Shown here in pieces: positions 1 to 39,054 of a DNA stretch of 39,054 bases. How positions within the stretch are numbered: position 1 is the first letter of the stretch; each line of letters begins with the position of its first letter. The notes beneath the pieces were generated by a model. The model had not been told where the DNA came from and did not search any database. It was given only the letters and a program-made list of their open reading frames with translations. The stretch lies in the IMG/VR virus record IMGVR_UViG_2874945390_000007; one strand, written 5' to 3'. This DNA is from a virus (lineage: Duplodnaviria > Heunggongvirae > Uroviricota > Caudoviricetes). The position numbers were made by a program, and so were the translations under genes.

Positions 1-551
1 TTATTTTGCCAACGCCAATTTAATGCTTTCCATCACAATGGGATCTTCCGGCGTCATATCCGGGGAAAAACGCTGGATGACTTTTCCGTCCCTGCCAACC
101 AGGAATTTTTCAAAATTCCATAAAATATCATCCGGGTACAGCGGTGCACGGCCTTTGCTGACCATACGGGCATAGAATCCGCTCTCTTCCGGCGCGACTG
201 CGGTCGGCGCTGCGGCAATCAATTTTTGATACAGCGGATGGCATCCTTCGCCATTAACTTCAATCTTACTGAACATCGGGAACGTCACCCCCCATGTGGT
301 GGTACAGTAAGTTTTAATCTCTTCATCGCTGCCCGGTTCTTGTTCCAGAAACTGGTTGCACGGGAATCCCAGCACCACAAAACCTCGATCGGCCAGGCTT
401 TCTGAATATTCTCCAACTGCTCATATTGCGGCGTTAAGCCACACTTTGAGGCGACATTGACAATCAACAGCACATTACCAGCGTACTTCTCCAGCGTGGT
501 CACTTCACCGTCGATATCTTTCACTACGGTCGTCAGAATGGAATCTTGCAT
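1..551 (-). pseudogene. btuE: btuE (glutathione peroxidase BtuE) with reading frame broken by an apparent 1-nt deletion
   Basis: Two minus-strand ORFs (285..551 N-terminal part MQDSILTTVVKDIDGEV...ENIQKAW; 1..378 C-terminal part ...GFPCNQFLEQEPGS...ESIKLALAK) together recapitulate BtuE; start-to-stop span is 551 nt (not a multiple of 3); frame switch falls near 390-397 in a short G/C run. Confidence 0.8.
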
Positions 552-613
552 CGTTTCTCCTGGGTGTGGTCAGTAAAAATCTTAGCTTTTAATCATAGAC
601 CGTCTTTTTGCGG

Positions 614-1594
614 CTAACGTCCTGCTTTTAACAATAACCAGATAAACACCGGCGCACCCAACGTTGCGGTGACCACGCCAATAGGCAGCTCTGCGGCAGC
701 TAATGCCAGGCGCGCTACAATATCGGCCAGCAGCAATGCGCTCGCCCCTGCCAGCGCGCAGCCGGGAAGTAATACGCGATGATCGGTTAAACCACACAAC
801 CGAAGAATATGTGGGATCACCAGACCAATAAAGCCGATAGCACCCGCCAGCGCCACACTGACGCCAACCATCCAGCCGGTCGCTGCCACCAGCACATTGC
901 GCCAGAACCACAGGGGTAAACCCAGTTGCCGCGCCGAGATCTCGCCAAGTGCTAACATATTCATCGGCCTGGACTGACAACAGATCCACAACAACACGGG
1001 GATCAATGCCAGCATCAGCCAGCTTTGCCGCCAGTCTACGCCGCCAAAACCGCCCATCATCCAGTACATCAGCTGACGTAAATCAACAGAGGTGGAAAAG
1101 TAGATAGCCCACGTCATTAGTGCGCTACAGATAATCCCTAATGCAACGCCAGCCAGCAATAACCGACTGGTCGAAAGATGACGACGGGCGAAACGTAAGA
1201 GTATTAAAGTGATGATAAGCGCGCCAGCAATCGCACACAGCCCTAGCGCCCAGTTGGGGAGTTGCCCTTGCCCAAGCAATACCGCGGCGATAAGCCCCAC
1301 GCCTGCGCCGTTAGAGACGCCAAGTAGTCCAGGTTCTGCCAGAGGATTTTCAAACAACGCCTTCATTACAGCGCCGGATATAGCCAGCGCCGCACCAACC
1401 AGCAATACAGCCAGCGTACGTGGCAGGCGAATTTGCCAGACGAACAGTTCGCCACGAGGAGTAAACCAGTCACCTGGCGAGATCCATTGTTCACCGGCGC
1501 AAAGGCTTAAGAGAAGCGCCAGCAGCATCAAAACTGACAGGCATAATAACCAGCGAATATTTTGTCGCTGTTGTTGGCGGGCAAGTGTCAGCAT
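614..1594 (-). CDS. btuC: vitamin B12 ABC importer permease BtuC
   Basis: 326-aa multi-TM protein [17 protein letters not shown]... recognisable as BtuC; immediately upstream of btuE as in the btuCED operon. Confidence 0.93.
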
Positions 1595-1650
1595 GGTATC
1601 CGTTCTGCTGAAGTGTCATGGCGTTGATTTTACGGTGACTCTTCGACAGT

Positions 1651-1677
1651 GAAAAGAAAAAAGGCCGCAGAGCGGCC
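1651..1677 (-). terminator. intrinsic terminator (minus-strand sense)
   Basis: GC stem ggccgc/gcggcc at 1663..1677 followed on the minus strand by a U-run (complement of gaaaagaaaaaa at 1651..1662); lies 110 bp downstream of the int-distal cargo gene and upstream of btuC. Confidence 0.55.
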
Positions 1678-1786
1678 ATAAACACAAACAAAAATCAATA
1701 AGTTAGGTAATTATCAAAGACTTACAGACACACAAAAACACAGCCAACCACAACAAATAACAGAGATGTGGTCAATTTGTGGATCA

Positions 1787-2224
1787 TCAGCCAACAAATT
1801 TAGCAACAAATACAGCAACCGCCGCTGTGAAAATGGTTGTGCACACTGGCACAATAATGCCACTCCAACGCCACTTCGTATTATCATCAACCTTGTCAAA
1901 CCGCCGATTCATCTCATCCATAATCTTGTCAAAGCGTTTATCCATCGCTTCGGTAAGCTCACCCTTCAGGCTGTTAATGTCTGATTTGAGCTGCTCTTTC
2001 AGGTTAGCTGTATCAGATTTAAGCTCACCTTTCAGATTCGCAATATCGCATTCAAGATCACCTTTCAGATGTGCTATGTCTGCTTTGAGTTCACCTTTCA
2101 CCTCACCAACATCGGCTTTAGTTGAGAGGTTTGTAGTGCGTTCAGCAAGCGTCGCAAGGTCGTTTCTTGTTAGCGATAAATCACCTTCGAGCCGCTCAAT
2201 TCGCCTTTCAAGTTTATCTGACAT
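1787..2224 (-). CDS. tail-anchored coiled-coil protein with 11-residue repeats and C-terminal transmembrane helix (phage accessory/moron gene)
   Basis: ORF 1787..2341; preferred start ATG at 2224 (MSDKLERRIERLEGDL...) preceded by GGAGG; repeats ...DIAHLKGDLEC DIANLKGELKS DTANLKEQLKS DINSLKGELTE...; hydrophobic C-terminus IIVPVCTTIFTAAVAVFVAKFVG. Confidence 0.6.
   Translation of the reverse strand: MSDKLERRIERLEGDLSLTRNDLATLAERTTNLSTKADVGEVKGELKADIAHLKGDLECDIANLKGELKSDTANLKEQLKSDINSLKGELTEAMDKRFDKIMDEMNRRFDKVDDNTKWRWSGIIVPVCTTIFTAAVAVFVAKFVG
1951..2112. repeat. about five imperfect 33-bp tandem repeats inside the coiled-coil gene
   Basis: Units such as ctgatttgagctgctctttcaggttagctgtat / cagatttaagctcacctttcagattcgcaatat / cgcattcaagatcacctttcagatgtgctatgt / ctgctttgagttcacctttcacctcaccaacat in head-to-tail array; period 33 bp = 11 codons. 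Confidence 0.8.
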
Positions 2225-2324
2225 TCCGCCTCCACTACTGCCGCCATCGCCACCATGATAAAGCACATCACGCTCAGAATGCGACACACTACCTGCTGAA
2301 TTACCGAAAAGATTTCTTGCTACA

Positions 2325-2825
2325 TTACCCATTATCACCATCCTGCGCTTTGTCTTTCTCCAACCACTTCAGCACCGCAGACGTACGATAAAGGCTCAGG
2401 TAACCACAATTCAGGCAATGCAGCGTGTAATAAGTTTTGCGCATATCAGGTATGCTCTTAACATCACCCAAAAAAGCATAAGATACATAATGCTTTATGT
2501 TCTCTTTAATTAACTCACTCTGTTCCTCCAGGGGTAGATTGTTAAAATTTTCTGGTTTCTTATTTTTATCCCAGCAAAGATCCATACTTTCTGGAACAGA
2601 TAATCGCGACGATCCACATGAAGGGCAGACACTGGAGACCCCCTTCTCAGACAAGAAACGGAAGAAGATTTCTGGCGTAATCTCCATCAGCCGCTCTTTA
2701 TGTTTTTTGACACGACTCATCGACTTCTTATTGATTTCATCAGCTTCTTCTTTGCATTTATCTTCTATATATTTCGATAGTAAATAGTCATATAACTCTT
2801 TTTTTGTAGGTTTTTTTATTTCCAT
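2325..2825 (-). CDS. hypothetical zinc-ribbon protein (two CxxC pairs), AT-rich cargo gene downstream of int
   Basis: 166-aa ORF MEIKKPTKKELYDYLLSKY... with CPSCG and CLNCG motifs; visibly AT-rich codon usage; start lies 3 nt after the int stop, same strand. Confidence 0.55.
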   Translation of the reverse strand: MEIKKPTKKELYDYLLSKYIEDKCKEEADEINKKSMSRVKKHKERLMEITPEIFFRFLSEKGVSSVCPSCGSSRLSVPESMDLCWDKNKKPENFNNLPLEEQSELIKENIKHYVSYAFLGDVKSIPDMRKTYYTLHCLNCGYLSLYRTSAVLKWLEKDKAQDGDNG

Positions 2826-2827
2826 AG

Positions 2828-3805
2828 TTACATTCCTCCCAAGGGATTAAACCTCACCGCATCCTGCAAGTAATCCGGCGCAAGATGGGCATAAATCATC
2901 GTTGTCTGAATCTTTGCGTGCCCCAGAATTTTCTGGAGCGTCAGAATATTGCCGCCGTTCATCATGAAATGACTGGCGAAGGTGTGGCGCAGCGCATGAA
3001 CAGCCTGGCCGTCAGGAACATCAGGTGCGACCGTTTTGATGACATCGCGAACCAATGAATAATCCAGCGTCGGAAACACCAGTTTCCCGCCCCGTTTTTT
3101 GATCTTTTCAAACAGGCTTTCAGAAATAGGAACGGTACGGTTTTTGCTGTTCTTCGTTTTTGAAAAAGTGATTCGACAATGAAGAACACGGCGCTGCTCC
3201 AGTGCCGCTACCTCGCCCCATCGCGCCCCGGTCGACAGAAGGATTTCGACGGCCAGCCGTTCATCGGGATTTTCAGCCAGTGCATCCAGCAACTGAACAC
3301 ATTCAGACTTACTCAGATATCCCATTTCACGCTCGTTAACCTTCATTCCTTTAAGGCCTTGAACGGGGTTATCGTTAAGAAAATGGCCGGATGAGATGAG
3401 TGCGGTAAACATCGCGCTTAACGCCCCAATCTCTCGATTTATGGTGCTGGGCTGTATCCCCTGCTCTATCCTGGACACACGTAGCTCGGTGAGCATCGTT
3501 GTATTAAGTTTATGCACGCACGGGTCATCCATTGCCTCACTCAAGCGCAGCAATTTAAGGCGCGTGTTATGCCCTGACTTCATTAGCTGGCCGTGGTATT
3601 TCCACCACAAGTCAATAAGCACTGACAGCGGACGGCGATCAATGGAGTTTCCTTTCCACTCATTGTTATGCTGTTGCGCCAGCACCCACCGCTCATATAA
3701 AACTGCATCCGATTTCGTTTTAAATTTTTTGCGAATGCGTTTGCCTTTACGCCCCTCAGGACGCATGTCAAGAAGATACCCTCCCGGAATTGATTTTATG
3801 CTCAT
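2828..3805 (-). CDS. int: P2-type tyrosine integrase
   Basis: ORF 2828..3955; start preferred at ATG 3805 (MSIKSIPGGYLLDMRPEGRKGKRIRKKF...) matching P2 Int N-terminus; conserved ...LSTGARWGEVA..., ...HALRHTFASHFMMNGGNILTLQKILGH...IYAH... catalytic region. Confidence 0.92.
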   Translation of the reverse strand: MSIKSIPGGYLLDMRPEGRKGKRIRKKFKTKSDAVLYERWVLAQQHNNEWKGNSIDRRPLSVLIDLWWKYHGQLMKSGHNTRLKLLRLSEAMDDPCVHKLNTTMLTELRVSRIEQGIQPSTINREIGALSAMFTALISSGHFLNDNPVQGLKGMKVNEREMGYLSKSECVQLLDALAENPDERLAVEILLSTGARWGEVAALEQRRVLHCRITFSKTKNSKNRTVPISESLFEKIKKRGGKLVFPTLDYSLVRDVIKTVAPDVPDGQAVHALRHTFASHFMMNGGNILTLQKILGHAKIQTTMIYAHLAPDYLQDAVRFNPLGGM

Positions 3806-3854
3806 TCGTGAAGCCCCAGCGTTACAAGACCACCATGCCCCCAGCGTTCCATGA

Positions 3855-4166
3855 TTAGCCGGGCTGTGTGCCAGTCTTGCGGGATTTTTGAGAAGACGAT
3901 GTGTTTTCTGGCCCATCAGGGGAGAGAGAAGGACTGATCTGCCCAGCAGCCTCATTTGTTTCGTTACTCATCAACCACGTAGTGTATTTTTTAAATTCCG
4001 GGTGCATTGTGATTTTCAGTAAAACCTCCGTTCCCACACCTCGAATACCAGTCTCGTATTGCTTAACCGTACCAACCGCAATACCTATTGAATCCGCGAA
4101 CTTTGCCTGACTAAGCCCCTCAGATTCTCGAATTGCTTTTAGCTTCTTTGATATCTCTATTGACAT
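3855..4166 (-). CDS. C: immunity repressor, P2 C-like
   Basis: ORF 3855..4268; start preferred at ATG 4166 (MSIEISKKLKAIRESEGLSQAKFADSIGIAVGTVKQYETG...) giving about 103 aa with N-terminal HTH and ...FKKYTTWLMSNE...GQISP... resembling P2 C; upstream of int on same strand. Confidence 0.8.
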   Translation of the reverse strand: MSIEISKKLKAIRESEGLSQAKFADSIGIAVGTVKQYETGIRGVGTEVLLKITMHPEFKKYTTWLMSNETNEAAGQISPSLSPDGPENTSSSQKSRKTGTQPG

Positions 4167-4261
4167 GGTGTGCACCTGAATACTATATTGGTTATCAGTT
4201 GAGTACCACTTGACGCTACAAAGAGCCACAAATAGCACCAGATTGAATAGGTTATCACACC
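4167..4261. promoter_or_regulatory. divergent immunity/early promoter-operator region (Pc/Pe equivalent)
   Basis: 95-bp intergenic spacer between leftward repressor gene and rightward early operon; contains TTGACG and TTGAAT -35-like hexamers; assignment is positional. Confidence 0.5.
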
Positions 4262-4540
4262 ATGGCAAAAGTCCTTAACACATACGAACAAGCGGATTTT
4301 GAGCGTTTGGCGGCGTTCTACCCATACCGTAATGAACATGGGCTACCGGTACTTGAAGAAAGCCTAGAGGATTATGCGAAACGCACAAATCAAAGCATTC
4401 TCGCTGTAAGAAGGCAGGCTGATAGATCGGTAATTCCCGTTACTCAAGAAGGAAGAAACACAAAACGCAAAGTAAATCTCTTCGCAATTTTCCTGAAAAC
4501 CATCAGAAACGCAGAGAAATACGTGCAGATGACAAAATAA
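4262..4540 (+). CDS. first gene of rightward early operon; Cox/Apl-like regulator by position
   Basis: 92-aa ORF MAKVLNTYEQADFERLAAFYP...; position equivalent to P2 cox / 186 apl; no sequence-level recognition. Confidence 0.45.
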   Translation: MAKVLNTYEQADFERLAAFYPYRNEHGLPVLEESLEDYAKRTNQSILAVRRQADRSVIPVTQEGRNTKRKVNLFAIFLKTIRNAEKYVQMTK

Positions 4541-4554
4541 CGAGGTGTCATTTT

Positions 4555-4893
4555 ATGCTGAAGCAACGCCGTAATTTTTGTACCGGAACAGAACGCCACG
4601 CTAACCGTTTCACTACCAGTGCATCACGCAGCAACATCCGCTACAGCCTGAGTGATACACACGCAACGCCGGATGGCTACCCAGTAAAACAAATCGGCGA
4701 GCACGCCTGGCTGATTGAGAAAGCTGGAATCGTGATCCACAAATGCCCACGCAATCCGTTTACCGGAAACCGCATTTTTGCACTGAGCTGTGGCGACAAT
4801 CAGTTCGGGCAGGATTTCACATTATACGAAGCACTTCGCACGGTTGATCGTCTGCTTCGCGGGCAAAGTTTTATTAAACAGGCTGATTTATAA
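4555..4893 (+). CDS. hypothetical early protein
   Basis: 112-aa ORF in early operon; start uncertain. Confidence 0.4.
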   Translation: MLKQRRNFCTGTERHANRFTTSASRSNIRYSLSDTHATPDGYPVKQIGEHAWLIEKAGIVIHKCPRNPFTGNRIFALSCGDNQFGQDFTLYEALRTVDRLLRGQSFIKQADL

Positions 4894-4903
4894 CAGGTGC
4901 TTT

Positions 4904-5191
4904 ATGACCAAAGACAATGCACAAGGTGTATTTATCCGTTTTATTGATTTTCGCGGTGAACTGTTATTACGTGCATCCGCTATTGACGGAGTGACTCCGG
5001 CGGGTAAAAACGGAGCCGACGAAGCCACTTACGTTTATCTGAACGGCACGCGACTGCTTGTGGAACTTCCGTACCAGACCGTACGAGAAATCATCAGCGA
5101 AGATGAAAAGGCACGCCAGGTTAATGGCGATGAACCCTATATCGAAATTATTTGTATGGATTCAGAAGCTGAAATACAGAAAGCAGATTAA
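4904..5191 (+). CDS. hypothetical early protein
   Basis: ORF 4790..5191; internal ATG at 4904 (MTKDNAQGVFIRFIDFRGELLL...) preferred because upstream part overlaps preceding gene. Confidence 0.45.
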   Translation: MTKDNAQGVFIRFIDFRGELLLRASAIDGVTPAGKNGADEATYVYLNGTRLLVELPYQTVREIISEDEKARQVNGDEPYIEIICMDSEAEIQKAD

Positions 5192-5199
5192 AGGGCGTT

Positions 5200-5445
5200 G
5201 TGATGGGCAAAGAATATAAAACTCTCATTAACAAAGCACTTGAGCGTTTTTATTTTCGCTTAAGTGCATCAGGCGCTCATGCTGAACGTGCGGCCCGTGA
5301 CTCATTGACCAGAGCAATCCGAAGTCTGTATGACGTGGCTTTTTACGCTGATGATCTGGATGCACTTAACGAACTTTCCGAGCTGATCTGTGCCGCAGAA
5401 TGCGGGGAACATATTGAACCGTATAAGCTGGGAAATATCGCATGA
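5200..5445 (+). CDS. hypothetical early protein
   Basis: 81-aa ORF MMGKEYKTLINKALERFYFRL... Confidence 0.45.
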   Translation: MMGKEYKTLINKALERFYFRLSASGAHAERAARDSLTRAIRSLYDVAFYADDLDALNELSELICAAECGEHIEPYKLGNIA

Positions 5446-5555
5446 GTATATTTATTTCATGGCTTGTTCTGATTATTTCGGTGGTCTGCGCCATTGGGAT
5501 TATGCGAATTATTAATTCAGTAAAAAAGATTGAACGCTTTTTCACTGAAGAATAA
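5442..5555 (+). CDS. possible small hydrophobic protein (37 aa), not in ORF track
   Basis: ATG at 5442 overlaps previous stop (ATGA); translation MSIFISWLVLIISVVCAIGIMRIINSVKKIERFFTEE has one predicted TM helix. Confidence 0.35.
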   Translation: MSIFISWLVLIISVVCAIGIMRIINSVKKIERFFTEE

Positions 5556-5641
5556 CCGCGCAAATAAGACCCTAGGTTAAATAAGAAAATGTGAAAACAA
5601 TCCGCATTCGCGGAGGTATTCGCACACGCCAAGGAGGCGTA

Positions 5642-5845
5642 ATGGCAATTAAGCATTTTCCTGTCGTTCGTTTCACCTCCAGAGGACGTGAATACGAAGT
5701 TGACGAACGCCTGATTACCACAATCGACAAACACCGTTCAGAAAAGGATGCACATCATATCTATCTCACTGACGGCACTTACTTCTGCGCCACCAACGTG
5801 GTGCAGGTGAATCTTATCAGACAGGTACAGGAGTCACGCAGATGA
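5642..5845 (+). CDS. hypothetical early protein
   Basis: ORF 5591..5845; ATG 5642 (MAIKHFPVVRFTSRGREYEVDE...) preceded by AAGGAGG. Confidence 0.5.
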   Translation: MAIKHFPVVRFTSRGREYEVDERLITTIDKHRSEKDAHHIYLTDGTYFCATNVVQVNLIRQVQESRR

Positions 5846-6087
5846 CCATTCTGGACTACATCGCTGCCAATCCGGGTTGTAGCAGTGGAGAAATCGCCGC
5901 AGCACTGAATACACCAACCACAACCATTAATGCGGAGCTACGCCGTCTCTGGCGCAGCGGTTTAGTCACAAGAAAAGAGCGCAAAACAGGCGGTCGCTTT
6001 TCTTATCAGGTAAACCTGATGCCGTTTGGGTGTAGCAACCCACTAACCCAGATGTTCAACCAGCTACTGAGGGAAATCAGAGCATGA
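5842..6087 (+). CDS. small putative winged-helix DNA-binding protein
   Basis: 81-aa ORF MTILDYIAANPGCSSGEIAAALNTPTTTINAELRRLWRSGLVTRKERK...; start overlaps previous stop. Confidence 0.45.
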   Translation: MTILDYIAANPGCSSGEIAAALNTPTTTINAELRRLWRSGLVTRKERKTGGRFSYQVNLMPFGCSNPLTQMFNQLLREIRA

Positions 6088-6228
6088 GCACCTCCAACTG
6101 CCGGAAACCACGTCGGGCTTCAGCAGCTCATCCGGCAGCAAAACAAACTCCATTAATTCCTGTTCCGGGCCTTTCCTGCACCTTGCGGCGGGAGGCCTTC
6201 GCACATCTGTAACAAGAGGATTGCCGCA

Positions 6229-6594
6229 ATGATTCTCGCCAACGACTTTCTTGAATACCTGCTCAACACAGAGCGTGATCTTGCCGCTCGCGTGCGTGAT
6301 CGTTATGACATGTACCTGAAATCCCTGCCTGTACCGCAGCTCGCTGACGGAAAGATTGTTATTGATGGTCGCTACATGATTGACAGCCACGAGGGAAATT
6401 ACAGGCTTTACCGCATTGAAGGTGGCACCCCGTCCGTTATTGGCATTTACCAGCGCCCATCCTCTGCAATCGTCGATGTGATTGCCGACAGCATCCGCAT
6501 CACACATCGCCATGCCGACACAGAAGACACCGTGCTGGAAATTCAGCGGCTGGCTACAGTCTGCCGCGACACCCTGAATGGCATGACGAAGTAA
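6229..6594 (+). CDS. hypothetical early protein
   Basis: 121-aa ORF directly preceding gene A. Confidence 0.45.
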   Translation: MILANDFLEYLLNTERDLAARVRDRYDMYLKSLPVPQLADGKIVIDGRYMIDSHEGNYRLYRIEGGTPSVIGIYQRPSSAIVDVIADSIRITHRHADTEDTVLEIQRLATVCRDTLNGMTK

Positions 6595-6600
6595 ATCACT

Positions 6601-9423
6601 ATGACGGCAGAGTACATCAGGGACTGGCAACAACCGCGCCACGCAGTGGGGCGTGAAGGAACGGGGATCCCCGCTCCTGAATCCGCGCTTTCCTCCTGGC
6701 TGGATGCCCACCGGGCAGAGAACGAGCGCCGCCAGGAAATGGCTGATGCGGCGTTCTCCGCCACGCCACTGGGCAACCTGATTAATAAAAGCCTGGACGC
6801 ACAGGAAAAACAGGACAAAACCATCACACTGGCAGGAGACGCCAGAAAACAGGCACGCGGCGCGGTGGATGAAGCCATGGCCTCGCTGCGCCTGCTGCCG
6901 TCCTATCTGCGCGATCCGCTTATTCGCCACCTCTCCTTCCTGCGCAAAAAACAGGAAGCCGATCGCCGGAAAGGCAAAAAGAGCTGGCAGGCGGAACGCT
7001 ATGCACGCGGAACCCTGCGCAAAATATTCGAACGTCTGGATCGCACTGACGGACACTGGCTGACACCGGGTTATCGCTCCCTTGCCGGACGTGAACGCCT
7101 GGACGATTTGCTTTACCTGCCGCAACTCAACAAACACCAGATACAGACGCTGGCCACCATGACGGCGGCGATGTTCAGCAGCACCTTCGAAAAACTCTGC
7201 GATGGTTTTGGCGCGACTGATGGCGAGCTGACCATGGATGTAACGCTGAAGGCGTATCAGATGCTGGCCCGCATGGCGTTACACTTACACGCCATGCCTC
7301 CGCATTATGACGCACTGACAACAGACAAAGACCGGAGGCACGAACCGGACACAGAACTGCTGCCGGGCGCAATCCTTCGCCTGACCTGTGCGGAATGGTG
7401 GAAACGCAAACTGTGGCTGTTACGTTGCGAGTGGAGAGAAGAACAACTTCGCGCCGCCTGTCTGGTTTCCAGAAAAACATCGCCCTATCTGAGCCAGGAC
7501 GCGTTAAGCGAGTTTCGCGCACAGCGCGAGAAAACACGCGATTTCCTGAAAAGTTTCATGCTGGAAAATGAAGACGGGTTCACGATTGATCTCGAGACGG
7601 TGTATTACGCGGGAGTAAGTAACCCGGTTCACCGTAAGGCAGAAATGATGGCCACCATGAAGGGGCTGGAACTTCTGGCCGAAGCCCGTGGCGACAAAGC
7701 GGTGTTTCTGACTGTCACCTGCCCGTCAAAATACCACGCCACAACGGAGAACGGTCATCCGAATCCCAAATGGAACGGGGCCACAATGCGCGACTCCAGC
7801 GATTACCTGGTTAACACGTTTTTTGCGACGGTCCGCAAAAAACTGAACCGCGACGGCCTGCGCTGGTATGGCATCCGCACGGCGGAGCCTCACCATGACG
7901 GCACCGTGCACTGGCATATGATGGTCTTTGCTCATCCGGAAGAAATCGACACCATTGTGTCCCACACCCGCGATATTGCCATTCAGGAAGATCGTCACGA
8001 GCTGGGCGATGACATAACTCCGCGCTTTAAGGCGGAGTATGTAGACGGCTCAAAAGGCACGCCAACCAGCTACATCGCCACCTACATCGGGAAAAACCTG
8101 GACAGCCGCGCCGTGGATGGCATCGACCCGAAAACGGGCAAGCCACGCGTTGACCACGAAACCGGAAAATCAATGGCCGAGAGCGTGGAACGCGCCATCG
8201 GCTGGGCGCGCCTTCACCGGGTCCGCCAGTTCCAGTTCTTTGGCATCCCCTCCCGCCAGGTATGGCGTGAACTGCGCCGCCTTGCCAGCCAGATGGCACG
8301 CAACCCGGAAGGCCCGCAACGGCTGAAGGATGACGCAATGGATGCGGTTCTTGCCGCCGCTGATGCCGGATGTTTTGCCACCTACATAGAGAAACAGGGC
8401 GGCGTACTTGTTCCACGCAAAGACTACCTGATTCGCACCGCCTACGACCTCGCCGATGAGCTGAACGATTACGGCGAACAGAGCGTACAGATTTACGGGA
8501 TCTGGTCACCACTCATCGGGGAATCCTCCCGTGTGTGCACGCATCCGGATAACTGGAAGCTGGTAAGACGCAAACCGGAAGCGGAAGACAGCGCCCGCGA
8601 AAATGGTTTTGACCTTCAGGGCGGCCCTGCCGCCCCTTGGACTCGTGGCAATAACTGTCCCCGTGTACAGGAAACGGACAACAACGGGACAGAACAGCCG
8701 GAAGAACGGCCAGCACCGTGGCCGCAGCTCCCTGACGGCGTTGATGTGGATGAATGGATGCGCTCACTGAAACGGCACGAACGCCGGGCGCTGATGCGTT
8801 CGCTTCGTGACAAACAGGCAAAAAACAGCAGTGATGAAATGCAGAGCTGGACACAGAGCCGCAAACAGCAGCGGCCTTTGCCTGATAACCACGAATTACT
8901 CGCTAAAGAATGGCGGGAGTCTGCTGAATCTCTCGGCCTGCATATCGGTGAACAACAGATGCAGCACCTGTTACGGGGCGGCAGTCTGTACGTTGACGGC
9001 AGCATCATTGCACCGCAGGGATTTGAAATTGTACGCAAACCGGATACCCGCCCGGACAGCCGAATCACGCAGCTCTGGCAGCGCCTGAGCCGTAATCATG
9101 GCGTAAGCAGCACGGAGATCCGCCATAACCCGGTCGCCAGCTATCTGACACAGCTGGGGGCATCAGACCCTGAAGCCGCCGCACGCCTGGCATCCACACT
9201 TCAGCAGGACCAGAACACCATGAAAACACCCGTTACCGTGCTTTCTGACATGCTGCGCGCCATCCGCGACGCAGAGCACGCACAGAGAATCAGTGAAACC
9301 ACTGAACGCGCCCGCCGCAAAGCAGACCTGCTGCGGGGTGGCCTGACCAGTGGAAACAAAAAACAGACAGAAACGGGACTCACGAATCCCGTAAATGAGC
9401 AAAAAACGCGCAGCGATATATGA
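6601..9423 (+). CDS. A: replication initiation endonuclease (rolling-circle initiator), P2 gpA family
   Basis: 940-aa ORF; motifs ...FLTVTCPSKYHATTENG..., ...EPHHDGTVHWHMMVF..., ...SYIATYIGKNLD... match P2/186 A proteins; ORF is longer than P2 gpA so the true start may be internal. Confidence 0.9.
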   Translation: MTAEYIRDWQQPRHAVGREGTGIPAPESALSSWLDAHRAENERRQEMADAAFSATPLGNLINKSLDAQEKQDKTITLAGDARKQARGAVDEAMASLRLLPSYLRDPLIRHLSFLRKKQEADRRKGKKSWQAERYARGTLRKIFERLDRTDGHWLTPGYRSLAGRERLDDLLYLPQLNKHQIQTLATMTAAMFSSTFEKLCDGFGATDGELTMDVTLKAYQMLARMALHLHAMPPHYDALTTDKDRRHEPDTELLPGAILRLTCAEWWKRKLWLLRCEWREEQLRAACLVSRKTSPYLSQDALSEFRAQREKTRDFLKSFMLENEDGFTIDLETVYYAGVSNPVHRKAEMMATMKGLELLAEARGDKAVFLTVTCPSKYHATTENGHPNPKWNGATMRDSSDYLVNTFFATVRKKLNRDGLRWYGIRTAEPHHDGTVHWHMMVFAHPEEIDTIVSHTRDIAIQEDRHELGDDITPRFKAEYVDGSKGTPTSYIATYIGKNLDSRAVDGIDPKTGKPRVDHETGKSMAESVERAIGWARLHRVRQFQFFGIPSRQVWRELRRLASQMARNPEGPQRLKDDAMDAVLAAADAGCFATYIEKQGGVLVPRKDYLIRTAYDLADELNDYGEQSVQIYGIWSPLIGESSRVCTHPDNWKLVRRKPEAEDSARENGFDLQGGPAAPWTRGNNCPRVQETDNNGTEQPEERPAPWPQLPDGVDVDEWMRSLKRHERRALMRSLRDKQAKNSSDEMQSWTQSRKQQRPLPDNHELLAKEWRESAESLGLHIGEQQMQHLLRGGSLYVDGSIIAPQGFEIVRKPDTRPDSRITQLWQRLSRNHGVSSTEIRHNPVASYLTQLGASDPEAAARLASTLQQDQNTMKTPVTVLSDMLRAIRDAEHAQRISETTERARRKADLLRGGLTSGNKKQTETGLTNPVNEQKTRSDI

Positions 9424-9476
9424 AGCGCGCACAAAACAGGCAAAAACGGGATTTCAGAATCCCGTAAACGATTAAT
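9368..9476. repeat. two copies of a 25-bp palindromic motif bracketing the A stop codon, upstream of parM-like gene
   Basis: aaacgggactcacgaatcccgtaaa (about 9371..9395) and aaacgggatttcagaatcccgtaaa (about 9443..9467); each is an inverted repeat acggga-N-tcccgt. Confidence 0.7.
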
Positions 9477-9499
9477 TAATCAACATAAGGAAAAGCGAC

Positions 9500-10459
9500 A
9501 TGAAAATTTGTATCGACGACGGCTCCACCAACATCAAGCTGGCATGGACTGAGAACGGCGAACGCCGCAACGCCATCAGCCCGAACAGCTTCAAGTCGGA
9601 ATGGTCTGCGCCGTTCGGTGGCATGCAGCCCGCGAACTACATGCTTGATGGCGTGCGCTATGGTTTTGATCCGGTCAGCGATCGCTTTGTCCAGACAACC
9701 GACACGCAATACCAGTACAGCGATGTAAATGTCATTGCCATTCATCACGCGCTGGTCAAATCAGGCATCACGCCACAGGAGGTGGATGTGGTTGTCACCC
9801 TGCCACTGAGCGAGTATTTCGACACAAACGCACAGCCGGACATGGCCAACATCAACCGCAAAAAAGCGAACGTTATGCGCCCGGTGGAGTACCAGAACGG
9901 CGAAGCATTCACTATCCGTAACGTGCGGGTTATGCCTGAATCCATTCCGGCTGGCTTTAAGGCACTGGCTGACATGAGTCCGTTTGAATCCCTGCTGATT
10001 GTGGATTTGGGCGGAACCACGCTGGATGTGGCAAAGGTTCAGGGGCAACTGGCAGGTATCAGCCAGGTGTTTTGCGATCCACACGTAGGCGTTTCTCTGA
10101 TGGCCGATGCCGTACTGTCGGTGATGGCCACTAACGGTATGCGCACCAGTCACCACATCGCCAATACCATTATCGAACATCGCCATGATGAAGCCTGGCT
10201 GCGCCAGCACATCCACAATGACGCGCATTACGCCAGCCTGATGGCGGTTATTCGTGAAAAGGAAGAAACACTGAAACAACGCGTGATCCGCGCGCTGGCG
10301 GGTTTTTCGGGTTACGGGCGGGTGATGGTTGTCGGTGGAGGGGCGGAGATTGTGGCACCCGCTATCCGCGAAGCCTGCGGAGTTAATGCGACTTTCATCG
10401 CGGACGGGGTGCCACAGTTTGCTCTGGTTAATGGGCTGTACGCAATGGACAAGGAGTAA
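9500..10459 (+). CDS. parM: ParM/StbA-like actin-type partition ATPase
   Basis: 319-aa ORF MKICIDDGSTNIKLAW...YSDVNVIAIHHAL...VMPESIPAG...LLIVDLGGTTLD...VMVVGGGAE... aligns along its length with plasmid R1 ParM (StbA); RBS AAGGAAAAG upstream. Confidence 0.85.
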   Translation: MKICIDDGSTNIKLAWTENGERRNAISPNSFKSEWSAPFGGMQPANYMLDGVRYGFDPVSDRFVQTTDTQYQYSDVNVIAIHHALVKSGITPQEVDVVVTLPLSEYFDTNAQPDMANINRKKANVMRPVEYQNGEAFTIRNVRVMPESIPAGFKALADMSPFESLLIVDLGGTTLDVAKVQGQLAGISQVFCDPHVGVSLMADAVLSVMATNGMRTSHHIANTIIEHRHDEAWLRQHIHNDAHYASLMAVIREKEETLKQRVIRALAGFSGYGRVMVVGGGAEIVAPAIREACGVNATFIADGVPQFALVNGLYAMDKE

Positions 10460-10463
10460 ACCA

Positions 10464-10775
10464 ATGACGACACCAACCAGACGGATAAGTTTCTATCTGA
10501 AGCCTGCGGCCGTCAAGAACGAAAGCGAAGCATGCGCCTGGCTGGGCAGCCTTACACCAGAAGCCCGCAAAAGCGGCCAACGCGTGGCTTTTCTGGCCGG
10601 GCTGGCACTTCTGAAAATGAATCCAGCAGAGGCTTACCGACTGGCTGCATGGGCTGACGATGAGGCGTTATCGGTGACACAAACCAGGACAGAACGCCCC
10701 GTGCCACAGCCAGTACCAACCGCACAGATAACCAGTCAGATAGCAGGGAATATCCGGGCATTATTTCCTGAATGA
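10464..10775 (+). CDS. parR: ParR/StbB-like centromere-binding adaptor
   Basis: ORF 10329..10775; ATG 10464 (MTTPTRRISFYLKPAAVKNES...RVAFLAGLALL...) 5 nt after parM stop; N-terminal pattern resembles R1 ParR (RTIAFKLNP...RAALTAGLAL). Confidence 0.65.
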   Translation: MTTPTRRISFYLKPAAVKNESEACAWLGSLTPEARKSGQRVAFLAGLALLKMNPAEAYRLAAWADDEALSVTQTRTERPVPQPVPTAQITSQIAGNIRALFPE

Positions 10776-10835
10776 CGAATTTGACGGCTTTTAATTTTAT
10801 CGGGGTGCACTGTCGCCCCGCACGAGGAAAACACG

Positions 10836-11360
10836 ATGAAAAAATACGAATACATGCTAATGAAAGAAGCACTGCGGGCTGGTCTGGCTCCCTGTCCTGT
10901 ATCCGTAGAAGCTGTTGTTGGGAACACGATTTTCCGAACGCTGCGAAATCGCGTATCCGTGAAGATGGTTCACCAACCACCCAAATCTACCAGCATGATC
11001 TATCTGCCGCTGCCCGAGGCTATCAAACTTATGCGTTCGCTGAAATTTGCGATTTGGATGCAGACACAAATCAACAAAGCGGTGCAAAACACCTTCGTTA
11101 AGAGACTAATACCGGAGCTTGCTGCCAGATGTGCAAAATGTACCAGACCCGCACTTCAATTTGATCTGTCATTGATTCAACAAGCTACGGAGGCAGAACT
11201 GTACCGCCTGTCACCTATCCGTGATGCTCACACGGAAGCATCAGAAATGTTCCGGCTCATGTTTCAATTTAATTTTGCCGTTCGACGCACACGCGTTCAG
11301 GTCAATCGCATGATGCAGGAGCAGGAAGAGTTAACACAGTACAAAGGGGGCAGCCAGTGA
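10836..11360 (+). CDS. hypothetical protein (cargo in variable A-Q region)
   Basis: 174-aa ORF MKKYEYMLMKEALRAGLAPCP...; no recognisable family. Confidence 0.5.
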   Translation: MKKYEYMLMKEALRAGLAPCPVSVEAVVGNTIFRTLRNRVSVKMVHQPPKSTSMIYLPLPEAIKLMRSLKFAIWMQTQINKAVQNTFVKRLIPELAARCAKCTRPALQFDLSLIQQATEAELYRLSPIRDAHTEASEMFRLMFQFNFAVRRTRVQVNRMMQEQEELTQYKGGSQ

Positions 11361-11596
11361 GTAATTCAGCACGACTACAGCTTGGTTTTTCACCGCTATC
11401 AAAAACCATCGTATTGGCAAAAATGCGTGACTTAGGAGACGGAACAAAACGCCGCGTAGGAAATGATCGCGGTCGCGATGTAACCAACGAGGCCGCTCAA
11501 CTCGTTTGGCATCTAGTCATGGCAGAAGGCGGTGAAATTAATTGGGAGCTGGATGATGGTTCTCGTATGATTTTGAGGGCCGAGAAGAGTAAATAG
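11357..11596 (+). CDS. hypothetical small protein
   Basis: 79-aa ORF with GTG start overlapping previous stop. Confidence 0.4.
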   Translation: MSNSARLQLGFSPLSKTIVLAKMRDLGDGTKRRVGNDRGRDVTNEAAQLVWHLVMAEGGEINWELDDGSRMILRAEKSK

Positions 11597-11610
11597 CTCA
11601 AGGGGGATTA

Positions 11611-11796
11611 ATGCTAAATGATGATGAAGAAGAGCTGCTTATGCAGGAATGGTCGCTCGGTGATTATGATAATGGTGAAAATGGGTGCCCGCATTGTGGC
11701 CGTTATCGTTTATGTATCTGCCAGAATGGAAAACACAGATGTGAAAAGTGCAATTGGTCTCCGGAACTTAATGACTACGTGCCGATCGAGTGGTAG
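11611..11796 (+). CDS. small Cys-rich zinc-ribbon protein
   Basis: 61-aa ORF MLNDDEEELLMQEWSLGDYDNGENGCPHCGRYRLCICQNGKHRCEKCNW... with CxxC...CxC...CxxC arrangement. Confidence 0.5.
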   Translation: MLNDDEEELLMQEWSLGDYDNGENGCPHCGRYRLCICQNGKHRCEKCNWSPELNDYVPIEW

Positions 11797-11836
11797 AGGT
11801 AAGTCACACTAGGTGTTTTTTAGTTGATTTTATAAA

Positions 11837-11866
11837 TGCACAATAGTGCACAAATTTGCACAATTT
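11837..11866. repeat. three tandem 10-bp TGCACAA-containing repeats
   Basis: tgcacaatag tgcacaaatt tgcacaattt read directly; period 10 bp. Confidence 0.7.
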
Positions 11867-12235
11867 TTTTGAACGACTTTTTGCCCTTCCGGCCCGCGTG
11901 GCGGCTGGATCCGTCAAGGATCCGTGCATGCACAAAAAAACGCGTTTTTTCTGCGCGCAGGTGACGGGGGAACAGCCCGCGTTTCAGGGGGTAAATAGCA
12001 TTCCCTGAACGATGTCGCAGAGATACAACAGAATGGCTGTATTTCTCACGCTGAGCGTGAAAAAGACGTGAGGGCTTTTGATTTGATGGGGTGAAAGGTA
12101 AGGCCGTCAAAATCGCACTGAGACGGCGAGAATATGCAGTCAACGAGGTGGGATTGCGTAAGAGTCTGACTGTCGATGATGGCAATCAGCAGGAAAGCGT
12201 CGTGAAATTATCTGACTGATACAGGAGCTGGAGAG

Positions 12236-12287
12236 TCGGGGCATAAATTTTTTATGCCCCGGCGAAGCAGCAGACAAGCGAAGCGCG
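12236..12287. other. candidate cos / packaging region adjacent to portal gene
   Basis: Positional (P2 cos lies next to the 3' end of Q); perfect palindrome ggggcataaattttttatgcccc followed by ggcgaagcagcagacaagc, loosely reminiscent of the P2 cohesive-end sequence; exact cut site not established. Confidence 0.35.
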
Positions 12288-13334
12288 TCAGGATGTGGGC
12301 TGGGTGTCTAACAGTGCGTAAGGGTTAAAGCGGATCACCTCTTCGCCAAGCCAGTCATTGATGTGCTTCATGGCCTCCATGACGGGCATCAGCTCGTTAA
12401 TTGCGTAAACCCGCGCGGCCTTCTCCACATCACCAAACGCACTTTTTTCGCCCGGCATCGCCCCCATCAGTTGCGGCGGAACGCGGTGCGCAGCCAGCAC
12501 ATCATCACGGGATGCCGCCTTAACATTCATGAACTCATCCTTTGCGGTGATCTGCTGGAACGGCAAAATTTGCACCCCCTCTTTGCCCCCGTTGGGCGCA
12601 TGAATGAGCACGTTTTTAAACGCACCACCACCACGTGCCCCCTGTAGCGTTTCTTTCAGGGAGTCCATGCTTTCGCGGTTTACCTGCGCTGCACCGATGT
12701 AGATGATGCACCCGGCGTGGGATCCGTTGTCGTAGTACAGTTTTCTGAACATGTCCGCCGAATGAGAAAGGCTGGCCGAGAGTAATGCGCCAAGATATTC
12801 CGGCATGCCGTAGATTTCCTGGTTAATATCCGGATTCATCAGGTGGCACACTTTGCCAGGACGAAACTGAAACGCATCCTTGCCATCCTGCACATACCAC
12901 CATGATTCAAGATCGCTTCCGCGTCGCATGTATTTCGCCAGGGCGTGCCGTAATTTAAGCGGTTCGCCGAGCATATTGCTCCGAAGCTCAAGGAATGCGT
13001 TACCGAACACAAACCAGTCCAGCGCCAGCGCCGAGAAATCCTGCCGGGAAAGCAGCGGGTGCGGAATATAGCAGCCGAGCAATACATTGCGCTTAAAGTA
13101 AAGCGCAGACTGATGCCAGGACGTTTGCCGGGCAGCTCTTGCCAGACCGTACCAGTCCACCGGGGTTTCATACCACCGCCCGTTATCAGCACAGTACATA
13201 TTGTCCAGCAGGTCATGCCCGGTCAGGCGGTAAGGACCATCAAATGTGAATGCACTGAGCGACGATTCTTTCCTGAGCGCATCAGCGAGATCAATGCGTG
13301 AACTCATGCGCACTTTTTTATTTTTTCTGCTCAT
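12288..13334 (-). CDS. Q: portal protein, P2 gpQ family
   Basis: 348-aa ORF; size and position (leftward, paired with terminase, next to cos) as P2 Q; start ATG overlaps P stop. Confidence 0.85.
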   Translation of the reverse strand: MSRKNKKVRMSSRIDLADALRKESSLSAFTFDGPYRLTGHDLLDNMYCADNGRWYETPVDWYGLARAARQTSWHQSALYFKRNVLLGCYIPHPLLSRQDFSALALDWFVFGNAFLELRSNMLGEPLKLRHALAKYMRRGSDLESWWYVQDGKDAFQFRPGKVCHLMNPDINQEIYGMPEYLGALLSASLSHSADMFRKLYYDNGSHAGCIIYIGAAQVNRESMDSLKETLQGARGGGAFKNVLIHAPNGGKEGVQILPFQQITAKDEFMNVKAASRDDVLAAHRVPPQLMGAMPGEKSAFGDVEKAARVYAINELMPVMEAMKHINDWLGEEVIRFNPYALLDTQPTS

Positions 13335-15085
13335 CAGAACTCCATAACCGTGAAACGCTCGTTTTCTCCTTCGCCGCCAATCGGTTCGTTAATGACAGCA
13401 AGCATGGTTGCCCACGCAAGGTCGCCGTGGCTGATCCCCCTCGCGCGGTCCGTTTCGTAAGTGATAAAACCGCCCGGTGTTTTCACCTTACGCACGGCGT
13501 TAAAGGCCGCAACCAGCTCGCGTTCGGCGCGATCGTATTCCCACCGCCCGGCACGCATTATTTGCAGCATTTTCAGTACCAGCGACCGTTTTGATGACAG
13601 CGTGAAGGTGTAAGGGATGGCGGCGGGAAAAAACCGTTTCACTATCTGATAGACGGCATCCCCGTGCCCGCCCGTCGCATCAATGCCGATGTGTTCCACG
13701 TTGTAGCGATACGTGAACTCTTCAATAACTCTGGCCTGCTCTTCAAATTCCAGCCCCTGAACGCGTCGCGTCTCCACCGTTCTGAAACGACCACCAGGAA
13801 CAGCCGGAGGAACCACCACGGACACAGCGCCGCTGTCGCCGTTACCACTGCTGCCGTTTGCGTCATACCCAATCCATACCGGACGATTCCCCATCGGGCG
13901 GGGGGCAAAGGGTTTCCAGTCTTTCCAGTCGTCGTATCCGTCAACACCGCAGCCAATCAGGATATTCAGGTTAAATGCCGATTCCCCTTCGCGGACAAAC
14001 TCACACATATAGAGATTGCGGAACTCGTCTTCGGTGTTTTCATCACGAATTTCATCAATATCGGTGTGTTTCCAGCCGTGATTAACCACATCTTCCAGCG
14101 TGACAATTTGCCGCCACGTCCGGTCAGGGCAGATAAGCCCGTTATGCAGCGTTTTCCAGTCCACAGAAAAACGCTGGCGTTTATGCGCGGCCTTTTTCTC
14201 GTTCCAGCGGTCGCCGTTCCAGTAGGCGTATGCCTCGTGCGTTTCGGTGGATGGCGTGGAGAAGCAGGTGCGCCGCAGTCCGCTGAGGGTTGCCATAGCG
14301 CCAGCCACCTTGCGCAGTTCAGCAAAGCGACTGACCCAGAAAAATTCATCAAAATAAAAATTGCCCGTGTAAGATTGCGCCGTCGCAGCAGAAGTGCCGA
14401 GAAAATGCATCTCTGCGCCGTTGGAGAGGATGATTTTATCGCCCCCTTTCAGCTCCACATCGACTTCAGCCGCGGCCTTCTGAATAATGCTTTTAAACTG
14501 GAACGCCTGACGACGCGACGCAGACAAAAAAATCTGGTTACGCTGGTAAGGTTGTGCCACATCGTCACGCAGCGCCATCAGCAGTGCTTCCTGTGCAAAA
14601 TACCAGGTCGCCCCAATCTGTCGGGATTTCAGGATCATCCTGTTACGTATCCCGGCTTCCCTGCAAAGCGTCAGGGAGTCAAACCAGCCCCGCTGATGCC
14701 ACTCCAGCCTGCTGATGATTTTTTCCCGCAGTGCGGCAATCTGTTCCGGCGTGAAATGATTTTTGAGTTTTTTCGCCCGGCCTTTCTTTCCTGTGGCCGT
14801 CGCATCCGGCTGGCCATCATGCAGTTTTTTAAGCTGCCGGGTCAGCAGGTCTATTTCCTTAAAGTCACCACCTGTTTTATTCTGTTTTTCAGTAAGCTGG
14901 ATGAGGCGCGCATCGATGGACTGCGTGACACGCTGCACGGGTGGCGTTTCATCCCACTGGTCGCGTTTTTTCCACGCATAAATCGTGTTCGGGTTTATTC
15001 CCATCAGACGTGATATTTCTGCGGGCGGATAACCCTGCCAGTAAAGTTGCCGCGCACGCTGGCGCACAAAAGCGTCCTGAATCAT
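13334..15085 (-). CDS. P: terminase large (ATPase) subunit, P2 gpP family
   Basis: 583-aa ORF MIQDAFVRQRARQLYWQGYPPAEISRLMGINPNTIYAWKKRDQWDE... typical gpP N-terminus; leftward like P2 P. Confidence 0.9.
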   Translation of the reverse strand: MIQDAFVRQRARQLYWQGYPPAEISRLMGINPNTIYAWKKRDQWDETPPVQRVTQSIDARLIQLTEKQNKTGGDFKEIDLLTRQLKKLHDGQPDATATGKKGRAKKLKNHFTPEQIAALREKIISRLEWHQRGWFDSLTLCREAGIRNRMILKSRQIGATWYFAQEALLMALRDDVAQPYQRNQIFLSASRRQAFQFKSIIQKAAAEVDVELKGGDKIILSNGAEMHFLGTSAATAQSYTGNFYFDEFFWVSRFAELRKVAGAMATLSGLRRTCFSTPSTETHEAYAYWNGDRWNEKKAAHKRQRFSVDWKTLHNGLICPDRTWRQIVTLEDVVNHGWKHTDIDEIRDENTEDEFRNLYMCEFVREGESAFNLNILIGCGVDGYDDWKDWKPFAPRPMGNRPVWIGYDANGSSGNGDSGAVSVVVPPAVPGGRFRTVETRRVQGLEFEEQARVIEEFTYRYNVEHIGIDATGGHGDAVYQIVKRFFPAAIPYTFTLSSKRSLVLKMLQIMRAGRWEYDRAERELVAAFNAVRKVKTPGGFITYETDRARGISHGDLAWATMLAVINEPIGGEGENERFTVMEF

Positions 15086-15239
15086 TGCTCCCCCTGAGTA
15101 ATTACAGGAAGATTACCCGCGCGCGAAACCGTTCTCCTTAACCCCCTGTTCTGGCCGTTTTCTTACAACAAAAGCCCTTTGTATCAGCCTGTTACGCTTT
15201 GCCATCATGACTGAAGAACCAGTCAGAGGGGCAAAAACT

Positions 15240-16076
15240 ATGGCTAATGAAAAAAAGACATCCCGCAAAAAGTTTCGCGTGGCTGTCTCCGGATCAACTG
15301 TTGATGGCCGTGAAATCAGTCCGGTGCATCTGCGTGAAGCCGCCGAGAACTTCAACCCGGATGTTTACGCTGCCCGCGTGAACGTTGAGCACTATCTCTC
15401 GCCATGCCCGTCAAGCGAATTTTCCGCAATGGGCGATGTCACCGCACTGAGTACGGAAGACATTACGGAAGGTCCGCTGGCCGGACGTACTGCGCTGTAT
15501 GCAGAAATCGAACCGACCGAGCGCATGAAGCAGCTTGTCGCGGACGGCAAGAAAATCTATTCCAGTATCGAACTGCACCCGCAGTTCTCCGTTAACGGGC
15601 GCGCCTATCTGGTCGGGCTGGCGATGACCGACACCCCGGCAAGCCTGGGCACTGAGCGCCTGAAATTCACGGCACAGCAACGTCAGGCGGTGATGACGTT
15701 CAACAGTATCCAGGGTGAAGCACCGCTTATCTCCGAAGCCATCGAGTCTGAAATCATCGAAATGGCAGAACAACGCCAGGAAGAAGGCACCCAGTGGTTT
15801 AACCGCGTAATGGGGATTATTGGTCGTGGCCGCAAAGCGGATGACGCCAGTTTCTCCCGTATTCAGGAAGCGGTGGAAAGCGTCGCAACGTCACAGGCCG
15901 ACATTATCGACCGTTTTAATGCGCTGGAAACACGCCATCAGCAGGACAGCCAGAAAATCACTTTACTGACCACGGAGCTGACAGCACTGAAGGAAAAACT
16001 GCGCACGCAGGACGGCGATCCGCAGAACCGGTTCACCGCAACGGGCGCAGCCTCCGACCAGCTGGCTGACTTCTGA
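15240..16076 (+). CDS. O: capsid scaffolding protein, P2 gpO family
   Basis: ORF 15207..16076; ATG 15240 (MANEKKTSRKKFRVAVSGSTVDGREISPVHLREAAENFNP...) parallels P2 gpO N-terminus; ...YLVGLAMTDTPASLGTE... conserved. Confidence 0.88.
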   Translation: MANEKKTSRKKFRVAVSGSTVDGREISPVHLREAAENFNPDVYAARVNVEHYLSPCPSSEFSAMGDVTALSTEDITEGPLAGRTALYAEIEPTERMKQLVADGKKIYSSIELHPQFSVNGRAYLVGLAMTDTPASLGTERLKFTAQQRQAVMTFNSIQGEAPLISEAIESEIIEMAEQRQEEGTQWFNRVMGIIGRGRKADDASFSRIQEAVESVATSQADIIDRFNALETRHQQDSQKITLLTTELTALKEKLRTQDGDPQNRFTATGAASDQLADF

Positions 16077-16099
16077 TAAGACAAAGGAGCAAATTTTTT

Positions 16100-17152
16100 A
16101 TGAATCTGGTGATGTCAGATATTACCCGCAACAAGCTGGGTTGCTATATGGCGCAGCAGGCGTCGCTTAACAATATCCCGGTTTCTGCACTGGTATCGCG
16201 ATTTACCGTGGAACCTGCGGTGCAGCAACGTTTTGAAAACGCCTCAAAGGATAGCACCGAACTTACAAAAAAAATTAACGTGATCGGCGTGACCGACCAG
16301 AAAGGCGAAAAAATCCTCCTGGACACCACAGGACCGATTGCACGCACAAATACCAGTTATGACGGAACAAAACGCCGTAACCCGAATAACGTGGTTGATC
16401 TGAAAAACCGCAAATACCAGTGCGAACAGGTGAACTACGACACGTTTATTTCGTATCCGCAGCTTGATGCCTGGTCGGCACACAGCGATTTTCAGTCCCG
16501 CATCAGCGCACAGATTGCCCGACAGGTGGCACTTGACCGCATCATGATCGGTTTCAACGGCACATCTCACGCGGATGAGTCCAACTTCAGCACCAACAAG
16601 CTGCTTCAGGACGTTAACGTGGGGTGGCTGGAGCACATCAGAACCAATGCCAGCGAGCGCGTAATGAATGACGTGACGCTGACTTCCCGCAACATGGACA
16701 ACACCGTGGCGCACGCGGGTAAATACGCGAACCCTGATGCACTGGTACAGGACGCGCGCTCATCTCTGCTGGATGAATGGCACAAGGAAGCTGACGACCT
16801 CGTGGTGATTATGGGGCGCAACCTGTTTAACTCGCTGCGTCTGCCAGTGCTGAACAGCATCAGCGGCCAGAATCCCAATGCGGAATTACTTGCCGGGCAG
16901 CTCATCCTGTCATCGCGCACCATTGGCGGGCTGGGTGTGTTCCTTGCACCGTTCTTCCCGGATGCAACGATGCTGATCACCTCATTCAACAACCTGTCGA
17001 TTTACTGGCAGAAAGGTTCAATGCGTCGTCTGATGAAAGACGAACCGGAATACAACCGCATCGCCACCTACCAGTCCATCAATGACGCTTATGTCGTTGA
17101 AGACTATGGCAAGTGCGCGATGGTCACTGGCCTGAAGTTCGCCGACAGCTAA
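16100..17152 (+). CDS. N: major capsid protein, P2 gpN family
   Basis: 350-aa ORF with ...FTVEPAV..., ...KGEKI..., ...NKYQCEQVNYDTFISY..., ...IMIGFNG..., ...LQDVNVGWL..., ...YVVEDYG... matching P2 gpN. Confidence 0.92.
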   Translation: MNLVMSDITRNKLGCYMAQQASLNNIPVSALVSRFTVEPAVQQRFENASKDSTELTKKINVIGVTDQKGEKILLDTTGPIARTNTSYDGTKRRNPNNVVDLKNRKYQCEQVNYDTFISYPQLDAWSAHSDFQSRISAQIARQVALDRIMIGFNGTSHADESNFSTNKLLQDVNVGWLEHIRTNASERVMNDVTLTSRNMDNTVAHAGKYANPDALVQDARSSLLDEWHKEADDLVVIMGRNLFNSLRLPVLNSISGQNPNAELLAGQLILSSRTIGGLGVFLAPFFPDATMLITSFNNLSIYWQKGSMRRLMKDEPEYNRIATYQSINDAYVVEDYGKCAMVTGLKFADS

Positions 17153-17197
17153 TCAACTCACGGCGGGCATCATGCCCGCCTGTAACGGAGAGAAAAA

Positions 17198-17998
17198 ATG
17201 ATTACTCCTGCACAGCAACACTGGCAGAACGTGATGGCACAGCGCGCAGGCCGGGCGAATGAAGGTGTGGACCACGCCGCGCGTACCGCGCATGAAGAGG
17301 TGCTGTATCGTCTGCGTCTGGCACAGGCCCGGCTTAAGGGCGTACAGGCCAGAAGCGCGAAAGCCGACATCAAAAAAGCGTTGTTGCCGGACTTTTCCGG
17401 CTGGATTGAGGGAACGCTGGAGGCTGACGGCGGGCAACAGGACGAAGTGATTGCCACGCTGATGGTGTGGGCGATTGACTGCGGCGATCTTCCGCTTGCG
17501 CTGCGTATTGGTGCGTATGCGGTCCGTCACAACCTCATCATGCCGGATAACTTTGGCCGTACTGCTGCCACAGTGCTGACCGAAGAAATCTGCAATCCGG
17601 TACTGACGCAGGCCGGGACGGATGCCGACGCGGATTTGTCCGTCTTTATCGAACCACTGGACACACTTTGGGAAATTGTCGCCAACCAGGATATGCCGGA
17701 CGAAGTGCGCGCCAAATTATGCAAGGCGTGCGCCTTTGCCCGCCGTGGCCTGAGCGATGCGGACAGCATGGCCTCATCACTGAAGCTGCTGCGCGAAGCG
17801 ATGCATCTGAACCAGAACGCAGGTGTGAAACGCGAGATTGCAACCCTTTCCCGCGCCCTGAAAAAAGCCGATTCCGCAGCCGCACCAGAAGACGCCAGCG
17901 CACAGCAGGCGCAGGACGAAAGCAGCGAAAGTAAAAAGACAACGCGGAAGCCTGCAACACGAAAAACCACCGCGACGCAGAAGGCGAAGCGCGGTTAA
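17198..17998 (+). CDS. M: terminase small (endonuclease) subunit, P2 gpM family
   Basis: 266-aa ORF following capsid gene; size and order as P2 M. Confidence 0.8.
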   Translation: MITPAQQHWQNVMAQRAGRANEGVDHAARTAHEEVLYRLRLAQARLKGVQARSAKADIKKALLPDFSGWIEGTLEADGGQQDEVIATLMVWAIDCGDLPLALRIGAYAVRHNLIMPDNFGRTAATVLTEEICNPVLTQAGTDADADLSVFIEPLDTLWEIVANQDMPDEVRAKLCKACAFARRGLSDADSMASSLKLLREAMHLNQNAGVKREIATLSRALKKADSAAAPEDASAQQAQDESSESKKTTRKPATRKTTATQKAKRG

Positions 17999-18090
17999 CG
18001 ACTGACCCCGTCAGCGGGCGGCGTGCGCGGTGTTCCGGTTTGGCTCCGTGACCGTTTACACCGCGCACCCACCGCCCGATTTTTTCAGGA

Positions 18091-18594
18091 GTGAACCCCA
18101 TGAGTATGGTTGCCAGAACTGAACCCGGACCCGCAGAGGACGACATCACCGACACCGAAGATGGCGATACCCGTATTTCAGCGGGTGCATTCTGGCCGGA
18201 TATTGTGCTGCGCGAGCTGCGTCTGGCGGTACGACTGCCGGGCCGCGTGACCACCTCCCGCCTGCTGCATACCGCCACCGGGGCCGTGGCACACGTTACC
18301 CGCGAGCTGGAAGCATGGCAGCAGGAACAGCAGGCGGCTGGCCATCAGACGCTGGCCGATGTTCCGGCACCTGTAATTAACGGAGAAAGCGTCAATCTCT
18401 GGCACTGGCGCAATGCTGTTTATACCGCCACACGCGCCCTGATTCTGGAGCGTTACCGCGATGCGGACACAACGGACAAGGGCGACCGCCGGGCGGACGC
18501 ACTGGATATACAGACATCGGATTTGTGGCGCGATGTGAGCTGGGCCATCTCTGACATTCTGTGCCGCCCGCGAATCTTTGCGGAGTTGTGCTGA
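18091..18594 (+). CDS. L: head completion/stabilisation protein, P2 gpL family
   Basis: 167-aa ORF; ...FWPDIVLRELRLAVRLPGRVTTSRLLHTATGAVAHVTRELEAWQQEQQAAG... resembles P2 gpL. Confidence 0.8.
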   Translation: MNPMSMVARTEPGPAEDDITDTEDGDTRISAGAFWPDIVLRELRLAVRLPGRVTTSRLLHTATGAVAHVTRELEAWQQEQQAAGHQTLADVPAPVINGESVNLWHWRNAVYTATRALILERYRDADTTDKGDRRADALDIQTSDLWRDVSWAISDILCRPRIFAELC

Positions 18595-18791
18595 TGAAAG
18601 TGAAGACACTGGAAGGCGACACCGTGGATTCGCTCTGTTTCCGGTACTACGGCACGACGCAGGGCGTCACCGAAAAGGTGCTGGATGCCAACCCCGGACT
18701 CTGCCGACAGGTATTTCTGGAAGCCGGACAGGAGGTGGAAATGCCGGAGCCGGAGAAGAAAAAACAACGAGAGATGATACAGCTATGGTAA
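18594..18791 (+). CDS. X: tail protein X (LysM-like), P2 gpX family
   Basis: ATG 18594 overlaps L stop; 65-aa MKVKTLEGDTVDSLCFRYYGTTQGVTEKVLDANPGL... Confidence 0.8.
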   Translation: MKVKTLEGDTVDSLCFRYYGTTQGVTEKVLDANPGLCRQVFLEAGQEVEMPEPEKKKQREMIQLW

Positions 18792-19087
18792 CAGGTTTTT
18801 TTCAGCGGGTGAGTGACTGGATCACCTTCTGGGCATCAGTCACAGCCACCACAATAGGCGTGATGACCATCAGTGAAAAAATCGCCCTTGCCGGGTTGTT
18901 ACTCGGTTCTCTGTCTGCATTACATGCCTGGCGACATCGCCGCCTGATGGAAACCGCCATGCAGCGTCGCAATGAACTCATCGCCAGTATCCTGGCGCAG
19001 TCAGACGCACGGCCACTTCACGACAGTGAGCGTCAGGCTCTGAACATTCTGCGGGATAACGATACACATGATAAAGCTGCCCGTTAA
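18785..19087 (+). CDS. holin (two TM segments)
   Basis: ORF 18578..19087; ATG 18785 gives MVTGFFQRVSDWITFWASVTATTIGVMTISEKIALAGLLLGSLSALHAW... with two hydrophobic helices; position between X and endolysin. Confidence 0.7.
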   Translation: MVTGFFQRVSDWITFWASVTATTIGVMTISEKIALAGLLLGSLSALHAWRHRRLMETAMQRRNELIASILAQSDARPLHDSERQALNILRDNDTHDKAAR

Positions 19088-19616
19088 ACGTTACGCCGTA
19101 GCCGCCATTGTGGCGCTGGGGTTCTCCATTGCCCCTCACAAACTCCGGACCAGCCCGGAAGCGCAAATCCGCATTGCCACATGGGAGGACTGTCGCGCAA
19201 CGCCTTACCGGGATATTGCCGGGGTAATGACCGTGGGGTGCGGCTCGACCGGGCATGTGGAAAATCGTCTGTACACCGAAACGGAAGTCGCCGGGCGCTG
19301 GGTTAATGATATGCAACATGCAGAAAACTGCATAAATCAGAACTTCAGCGGCAACGCCATGCCACAGTCCGCGTTTGAGGCAATGACAGATGCCGCCTTT
19401 AATCTTGGATGCAGAAATCTTATGTGGTTCAGGGATAAGAACCGTAACTACCACCGCACCACTATCTGGAAACATGCACAGGCGCACAACTGGCCTGACA
19501 TGTGCAACAGACTGACTGACTTCGTGAACAGCGGCGGCGAACGCTCACAGGGACTGGTTAACCGTCGTACTGATTTTCGTGCATGGTGCTTACGTGACAC
19601 CGGAGGCCAGTCATGA
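19068..19616 (+). CDS. endolysin, T4-lysozyme-like (GH24) with N-terminal signal-anchor-release segment
   Basis: 182-aa ORF; hydrophobic N-terminus AVAAIVALGFSIA; E-x8-D-x5-T catalytic spacing in ...WEDCRATPYRDIAGVMT... Confidence 0.82.
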   Translation: MIKLPVKRYAVAAIVALGFSIAPHKLRTSPEAQIRIATWEDCRATPYRDIAGVMTVGCGSTGHVENRLYTETEVAGRWVNDMQHAENCINQNFSGNAMPQSAFEAMTDAAFNLGCRNLMWFRDKNRNYHRTTIWKHAQAHNWPDMCNRLTDFVNSGGERSQGLVNRRTDFRAWCLRDTGGQS

Positions 19617-20086
19617 AAGTGCGTTACATCCTGATGATGGCACTGACCGTCCTCACGCTGCTGACCATAACACTCTGGCAGACATTCAGACTGGGGCAGG
19701 AAGACGGACACAACCGTTATACACAGGCGCAACTGGACGATTACAGCCGGACCCTGAAAGAGGCCGGCACCATCATCAGCACCGCATCCGGTGTACTGCG
19801 TGACGTCATGACAGCGCGCCAGAACCGACAACAGGAAGGGGAAATCCGACGTGAACAGCTACGCAACGATATCACGACAGATGCATGTGCCCGCGCTGTT
19901 CCTGACGCTCGCTTTACTGAGCGGTTGCACCAGCACGCAGAACGCGTCCGCGCCGCCGCCGTCGTTCCGTTTCATCCCGGAAGGGCTGACCGCCCCCGTA
20001 CTTCCCCCGCCGTTTCCGGTGACGCCATCATGGGGAAACATCGGGATATGGAGCGACAGCCTCATGGACGCACTGGAAACCTGTAA
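19613..20086 (+). CDS. lysB: i-spanin (Rz/LysB-like)
   Basis: 157-aa ORF with N-terminal TM MKVRYILMMALTVLTLLTITLW; RBS GGAGG; follows endolysin. Confidence 0.65.
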   Translation: MKVRYILMMALTVLTLLTITLWQTFRLGQEDGHNRYTQAQLDDYSRTLKEAGTIISTASGVLRDVMTARQNRQQEGEIRREQLRNDITTDACARAVPDARFTERLHQHAERVRAAAVVPFHPGRADRPRTSPAVSGDAIMGKHRDMERQPHGRTGNL

Positions 20087-20171
20087 CGCCGATAAGCGGG
20101 CCATTGAATTACTGGAACAGCGCAGGCTGCAACGACTGAACAACGAGGACAACAACCATGCTGAAAACTGA
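19881..20171 (+). CDS. lysC: o-spanin lipoprotein (Rz1/LysC-like), overlapping lysB in another frame
   Basis: ORF 19851..20171; ATG 19881 gives MHVPALFLTLALLSGCTSTQ... (lipobox LLSGC) and proline-rich body. Confidence 0.65.
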   Translation: MHVPALFLTLALLSGCTSTQNASAPPPSFRFIPEGLTAPVLPPPFPVTPSWGNIGIWSDSLMDALETCNADKRAIELLEQRRLQRLNNEDNNHAEN

Positions 20172-20625
20172 TTCCCTGCGTGAAGCCATGACCCGTTCAT
20201 GCCGGTGGTGTCATGCCAACCCGGAAAAATTCACCATTTTCGTGGAGAGCGGCAACATTGAAACGACCGGAGAAACCCCATCGTTTGTTTACCGCTATCA
20301 GATAGTGATGTTTGTCATGGATTACGCCGGAGAGCTGGACGACCTCACGCTGCCGCTGCTGGCGTGGTTATCCGAAAATCAGCCACAGTTGTTGCTCAAT
20401 CCGGAGCGTAATCAGGACATCAAATTTTCCGCCGTTATCAATGACGATGACAGCGCCGATCTCCTGTTTACGCTCCCCCTGCGGGAACGCGTTCGCATCA
20501 CGCGCAGCAGTCAGGGCACACCGCAGGCAGAACACCTGCCGGAGCCAAAACCCCGCCTGCCCTCTTCCGAAGGCGACTGGTCGCATGTATTCCAGGATGT
20601 GACGTGGGGGGAAAGCGATGGATAA
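20158..20625 (+). CDS. R: tail completion protein, P2 gpR family
   Basis: 155-aa ORF MLKTDSLREAMTRS...LLAWLSENQP... parallels P2 gpR. Confidence 0.8.
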   Translation: MLKTDSLREAMTRSCRWCHANPEKFTIFVESGNIETTGETPSFVYRYQIVMFVMDYAGELDDLTLPLLAWLSENQPQLLLNPERNQDIKFSAVINDDDSADLLFTLPLRERVRITRSSQGTPQAEHLPEPKPRLPSSEGDWSHVFQDVTWGESDG

Positions 20626-21253
20626 GGCATTCACCCGCGTGGATGAAACCTTTGAGGCTATCCGCGACAGCCTGAATCAGCAGGCCATTAATAACATCGC
20701 CAGAAAGCTGGCACAGGATTTACGCCGCGCCCAGCAGGCGCGTATCCGGTCACAGAAAGCGCCGGACGGGACCGCATGGACACCACGCAGACGCCGCGTA
20801 ACCCGGATACAGGAGCGCATTCGCTTTATCTGGAATAACGAAGCACGCACGCTGAAAAACTGGCATCACGACACGGGGAAATACGGGCGAACCATCACCG
20901 GGTGGGATGAGGATAAAAACAATATCCGCACGTTTTACCGGGATGACATCGACCGTTTTCTGGAAATACGCACCCGGCGCATCAACCAGGACAGCACCAG
21001 GCGCGTCTCCATGTTCGTAAAACTGCGCACCGCCCGCTACCTGAAAGCCCGTGCAGATGCTTCCGGTGTGACGGTGGGTTACAGCGGCGTGGCCGCACGT
21101 ATTGCACGCGTTCATCAGTTCGGTGAGCGCGATCAGGTTGCGCCGGGCATTTTCACCGATTACCCGGTACGTGAGCTGCTGGGTATCAGCCAGGCAGATG
21201 AGCGCCTGATTTATAACACGGTGCTGGGCCGGATTGCGGAGGCTGTACGATGA
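20618..21253 (+). CDS. S: tail completion / virion morphogenesis protein, P2 gpS position
   Basis: 211-aa ORF between R and V; assignment mainly positional. Confidence 0.6.
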   Translation: MDKAFTRVDETFEAIRDSLNQQAINNIARKLAQDLRRAQQARIRSQKAPDGTAWTPRRRRVTRIQERIRFIWNNEARTLKNWHHDTGKYGRTITGWDEDKNNIRTFYRDDIDRFLEIRTRRINQDSTRRVSMFVKLRTARYLKARADASGVTVGYSGVAARIARVHQFGERDQVAPGIFTDYPVRELLGISQADERLIYNTVLGRIAEAVR

Positions 21254-21831
21254 GCGCAGAACTCATGCGACTGCTGAGCAATATCATCCGCACCGGGATC
21301 ATCTCTGAAGTTGATGAGGAATCCTGGTGCGTGCGCGTTCGCAGCGGCGAACTGGAAACAGGCTGGCTGCGCTGGAACACCACGCGCGCGGGAGACTTCA
21401 ACGTGTGGTTTCCGCCATCACCAGGCGAACAGGTGGCAATTGCCTGCATCGGCGGCAACCCGGAAACCGCCATGATAATCGGCAGCCTGTGGAGTGATGC
21501 CATTCCGGCACCCGGCAAAAGCCTGAAAGAAATCGTGGTCAGCGCGCCGGACGGCGCGGTGTTCCGCTACGACGCGGACGCAGGCGCACTGAGCGCAAGC
21601 GGCATGAAAACGGCCACTTTGCAGGCATCCATCAGCGTGACACTGAACACGCCTGTCGTGGAATGCACAGACCTTCTGAGAACAGCGACGCTTGACGTCA
21701 CAAAAGGGGGAACGATGAGCGGCAATATCACGCACAGCGGCGGCGATTTCACCTCAAACGGCATCACAGTGCATACGCATAAGCACGGTGGCGTTAAAGG
21801 TGGCAGCGATTCGACAGGAGGCCCGCAGTGA
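21250..21831 (+). CDS. V: baseplate spike/assembly protein, P2 gpV family
   Basis: 193-aa ORF; order V-W-J-I conserved. Confidence 0.8.
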   Translation: MSAELMRLLSNIIRTGIISEVDEESWCVRVRSGELETGWLRWNTTRAGDFNVWFPPSPGEQVAIACIGGNPETAMIIGSLWSDAIPAPGKSLKEIVVSAPDGAVFRYDADAGALSASGMKTATLQASISVTLNTPVVECTDLLRTATLDVTKGGTMSGNITHSGGDFTSNGITVHTHKHGGVKGGSDSTGGPQ

Positions 21832-22178
21832 CAACCCGCTACACAGGAATGAACCCGGACGGGACGGGAAACCTGAACGATATGGCGCACCTGAAACAGT
21901 CAGTCAGGGACATCCTGACCACCCCGCTGGCAAGCCGGGTTATGCGACGGGAATATGGCAGCCTTGTGCCTGATTTGATTGACGAACCCATGAATAACAC
22001 CACGCGTCTGCAATGCATGAGTGCTACCGTGATTGCACTGACACGATGGGAACCACGCATTGCCCTGAACGCCATCGACGTTGTCTGGAAGGCAGGAGGC
22101 CACGCCGGGGTGACGCTGTCGGGCACTGTCATGCAGACCATGCAGAATGTTGAATTAACCATCACGCTGAGGGAGTAA
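21828..22178 (+). CDS. W: baseplate wedge protein, gpW/gp25 family
   Basis: 116-aa ORF; size and position as P2 W. Confidence 0.8.
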   Translation: MTTRYTGMNPDGTGNLNDMAHLKQSVRDILTTPLASRVMRREYGSLVPDLIDEPMNNTTRLQCMSATVIALTRWEPRIALNAIDVVWKAGGHAGVTLSGTVMQTMQNVELTITLRE

Positions 22179-22181
22179 ATC

Positions 22182-23078
22182 ATGCCTGCCGTTGACCTTT
22201 CCCAGTTACCGGAACCCGCCATCATCGCGGAGCCTGACTTTGAGGCAATTCTGGCTGACACAAAGGCCATGATGATTGCAGCTTATCCCGCCGAACAGCG
22301 TGAAGTCGTCTCCGCCGCACTGGAACTGGAATCGGAACCCCTGAACGTTATCGCTCAAACCATGTCGTTTCGTGAAATGCTGTTACGCCAGCGGGTCAAT
22401 GAGGCCGCACGCGCCTGCATGTTGAGCCACAGCGCCGGAACAGACCTGGACAACCTCGCGGGCAATATGAACACAAAGCGCCTGGTTATCACTCCGGCAA
22501 CGGATACCACCGACGTGGTGATGGAGAACGACACCTCGCTGAGACTGCGGGCGCAGCGGGCGTATGACGGCCTGAGTGTTGCAGGCCCGTCAGGCGCATA
22601 CGAGTATTTTGCCCGCAGCGCCAGCGGTCTGGTGCGCGATGCGCGGGCCATCAGTCCGTCTCCGGCAAATGTGACGGTTTCCATCCTGTCCACTGAGGGC
22701 GACGGCACAGCAACGGAGGCGTTGCTTAATACCGTTCGCGCCGTTCTGAATGCAGAGGATACCCGCCCGGTGGCCGACCGCCTGACCGTACAGAGTGCCA
22801 GAATCGTGACATGGCGGCTGAATGCAAAACTGTACTTTTACCCCGGTCCGGAATCCGAACCTATTCTGGCTGCGGCTGAATCGTCGTTCAGGAAGTGGCT
22901 GGCTGAGCAGGGGCTTATCGGTCAGGACGTGGCGTTGTCCGCCATTGCTGCCGCACTGCATGTGCACGGTGTGCAACGCGTGGAGATAATCGAACCCACA
23001 CAGAATATGGCCATCAGCGACATACAGGCGGCGCGCTGTGAGTCATTCACCATCAGCGAAGGTGGGCGTAATGAGTAA
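22182..23078 (+). CDS. J: baseplate protein J
   Basis: 298-aa ORF; size and position as P2 J. Confidence 0.82.
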   Translation: MPAVDLSQLPEPAIIAEPDFEAILADTKAMMIAAYPAEQREVVSAALELESEPLNVIAQTMSFREMLLRQRVNEAARACMLSHSAGTDLDNLAGNMNTKRLVITPATDTTDVVMENDTSLRLRAQRAYDGLSVAGPSGAYEYFARSASGLVRDARAISPSPANVTVSILSTEGDGTATEALLNTVRAVLNAEDTRPVADRLTVQSARIVTWRLNAKLYFYPGPESEPILAAAESSFRKWLAEQGLIGQDVALSAIAAALHVHGVQRVEIIEPTQNMAISDIQAARCESFTISEGGRNE

Positions 23079-23601
23079 TTCACTGTTACCACCATCAGCC
23101 AGCAATTTCATGCGTTGTGCCGAAGCCGTCGGAACACGCATTACAGACATTCCGGCAGACCTCAACACGCTGTGGTCGCCGGACACCTGCCCGGTGCATC
23201 TGCTGCCTTATCTCGCCTGGGCGTTTTCCGTTGACCGCTGGGATCGCAACTGGCCGGAAGAGACAAAGCGACAGGTGATTCGTGATGCATGGCTGATACA
23301 CCGACACAAAGGAACCATCAGCGCCCTGCGACGGGCCATTGAGCCGCTGGGATACCTCATTCGCGTGTCTGAGTGGTGGGAGTTCAACGGCGAACCCGGA
23401 ACATTCAAGATTGATGTTGGCACGCTGGACAGTGGCGTGACGGAGGAAATGTATCTGGAAATGGAGCGGTTGATTGCTGATGCCCGCCCGGTCAGCCGCC
23501 ACATGACAGGGCTGAATATCATTCAGGAGATTCAGGGAGATATTTTCGCGGCAGCAGCAACTTACGACGGTGAAGTCATTACCATTTATCCGGACGATTA
23601 A
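23071..23601 (+). CDS. I: baseplate/tail protein I
   Basis: ORF 23038..23601; ATG 23071 (MSNSLLPPSASNFMRCAEAV...) gives 176 aa, same as P2 gpI. Confidence 0.8.
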   Translation: MSNSLLPPSASNFMRCAEAVGTRITDIPADLNTLWSPDTCPVHLLPYLAWAFSVDRWDRNWPEETKRQVIRDAWLIHRHKGTISALRRAIEPLGYLIRVSEWWEFNGEPGTFKIDVGTLDSGVTEEMYLEMERLIADARPVSRHMTGLNIIQEIQGDIFAAAATYDGEVITIYPDD

Positions 23602-23603
23602 GC

Positions 23604-25640
23604 ATGAGTACCACAACACGAAAATTTAAAACCATTATCACCGATACGGGTGCAAAAAAATTAGCGCAGGCAACCGCGCCAGATGGGAAACCTGTCCGCC
23701 TGACACATATGGCCGTGGGTGACGGCGGCGGTACTTTACCCACGCCAGACAGTAAGCAGACCCGTCTTGTGCATGAGGTGTGGCGACATACCGTTAATCG
23801 CGTCACCCTGGACGCAACACATCAGAACCACATTATTGCGGAGCTGGTTATTCCTCCTGAAACGGGCGGATTCTGGATCCGGGAAATTGGTGTGTTTGAT
23901 GAGCACGGCGATTTGATCGCGGTAGGCAATACTGCCGAAAGTTACAAGCCAACCGTTGCCGAAGGATCCGGACGTGCACAAACATTTCGCACCATTCTGA
24001 CCGTATCCAGCACTGCCACTGTGGCGCTTACCGTGGATAACACCATGGTGATGGCCACAGTGAATTACGTGGATGACAAACTGAAAGAGCATGAACAGTC
24101 ACGACGTCACCCGGACGCCTCGCTGACCGCAAAAGGCCTTGTCCAGCTCAGCAACGCCACCAACAGCACGTCTGAAACGCTGGCAGCGACACCAAAAGCC
24201 GTTAAGGCAGTAATGGATGAAACGAACAAGAAAGCCCCATTAAACAGCCCGGCACTGACCGGAACGCCAACAACACCAACTGCGCGACAGGGAACGAATA
24301 ATACCCAAATCGCAAGCACGGCTTTCGTTATGGCTGCGATTGCCGCACTTGTAGACTCTTCGCCTGATGCACTGAACACACTGAACGAGCTGGCGGCGGC
24401 GCTGGGCAACGACCCGAATTTTGCGACCACCATGACTAACGCGCTTGCGGGTAAGCAACCGAAAGATGCCACTCTGACGGCGCTGGCGGGGCTTGCTACT
24501 GCGGCAGACAGGTTTCCGTATTTTACGGGGAATGATGTCGCCAGCCTGGCAACCCTGACAAAAGTCGGGCGGGATATTCTTGCGAAATCGACCGTTGCCG
24601 CCGTTATCGAATACCTCGGTTTACAGGAAACGGTAAACAAGGCTGGTAACGCCGTGCAAAAAAATGGCGATACGTTGTCCGGTGGACTTACTTTTGAAAA
24701 CGACTCAATCCTTGCCTGGATTCGAAATACTGACTGGGCAAAGATTGGGTTTAAAAATAATTCGGATGCAGACACCGATTCCTACATGTGGTTTGAAACA
24801 GGCAACAACGGCAATGAATATTTCAAATGGAGACACCGCATCATTGGCACCCGGCCTAAAGACCTGATGAATCTTAAATGGAATGCTTTGTCTGTTCTTG
24901 TTGAAGCCCTTTTCAGCAGTGAAGTGAAAATATCGACAGTCAATGCACTGAGGATATTTAATTCATCTTTTGGTGCCATTTTTCGTCGTTCTGAAGAATG
25001 CCTGCATATCATCCCTACACGAGAGAATGAAGGGGAAAATGGTAATATAGGGCCACTACGCCCCTTTACGCTTAATCTCAGAACTGGCCGGATAAGCATG
25101 GGGCATGGTCTTGATGTTACAGGGGATATATTTGCAAACCGTTTTGCAATTAACAGTAGTACCGGCATGTGGATTCATATGCGTGACCAGAATGTTATTT
25201 TGGGACGTAATGCGGTATCCACTGATGGTGCTCAGGCTTTGCTCCGTCAGGACCATGCCGACCGCAAATTTATGATTGGCGGTCTGGGAAATAAGCAATT
25301 TGGCATCTACATGATTAATAACTCAAGGACAGCCAATGGCACCGATGGTCAGGCGTACATGGATAATAACGGGAACTGGCTTTGCGGCTCGCAAGTTATT
25401 CCCGGCAACTATGGCAATTTTGATTCCAGATATGTGAAAGATGTTCGACTTGGTTCACAGCAATATTATGGAGTGAACAACTGGCAAACATGGAATTTTC
25501 AGTGCCCGTCAGGCTATGTACTGACGGGGATTAACGTACAGGATACCGGAAAAAACTCTGCCGATAATATTGCAGGCGTTCATTACAGGCCAGTGCAAAA
25601 GTATATAAATGGCACTTGGTATAATGTGGCGAGTATTTAA
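23604..25640 (+). CDS. H: tail fibre protein H (constant N-terminal part plus currently expressed variable C-terminal part)
   Basis: 678-aa [25 protein letters not shown]... matching P2 gpH N-terminus; crossover site lies inside the gene at 24604..24629. Confidence 0.9.
24604..24629. repeat. left crossover site for DNA invertase (gix/pix-like), inside gene H
   Basis: ttatcgaatacctcggtttacaggaa; reverse complement ttcctgtaaaccgaggt... shares 17 nt with right site and 12/12 with the Mu gix half-site TTCCTGTAAACC. Confidence 0.8.
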
Positions 25641-25641
25641 T

Positions 25642-26169
25642 ATGATGCACTTAAAGAACATAAAAGCAGGTAATGCTAAAACAGTGGAGCAGTATGAGTT
25701 AACAAAGAAGCACGGAGTCATCTGGCTTTACTCTGAGGACGGAAAAAACTGGTATGAGGAAGTGAAGAACTTTCAGCCAGACACAATAAAGATTGTTTAC
25801 GATGCAAATAATATTATTGTCGCCATCACCAAAGATGCCTCCACGCTTAACCCTGAAGGTTATAGCGTCGTTGAGGTTCCTGATATTACAGCAAATCGTC
25901 GTGCTGATGATTCCGGTAAGTGGATGTTTAAGGACGGAGCTGTGGTTAAACGGATTTATACGGCTGACGAACAGCAACAACAGGCCGAATCACAAAAGGC
26001 CGCATTGCTTTCCGAAGCTGAATCAGTCATCCAGCCGCTGGAACGCGCTGTCAGGCTGAATATGGCGACGGACGAGGAACGCACACGACTGGAAGCATGG
26101 GAACGCTACAGTGTTCTGGTCAGCCGTGTGGATACGGCAAAGCCAGAATGGCCACAAAAGCCTGAGTAA
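25642..26169 (+). CDS. G: tail fibre assembly chaperone (Tfa / P2 gpG-like), active-orientation copy
   Basis: ORF 25609..26169; ATG 25642 ([40 protein letters not shown]...). Confidence 0.85.
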
Positions 26170-26174
26170 AAATT

Positions 26175-26194
26175 AAGGCCCGATATCGGGCCTT
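26175..26194. terminator. bidirectional hairpin between convergent tfa genes
   Basis: 20-bp perfect palindrome aaggcccgatatcgggcctt between stops of 25642..26169 (+) and 26198..26731 (-). Confidence 0.55.
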
Positions 26195-26197
26195 GTT

Positions 26198-26731
26198 TCA
26201 TTCTGGTTGTTCGGGAAACGTTACTGGCAGGCTGGAGGTGTCTGTGGATTCGACCTTCTGCGCATAGAGCATCCACTCGGTTAATTTTTGTTTATTCTCG
26301 TCGGAAATAATGCCCAGCCGTAGCTGTGAGTCCCATAGCTGGGTTTTATCCCTGACGAGCTGTAGCAGGCTTTGCTTTTCATTTTCCGCTTGTTGCCTCT
26401 GCTCTTCCCCGGTATAAGTTCGCTTTATCACTACGCCATCTTTGAACATCCATTTACCTGAAATATCAGCCCGGCGATTTGCTGTAATATCAGGAACCTC
26501 AACGACGCTTGCGCCTTCCGGATTAATTGCTGAAACATCCTTTTCAATACAAATAATAACGCCGTTGTGGTCATAGACCATTTTCAACGTATCAGGCTGA
26601 AAGTTCTTTTGTTCCTCATACCAGTTTTTCCCATCCTCTGTATAAAGCCATTTGATGTTAAATTGTTTCGTTAGCTGGTATTGCTCTTTTGTTTCAGGAT
26701 TACCAGCAGAAATGTTTTTTAAGTGCATCAT
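26198..26731 (-). CDS. alternative tail fibre assembly chaperone (Tfa'), silent-orientation copy
   Basis: 177-aa [43 protein letters not shown]... paralogous to the plus-strand Tfa with divergent C-terminus. Confidence 0.85.
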   Translation of the reverse strand: MMHLKNISAGNPETKEQYQLTKQFNIKWLYTEDGKNWYEEQKNFQPDTLKMVYDHNGVIICIEKDVSAINPEGASVVEVPDITANRRADISGKWMFKDGVVIKRTYTGEEQRQQAENEKQSLLQLVRDKTQLWDSQLRLGIISDENKQKLTEWMLYAQKVESTDTSSLPVTFPEQPE

Positions 26732-26733
26732 CG

Positions 26734-27678
26734 TTAAATACTCCCCGCGTTATACCACGTCCCATTAATGCAATACTGAATTGGCCTTGCCTGAGTTGTA
26801 TCAATTAGTTCATCTCTGTTTGAGTTAACGGAACCGGTAACAACATAACCTGACCTGTCAGACCATCCGGGACCATTCCATGTCTGAACAGATAACAGAC
26901 CACCAAGGCGAATACCTGTAATAAACCTTGAGTTACATTCTGCCTGCGTATATGCACCAACATCTCCCGCAGAGGGTTTGCGGGTTGTGGTGTAAAACTC
27001 TGACCAGTCAGCTTCAAAGCCATAACCATCACGCGCTGAACGATAAAAAATACCGCCGTTCCTGTAATTCACGCGGAACTGTACAGCAGGGCAGCTCCCC
27101 GTATTCATATTGAAGTGGAGGATTAATGTCGATGCGCCACCAATGTTTGCGTTATAGACCCCGCTATTCCAGTTCCAGCCAACAGCTTTATCATTTCCGA
27201 CAGTGCTTCCTGTTTGCCCTAAAGCAAATGCAGGTTGTTGATTTTTCGTGTTGTAGTCTCGTCGCCAGCCAGGAGCGTAAGCATCACCATGATTAATATA
27301 AGTGAATTGAGCGTTAGTAATTCCGCCACCGCTGGACGTGCTCGGCGTGGTAACGCGTATGGTCATTGCGCCGCGAGTGCCAATAACTTCCACCACAGCA
27401 CCTGCAAGACAAATATTTCCGCAACCTGTATCTGTAATGACCTTATTATTTGCATAAGCCCATGAGCCTTTGCACATCCAGTAAGGATGGTTAAATGCTC
27501 CCTGACTCTCCAGCCACGAAATAAATTGCGCGGTTGTCCAGACCTGACTATCGCCACCAATATTCAGCCATGAGCTATATGCGCGGCAGGCACCAATATT
27601 TTTGGTGAAGGTATCTTTCCCCGGAATATCTGCGCCGTTCTGGTTTTTCTGTAATGCGCCAGAAGCCTGATTTACCGT
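26734..27678 (-). other. alternative tail-fibre C-terminal cassette (H variable part, silent orientation; no own start)
   Basis: Minus-strand frame ...LQETVNQASGALQKN...CINGTWYNAGSI is collinear with the H region after the crossover site but has a different receptor-binding C-terminus; ORF-track N-terminal extension to 27834 reads through the crossover site into the IS and is not a real start. Confidence 0.8.
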
Positions 27679-27704
27679 TTCCTGTAAACCGAGGTTTGAG
27701 GTGT
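27679..27704. repeat. right crossover site for DNA invertase (gix/pix-like)
   Basis: ttcctgtaaaccgaggtttgaggtgt; inner half-site identical to left site in inverted orientation, outer half-site more degenerate. Confidence 0.75.
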
Positions 27705-27739
27705 ACTGGCAATAGCGGACACTACCATTTGTTCTTTTT

Positions 27740-28558
27740 TTAAGCAGCCATCTGATGATATTTTTCCCTGAAGGCTGCCGGGGAGATATTCCCCAGACGA
27801 GAGTGACGACGCTGACGATTGTAGAAAATCTCAATGTATTCCCGTATTACTGAGATGGCTTCATCCCGGTTATTAAAACGATAGTGGCTCAGGCTCTCAT
27901 TTTTCAGCGTTCCCCAGAAGCTTTCCATCGGAGCGTTGTCGTAACAGTTACCTTTACGCGACATTGATGTTTTCAGACCAAACTGCTCCTGTATGACCCG
28001 GTAATCGTATGCGCAGTACTGTGAACCTCGATCAGAGTGGTGGATTAGCCCGGCAGGTGGGCGCTGGCTCCTGAGCGCCATAAACAGGGCTTTACCTGTC
28101 AGCTCTTTTGTCATGCGCTCTCCCATGGCGTAGCCGACAATTTCGCACGTATAAACATCTTTGATGCCAGCGAGGTACAACCATCCCTCCTGTGTGGCAA
28201 CATACGTCAGGTCCGCCACCCAGACCTGATTTGGTGCTGTAGGAGCGAACGTCTGGTTCAGCAGATTTGGCGCAACTGGCAGATTGTGGTTCGAGTTCGT
28301 AGTCGCTCTGAACTTGCGTTTCTGCTTACAGCGTAGCCTTAGCTCCTTACGAAGACGTGCCAGTCGGTCACGACCAACGATGATGCCATTCTCTGCCAGC
28401 TCCGTCTGGAGCCGCCGGGTTCCATATGTTTCGCGAGTGCGGATATGTGCCACCTTAATCTCCAGTTTTAGCCGCTCATCACTTTGTTTTCTGTCTGAGG
28501 GTTCATGCTGTACCCAGTTGTAATAACCGCTCCTGGATACACCAAATACCTGACACAT
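27740..28558 (-). CDS. IS3-family transposase OrfB (catalytic DDE domain; expressed as OrfAB fusion by -1 frameshift)
   Basis: 272-aa ORF with ...VWVADLTYV...GWLYLAGIKDVYT...HHSDRGSQY...CYDNAPMESFWGTLK... typical IS3 OrfB. Confidence 0.9.
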   Translation of the reverse strand: MCQVFGVSRSGYYNWVQHEPSDRKQSDERLKLEIKVAHIRTRETYGTRRLQTELAENGIIVGRDRLARLRKELRLRCKQKRKFRATTNSNHNLPVAPNLLNQTFAPTAPNQVWVADLTYVATQEGWLYLAGIKDVYTCEIVGYAMGERMTKELTGKALFMALRSQRPPAGLIHHSDRGSQYCAYDYRVIQEQFGLKTSMSRKGNCYDNAPMESFWGTLKNESLSHYRFNNRDEAISVIREYIEIFYNRQRRHSRLGNISPAAFREKYHQMAA

Positions 28559-28593
28559 CGCTTCAATGGGAAATTGTTGTCGCCATTGTTCGA

Positions 28594-28896
28594 TTAACGC
28601 GTATTTTTCAGCGACTCCTGTGCAAAATACGCTGTTGCTTTTTTTAATATATCTCGCTCAAGGCGAGCTTCATTTAACGCCTTACGCAGTTGCAGAATTT
28701 CAGATTCCAGTTCAGCCACCGTGCGGGAACCAGGAGTACCGAGCCCTTTTCTGGCGGCGGTAACCCATTGTCCTAAAGTGCCTTCAGGAAGAGATAATCG
28801 GGAAGCGCCTTCACTGATCGAAAGTTGATTTTCAAGAACCGTTCTGACAGCTTCGGCTTTGAACTCTTTAGAGTAACGTTGGGTTTTTCTGCTCAT
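28594..28896 (-). CDS. IS3-family transposase OrfA (HTH/leucine zipper)
   Basis: 100-aa ORF MSRKTQRYSKEFKAEAVRTVLENQLSISEGA...; slippery TTA AAA AAA GCA near its 3' end (complement of 28638..28649). Confidence 0.9.
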   Translation of the reverse strand: MSRKTQRYSKEFKAEAVRTVLENQLSISEGASRLSLPEGTLGQWVTAARKGLGTPGSRTVAELESEILQLRKALNEARLERDILKKATAYFAQESLKNTR

Positions 28897-29025
28897 TATT
28901 AGCTCCTTCTGATGCCATTCTATTTCAGGAAGGAGTGTCCGTTAAACTCAGGCTACCTCAGTTTTAGATAATGGCCGTTTCCGGCCTGCATGGCATGATT
29001 TGCGCTTTTGGACGGGAGATTCAGC

Positions 29026-29613
29026 GTGCTGATTGGCTATGTAAGGGTATCAACAAATGACCAGAATACAGACCTGCAACGAAACGCTCTTGTTTGTGCA
29101 GGATGTGAACAAATATTTGAAGATAAATTAAGCGGGACAAAGACAGACCGACCGGGATTAAAACGCGCTTTAAAGCGCCTTCAAAAAGGTGACACGCTGG
29201 TTGTCTGGAAACTGGATCGCCTCGGGCGAAGCATGAAACATCTGATTTCTCTCGTCGGGGAACTACGGGAGCGAGGAATTAATTTTCGCAGTCTGACCGA
29301 CAGCATAGATACATCTTCTCCAATGGGGCGTTTTTTCTTCCACGTGATGGGTGCCCTGGCTGAAATGGAACGTGAATTAATTGTTGAACGTACACTGGCC
29401 GGACTGGCGGCAGCACGCGCACGGGGGCGCACAGGCGGACGTCGACCGAAGCTGACAAAAGAACAGCATGAGCAAATAGCAAGGCTGATCAAAAACGGGC
29501 ACGACAGAAAACAACTGGCAATAATTTACGGCATTGGTATATCGACGATTTATCGTTACCACCCCGCAGGAGAATCAATCGGAACAATAGAGAAGAGTCA
29601 GGAAACAAAATAA
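29026..29613 (+). CDS. pin: serine DNA invertase, Pin/Gin/Hin/Cin family
   Basis: ORF 29008..29613 (TTG); preferred GTG start 29026 giving (M)LIGYVRVSTNDQNTDLQRNAL...LVVWKLDRLGRSMKHL...GINFRSLTDSIDTSSPMGRFFFHVMGALAEMERELIVERT... nearly collinear with e14 Pin; catalytic Ser in YVRVST. Confidence 0.92.
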   Translation: MLIGYVRVSTNDQNTDLQRNALVCAGCEQIFEDKLSGTKTDRPGLKRALKRLQKGDTLVVWKLDRLGRSMKHLISLVGELRERGINFRSLTDSIDTSSPMGRFFFHVMGALAEMERELIVERTLAGLAAARARGRTGGRRPKLTKEQHEQIARLIKNGHDRKQLAIIYGIGISTIYRYHPAGESIGTIEKSQETK

Positions 29614-29641
29614 CCGCTAATCTGACCATTAGCGGTTTTTG
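29613..29641. terminator. hairpin terminator between convergent pin and U
   Basis: accgctaat-ctgacc-attagcggt followed by ttttt; complement side also followed by a T-rich tract. Confidence 0.6.
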
Positions 29642-29648
29642 TGTTAAA

Positions 29649-30143
29649 TCAGAACAACCCTTTAACTGAACTGGCCGCGCTGTTAAGGGATGATGTTACC
29701 TTATCTTTGAAGCCGGACAGCATATCGCTGAACGATGAGGATTGCAGGCGCTCCCGCAAATCCTCATCACAGCGTTCAAGAGTCAGTGAAAATTCTATCT
29801 TTTTCGCCTTACCGTAGCGATCAAACTCGGAGCGGGTCGTATTCGTTTCGGTCAGGACATACATGCCGTAAATCTGCCCGACGCCATCAATCAGAGGCCA
29901 GGGTCGTCCTGTATACGCCTGCGTGGTCAGCAGCGACAGCGACACTTCGCCACCTGTAATTTCAGGATAAAGCACACCAGAAAGAACGATGCGCTCATCA
30001 CCTGCACCGATATACTGCCAGCTTGCCGAACGGTTAACGCGTTCATTTTTCACATGCCGCCAGCTTTTGTTTTGCTGTAACTGCTGATGCGGCAATGTAC
30101 GCAGCTCAAAAACAAACATGCCGTAGATCATCATCATGGCCAT
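29649..30143 (-). CDS. U: tail protein U
   Basis: 164-aa ORF ...FVFELRTLPHQQLQQNKSWRH...GRPWPLIDGVG... resembling P2 gpU. Confidence 0.8.
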   Translation of the reverse strand: MAMMMIYGMFVFELRTLPHQQLQQNKSWRHVKNERVNRSASWQYIGAGDERIVLSGVLYPEITGGEVSLSLLTTQAYTGRPWPLIDGVGQIYGMYVLTETNTTRSEFDRYGKAKKIEFSLTLERCDEDLRERLQSSSFSDMLSGFKDKVTSSLNSAASSVKGLF

Positions 30144-30149
30144 GACTCC

Positions 30150-32993
30150 TCAATCTTTATCGTAAAAACTGCCACGCCCGGCACGGGCGCGCCGTTCCAT
30201 TTCTGCCCTGACCATTTCACCGACCAGTTTCGCCAGTTCGCGGGGATTCTGCGTAACAACGTTATGCAGATGAACATGAATTTCACCACCAAATCCGGAG
30301 GCAACAGGCTCCCGGTTACGGGAAGTTACAGGAACTGATGCCACTGGAGAGCGTATGGCCTCCGCCACCGGGCGGGAGCTGGCCGCAACAACAGGGACCA
30401 GCGCCGGAGGCAGCGGAGCCGGGACCACGGGTGTGATATTAATTGCGGGGGCAGGCTTACTGACCTGCGCAATCTTCCGCTCCTGCCACTCCCCACGAAC
30501 AGCAAGTGCGCGGGGCAGGTTCTTAAAGACAATATCGCCGGGGCCAATGCGTTTTTTCGTCTCATCAACCAGCTTACCTGTGTTATCAGCAATTTTGCTG
30601 AGTCTGCGTAGCGTCCCGGTATTGCTGTCTGTGAGCGGTTTGTTGTCTTTGGGTTTATCACCTCCGGTGCCATTGCCATTTTCCACAGGCTTCGGCGGAT
30701 TGATTTTCGCCAGGTTCCCCTGAAGCAAGGCAACCTTGTCCTGAAGAATGGCCGCACGCTGTGCGTCTTCGATTTTCTTGCGCGCCCTTTCCGCTTCATC
30801 CGGAAGGACGCCAAGTTTTTCAAGTATCCACGCCAGCGTATCCAGTAGCATTTTTGCAGGTGTCAGAACAAGTTGTAACGCACCGCCAAGAACGTTACCG
30901 AATATCTCGCCAGCACTGGCACATTTATCCAGCGTTTCCTTGCTGGACTCCATCGGTGACAGCAGCGATTTAAACCAGTTAAAGACCTGAATAATCCCAT
31001 CGCGCACGACATCAAAAACAGGGCCAAACCGTTCAAAGGTTTCGCGCAACGGGGTCAGCCTTTCCATAATCCCGCTGAACACCCCGGCAAAAAATGCCCT
31101 GATGGGATCCCAGTATTTCCAGATAAGAACGGCAGCTCCGGCAAGCGCAGCCACGATAAGACTAACCGGACTGAACAGCGCCCCGATAGCGCCACCAAGT
31201 AAAGAAACGGAACCCGTCACCATTCCCCATAATGCAGGCAGAACCCTGACAACATTCATTGATTCGGTCAGGAGAGAAAAACCGAGACGCAACGTAGCCA
31301 GCTTCCCGTGAAGCACCCCAATAACCAGAGACAACGAACCAACCGTTGCTGTTGTCGCCAGCAGTGCGCCTCCCGCTATCAGTAACTGGCGCGTCAGTGC
31401 CGGGTGGGCCTGCGCCAGCGCCGTCACCTTTGAGACAACCCGCGTGAGCCACTGCGTGACAGAACGCAGCGGACCGTCAACCAGATCACTGATGCGAATA
31501 CGCAGACCTTCCCATGCACTGCCGAGTGATTTCAGGTTGCCATCAAGGTTATTGGCCATAACCTTTGCCGTGCGTTCTGCCTCACCGCGCGCGCCTTCAA
31601 GTTCTTTTCTCAGTTTGGCTAAGAAGCCGTCACCTGCCGCATCAACGAGGCCCATAAATGATGTGAAAGCCTCTTCTCCGGCAATGTCCTTAAAGAACGA
31701 TACCCGGTCAACCTCCCCGTATTTGCGGGTGGCTTTATAGAGATCGGCCAGCACATTCTCCATCGGGCGCATTTTGCCTTTGGCGTCAGCAACTGACACC
31801 CCCAGCTCTTTCAGTGCTTCTGCCGCTGCCTTTGGCGGTGATGACAGATTGGCCAGGCTTTTACGCAACGCTGTACCTGCATCACTCCCCCTGATACCCA
31901 TCTTCGCCAGCACGCCCGCCATCGCTGCGGCCTGCTCCAGCGATATTCCCAGCTTACCCGCCACCGGACCTGCATATTTCATGGTTTCGCCCAGTGCGCG
32001 AAGGTCAGTGTTGGTACGGGTAAACGCTGCGGTAAGTGTGTCACCGACCCGGTCCATCTGGTCAGCAGAGAGGCCGAACTGCGTCAGGATATTGGAACCA
32101 ATATCCGCCGTCTCGCCGAGGTCCATACCGCCAGCCGTTGCCATGCTCAGCACGCCGGGAAGCGCAGCCTGAATGGCCTGCGGTGTGAAACCAGCCATTG
32201 CAAGAAATGCCTGTCCACTGGCGGCATCGCCTGCGGTGAACTGCGTTTCAGAGCCAAGTTTTAACGCCTGCTCACGCAGCGCCTTAAACTGCGGGCTGTT
32301 TTTATCGATTCGCGTCAGTGCCTGAACACGGGACATCTCTTTCCCGAACCCGATAGCGGGCTGCAAAAAACGCCCGGCAGCATAGCCGCCCGCTGCCGCC
32401 GCACCTGTTGCCAGCGCACCACCTGTTTTCAGTTTTCCCGCTGTTTCCTGCGCGCGTGAATACCGCTCACGCGCCTGCGTTACACGCGCAAGCGCCCGCC
32501 GTTCGCGTTCAAGCTGGTTGTTGTATTGTCCGGTGCGTCTGATGGCCTGCTGGATGGTGTTATCGCTGCCTGTCAGGGAAATGCCGTGGCGTTTCAGCTC
32601 TCCGCCAAGTTCCCGCATTTTCTGAATTTCCCGTGTGCGCGATTCATTCAGGCGTTCAAGCCGGGTGCTTAACTGCTGCATCAGCTTTTGTTGTTTTTCG
32701 CTGAGCACTGTACCCGTGCGTTGTAACTGATTAAGGGCGTTAAGCTGGCGTCGTGCTTTCACGATGCCCGCATCCGCTTTACTGACAGCGTCACGGGCGC
32801 GCTCAAATGAACGCGCCTGACGCTCGAGATTTTTGATCGCCCCCTGCGTTCGCTGGATGGAGTCACCAAACTGCCCCATCAGGCGGCGGGCGTTTTCGGC
32901 AGGCCGGGTCAGCCTGTCAACGGCGCTGAAAGCGACCCGGATATCAAGAGTCTTCATTGTCTGCATTCCCGCTGCGAAGTGCCGCCCGCTCAC
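30150..32993 (-). CDS. T: tail tape measure protein T
   Basis: 947-aa ORF, helical/Ala-rich with central hydrophobic segment; position between E/E' and U. Confidence 0.88.
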   Translation of the reverse strand: MSGRHFAAGMQTMKTLDIRVAFSAVDRLTRPAENARRLMGQFGDSIQRTQGAIKNLERQARSFERARDAVSKADAGIVKARRQLNALNQLQRTGTVLSEKQQKLMQQLSTRLERLNESRTREIQKMRELGGELKRHGISLTGSDNTIQQAIRRTGQYNNQLERERRALARVTQARERYSRAQETAGKLKTGGALATGAAAAGGYAAGRFLQPAIGFGKEMSRVQALTRIDKNSPQFKALREQALKLGSETQFTAGDAASGQAFLAMAGFTPQAIQAALPGVLSMATAGGMDLGETADIGSNILTQFGLSADQMDRVGDTLTAAFTRTNTDLRALGETMKYAGPVAGKLGISLEQAAAMAGVLAKMGIRGSDAGTALRKSLANLSSPPKAAAEALKELGVSVADAKGKMRPMENVLADLYKATRKYGEVDRVSFFKDIAGEEAFTSFMGLVDAAGDGFLAKLRKELEGARGEAERTAKVMANNLDGNLKSLGSAWEGLRIRISDLVDGPLRSVTQWLTRVVSKVTALAQAHPALTRQLLIAGGALLATTATVGSLSLVIGVLHGKLATLRLGFSLLTESMNVVRVLPALWGMVTGSVSLLGGAIGALFSPVSLIVAALAGAAVLIWKYWDPIRAFFAGVFSGIMERLTPLRETFERFGPVFDVVRDGIIQVFNWFKSLLSPMESSKETLDKCASAGEIFGNVLGGALQLVLTPAKMLLDTLAWILEKLGVLPDEAERARKKIEDAQRAAILQDKVALLQGNLAKINPPKPVENGNGTGGDKPKDNKPLTDSNTGTLRRLSKIADNTGKLVDETKKRIGPGDIVFKNLPRALAVRGEWQERKIAQVSKPAPAINITPVVPAPLPPALVPVVAASSRPVAEAIRSPVASVPVTSRNREPVASGFGGEIHVHLHNVVTQNPRELAKLVGEMVRAEMERRARAGRGSFYDKD

Positions 32994-33473
32994 GCCAGCT
33001 AACCACTTCGCCGGGCGTCATCATGAAGATTTCGGCGGGCGACCAGTTAAAAATGGCGGCAATATCCGCCACAAAGTCTTCTATGTGCTCAAAGCACACA
33101 ACCGTGATCAGGCTTCCGTCGCCTGTTCGTTCTTCTCGCCAGAGTCCGCACCGCTCAAAAAATTTACGGCAACCACACATAACTGAATAAAGTCACGGGA
33201 TGCCATTTTTTTGATCGTCACTTCATCCAGTCGCGGTGATGTCACGCGTGACAGCAGCGTAAACATGGATTCCGCTTTCAAATTCAGCACATCAGACAGC
33301 GACAAATCTCGCAGAGATCCAGCCTGCTCAATAGCCCCGGTGATCTCCACATACGTGATTTTTTCGCCGCCTCGCTCAATTGGTTGGGTAAGTTTTACGC
33401 CACGCTCACTGGTTTCTTTCACAGTGTCAGCAACGACCGTGTTTTCGGTATCGATGTTTTTCGTCTCTTTCAT
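32944..33473 (-). CDS. E+E' programmed -1 frameshift product
   Basis: Minus-strand -1 frame ORF (32944..33180 in track) continues from the A7 slippery run inside E and overlaps the start of T, as for P2 E/E' and lambda G/GT. Confidence 0.6.
33108..33473 (-). CDS. E: tail assembly chaperone E
   Basis: 121-aa ORF upstream of T; contains slippery A7 run (complement of 33204..33212). Confidence 0.75.
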   Translation of the reverse strand: MKETKNIDTENTVVADTVKETSERGVKLTQPIERGGEKITYVEITGAIEQAGSLRDLSLSDVLNLKAESMFTLLSRVTSPRLDEVTIKKMASRDFIQLCVVAVNFLSGADSGEKNEQATEA

Positions 33474-33527
33474 CAGGAAACTCCTTTCAGTCAGAGGCGA
33501 CGCACTGCGCCGCCTGCATATTACTTA

Positions 33528-34040
33528 TCAGCCAAGCCCGAGCGCGGAACGGATGCGATCGGGCACAATGTCCCTGCCGTCCTTCCGGTAAATGAAGTTC
33601 AGCAGGTCAATCTCCCACAACGGGCGATCGTTAACACTCAGCTTGTAGTAGGTGTTTTTAATGGCGTAAGTGTGTGATGTGGCTTCGCCCTGTTTGGCTT
33701 CCCCCATATCAATTTCCGTCACACGTCCGCGCATTTCGACTTCATACAGGTCGCTTTCAGCGTCGGTGTAGTATTCACCCGCAAAACGCAGCAGCGTACC
33801 GTCAATCGTGCCGCCATACTTAAGGAACAGCTCACGAACTGCGCCCCCCATGACAAAGCTCGCATCAAGCGCGGAGTCATCCAGGCCGAGATCAATACTT
33901 ACCGCTCCCATCATGCCACCACCCCGGTAGCTGTCGGTTTTGCGCGTCAGCTTAGGCAGAGTGACGGACGTCACCTTACCCACTTCGTTTTCACCATCCA
34001 CAAACAGCGTAAAAAAGCGAAGATGTTTTGGTACAGCCAT
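33528..34040 (-). CDS. FII: tail tube protein FII
   Basis: 170-aa ORF; size and position as P2 FII. Confidence 0.85.
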   Translation of the reverse strand: MAVPKHLRFFTLFVDGENEVGKVTSVTLPKLTRKTDSYRGGGMMGAVSIDLGLDDSALDASFVMGGAVRELFLKYGGTIDGTLLRFAGEYYTDAESDLYEVEMRGRVTEIDMGEAKQGEATSHTYAIKNTYYKLSVNDRPLWEIDLLNFIYRKDGRDIVPDRIRSALGLG

Positions 34041-35224
34041 CAGGCACCTCCCAGCACCGCAAATGCGGGACCAAAGAATTCATCAGTAAACGACTGGTAA
34101 AGCTCCATGTCTTCCAGCGGGGGAACAGGCGTATATTTGTAGCGAATACGCACGCGCCCCTGACGTAAATTCGTGGTGCCGTTATCCACCACGTCATACC
34201 AGCACGACGCCCCAATCAGTTTCCCGGCAGTAACCAGTGAATCCAGTTTTGCCCTGATGGCACCGATAACATCCTTCACGTTCGCAGGCGTCAGTGGACT
34301 GTCGATGGTTTCAAACTGCGCTTCCGCAATTGAATCAGCCAGCACCTGTGCGGTTCGGGTATACACCTCAAAGATGTAGGCGTTCGTTTCCGGTGTGCGG
34401 TTGCCCCAGAAGCGGAACCCGTTGCGACGAATAATGGTCGTGATTTCTTTGTTGTTGAGGCTGTTGGCATCACTGTCTTCGGCCTGCAACGACCAGAACA
34501 CATGCCTGGACATCCCCAGCACATTTTTAACCGGAACGTTGGACAGCGATTTGTGCCAGCCCTGCTCATGGTCAATGTACGCACGAAGGCCGCACGCATA
34601 GGCAGGCGCGGGGAACGTTTCGTTTTTGCCACTTTTCGGGTTGTAGGCGATGAAGTCCGGCCATAAGAGCATCACCTCACGTTCGTTGAATTTCTGGCGG
34701 TAGGTAATTGCCTCAGCCATCGTGTTACAGTCATGACATGAGGCATACACAAACGCGCGCAGTTTACCCGCAATCACGCACAGGGATTTTGTCACCGCCT
34801 CCGTGTCCAGCTCCGGCGCGGCCAGAATACGCGGACGGTATCCGATGCTTTCATCCTGCTCTGCAACAAGCAGCGCATACATCCCCGTATAGCTGCCGTC
34901 AGATTCAGAACCACCGATAACCAGTTGATCCTGCGTTTTTCCGTCTTCTTCTTTGTGTTCAGCCACGCGAACGACGATCACCTTTGTGCTCACCTGGTCT
35001 GCGATGGCCTTAAGCGCACGATAAAGCGTCCCCGTTGTTCCGCATTTTCCCAGCACGTCATTGACGCGGGGCAGCAGTGTGGGCTTGTTCAGCGGGAACA
35101 GCTCCGCGTCCGCATCATCCGCCGTTGCCACGATACCGATAACGCTGGAATCAACATCGTTAATCGCTGTTACCAGGTCGGTATTTTCCGTAACACGGGC
35201 ACCATGAAAACGAGTTTCACTCAT
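34040..35224 (-). CDS. FI: contractile tail sheath protein FI
   Basis: 394-aa ORF with ...FPLNKP..., ...KLRAF..., ...LLWPDF..., ...DHEQGWHKSLSNV..., ...IRRNGFRFWGNRT..., ...YTRTAQV..., ...YKYTPVPPLE... matching P2 gpFI. Confidence 0.92.
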   Translation of the reverse strand: MSETRFHGARVTENTDLVTAINDVDSSVIGIVATADDADAELFPLNKPTLLPRVNDVLGKCGTTGTLYRALKAIADQVSTKVIVVRVAEHKEEDGKTQDQLVIGGSESDGSYTGMYALLVAEQDESIGYRPRILAAPELDTEAVTKSLCVIAGKLRAFVYASCHDCNTMAEAITYRQKFNEREVMLLWPDFIAYNPKSGKNETFPAPAYACGLRAYIDHEQGWHKSLSNVPVKNVLGMSRHVFWSLQAEDSDANSLNNKEITTIIRRNGFRFWGNRTPETNAYIFEVYTRTAQVLADSIAEAQFETIDSPLTPANVKDVIGAIRAKLDSLVTAGKLIGASCWYDVVDNGTTNLRQGRVRIRYKYTPVPPLEDMELYQSFTDEFFGPAFAVLGGA

Positions 35225-35381
35225 AGCTTCAACCCCTTGTATCCGTTAAATGATTCGGCAACAATCATCACCCACCACGCGCGTAATCTCACCCCTGCGC
35301 CATTCTCCCGCCACGGCGACAACAAAAAGCAGTAACCCCCTCCGCACGCACATGCGACCATGCCACACAGGGAGGGAGCAG

Positions 35382-36491
35382 ATGACCGACACCACCATGC
35401 AATTGCTCAGTCAGGGCACAGACCCCGTGAAAATGCCGGATTTTGATATTCTCGCGGAGGGTAAAACGCTGTCAGGCGTGGCAGAGCGCCTGATGAGCCT
35501 GTCACTGACCGACAACCGGGGATTTGAGGCGGACCAGCTCACCATCACGCTGGATGATGCGGATGGTCAGTTGCAGCTACCGCCACGGGGCGCGCGCCTG
35601 ACGGTTCTCATTGGCTGGAAGGGAGAACCGCTGACAGAAAAAGGCACTTACATTGTTGATGAAATCGCTCACGAAGGACCGCCGGACAGGCTGACTGTTT
35701 CAGCCAGAAGCGCAGATTTTCGGGCTGAATTTAACGTTAAACGTGAGGTGTCCTGGCATGATGTGACCGTTGAGCGTGTGGTATCCGCCATCGCTCATCG
35801 GTATGGTCTGAAACCGCAAATCAGCGAAATGCTGATGGATATCGAAATCGACCACGCCGACCAGACCGAAGAAAGCGACATGTCCTTCCTTACGCGCATG
35901 GCGGAAATGCTGGGCGCAATCACCACGGTAAAAAGCGGTAATCTGTTATTCATCATGCCCGGTGGTGGCGTGAACGCACAGGGCCAGCCGTTGCCCTCGT
36001 TCGCCATCACACGCAGCAGCGGCGATCGCCATCAGTTCCGCATTGCTGACCGCGAAGCGTATACGGGGGTACGCGCTTACTGGCTTGATCTTAATTACGG
36101 GAAAAAGAAAAAAGTCAGCGTGAAACGCCGCAAACCGTCAAAACCAAAAAAGGAGAAAAGCAGCAGCCGGGAAGGCGACTATATGGAAGGTGCGGAAGGC
36201 AACGTGTTTGTGTTACGCAAAACTTATCAGAACGAGCAGGCAGCAAGACGTGCAGCGGCGGCAAAGTGGCAGCAGCTACAACGCGGAGCCGCATCATTCT
36301 CCATCACACTGGCGCATGGACGTGCAGAACTCTACCCCGAAATGCATGGCACGGTAACAGGATTTAAAAGCGAGATTGATAATCAGGACTGGATTATTGC
36401 AAAAGCCGAGCACACCATTGATAACAGCGGCTTTACCACGCAGCTTGAGCTTGAGGCAAAAATCCCGGAATGGATAGCAGAAACAGAGTGA
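35382..36491 (+). CDS. D: tail protein D
   Basis: ORF 35250..36491; ATG 35382 (MTDTTMQLLSQGTDPVKMPDFDILAEGKTLSG...) preceded by GGGAGGGAG; about 369 aa. Confidence 0.85.
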   Translation: MTDTTMQLLSQGTDPVKMPDFDILAEGKTLSGVAERLMSLSLTDNRGFEADQLTITLDDADGQLQLPPRGARLTVLIGWKGEPLTEKGTYIVDEIAHEGPPDRLTVSARSADFRAEFNVKREVSWHDVTVERVVSAIAHRYGLKPQISEMLMDIEIDHADQTEESDMSFLTRMAEMLGAITTVKSGNLLFIMPGGGVNAQGQPLPSFAITRSSGDRHQFRIADREAYTGVRAYWLDLNYGKKKKVSVKRRKPSKPKKEKSSSREGDYMEGAEGNVFVLRKTYQNEQAARRAAAAKWQQLQRGAASFSITLAHGRAELYPEMHGTVTGFKSEIDNQDWIIAKAEHTIDNSGFTTQLELEAKIPEWIAETE

Positions 36492-36716
36492 GCAACTTAA
36501 ATGTATTAACTCAGAACGGATCAACACACTCACAACATAGAGTCAATATAGCTGCTCGCTTTGTTCCAGCAAGGATGCCTATTTCTAAGGAAAAACAGAG
36601 CAGAAACATATGGTGTTTTCCTACCTGACATCAGGGGTGGTAAGAATCATGCTTTGATAACCAATTGATAACTATTATTATATTAATCTAACACCATTGA
36701 CATAGTTGAGGTTTGA

Positions 36717-38219
36717 ATGAACAAAAAGCTGTATTTATTCCCAGACTCAAACATTTTTCTACAATGCAAGGACTTGACGCAGGTAAATTTTTCCGAGATT
36801 ACTGCTTGTGATGAAGTATGTATCATTATTACAAGGCCCATTCAGCAAGAGATTGACCGCCAGAAAGGGCAAGGTAATTCCCGCCTATCCAAAAAAGCAA
36901 GGAAGGCTGCTAGCCTATTTAATCAAGTAGTTGATTCAACTGACATGACTCTTGTTATTCGTGAACGCTCGCCGCGAGTTTTTCTTACCATGGATCTAAG
37001 CCTGAAACCATGTGAACAGTTATCTGAACAATTGGATTATCAGGAGGCCGACGATCGTTTTGTTGGTATTGCGGCAGGGTATTGCGCTGACGATCCAGAT
37101 TCGGAGGTGGCAATCATTACCAATGATAGCGGTCCACGTTTTTCAGCAATAAAACATAATATAATCTGCTATAAAGTGCCTTCTTCATGGTTGCTTCCTG
37201 CTGAGCCAGATGAAAAGGATAAACAAATTAAATTGCTGGAAGCTAAGCTGAAGCAATTCACTCAGTCTATGCCCGATTTCAGCATTAAAGTAGCCGATGA
37301 CGAGCAATTAAATATTGTACTTCCTTATTATACAGCTTTATCTGAATATGAAGTTGATAATTTGCTTTGTCAACTAACGGATGCATTCCCATTGGTTACA
37401 AACTTTGACAATGAACAAACTACCCCACAATCACTAGAAAAAATCATCAAGTCATTTAGTCAACAGGAGTATTTCCCTGTATCAGCAGATGATATTTCTC
37501 TTTATAAAGAAAAACATTATCCACTTTGGAAAAAGCAGTGTGAAGAAATACTGAAAAACTGTCATACTCATATTAATCCGAAGGCAATAAATTACCCGCT
37601 GTCGTTTTTATTACAAAACACAGGTTATACTATCGCTGAACGTGCTGTGGTAACATTTACAGCAAAAGGAGATTTTCGTCTGTGTGGATTTAATTGGGAG
37701 ATAATGGAAGAGCTGACTGAAAGCAAAAGGATTGACCTACCTTCAGCCCCTACCGCCCCCAAAGGAAAATGGCGTAGTGTATGTGGCGTAACAGAAAGAA
37801 TGCCTTACGCTGGGGGAGCTTTGGAAACACCGCTATCCAGTATAATTTCAAAAGAAATTGGTCCTTTGTTATCTCTTACTCCAACAGAAAGGGATAAAAA
37901 CGATTTTTATTATAAAGAAAAGAGAAATGAGCCAGTTCAAGTTGTATCGCTGGAATGCGAAGAGTGGCGTCATCAAGTCAAAGAAGAAATATTCCCGTTG
38001 TTCGTATATACAGCCAACAAACCAAAGAAAGTGAATGGTGCAATTGAGGTGAGAGTTGATGCAAATAACCTTACCAATCCGGTCATTAAAACATTTAAAT
38101 TAAAAATAACTATAGAAGAACATAGTGCATTTTCAACCATAACAGAAATGGTGCAGACATACATTCAAGAGCAGAAGAAAAGACAGAAAAGTTCTATTAG
38201 CGCACAAATCAAAACATGA
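36717..38219 (+). CDS. PIN-like nuclease domain protein (N-terminal PIN fold, about 350-aa C-terminal region of unknown function); candidate defence gene
   Basis: 500-aa ORF; N-terminus MNKKLYLFPDSNIFLQ... (first acidic residue), ...QQEIDRQ..., ...DDRFVGIAAGY..., ...VAIITNDSGP... fit the four-acidic-residue PIN pattern; visibly AT-rich relative to flanking D and ogr; AT-rich promoter-like upstream region with TTGATA hexamers. Confidence 0.6.
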   Translation: MNKKLYLFPDSNIFLQCKDLTQVNFSEITACDEVCIIITRPIQQEIDRQKGQGNSRLSKKARKAASLFNQVVDSTDMTLVIRERSPRVFLTMDLSLKPCEQLSEQLDYQEADDRFVGIAAGYCADDPDSEVAIITNDSGPRFSAIKHNIICYKVPSSWLLPAEPDEKDKQIKLLEAKLKQFTQSMPDFSIKVADDEQLNIVLPYYTALSEYEVDNLLCQLTDAFPLVTNFDNEQTTPQSLEKIIKSFSQQEYFPVSADDISLYKEKHYPLWKKQCEEILKNCHTHINPKAINYPLSFLLQNTGYTIAERAVVTFTAKGDFRLCGFNWEIMEELTESKRIDLPSAPTAPKGKWRSVCGVTERMPYAGGALETPLSSIISKEIGPLLSLTPTERDKNDFYYKEKRNEPVQVVSLECEEWRHQVKEEIFPLFVYTANKPKKVNGAIEVRVDANNLTNPVIKTFKLKITIEEHSAFSTITEMVQTYIQEQKKRQKSSISAQIKT

Positions 38220-38462
38220 GGGTGTACTCAAATAATACAATGCTATAGTAAATCTATAAGTGCATAACTATTTCCTGATCTTTTCCCAAAATAGATGACA
38301 GGATAAAAAACATTCCAATCTTTTACAGGCTTTGGATAAATCGTATCAAAGCCTATTTCTTCAAGAGTTAAATCACCGCTTTTCGCTCGAAACGGACTGG
38401 CTGTTGGAGTATGAGCCAGAACAACTTAGAATAGCCCCTGCACTACGTTAAGGGAGGTCGCT

Positions 38463-38723
38463 ATGTTCCGTTGTCCGCTTTGTGGCGCATCTGCCCGTAT
38501 CCGCACCAGTCGTCCGGAAAATGATTCAAACACCGTGCGGCAAAAGTATTACCAGTGTAACAATCTGGAATGCGGCGTATGCTTCTCAACACTGGAAGCT
38601 TTCCATAAATTCACATCAAAACACGCCTCCGGCGTTCACTCTTCAGAAGATATCCCGTGGCATGATCTGCCAGCTTCACACAGGGGAAACAATCAGATGA
38701 GCTTGCCTTTACCTCAGAATTAA
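38463..38723 (+). CDS. ogr: late gene transcriptional activator, Ogr/Delta zinc-finger family
   Basis: 86-aa ORF MFRCPLCGASARIRTSRPENDSNTVRQKYYQCNNLECGVCFSTLEAFHKF... with CxxC...CxxxxC as in P2 Ogr. Confidence 0.9.
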   Translation: MFRCPLCGASARIRTSRPENDSNTVRQKYYQCNNLECGVCFSTLEAFHKFTSKHASGVHSSEDIPWHDLPASHRGNNQMSLPLPQN

Positions 38724-38783
38724 CAGGCAGAATTGCCGGAGTAACAAAAAAGCGATAGATTACGCGCGGGTGCCTTTCGGCTG

Positions 38784-38996
38784 ATGGTCGGAGGGAATAC
38801 CCGAAGGCCAGATGTGGAAAGGCCCCGGAAAACATCTCTGTTTAACCGAGGCCCTAACCGCATTACCTTGACAAGTGAAAGGTTAGCGCCTCTCCGGAAA
38901 AGGAGCAAGTGCTATGTCGCAAAAATCGCTTACGACCATCACGTTCTGCGTGACGGCAATCCTCATCATCTGGATGTTGCACGGTTCGCTGTGTGA
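38784..38996 (+). CDS. possible Mok-like overlapping reading frame
   Basis: 70-aa ORF overlapping the hok-like start in another frame, same size class as R1 mok; support is positional only. Confidence 0.3.
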   Translation: MVGGNTRRPDVERPRKTSLFNRGPNRITLTSERLAPLRKRSKCYVAKIAYDHHVLRDGNPHHLDVARFAV

Positions 38997-39054
38997 AATA
39001 CGGATGAGCTTCTGGGGAGCGGAGTTTGCGGCGTTCTTACAGTGTAAGCAGTAA
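38914..39054 (+). CDS. Hok/Gef-family type I toxin (46 aa), not in ORF track
   Basis: ATG 38914 with AGGAG upstream; translation MSQKSLTTITFCVTAILIIWMLHGSLCEIRMSFWGAEFAAFLQCKQ has TM helix plus SLCEIR and AAFL motifs shared with Hok/HokA; stop codon is the last 3 nt of the window. Confidence 0.7.
   Translation: MSQKSLTTITFCVTAILIIWMLHGSLCEIRMSFWGAEFAAFLQCKQ

What the first reader, a model, noticed from the sequence alone, without database searches (positions are those of the whole stretch)
36492..38462. AT-rich island between D and ogr encoding a 500-aa PIN-like nuclease protein: candidate single-gene anti-phage system
Canonical P2 has D followed directly by ogr. Here a roughly 2-kb insert with visibly lower GC than the flanking genes carries one long ORF (36717..38219) with its own promoter-like AT-rich leader. 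Its first ~150 aa show the PIN-domain acidic pattern (LYLFPDSNIF / QQEID / DDRFVG / AIITNDSG); the remaining ~350 aa have no family I recognise. A lone nuclease-domain protein with an unknown sensor-like extension, inserted as a moron in a prophage, fits the architecture of abortive-infection or defence proteins. I cannot match it to a named system.
Basis: partly seen in the sequence, partly recalled or inferred. Interest (0 to 1): 0.75.

Follow-up and report, generated by a model that had tools for sequence, protein, structure and literature searches.

The report
Mobile PIN nuclease, candidate phage defence
A P2-like prophage of E. coli carries, between tail gene D and the regulator ogr, a self-contained 1.9-kb foreign cassette encoding a 500-aa protein that joins an intact RNase-type PIN domain to an unassigned immunoglobulin-like module; the family is widespread, uncharacterised and keeps turning up in phage cargo hotspots, defence islands and inside restriction-enzyme operons, so it is a strong but untested candidate for a new single-gene anti-phage system.

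Summary
ORF 36717..38219 (+, 500 aa) lies in a 1,916-bp island (about 36503-38418) with 37.9% GC against 53.3% for the prophage. The island sits between D and ogr, which are adjacent in most related prophages.

The family is large (1,259 50%-identity clusters at E<=1e-30) and almost uniformly about 490-510 aa. It spans many phyla, and I found no name or test for it.

No partner gene is conserved across 46 loci. Members occupy five cargo sites of P2-like phages and an ICE. They sit beside Gabija, and within about 7 kb of Eleos-like dynamins or PARIS. In four distant lineages they sit 32-54 bp after hsdS inside type I R-M operons, which is PrrC's position.

Most likely this is an autoinhibited, infection-triggered RNase acting as a prophage-borne defence. 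That function is inferred, not shown. I rate it a new variant of a known kind, interest about 0.6.

The parts
35250..36491 (+). Left flank: tail/late-control gene D. The longest ORF is given; the true start is probably internal, near 35380.
   Evidence: ORF. RefSeq names it 'phage late control D / VgrG-Pvc8 family'.
36486..36502 (.). Left copy of an imperfect direct repeat (GAGTGAGCAACTTAAAT). It covers D's last codon, the stop codon and the 11 bp that follow.
   Evidence: 14 bp of the empty site (TGAGCAACTTAGAA) align to both edges of the island.
36503..38418 (+). The inserted cassette: 1,916 bp, 37.9% GC.
   Evidence: Boundaries come from blastn against the empty site in UTI89. Composition. 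The cassette is 100% identical in 59 of 5,426 complete E. coli genomes.
36654..36681 (+). Sigma-70 promoter-like site (TTGATA-16-TATTAT, 10 of 12), 36 nt upstream of the ATG. It is putative.
   Evidence: The scan shows no enrichment over shuffled sequence, so this is only a consensus match.
36708..36711 (+). Shine-Dalgarno-like GAGG, 5 nt before the ATG.
   Evidence: Read directly from the sequence.
36717..38219 (+). The gene: a 500-aa PIN plus Ig-like-module protein (RefSeq WP_001035742.1, 'PIN domain-containing protein').
36717..37196 (+). PIN nuclease domain (aa 1-160) with conserved D10, E45 (and D47), D112 (and D113) and D137.
37212..37577 (+). Linker helix (aa 166-183), a small alpha/beta unit (aa 188-223), a disordered loop (aa 236-247) and a helical pair (aa 257-286) carrying invariant Y263, Y268 and W271.
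   Evidence: AlphaFold models and alignment A1.
37584..38126 (+). Ig-like/macroglobulin-type beta-sandwich (aa 290-470) with a disordered proline-rich insert (aa 357-388). It carries the invariant motifs NxG, RDPNxFYY, LECExWRH (C414, W417, R418, H419) and HAxN.
38130..38213 (+). Long, poorly conserved C-terminal helix (aa 472-499).
38327..38362 (+). Terminator-like hairpin (AGGCTTTgGATA/TATCAAAGCCT) followed by ATTTCTTC, inside the conserved 3' trailer.
   Evidence: It is conserved in three cassettes at three different phage sites, with one compensatory pair. The consensus scan did not flag it.
38376..38395 (+). Small hairpin motif CCGCTTTTCGCTCGAAACGG at the end of the trailer. Its function is unknown.
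   Evidence: Looser copies end unrelated cargoes at D-ogr.
38404..38432 (+). Right copy of the direct repeat. It also reads as a putative ogr promoter (TTGGAG-17-TAGAAT).
   Evidence: This right end is conserved in nearly all the cargo-bearing D-ogr loci examined (weak in L008) and is a diverged duplicate of D's 3' end. The promoter reading is inference from the sequence.
38463..38723 (+). Right flank: ogr (late-gene activator, Ogr/Delta zinc finger).

Best explanation
The island is a horizontally acquired, self-contained accessory cassette (a 'moron') made of leader, gene and terminator. It sits in a third cargo hotspot of P2-like phages, between D and ogr.

Its single product is a metal-dependent PIN endonuclease, most likely an RNase of the SMG6/Nmd4/VapC type, fused to a non-catalytic recognition module built around an Ig-like beta-sandwich.

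The most likely function is prophage-encoded anti-phage defence of the one-protein sensor-plus-effector kind. In the lysogen the nuclease would be held inactive by its own C-terminal module, since there is no antitoxin gene. An infection cue bound or sensed by that module would release the PIN site. RNA cleavage (phage transcripts, or host tRNA, rRNA or mRNA) would then stop the infecting phage, probably at the cost of the cell.

Shown here: the insert and its boundaries; the PIN fold and intact catalytic residues; the fixed two-part architecture; the absence of any conserved partner; the mobility of the unit; its association with cargo hotspots, defence genes and type I R-M operons.

Inferred: RNA as substrate; autoinhibition; the trigger; the defence phenotype.
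For: PIN domain:
- PIN_4 scores above Pfam's cut-off.
- E45, D112 and D137 are invariant and D10 is kept in at least 90% of 37 members that are only 28-73% identical. This is the D-E-D-D pattern of SMG6 (D1251/E1282/D1353/D1392; PMC5499597).

C-terminal module:
- It is conserved along its whole length, with invariant residues of its own.
- It folds confidently (pLDDT 84.6).
- It resembles only binding-type beta-sandwiches.

Family:
- There are 4,131 relatives, of which 1,259 clusters have E<=1e-30. The top 150 are nearly all full length at about 490-510 aa.
- Members occur in Enterobacterales, Bradyrhizobium, Burkholderiales, Geobacter, Nitrospira, Planctomycetota, Chloroflexi, Gemmatimonadota, Acidobacteriota and a CPR genome.

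Single gene:
- Clustering all ORFs within 3 kb in 46 loci finds no family in more than 6 loci.
- No conserved small ORF or Rfam RNA was found.

Mobility:
- The gene travels with about 190-285 bp of conserved non-coding flanks into unrelated sites.
- In L029 and L031 the gene is 99% identical while D and T are 90-95% identical.

Context:
- Five different cargo sites of P2-like phages are used: D-ogr (the window), S-V, portal-gpA twice, G-U/Z-fun and int-att.
- One member is in an ICE.
- One lies directly beside GajA/GajB (E 2.8e-208 and 6.4e-169) and near LeoA-like dynamins; another lies near AriA/AriB; another is followed by PDC-M24A/B; another is beside a HEC-04-like ATPase.
- The gene starts 32-54 bp after hsdS, on the same strand and upstream of hsdR or an hsdR-like segment, in L016, L057 and L059. 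L022 shares the hsdS spacing, but its contig ends before any hsdR could appear. Type I R-M genes lie within about 7.5 kb in 9 of 45 loci.

The D-ogr site itself:
- It carries at least 9 alternative single-gene cargoes, including a HEPN-like protein.

Precedent: one-protein PIN defence without an antitoxin has been validated (DS-3; PMC13092281).
Against: - No experiment exists. Neither nuclease activity, substrate, toxicity nor phage resistance has been tested for any member that I could find.
- PADLOC (2023) has no model for it, so the defence label rests on association alone.
- The near-versus-far neighbour control was not decisive. Defence genes occur in both sets, and the tool reports family counts only.
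- Some members sit among ordinary chromosomal genes.
- The Ig-like fold is generic and says nothing specific about a ligand.
- The promoter is only a consensus match, so expression in the lysogen is unproven.
- All 59 E. coli copies are identical and the listed ones are largely O111-lineage strains, so there is no within-species evidence of selection.
- Some PIN-like nucleases cut DNA, so RNA as substrate is an inference from the closest folds.
Confidence: 0.55

Rival explanations
1. A PrrC-like guardian of type I restriction-modification. The protein would be a latent RNase that monitors a type I R-M complex, or senses phage anti-restriction proteins such as Ocr, ArdA or Stp-like factors, through its Ig-like module. 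It would fire when restriction is disabled. The P2 copy would then be a standalone version that guards the host's chromosomal hsd system.
For: - In four distant lineages the gene starts 32-54 bp after hsdS on the same strand. In L016, L057 and L059, hsdR or an hsdR-like segment lies downstream. L022's contig ends first.
- HsdM and HsdS are the only recurrent neighbour families (6 and 5 of 46 loci).
- This is the position prrC occupies in the prr locus (established knowledge; PrrC is cited as an ABC-ATPase defence in 10.1101/2024.01.29.577857).
- A general link between PIN toxins and type I R-M was noted in PMC5499597.
Against: - Most loci (about 80%) have no type I R-M gene within about 7.5 kb, including the window.
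- The standalone cassettes carry their own regulatory flanks.
- Embedding in R-M operons is common for many unrelated defence genes and need not mean functional coupling.
- The protein has no similarity to PrrC's domains.
Confidence: 0.15
2. A selfish addiction or stabilisation toxin. The PIN nuclease would be the toxin of a cryptic toxin-antitoxin-like module, with the antitoxin encoded in the conserved non-coding flanks or supplied in cis by the C-terminal module. It would stabilise the mobile element rather than defend against phages.
For: - PIN domains are the commonest TA toxins (PMC5499597).
- The gene moves with conserved non-coding flanks.
- The same prophage end carries hok/sok.
- VapBC-like pairs lie nearby in 3 loci.
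Against: - No conserved upstream or downstream small ORF exists, and no Rfam RNA was found.
- The R-M-embedded copies lack the flanks altogether.
- The 3' trailer reads as a terminator.
- At 500 aa with a conserved 340-aa extra module, the protein is unlike VapC toxins.
- TA and defence roles are not mutually exclusive.
Confidence: 0.12
3. A phage-benefit RNase. The protein would serve the P2-like phage itself, through host shut-off, RNA processing, counter-defence or exclusion of P4-type satellites, rather than protecting the host.
For: - The gene lies on the same strand between D and ogr and could be read through from the late D transcript.
- Phage hotspots also carry anti-defence and virulence cargo (10.1101/2024.10.15.618418).
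Against: - Most related prophages lack any gene here, so it is dispensable for the phage.
- The family is found in non-phage settings: R-M operons, an ICE and chromosomal islands beside Gabija or within about 7 kb of PARIS.
- None of the 50,697 phage records in the GenBank collection carries it.
Confidence: 0.08
4. A DNA-targeting nuclease. The PIN domain would act on DNA, as FEN/Mkt1/T4 RNase H-like PIN relatives do, restricting incoming DNA directly instead of cleaving RNA.
For: - The PIN-like superfamily includes DNA nucleases (PMC5499597).
- Older database names call the protein 'DNA-binding protein'.
Against: - The closest folds and the Pfam family (PIN_4: SMG6, Nmd4, PhoH2-type, VapC, Utp24) are all RNases.
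- There are no helical-arch or H3TH features of FEN-type enzymes in the model.
Confidence: 0.08

Closest known systems
DS-3 (DefensePredictor; WP_022645725.1), a validated one-protein PIN defence system of E. coli
   Same: A single polypeptide with no cognate antitoxin. The PIN catalytic residues are required for defence. The authors propose auto-inhibition until infection (PMC13092281).
   Different: DS-3 is 340 aa, with its PIN domain split between the N- and C-termini around a helical insert. Ours is 500 aa with a contiguous N-terminal PIN and a beta-sandwich module. Profile comparison finds no relationship (hhalign probability 0.2%).
DS-5 and HEC-03, two-gene defence systems with a PIN effector
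   Same: A PIN nuclease acts as the effector of an anti-phage system found in mobile or embedded contexts.
   Different: Both need a second protein: DUF5830/AcrIF4-like for DS-5 and an ABC ATPase for HEC-03. Our family has no conserved partner. It has no profile similarity to DS-5B and no hit to any PADLOC model. The library holds other HEC models, though a HEC-03B model was not seen directly.
PrrC / RloC anticodon nucleases
   Same: Latent single-polypeptide RNases. PrrC is encoded between hsdS and hsdR of a type I R-M locus, the same position our family takes in L016, L057 and L059 (L022 shares the 32-54 bp hsdS spacing). They provide a working model of a nuclease unleashed when phage disables restriction.
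   Different: The folds are unrelated: PrrC has an ABC-type NTPase domain plus a distinct C-terminal anticodon-nuclease domain, against PIN plus an Ig-like sandwich here. No R-M genes adjoin the window copy.
SMG6 / Nmd4 / PhoH2-type PIN_4 endoribonucleases and VapC toxins
   Same: The same fold and the same D-E-D-D metal-binding tetrad.
   Different: Those proteins work in eukaryotic mRNA decay, as helicase fusions, or as toxins of about 135 aa with adjacent antitoxins. None carries this C-terminal module. Sequence identity is 12-25% over the PIN core only.
P2 cargo defence genes old, tin and Z/fun, and the hotspot systems of Rousset et al. 2022 and Vassallo et al. 2022
   Same: Low-GC accessory genes at fixed cargo sites of P2-like prophages that protect the lysogen against other phages. 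Relatives of our gene occupy those very hotspots (PMC9122126, PMC9519451).
   Different: The site in this window is different: D-ogr rather than gpA-portal or the tail-fibre region. The protein is unrelated, and no phenotype is known.

Membership tests
PIN domain-like superfamily, Pfam PIN_4 (PF13638) | Profile match above the curated threshold | tested here: met
   33.9 bits against a gathering score of 21.9, covering aa 10-151 and profile positions 4-128 of 132. Most homologues also carry PF13638.
PIN domain-like superfamily, Pfam PIN_4 (PF13638) | Rossmann-like alpha/beta/alpha PIN fold | tested here: met
PIN domain-like superfamily, Pfam PIN_4 (PF13638) | Three to four conserved acidic residues forming the metal site (D-E-D-D in SMG6) | tested here: met
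   E45, D112 and D137 are invariant and D10 is kept in at least 90% of 37 sequences. The SMG6 tetrad is taken from PMC5499597.
PIN domain-like superfamily, Pfam PIN_4 (PF13638) | Metal-dependent nuclease activity | not testable with these tools
   This needs purified protein and RNA or DNA substrates.
VapBC-type toxin-antitoxin module | Adjacent, usually upstream and overlapping, antitoxin gene | tested here: not met
   No conserved small ORF lies upstream or downstream in 13 loci, and there is no recurrent neighbour in 46 loci. In the R-M-embedded loci (L016, L022, L057, L059) the gene starts 32-54 bp after hsdS.
VapBC-type toxin-antitoxin module | Small single-domain toxin of about 130-150 aa | tested here: not met
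   The protein is 500 aa, and the conserved 340-aa extra module is present in nearly all full-length relatives.
HEC-03 (ABC ATPase plus PIN) | Match to a PADLOC model and a partner ABC ATPase gene in the same operon | tested here: not met
   PADLOC gives 0 hits at E<=10. The library holds HEC-01A and HEC-04 models; a HEC-03B model was not seen directly. An ATPase is adjacent only in L014 (divergent, HEC-04-like) and L021 (GajA).
DS-3 (one-protein split-PIN defence) | Sequence or profile similarity, and a PIN domain split by an insert | tested here: not met
   hhalign probability is 0.2%. Our PIN is contiguous at aa 1-160.
PrrC-like R-M-embedded latent nuclease | Encoded between hsdS and hsdR of a type I R-M operon | tested here: inconclusive
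   Met for family members L016, L057 and L059, with hsdR or an hsdR-like segment downstream. L022 shares the hsdS spacing, but its contig ends before hsdR. Partly met for L041 and L043. Not met for the window copy or for most loci.
PrrC-like R-M-embedded latent nuclease | N-terminal NTPase domain plus C-terminal anticodon-nuclease domain; activation by an anti-restriction factor | tested here: not met
   No NTPase domain is present. The activation part cannot be tested here.
Phage moron / cargo-hotspot gene | Variable content between conserved core genes in related phages, deviant composition, own expression signals | tested here: met
   The D-ogr site is either empty or holds one of at least 9 alternative cargoes. 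GC is 37.9% against 53.3%. A conserved trailer with a terminator-like hairpin is present. The promoter is only a consensus match.
Anti-phage defence system (generic) | Enrichment next to known defence genes or in mobile-element hotspots | tested here: met
   Of the 13 loci examined with gene annotation, 11 lie in phage cargo sites, an ICE, an R-M operon, beside or near known defence systems, or at the edge of a phage remnant. Type I R-M genes recur in the unbiased set. The distance control was not decisive.
Anti-phage defence system (generic) | Reduces phage plaquing or propagation when expressed | not testable with these tools
   No experiment on any family member was found. Brenes & Laub 2025 could not be read.

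The most novel reading that the evidence does not exclude
The family is a widespread, previously unrecognised 'guardian' RNase. It would do with a PIN plus Ig-like architecture what PrrC does with an ABC-ATPase plus anticodon nuclease. The Ig-like module would watch the type I restriction complex, or bind phage anti-restriction proteins, and unleash RNA cleavage when restriction is disarmed. P2-like phages, ICEs and defence islands would have repeatedly captured it as a portable cassette with its own promoter and terminator. The D-ogr junction would be a cassette-exchange site with conserved ends.
Probability: 0.15. Interest if true: 0.8.

Novelty: new variant of a known kind. Interest (0 to 1): 0.6.

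Why it matters
If the protein defends against phages, it would add a large cross-phylum family (over a thousand 50%-identity clusters) to the list of single-protein immune nucleases. It pairs a PIN effector with an Ig-like recognition module, an architecture I found in none of the defence systems I could check.

It would give a function to a gene carried by prophages in E. coli genomes, the identical copies listed being largely O111-lineage strains.

It would also establish the D-ogr junction as a third, cassette-like cargo site of P2-type phages, which could then be mined for more systems.

The recurrent placement just after hsdS gives a concrete, testable link between restriction systems and a back-up RNase. 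That question has so far rested mainly on PrrC and RloC.

The catalytic and C-terminal invariant residues identified here make the decisive mutants obvious.

Tried and rejected
- **Sequence searches of the PDB**, with the single protein and with the family profile, gave nothing usable.
- **PHROGs** gave only a weak hit to an unknown-function family over aa 442-488 (E 0.0027), which I did not pursue.
- **BFVD fold search** of the C-terminal module found no meaningful match (TM <= 0.26). The AFDB50 library was unavailable, so I could not ask whether the C-terminal module occurs with other effectors.
- **DS-3 as a D-ogr cargo.** I suspected that DS-3 (340 aa) might be the 340-aa 'hypothetical' cargo at D-ogr in strain 503025. 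The sequences are unrelated, and that cargo is a HEPN-like protein with an RHGIVH motif.
- **A hidden partner.** Six-frame ORF and nucleotide comparison of the flanks in 13 loci showed clade-specific non-coding conservation in all frames, not a gene. Rfam found nothing in the island. Consensus folding of the trailer gave a terminator-like hairpin rather than a structured RNA, though with only three sequences.
- **Near-versus-far PADLOC scan** of neighbours. Both sets contain defence genes and the tool reports family counts only, so no enrichment figure can be given.
- **The 'cassette-end' hairpin as a general signal.** The strict pattern occurs only in PIN cassettes, so this remains unexplained.
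- **Literature.** Nothing holds the accession WP_001035742 or the family's signature peptides. Rousset 2022, Vassallo 2022, the two modularity papers and the 2026 P2/P4 preprint do not mention a PIN system. Brenes & Laub 2025 is not held, and some DefensePredictor tables were truncated, so prior validation cannot be fully excluded.
- **The ORF between two tail genes** (21250-21831) that looked like extra cargo is simply gpV.
Full report
**1.

The window contains the ORF 36717..38219 (+) of 500 aa. Its N-terminus (MNKKLYLFPDSN) aligns with the N-termini of all its homologues, so the start is correct. GC drops from 0.50-0.60 in the flanks to 0.33-0.44 across the region. The island is 37.9% GC against 53.3% for the prophage backbone, and third-position GC is 31.9% against 59.2% for gene D.

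The flanks are the tail/late-control gene D (ending at 36491) and ogr (38463..38723). RefSeq annotates identical DNA in E. coli O111:H- 11128 as D, 'PIN domain-containing protein' (WP_001035742.1), ogr and hok. The host genes ihfA and pheT follow, so this is the right end of a P2-like prophage.

The full island is 100% identical in 59 of 5,426 complete E. coli genomes, and the copies listed are largely O111-lineage strains. About 1,140-1,200 genomes have the flanks. No record in the phage collection has the island.

**2. It is an insert at a cargo site with a cassette-like structure.**

In an even sample down the ranking of matches, 33 of 53 two-flank matches span about 1,094 bp, meaning D is directly followed by ogr. 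The others carry one of at least nine alternative cargoes, each a single gene on either strand:
- SEC-C/YecA-like, 379 aa
- DUF3800, 389 aa
- ParA-like ATPase, 352 aa
- alpha/beta hydrolase, 252 aa
- a HEPN-like 340-aa protein with an RHGIVH motif
- three hypothetical proteins

Against the empty site of UTI89, homology ends at 36502 and resumes at 38419. Fourteen bases of the empty site match both edges. The island is therefore 36503-38418 (1,916 bp), bracketed by an imperfect direct repeat: GAGTGAGCAACTTAAAT on the left and GAGTATGAGCCAGAACAACTTAGAAT on the right.

Nearly all the cargo types examined share the right end '...CTGTTGGAGTcTGAGC...ACAACTTAGAATAGC' (it is weak in L008). This is a diverged duplicate of D's 3' end, and it reads as TTGGAG-17-TAGAAT in front of ogr. 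Several also share the first roughly 25 bp after D's stop. My inference is that cargo is exchanged by recombination in these shared ends, while a promoter for ogr is preserved.

[quoted passage not shown] The classical hotspots are gpA-portal and the tail-fibre (Z/fun) region (PMC9122126, PMC9519451).

**3. The protein.**

Residues 10-151 match Pfam PIN_4 at 33.9 bits against a cut-off of 21.9. NCBIfam and PADLOC give nothing.

A family alignment of 37 members (28-73% identity) shows conservation along the whole length. E45, D47, D112 and D137 are invariant, and D10 and D113 are nearly so. This is the D-E-D-D tetrad that forms the metal site of SMG6 (D1251/E1282/D1353/D1392; PMC5499597).

This module carries invariant motifs of unknown meaning: YxxxxYPxW, NxG, LPxPPxAPxGxW, RDPNxFYY, LECExWRH and HAxN. 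I could not read the model coordinates, so I could not test whether these face the PIN site.

**4. The family.**

An exhaustive profile search finds 4,131 relatives. Of these, 1,259 clusters at 50% identity have E<=1e-30, and the best 150 are nearly all full length at about 490-510 aa. The two-part architecture is fixed.

In species-representative genomes the family occurs in the following groups, at 28-42% identity:
- Pantoea, Budvicia and Bradyrhizobium
- Burkholderiales, Nitrosospira and Geobacter
- Nitrospira, Nitrospinales and Planctomycetota
- Chloroflexi/Dehalococcoidia, Gemmatimonadota and Acidobacteriota
- Latescibacterota, Binatia, Poribacteria and a Peregrinibacteria (CPR) genome

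That is a patchy, broad distribution typical of horizontally moving accessory genes.

**5. It is a single-gene, mobile unit.**

Clustering all ORFs of at least 70 aa within 3 kb of the gene in 46 loci finds no neighbour family in more than six loci. Six-frame comparison of the flanks finds no conserved small ORF, and Rfam finds no RNA in the island.

Instead the gene carries its own non-coding flanks. In the Pectobacterium/Enterobacter clade, about 285 bp upstream and about 260 bp downstream are 72-90% identical, even though the surroundings are an ICE, two different P2 hotspots and a chromosomal island. The window, Rahnella and L033 share a roughly 190-bp 3' trailer at about 75% identity, although they sit at three different phage sites.

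The trailer holds a conserved hairpin followed by a U-rich run (38327-38362), which is probably the terminator. It ends in a small hairpin (38376-38395) of unknown role.

In two other E. coli viral contigs the gene is 99% identical while D and T are only 90-95% identical. This is consistent with cassette spread across diverged backbones.

**6. Where relatives live.**

| Context | Locus or protein |
|---|---|
| P2-like phage, D-ogr | the window |
| P2-like phage, S-V | Rahnella, 73% identical |
| P2-like phage, portal-gpA (the old/tin hotspot) | Enterobacter and L033 |
| P2-like phage, int-att | L017 |
| ICE | Pectobacterium |
| Directly beside GajA/GajB (E 2.8e-208 and 6.4e-169), near LeoA-like dynamins and a zeta toxin | L021 |
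| 7 kb from AriA/AriB | L019 |
| Followed by PDC-M24A/B | L022 |
| Beside a HEC-04-like ATPase | L014 |
| Edge of a phage-like remnant | L015 (Raoultella) |
| Integrase directly adjacent | four loci |
| Ordinary chromosomal neighbours | two loci |

The most striking pattern concerns type I restriction-modification. In four lineages (two metagenome contigs, a Chloroflexi MAG and a Gemmatimonadota MAG) the gene starts 32-54 bp after hsdS on the same strand. In three of them hsdR or an hsdR-like segment lies downstream, and the fourth contig ends before that point. Type I R-M genes lie within about 7.5 kb in 9 of 45 loci.

That is the position of prrC in the prr locus. Genes embedded in immune operons have a high validation rate as defences (10.1101/2024.01.29.577857).

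A near-versus-far PADLOC control was not decisive, because defence genes occur in both sets.

**7. What it most likely does.**

I commit to a prophage-borne, one-protein anti-phage system. The PIN domain is a metal-dependent endoribonuclease (inferred from the closest folds, all of which are RNases). The C-terminal module is the regulatory and recognition part. With no antitoxin gene, the enzyme must be held inactive in cis and released by an infection cue. RNA cleavage then aborts the infection. I put this at about 0.55.

Sub-variants and rivals:
- a PrrC-like guardian of type I restriction (0.15)
- a selfish stabilisation toxin (0.12)
- a phage-benefit RNase (0.08)
- a DNA-targeting nuclease (0.08)

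The evidence for and against each is given in the rival-explanations section of this report.

**8. Comparison with what is known.**

PIN nucleases are now validated defence effectors: DS-3 (one protein, split PIN, 340 aa), DS-5 (two proteins) and HEC-03 (ABC ATPase plus PIN) (PMC13092281). Our family is unrelated to DS-3 and DS-5B at profile level (probability 0.2%). It hits no PADLOC model and has no ATPase partner.

It is a member of the PIN_4 family by every feature testable here. It is not a VapBC module, nor DS-3, nor PrrC, and no HEC-03 feature was met. It works like the one-protein 'sensor plus nuclease' defences, and in some genomes it sits like PrrC.

I found no paper naming or testing it. 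One relevant paper (Brenes & Laub 2025) is not held and some supplementary tables were truncated, so prior validation cannot be fully excluded.

**9. Verdict.**

It is a new variant of a known kind: an uncharacterised, widespread PIN plus Ig-like family that is a well-supported candidate for defence, at a cargo site whose cassette structure is itself worth noting.

It is not very surprising to a specialist, because P2 hotspots are known reservoirs of unknown defences. It is, however, directly testable, and the link to type I R-M gives it a mechanistic hook. Interest 0.6.

Noticed in passing
window 36486-36502 and 38404-38432; loci L002, L004-L010, L018: The D-ogr junction behaves as a cassette-exchange site. 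At least nine unrelated single-gene cargoes occur there: SEC-C/YecA, DUF3800, ParA-like, alpha/beta hydrolase, a HEPN-like protein with an RHGIVH motif, and three hypotheticals. Nearly all share a conserved right end that duplicates D's 3' end and reads as a TTGGAG-17-TAGAAT promoter for ogr. None is a named system in PADLOC.
   Followed up: partly
window 38376-38395: The small hairpin CCGCTTTTCGCTCGAAACGG closes the conserved 3' trailer of the PIN cassette at three different phage sites. Looser copies end unrelated cargoes at D-ogr. No U-tract follows it, and its function is unknown.
   Followed up: partly
window 38768-39054: A hok/sok-type type I toxin-antitoxin sits at the prophage's right end. 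The Rfam sok match at 38768-38927 (+) scores 48.4 bits, below the gathering score of 59 (E 3.9e-9). A Hok-like ORF starts at 38914 and runs off the window.
   Followed up: partly
window 27740-28558 (-), with 26734-27834 (-) and 29008-29613 (+): An IS3-family transposase (rve and HTH_21 domains) is inserted next to a tail-fibre-like ORF and a DNA invertase. It possibly disrupts the invertible tail-fibre segment.
   Followed up: no
window 9500-11360: The classical gpA-portal hotspot of this prophage holds a ParM-like actin (StbA_N plus ParM_N, E 2.7e-82) and an unknown 174-aa ORF rather than a recognisable defence system. The same ParM/StbA cargo lies beside the PIN homologue in an Enterobacter P2-like prophage (L014).
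   Followed up: partly
window 29649-36491: The tail genes U, T, FII and FI are on the minus strand while D, the cargo and ogr are on the plus strand, so D heads its own divergent unit. RefSeq/PGAP calls D as a truncated 267-aa 'VgrG/Pvc8' protein plus a pseudo-ORF in many genomes, although the ORF in the window is intact (413 codons).
   Followed up: no
window 6601-9423: The gpA replication ORF is 940 aa, but the Phage_GPA domain covers only aa 179-503. The long N- and C-terminal extensions are unassigned.
   Followed up: no
L019 12014-15556: A 1,180-aa ORF immediately downstream of a PIN-family member has no Pfam or PADLOC match. It lies in an island that also carries PARIS-like AriA/AriB and could be another uncharacterised defence gene.
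   Followed up: no
L029 and L031 (E. coli viral contigs): The PIN gene is 99% identical to the window copy, while the adjacent D and T genes are only 90-95% identical. The cassette is more conserved than the phage backbones that carry it.
   Followed up: partly

What the first reader, a model, noticed from the sequence alone, without database searches (positions are those of the whole stretch)
38724..39054. Hok/Mok-like type I toxin locus immediately after ogr at the right edge
A 46-aa ORF (38914..39054) has the Hok family signature: one TM helix, SLCEIR and AAFL motifs. A 70-aa frame overlaps its start, as mok does in hok/sok loci. This is not a known chromosomal hok position and follows the last recognisable prophage gene, so it may be prophage cargo (addiction or abortive-infection module). 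The antisense Sok-like RNA and fold-back elements could not be delineated by eye, and the locus may continue beyond the window.
Basis: partly seen in the sequence, partly recalled or inferred. Interest (0 to 1): 0.45.

Follow-up and report, generated by a model that had tools for sequence, protein, structure and literature searches.

The report
Known hok/Sok toxin–antitoxin in P2-like prophage
The small gene at the right edge of the window is a real but ordinary member of the well-known Hok/Sok family of RNA-controlled membrane toxins, carried as cargo at the end of a P2-like (P88-type) prophage of E. coli and already annotated and catalogued.

Summary
The 46-aa ORF at 38914..39054 passes Pfam HOK_GEF (29 bits, cut-off 22). 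The leader at 38768..38927 matches Rfam RF01794 'sok' (E 1e-9, below the gathering score).

The window is E. coli DNA, 100% identical to O111:H- 11128 and other genomes. RefSeq already calls this gene 'Hok/Gef family protein', and the locus occurs in 1525 of 5426 complete E. coli genomes. P88-type phages carry it after ogr.

The locus lies inside the prophage. attL is at 1653-1677, and attR lies about 265 bp past the window end, next to ihfA. The mRNA runs about 70-125 nt beyond the window. There, a 3' element pairs with the 5' end, and this tac/fbi-like helix shows compensatory changes in 17 homologues. An antisense promoter and a 60-nt hairpin RNA resembling Sok are conserved.

A 2026 preprint places this protein type in Hok cluster 72 and found a one-residue variant toxic.

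The one deviation is the 70-aa 'mok' frame. It is not conserved even in 95%-identical relatives, so mok-coupled translation is doubtful for this clade.

Verdict: already known, low interest.

The parts
38463..38723 (+). ogr (late-gene activator zinc-finger protein), the last phage gene before the toxin module
   Evidence: Pfam Ogr_Delta, 52.3 bits. RefSeq annotation.
38733..38761 (+). Inferred weak promoter of the hok mRNA: -35 TTGCCG (38733-38738), 17-nt spacer, -10 TAGATT (38756-38761)
   Evidence: Read from the sequence. The -10 is conserved as TAGATT/TAGAAT 6 nt upstream of GGGTGCC in 18 homologous loci. It matches 8 of 12 consensus positions, below the threshold of the automatic scan, which found none. 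This is an inference.
38768..38781 (+). Inferred 5' end of the hok mRNA, the tac-like element GGGUGCCUUUCGGC. It pairs with a 3' fbi-like element that lies beyond the window (L001 5906-5921, equivalent to window 39105-39120)
   Evidence: The Rfam model starts here. The MFE fold of the 353-nt RNA closes the 5' end with the 3' end (-157.9 kcal/mol, z -6.8). RNAalifold on 17 loci predicts the same helix. 96.8% of cells are paired against 24-50% when the partner is slid, and 4 pairs show compensatory changes.
38768..38927 (+). hok mRNA leader matching Rfam RF01794 ('sok') over its full length. The match is on the hok-sense strand
   Evidence: 48.4 bits, E 1.2e-9, gathering score 59, model positions 1-157 of 157.
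38784..38996 (+). 70-aa mok-like overlapping frame (-1 register relative to hok). It is present in this allele but not conserved in relatives
   Evidence: ORF list. In P88, the 933W copy and most Salmonella, Klebsiella and Citrobacter loci the frame is closed 13-43 nt upstream of hok, and no ATG/GTG/TTG uORF crosses the hok SD.
38816..38876 (-). Inferred Sok-like antisense RNA (~60 nt): a variable 5' tail, then the hairpin GGCCUCGG...CCGGGGCC followed by UUUCC
   Evidence: Fold -27.4 kcal/mol, z -4.7. The hairpin is conserved in 12 loci with 3 compensatory pairs. The ends are inferred, not mapped.
38880..38908 (-). Inferred Sok promoter on the minus strand: -35 TTGCTC (38908-38903), 17-nt spacer, -10 TAACCT (38885-38880)
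   Evidence: Read from the sequence. The plus-strand AGGTTA/AGGATA and GAGCAA/AGTAAA blocks are conserved in all 18 loci. Not found by the consensus scan. The resemblance to the R1 Sok promoter (TTGCGC-17-TATCCT) is recalled from memory.
38848..38892 (+). Sok-target hairpin of the processed mRNA (GAGGC...GCCUC). It contains the GAGG that is the mok SD in R1, plus a hypervariable loop
   Evidence: It forms in the fold of the 3'-truncated RNA, where the 5' element re-pairs with GGAAAGGCCCC. The base of the stem is invariant and there is little covariation.
38902..38905 (+). hok Shine-Dalgarno GGAG, sequestered by the upstream CCUCUCC
   Evidence: Sequence. The predicted unpaired probability is ~0 in full-length RNA.
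38914..39054 (+). hok-family toxin gene (46 aa; Hok cluster 72 of Escalera-Maurer et al.)
   Evidence: Pfam HOK_GEF, 29 bits against a cut-off of 22. phrog_251, E 1e-22. RefSeq WP_000078923.1 'Hok/Gef family protein'. 39% identity to R1 Hok over 31 aa. Variation is highest at third codon positions: 38/22/57 for positions 1/2/3. The one-residue variant 72_1621 was tested for toxicity.
1653..1677 (.). attL core, a 25-bp direct repeat AAAGAAAAAAGGCCGCAGAGCGGCC. Its attR copy lies beyond the window at L001 6120-6144 (equivalent to window 39319-39343), just downstream of ihfA
   Evidence: It is the only exact repeat of at least 11 nt between the left 6 kb of the window and the 345 nt after hok. The flanks are btuE/btuC on the left and ihfA-pheT-pheS on the right.

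Best explanation
This is a hok/Sok-type type I toxin-antitoxin module carried as accessory cargo at the right end of a P88-type (Xuanwuvirus, Peduoviridae) prophage. The prophage is integrated between btuC and ihfA in E. coli.

The proposed mechanism is as follows.
- A weak promoter just after ogr makes a ~350-410-nt mRNA that starts at 38768.
- In the full-length RNA, the 5' end (tac-like) pairs with a 3' element (fbi-like) about 65 nt past the window edge. This locks the RNA in an inert fold with the hok Shine-Dalgarno buried.
- Slow 3' trimming back to a stable hairpin releases the 5' end, which re-pairs with an internal GGAAAGGCCCC box. That exposes a target hairpin for the antisense RNA.
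- A ~60-nt Sok-like RNA, transcribed from the opposite strand (about 38876 to 38816), pairs with that hairpin and keeps the mRNA silent or gets it degraded.
- If Sok supply stops (loss of the element, a transcription block, or prophage induction), the stable mRNA is translated into a 46-aa single-pass membrane peptide that damages the inner membrane.

Shown here: family membership of the protein, homology of the leader to the Rfam model, the conserved and covarying 5'-3' helix, the conserved antisense hairpin, and the location inside the prophage.

Taken from the literature: toxicity of a one-residue variant, and the R1 and hokW-sokW mechanisms.

Inferred: both promoters, the RNA ends, the processing, and the biological role (prophage stabilisation, exclusion of other phages, or help with lysis on induction).
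For: Protein:
- Pfam HOK_GEF above its cut-off and phrog_251 at E 1e-22.
- 70 homologues, all named Hok/Gef.
- BLASTP to R1 Hok gives 39% identity over the TM-SLCEIR-AAF core.

RNA:
- Rfam RF01794 matches full length at E 1e-9.
- MFE of the 353-nt RNA is -157.9 kcal/mol, z -6.8, with a 5'-3' closing helix.
- The same helix appears in the consensus fold of 17 loci from E. coli, E. albertii, Salmonella, Klebsiella, Citrobacter and phages. It is 96.8% paired, has 4 compensatory pairs, and no shuffle (0 of 500) reaches the observed covariation score.
- The truncated RNA refolds into a tac/ucb-like helix plus the target hairpin.
- The antisense hairpin RNA has z -4.7 and is conserved.

Context:
- 100% identity to E. 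coli chromosomes where the gene is annotated Hok/Gef.
- The same locus lies after ogr in phage P88 and relatives.
- The gpD-ogr-hok order recurs in Salmonella P2-like prophages at other integration sites.
- The attL/attR repeat brackets the locus.

Literature:
- Cluster 72 constructs 72_1621 (T8A relative to this protein) and 72_1589 were among 45 tested homologues, of which only three others were non-toxic.
- hok is enriched in prophages.
- hokW-sokW in prophage Sp5 works as a type I TA system.
Against: - The Rfam score (48.4) is below the family's gathering score (59).
- The consensus promoter scan found no sigma-70 site on either strand. Both promoters rest on alignment and on likeness to R1.
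- No transcript ends are mapped for this locus.
- The mok frame needed for hok translation in R1 is not conserved in this clade, so one step of the R1 mechanism may not apply.
- The modelled opening of the hok SD after 3' truncation is small, 0-0.31 unpaired probability.
- The exact protein of the window (T8) was not itself tested.
- The biological role is not addressed by any data here.
Confidence: 0.9

Rival explanations
1. This is a mok-independent variant of hok/Sok. In this 46-aa clade, hok translation is not coupled to an overlapping leader ORF. The antisense RNA would control hok through RNA structure alone: by displacing the GAGGC:GCCUC stem so that CCUCUCC re-captures the hok SD, by blocking a ribosome standby site, or by RNase III cleavage.
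For: In 8 of 18 homologous loci no ATG/GTG/TTG uORF reaches the hok SD. In several loci the -1 frame is closed only 13 nt upstream of hok. P88, about 95% identical to the window in this region, has no mok. In thermodynamic models the hok SD opens slightly after 3' truncation and closes again when the Sok target is blocked, in about 10 of 14 loci. The dcb-like GCCUC overlaps the anti-SD. The recent Hok survey states that it did not analyse mok.
Against: The window's own allele does have an open -1 frame with ATG, GTG and TTG candidates. Non-canonical starts cannot be excluded. The modelled SD opening is small (at most 0.31). The R1 data show that mok translation is mandatory there. No experiment exists for this clade.
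Confidence: 0.4
2. This is a decayed, non-functional hok relic, like several K-12 chromosomal hok loci, kept only by hitch-hiking with the prophage.
For: Many chromosomal hok copies are known to be inactivated (established knowledge). The Rfam score is below gathering. There is no consensus promoter.
Against: The ORF is intact and 46 aa long in essentially all homologues, with 14 invariant residues. Third-position variation is in excess. All RNA elements are conserved with compensatory changes. The locus is present in 1525 genomes at 80-100% identity. A near-identical peptide was toxic in the preprint's assay.
Confidence: 0.05
3. The role differs from plasmid-type addiction. The module may mainly serve the phage at induction, as reported for hokW-sokW in Sp5 (earlier lysis, about 2-fold more progeny). 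Alternatively it may serve the host as an abortive-infection or exclusion device against other phages, as reported for R1 hok/sok against T4.
For: Takada et al. 2021 report that sokW disappears and HokW is made after mitomycin C in a RecA-dependent way, and that progeny halve without the locus. The same paper cites the R1 hok/sok effect on T4. The module sits in a conserved slot next to attR in P2-like prophages.
Against: hokW is a different Hok cluster (51 aa, cluster 35 type) in a lambdoid phage. Nothing here tests any of these roles. PADLOC has no model that hits the peptide.
Confidence: 0.3

Closest known systems
hok/sok (parB) of plasmid R1, the type I toxin-antitoxin paradigm
   Same: - A single-pass Hok/Gef peptide with the LCEIR and AAF core.
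- A leader homologous to the Rfam model.
- A 5'-3' fold-back (tac/fbi) helix.
- Refolding of the 3'-shortened RNA into a tac/ucb-like helix plus a target hairpin.
- A short antisense RNA with a 5' tail and a terminal hairpin, transcribed from a promoter inside the leader.
- A stable hairpin after the stop codon, then the fbi element, then a terminator.
   Different: - 46 aa rather than 52 aa, with an N-terminus MSQK and a conserved second Cys near the C-terminus.
- Only 39% identity over 31 aa.
- The Rfam score is below gathering.
- The overlapping mok frame is not conserved in this clade, whereas it is mandatory in R1.
- Carried by a prophage, not a plasmid.
Hok cluster 72 of Escalera-Maurer et al. 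(bioRxiv 10.1101/2025.08.07.668861), constructs 72_1621 and 72_1589
   Same: 72_1621 is this protein with one substitution (T8A). 72_1589 is identical to the copy downstream of lom in phage 933W. The cluster is labelled 'HAC' in Table S2, read here as one of the abundant clusters. Its members were in the tested set, in which only three other constructs were non-toxic.
   Different: The exact T8 variant was not tested. The survey analysed only the coding sequence, not Sok, mok or the mRNA fold.
hokW-sokW of Stx2 prophage Sp5 / 933W (Takada et al. 2021, PMC8621323)
   Same: A prophage-borne hok/Sok module shown to be a working type I TA system. Phage annotation pipelines name the present gene after it: 'MokW-like host killing', phrog_251.
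   Different: HokW is a 51-aa peptide (MKQQKAM...) of another cluster. It is a different locus from the 83%-identical copy of the present module that the same Stx phages carry, unannotated, downstream of lom.
The locus in phage P88 and other Xuanwuvirus phages (NC_026014 gp52)
   Same: The DNA is 95-97% identical from ogr through hok, in the same position at the genome end next to the attachment site.
   Different: P88 lacks the 500-aa PIN-domain gene that sits between gpD and ogr in the window. Its variable Sok-target loop differs, and it has no mok-like frame.

Membership tests
Hok/Gef toxin family (Pfam PF01848) | The protein matches the family HMM above the curated gathering score | tested here: met
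   29.0 bits against a cut-off of 22, residues 9-44 on profile positions 7-42 of 42. phrog_251 at E 1e-22. The NCBIfam HokA equivalog and Hok subfamily models hit only below their cut-offs (34 against 89, and 21.6 against 73). So it is a Hok/Gef family member but not HokA or an R1-type Hok.
Hok/Gef toxin family (Pfam PF01848) | A small (~50 aa) peptide with one N-terminal transmembrane helix and the conserved L-C-E motif | tested here: met
   46 aa, with a hydrophobic stretch at residues 6-23 and L26-C27-E28. C27 and E28 are invariant and L26 nearly invariant (at least 90%) in 26 homologues. These correspond to L30/C31/E32 of the published logo. The TM helix is judged by eye, not by a predictor.
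Hok/Gef toxin family (Pfam PF01848) | Toxic to the cell when expressed | not testable with these tools
   Literature only. Construct 72_1621 (T8A variant) and 72_1589 were in the 45 tested homologues, and the three non-toxic ones were other constructs.
[quoted passage not shown] | hok mRNA leader homologous in sequence and structure to known hok/sok loci | tested here: inconclusive
   Rfam RF01794 matches full length at 48.4 bits, E 1.2e-9, but below the gathering score of 59.
[quoted passage not shown] | Long-range 5'-3' pairing (tac/fbi) that locks the full-length mRNA | tested here: met
   A 13-15-bp helix appears in the single-sequence MFE fold and in the consensus fold of 17 loci. 96.8% of cells are paired against 24-50% in slid controls, with 4 compensatory pairs. 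The 3' arm lies outside the window (L001 5906-5921).
[quoted passage not shown] | A cis-encoded short antisense RNA (Sok) with its own promoter, complementary to the leader | tested here: inconclusive
   Conserved -35/-10-like hexamers with 17-nt spacing on the minus strand. A conserved hairpin RNA, z -4.7, with 3 compensatory pairs. However, the consensus promoter scan found nothing and no transcript data were available.
[quoted passage not shown] | An overlapping mok leader ORF whose translation is needed for hok translation | tested here: inconclusive
   A 70-aa frame in the right register exists in this allele. It has no SD at its ATG, and it is absent or closed in P88, the 933W copy and most other homologues. 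In 8 of 18 loci no canonical uORF reaches the hok SD. The feature is not met as a conserved trait of the clade.
[quoted passage not shown] | 3' processing to a translatable, Sok-binding truncated mRNA with a refolded 5' end (tac/ucb, SD/dcb) | tested here: inconclusive
   In-silico refolding of the RNA cut after the 3' hairpin gives a tac-GGAAAGGCCCC helix and the GAGGC/GCCUC target hairpin. The target hairpin shows almost no covariation. Processing itself is not testable here.
Prophage cargo (moron) of P2-like phages | Lies inside the att-bounded element, is separate from the phage structural and regulatory operons, and is variably present among related phages | tested here: met
   The 25-bp attL/attR repeat brackets it. 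It has its own promoter and terminator. It is present after ogr in P88-type phages and in Salmonella P2-like prophages at different integration sites. Related copies also occur in Stx phages and on some plasmids.

The most novel reading that the evidence does not exclude
The 46-aa Hok clade (cluster 72), including this locus, may be a naturally mok-less hok/Sok lineage. In it, the antisense RNA would control toxin translation purely through an RNA structural switch or a standby-site block, rather than through a coupled leader ORF. The GAGG that serves as the mok SD in R1 would be retained only as one arm of the Sok-target hairpin, which competes with the hok anti-SD.
Probability: 0.35. Interest if true: 0.35.

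Novelty: already known. Interest (0 to 1): 0.12.

Why it matters
It matters little as a discovery. The gene is routinely annotated, belongs to a catalogued and experimentally sampled Hok cluster, and sits in a known type of prophage.

It is useful for annotating the window. It marks the right end of the prophage, shows that the element extends about 290 bp beyond the window to attR beside ihfA, and explains the non-coding stretch after ogr.

The only point with some research value is that this abundant clade lacks a conserved mok frame. If confirmed, the textbook mok-coupling step would not be universal in the hok/Sok family, and this locus would be a convenient natural test case.

Tried and rejected
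- **Locus search with the single peptide.** An alignment query then returned only 7 loci, three of them labelled as unlikely hosts (a Planococcaceae MAG, Vagococcus, Xanthomonas pisi), probably contamination.
- **Promoter scan.** The consensus scan found no sigma-70 site on either strand. The promoters therefore rest on conservation and on likeness to R1.
- **Rfam.** No family other than RF01794 gave a credible hit. The C/D-box snoRNA hits at E 2-9 were dismissed as chance.
- **PADLOC.** No model hits the peptide or the neighbouring PIN protein.
- **NCBIfam.** The HokA and Hok subfamily models hit only below their cut-offs, so HokA identity was rejected.
- **Search for a conserved leader ORF.** I looked in all frames with ATG, GTG and TTG and found none. 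By eye, non-canonical AUU/AUA starts near the conserved GAGG are not conserved either.
- **Anti-anti-SD switch.** Base-pair probabilities gave the right direction but a small effect, so this is left as a hypothesis.
- **Covariation in the Sok-target hairpin.** It is almost invariant, so the test is uninformative.
- **Literature.** Two candidate papers on prophage transcriptomics and 'grounded' prophages contained nothing on this locus. The Salmonella TraDIS paper likewise had nothing.

Full report
**What is in the sequence.** The window ends with ogr (38463..38723; Pfam Ogr_Delta, 52 bits). A 190-nt non-coding stretch follows, then a 46-aa ORF at 38914..39054 whose stop codon is the last triplet of the window. 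The peptide is MSQKSLTTITFCVTAILIIWMLHGSLCEIRMSFWGAEFAAFLQCKQ. A 70-aa frame at 38784..38996 overlaps the ORF start.

**Is it more than chance?** Yes, on several counts:
- The peptide passes Pfam HOK_GEF (29.0 bits, cut-off 22) and matches phrog_251 'MokW-like host killing' at E 1e-22.
- It aligns with R1 Hok at 39% identity over the TM-LCEIR-AAF core.
- A search of the large protein collection returned 70 relatives from E. coli, Shigella, Salmonella and Klebsiella. Nearly all are 46 aa, and every named one is called Hok/Gef. Fourteen residues are invariant, including C27, E28 and a second cysteine, C44.
- Variation among 17 aligned loci is highest at third codon positions in the hok frame (38/22/57 for positions 1/2/3).
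- The leader at 38768..38927 matches Rfam RF01794 ('sok') over the whole model at E 1.2e-9. At 48.4 bits it is below the gathering score of 59.

The Rfam match is on the hok-sense strand. It therefore covers the hok leader, from its 5' end to the hok start codon, rather than the antisense RNA itself.

**Where the window comes from, and what lies beyond it.**
- The last 855 nt are 100% identical to many E. coli chromosomes (O111:H- 11128, O26, O111 and others). RefSeq annotates the three genes there as a PIN-domain protein, an ogr/Delta-like protein and 'Hok/Gef family protein' WP_000078923.1.
- The 431-nt hok locus alone occurs at 80% coverage or more in 1525 of 5426 complete E. coli genomes, always annotated Hok/Gef.
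- In strain 11128 the next genes are ihfA, pheT and pheS. The left end of the window carries btuE and btuC.
- A 25-bp direct repeat (AAAGAAAAAAGGCCGCAGAGCGGCC) lies at window 1653-1677 and again 265 nt past the window end, at L001 6120-6144. It is the only such repeat, and I take it as attL/attR. The hok locus is therefore inside the prophage, next to attR.
- Phage P88 and other Xuanwuvirus (Peduoviridae) phages carry the same ogr-hok stretch at 95-97% identity, annotated 'MokW-like host killing'.
- Salmonella P2-like prophages show the same gpD-ogr-hok order at several different integration sites.
- Stx phages such as 933W carry an 83%-identical copy downstream of lom, unannotated in the original 933W record (AF125520).

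**RNA anatomy.** I used the flanking sequence from strain 11128 (L001; window position = L001 position + 33199).
- *Fold-back helix.* The element GCCGGAUAAGGCACCC at L001 5906-5921 is complementary to the 5' end GGGUGCCUUUCGGC at window 38768-38781. The 353-nt RNA between them folds to -157.9 kcal/mol (z -6.8), with these ends forming the closing helix.
- *Conservation of the helix.* I aligned 17 distinct full-length loci from E. coli, E. albertii, Salmonella, Klebsiella oxytoca, Citrobacter braakii, P88 and 933W. RNAalifold predicts the same helix. Pair counting gives 96.8% paired cells against 24-50% when the partner is slid. Four pairs show compensatory changes (for example CGGC/GCCG in E. 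coli against CGAC/GUCG in Salmonella), and no shuffle of 500 reaches the observed covariation score. This is the tac/fbi fold-back that defines hok mRNAs.
- *3' UTR layout.* After the stop codon come a stable hairpin (L001 5866-5887), the fbi-like element, then a terminator (L001 5943-5970). As I recall the R1 sequence, the order there is the same.
- *Refolding.* Cutting the RNA after the 3' hairpin makes the 5' end re-pair with an internal GGAAAGGCCCC box. The hairpin GAGGC...GCCUC (window 38848-38892) then forms. This is the analogue of the tac/ucb and SD/dcb state of R1 (background).
- *Antisense RNA.* On the minus strand, conserved hexamers TTGCTC and TAACCT (17-nt spacing; window 38908-38903 and 38885-38880) precede a ~60-nt RNA. 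The RNA has a variable 5' tail and a conserved GC-rich hairpin followed by UUUCC (z -4.7; three compensatory pairs in 12 loci).
- *Specificity region.* The hypervariable segment of the alignment coincides with the 5' tail of this RNA and the loop of its target. That is what one expects of a specificity determinant where several paralogous loci coexist. Tandem copies occur in Salmonella, and some E. coli genomes have up to 7 places.
- *Promoters.* The sense promoter is inferred as TTGCCG-17-TAGATT (38733-38761), with a conserved -10. Neither promoter reaches the threshold of the automatic scan, so both remain inferences.

**The mok frame.** In R1, translation of mok up to the hok SD is mandatory for hok translation (PMC9841398). 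The window's 70-aa frame is in the same -1 register. However, its ATG lies in the tac element without an SD, and the frame is not conserved. In P88, the 933W copy and most Salmonella, Klebsiella and Citrobacter loci it is closed 13-43 nt upstream of hok. In 8 of 18 loci no ATG/GTG/TTG uORF in any frame reaches the hok SD. The recent Hok survey explicitly left mok unanalysed.

I modelled whether the structure alone could do the job. The hok SD is fully paired in the full-length RNA. It opens slightly after truncation (0-0.31) and closes again when the Sok target is blocked. The direction is right in most loci, but the effect is small. I therefore treat mok coupling as unproven for this clade, and a mok-independent switch as a hypothesis with about 35-40% probability.

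**What is already known.**
- Escalera-Maurer et al. (bioRxiv 10.1101/2025.08.07.668861) catalogued 32,532 hok loci and found hok in about 80% of Enterobacteriaceae genomes, with enrichment in prophages.
- Their Table S2 lists cluster 72, labelled 'HAC' (which I read as a high-abundance cluster), with two tested constructs. 72_1621 is this protein with T8A, and 72_1589 is identical to the 933W copy. The text states that 42 of 45 tested homologues were toxic and names three other constructs as the non-toxic ones.
- Takada et al. 2021 (PMC8621323) showed that a different prophage module, hokW-sokW of Sp5, is a working type I TA system and helps phage release after induction.

**Mechanism and role.** The best-supported mechanism is the R1-type one. 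The full-length mRNA is inert and locked by the 5'-3' helix. Slow 3' trimming and refolding make it competent, and an unstable antisense RNA then silences or destroys it. The membrane toxin is released when antisense supply fails. The fold-back helix, the antisense hairpin and family membership are shown here. The promoters, RNA ends, processing and the way Sok blocks translation are inferred. The biological role cannot be decided from sequence. The candidates are prophage retention, exclusion of other phages, or aid to lysis as for hokW-sokW.

**Verdict.** This is a genuine, intact and ordinary hok/Sok module carried as cargo of a P88-type prophage. It is already annotated, catalogued and, in a one-residue variant, experimentally sampled. 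Novelty: already known. Interest: low (0.12). The only loose end with some value is the absence of a conserved mok frame in this abundant clade.

Noticed in passing
window 36717-38219 (+): A 500-aa protein with an N-terminal PIN_4 domain (Pfam, 33.9 bits) sits between the tail gene D and ogr. Phage P88 lacks it: P88 similarity starts only at about window 38419. Only 59 E. coli genomes share the stretch that spans the end of this gene through hok at 80% coverage or more. It has no PADLOC or NCBIfam hit. It looks like a second cargo gene, possibly a nuclease-based defence candidate.
   Followed up: partly
window 1787-2825 (-): Two small ORFs (184 aa, coiled-coil-like, phrog_9415; and 166 aa, phrog_4293, unknown function) lie between attL and the integrase (2828-3955). 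They sit at the other prophage end, opposite hok across the att site, and may be further cargo.
   Followed up: partly
window 26198-29613: This looks like an invertible tail-fibre segment: an alternative tail-fibre C-terminus (gp37_C) and an assembly protein on the minus strand, with a Resolvase-type DNA invertase at 29008-29613. An IS3-family insertion appears to interrupt it (HTH_Tnp_1 orfA at 28594-28896 and rve orfB at 27740-28558). The prophage may be impaired in host-range switching, or defective.
   Followed up: partly
window 9500-10459 (+): A ParM/StbA actin-like plasmid-segregation protein (Pfam StbA_N, 275 bits, plus the ParM C-terminal domain) is encoded inside this integrated P2-like prophage. 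That is an unexpected partition-type function for an integrating phage.
   Followed up: no
L003 1521-1875 (phage 933W AF125520, ~45511-45865): Stx phages (933W, Sp5/VT2-Sakai and many others) carry an 83%-identical copy of this 46-aa hok locus just downstream of lom. It is a second locus, distinct from the studied hokW-sokW, and is unannotated in the original 933W record (and in several other Stx-phage records: 'none' under the match). Experiments that delete hokW-sokW alone leave it in place.
   Followed up: partly
L017 801-941 and 1291-1431; L018 801-941 and 1295-1435 (Salmonella enterica contigs): Tandem pairs of 46-aa hok loci lie about 490 nt apart. Their Sok-target loops differ, consistent with diversification to avoid cross-talk.
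   Followed up: no
L001 6064-6220 (-), beyond the window: Rfam STnc540 (43 bits, above the gathering score of 38) overlaps the ihfA 3' end and terminator, which is also the att core of this prophage.
   Followed up: no
L004, L006, L008 (genome contigs): Near-identical E. coli-type hok loci appear in assemblies labelled Planococcaceae MAG, Vagococcus sp. and Xanthomonas pisi. These are most likely contaminating enterobacterial contigs.
   Followed up: no
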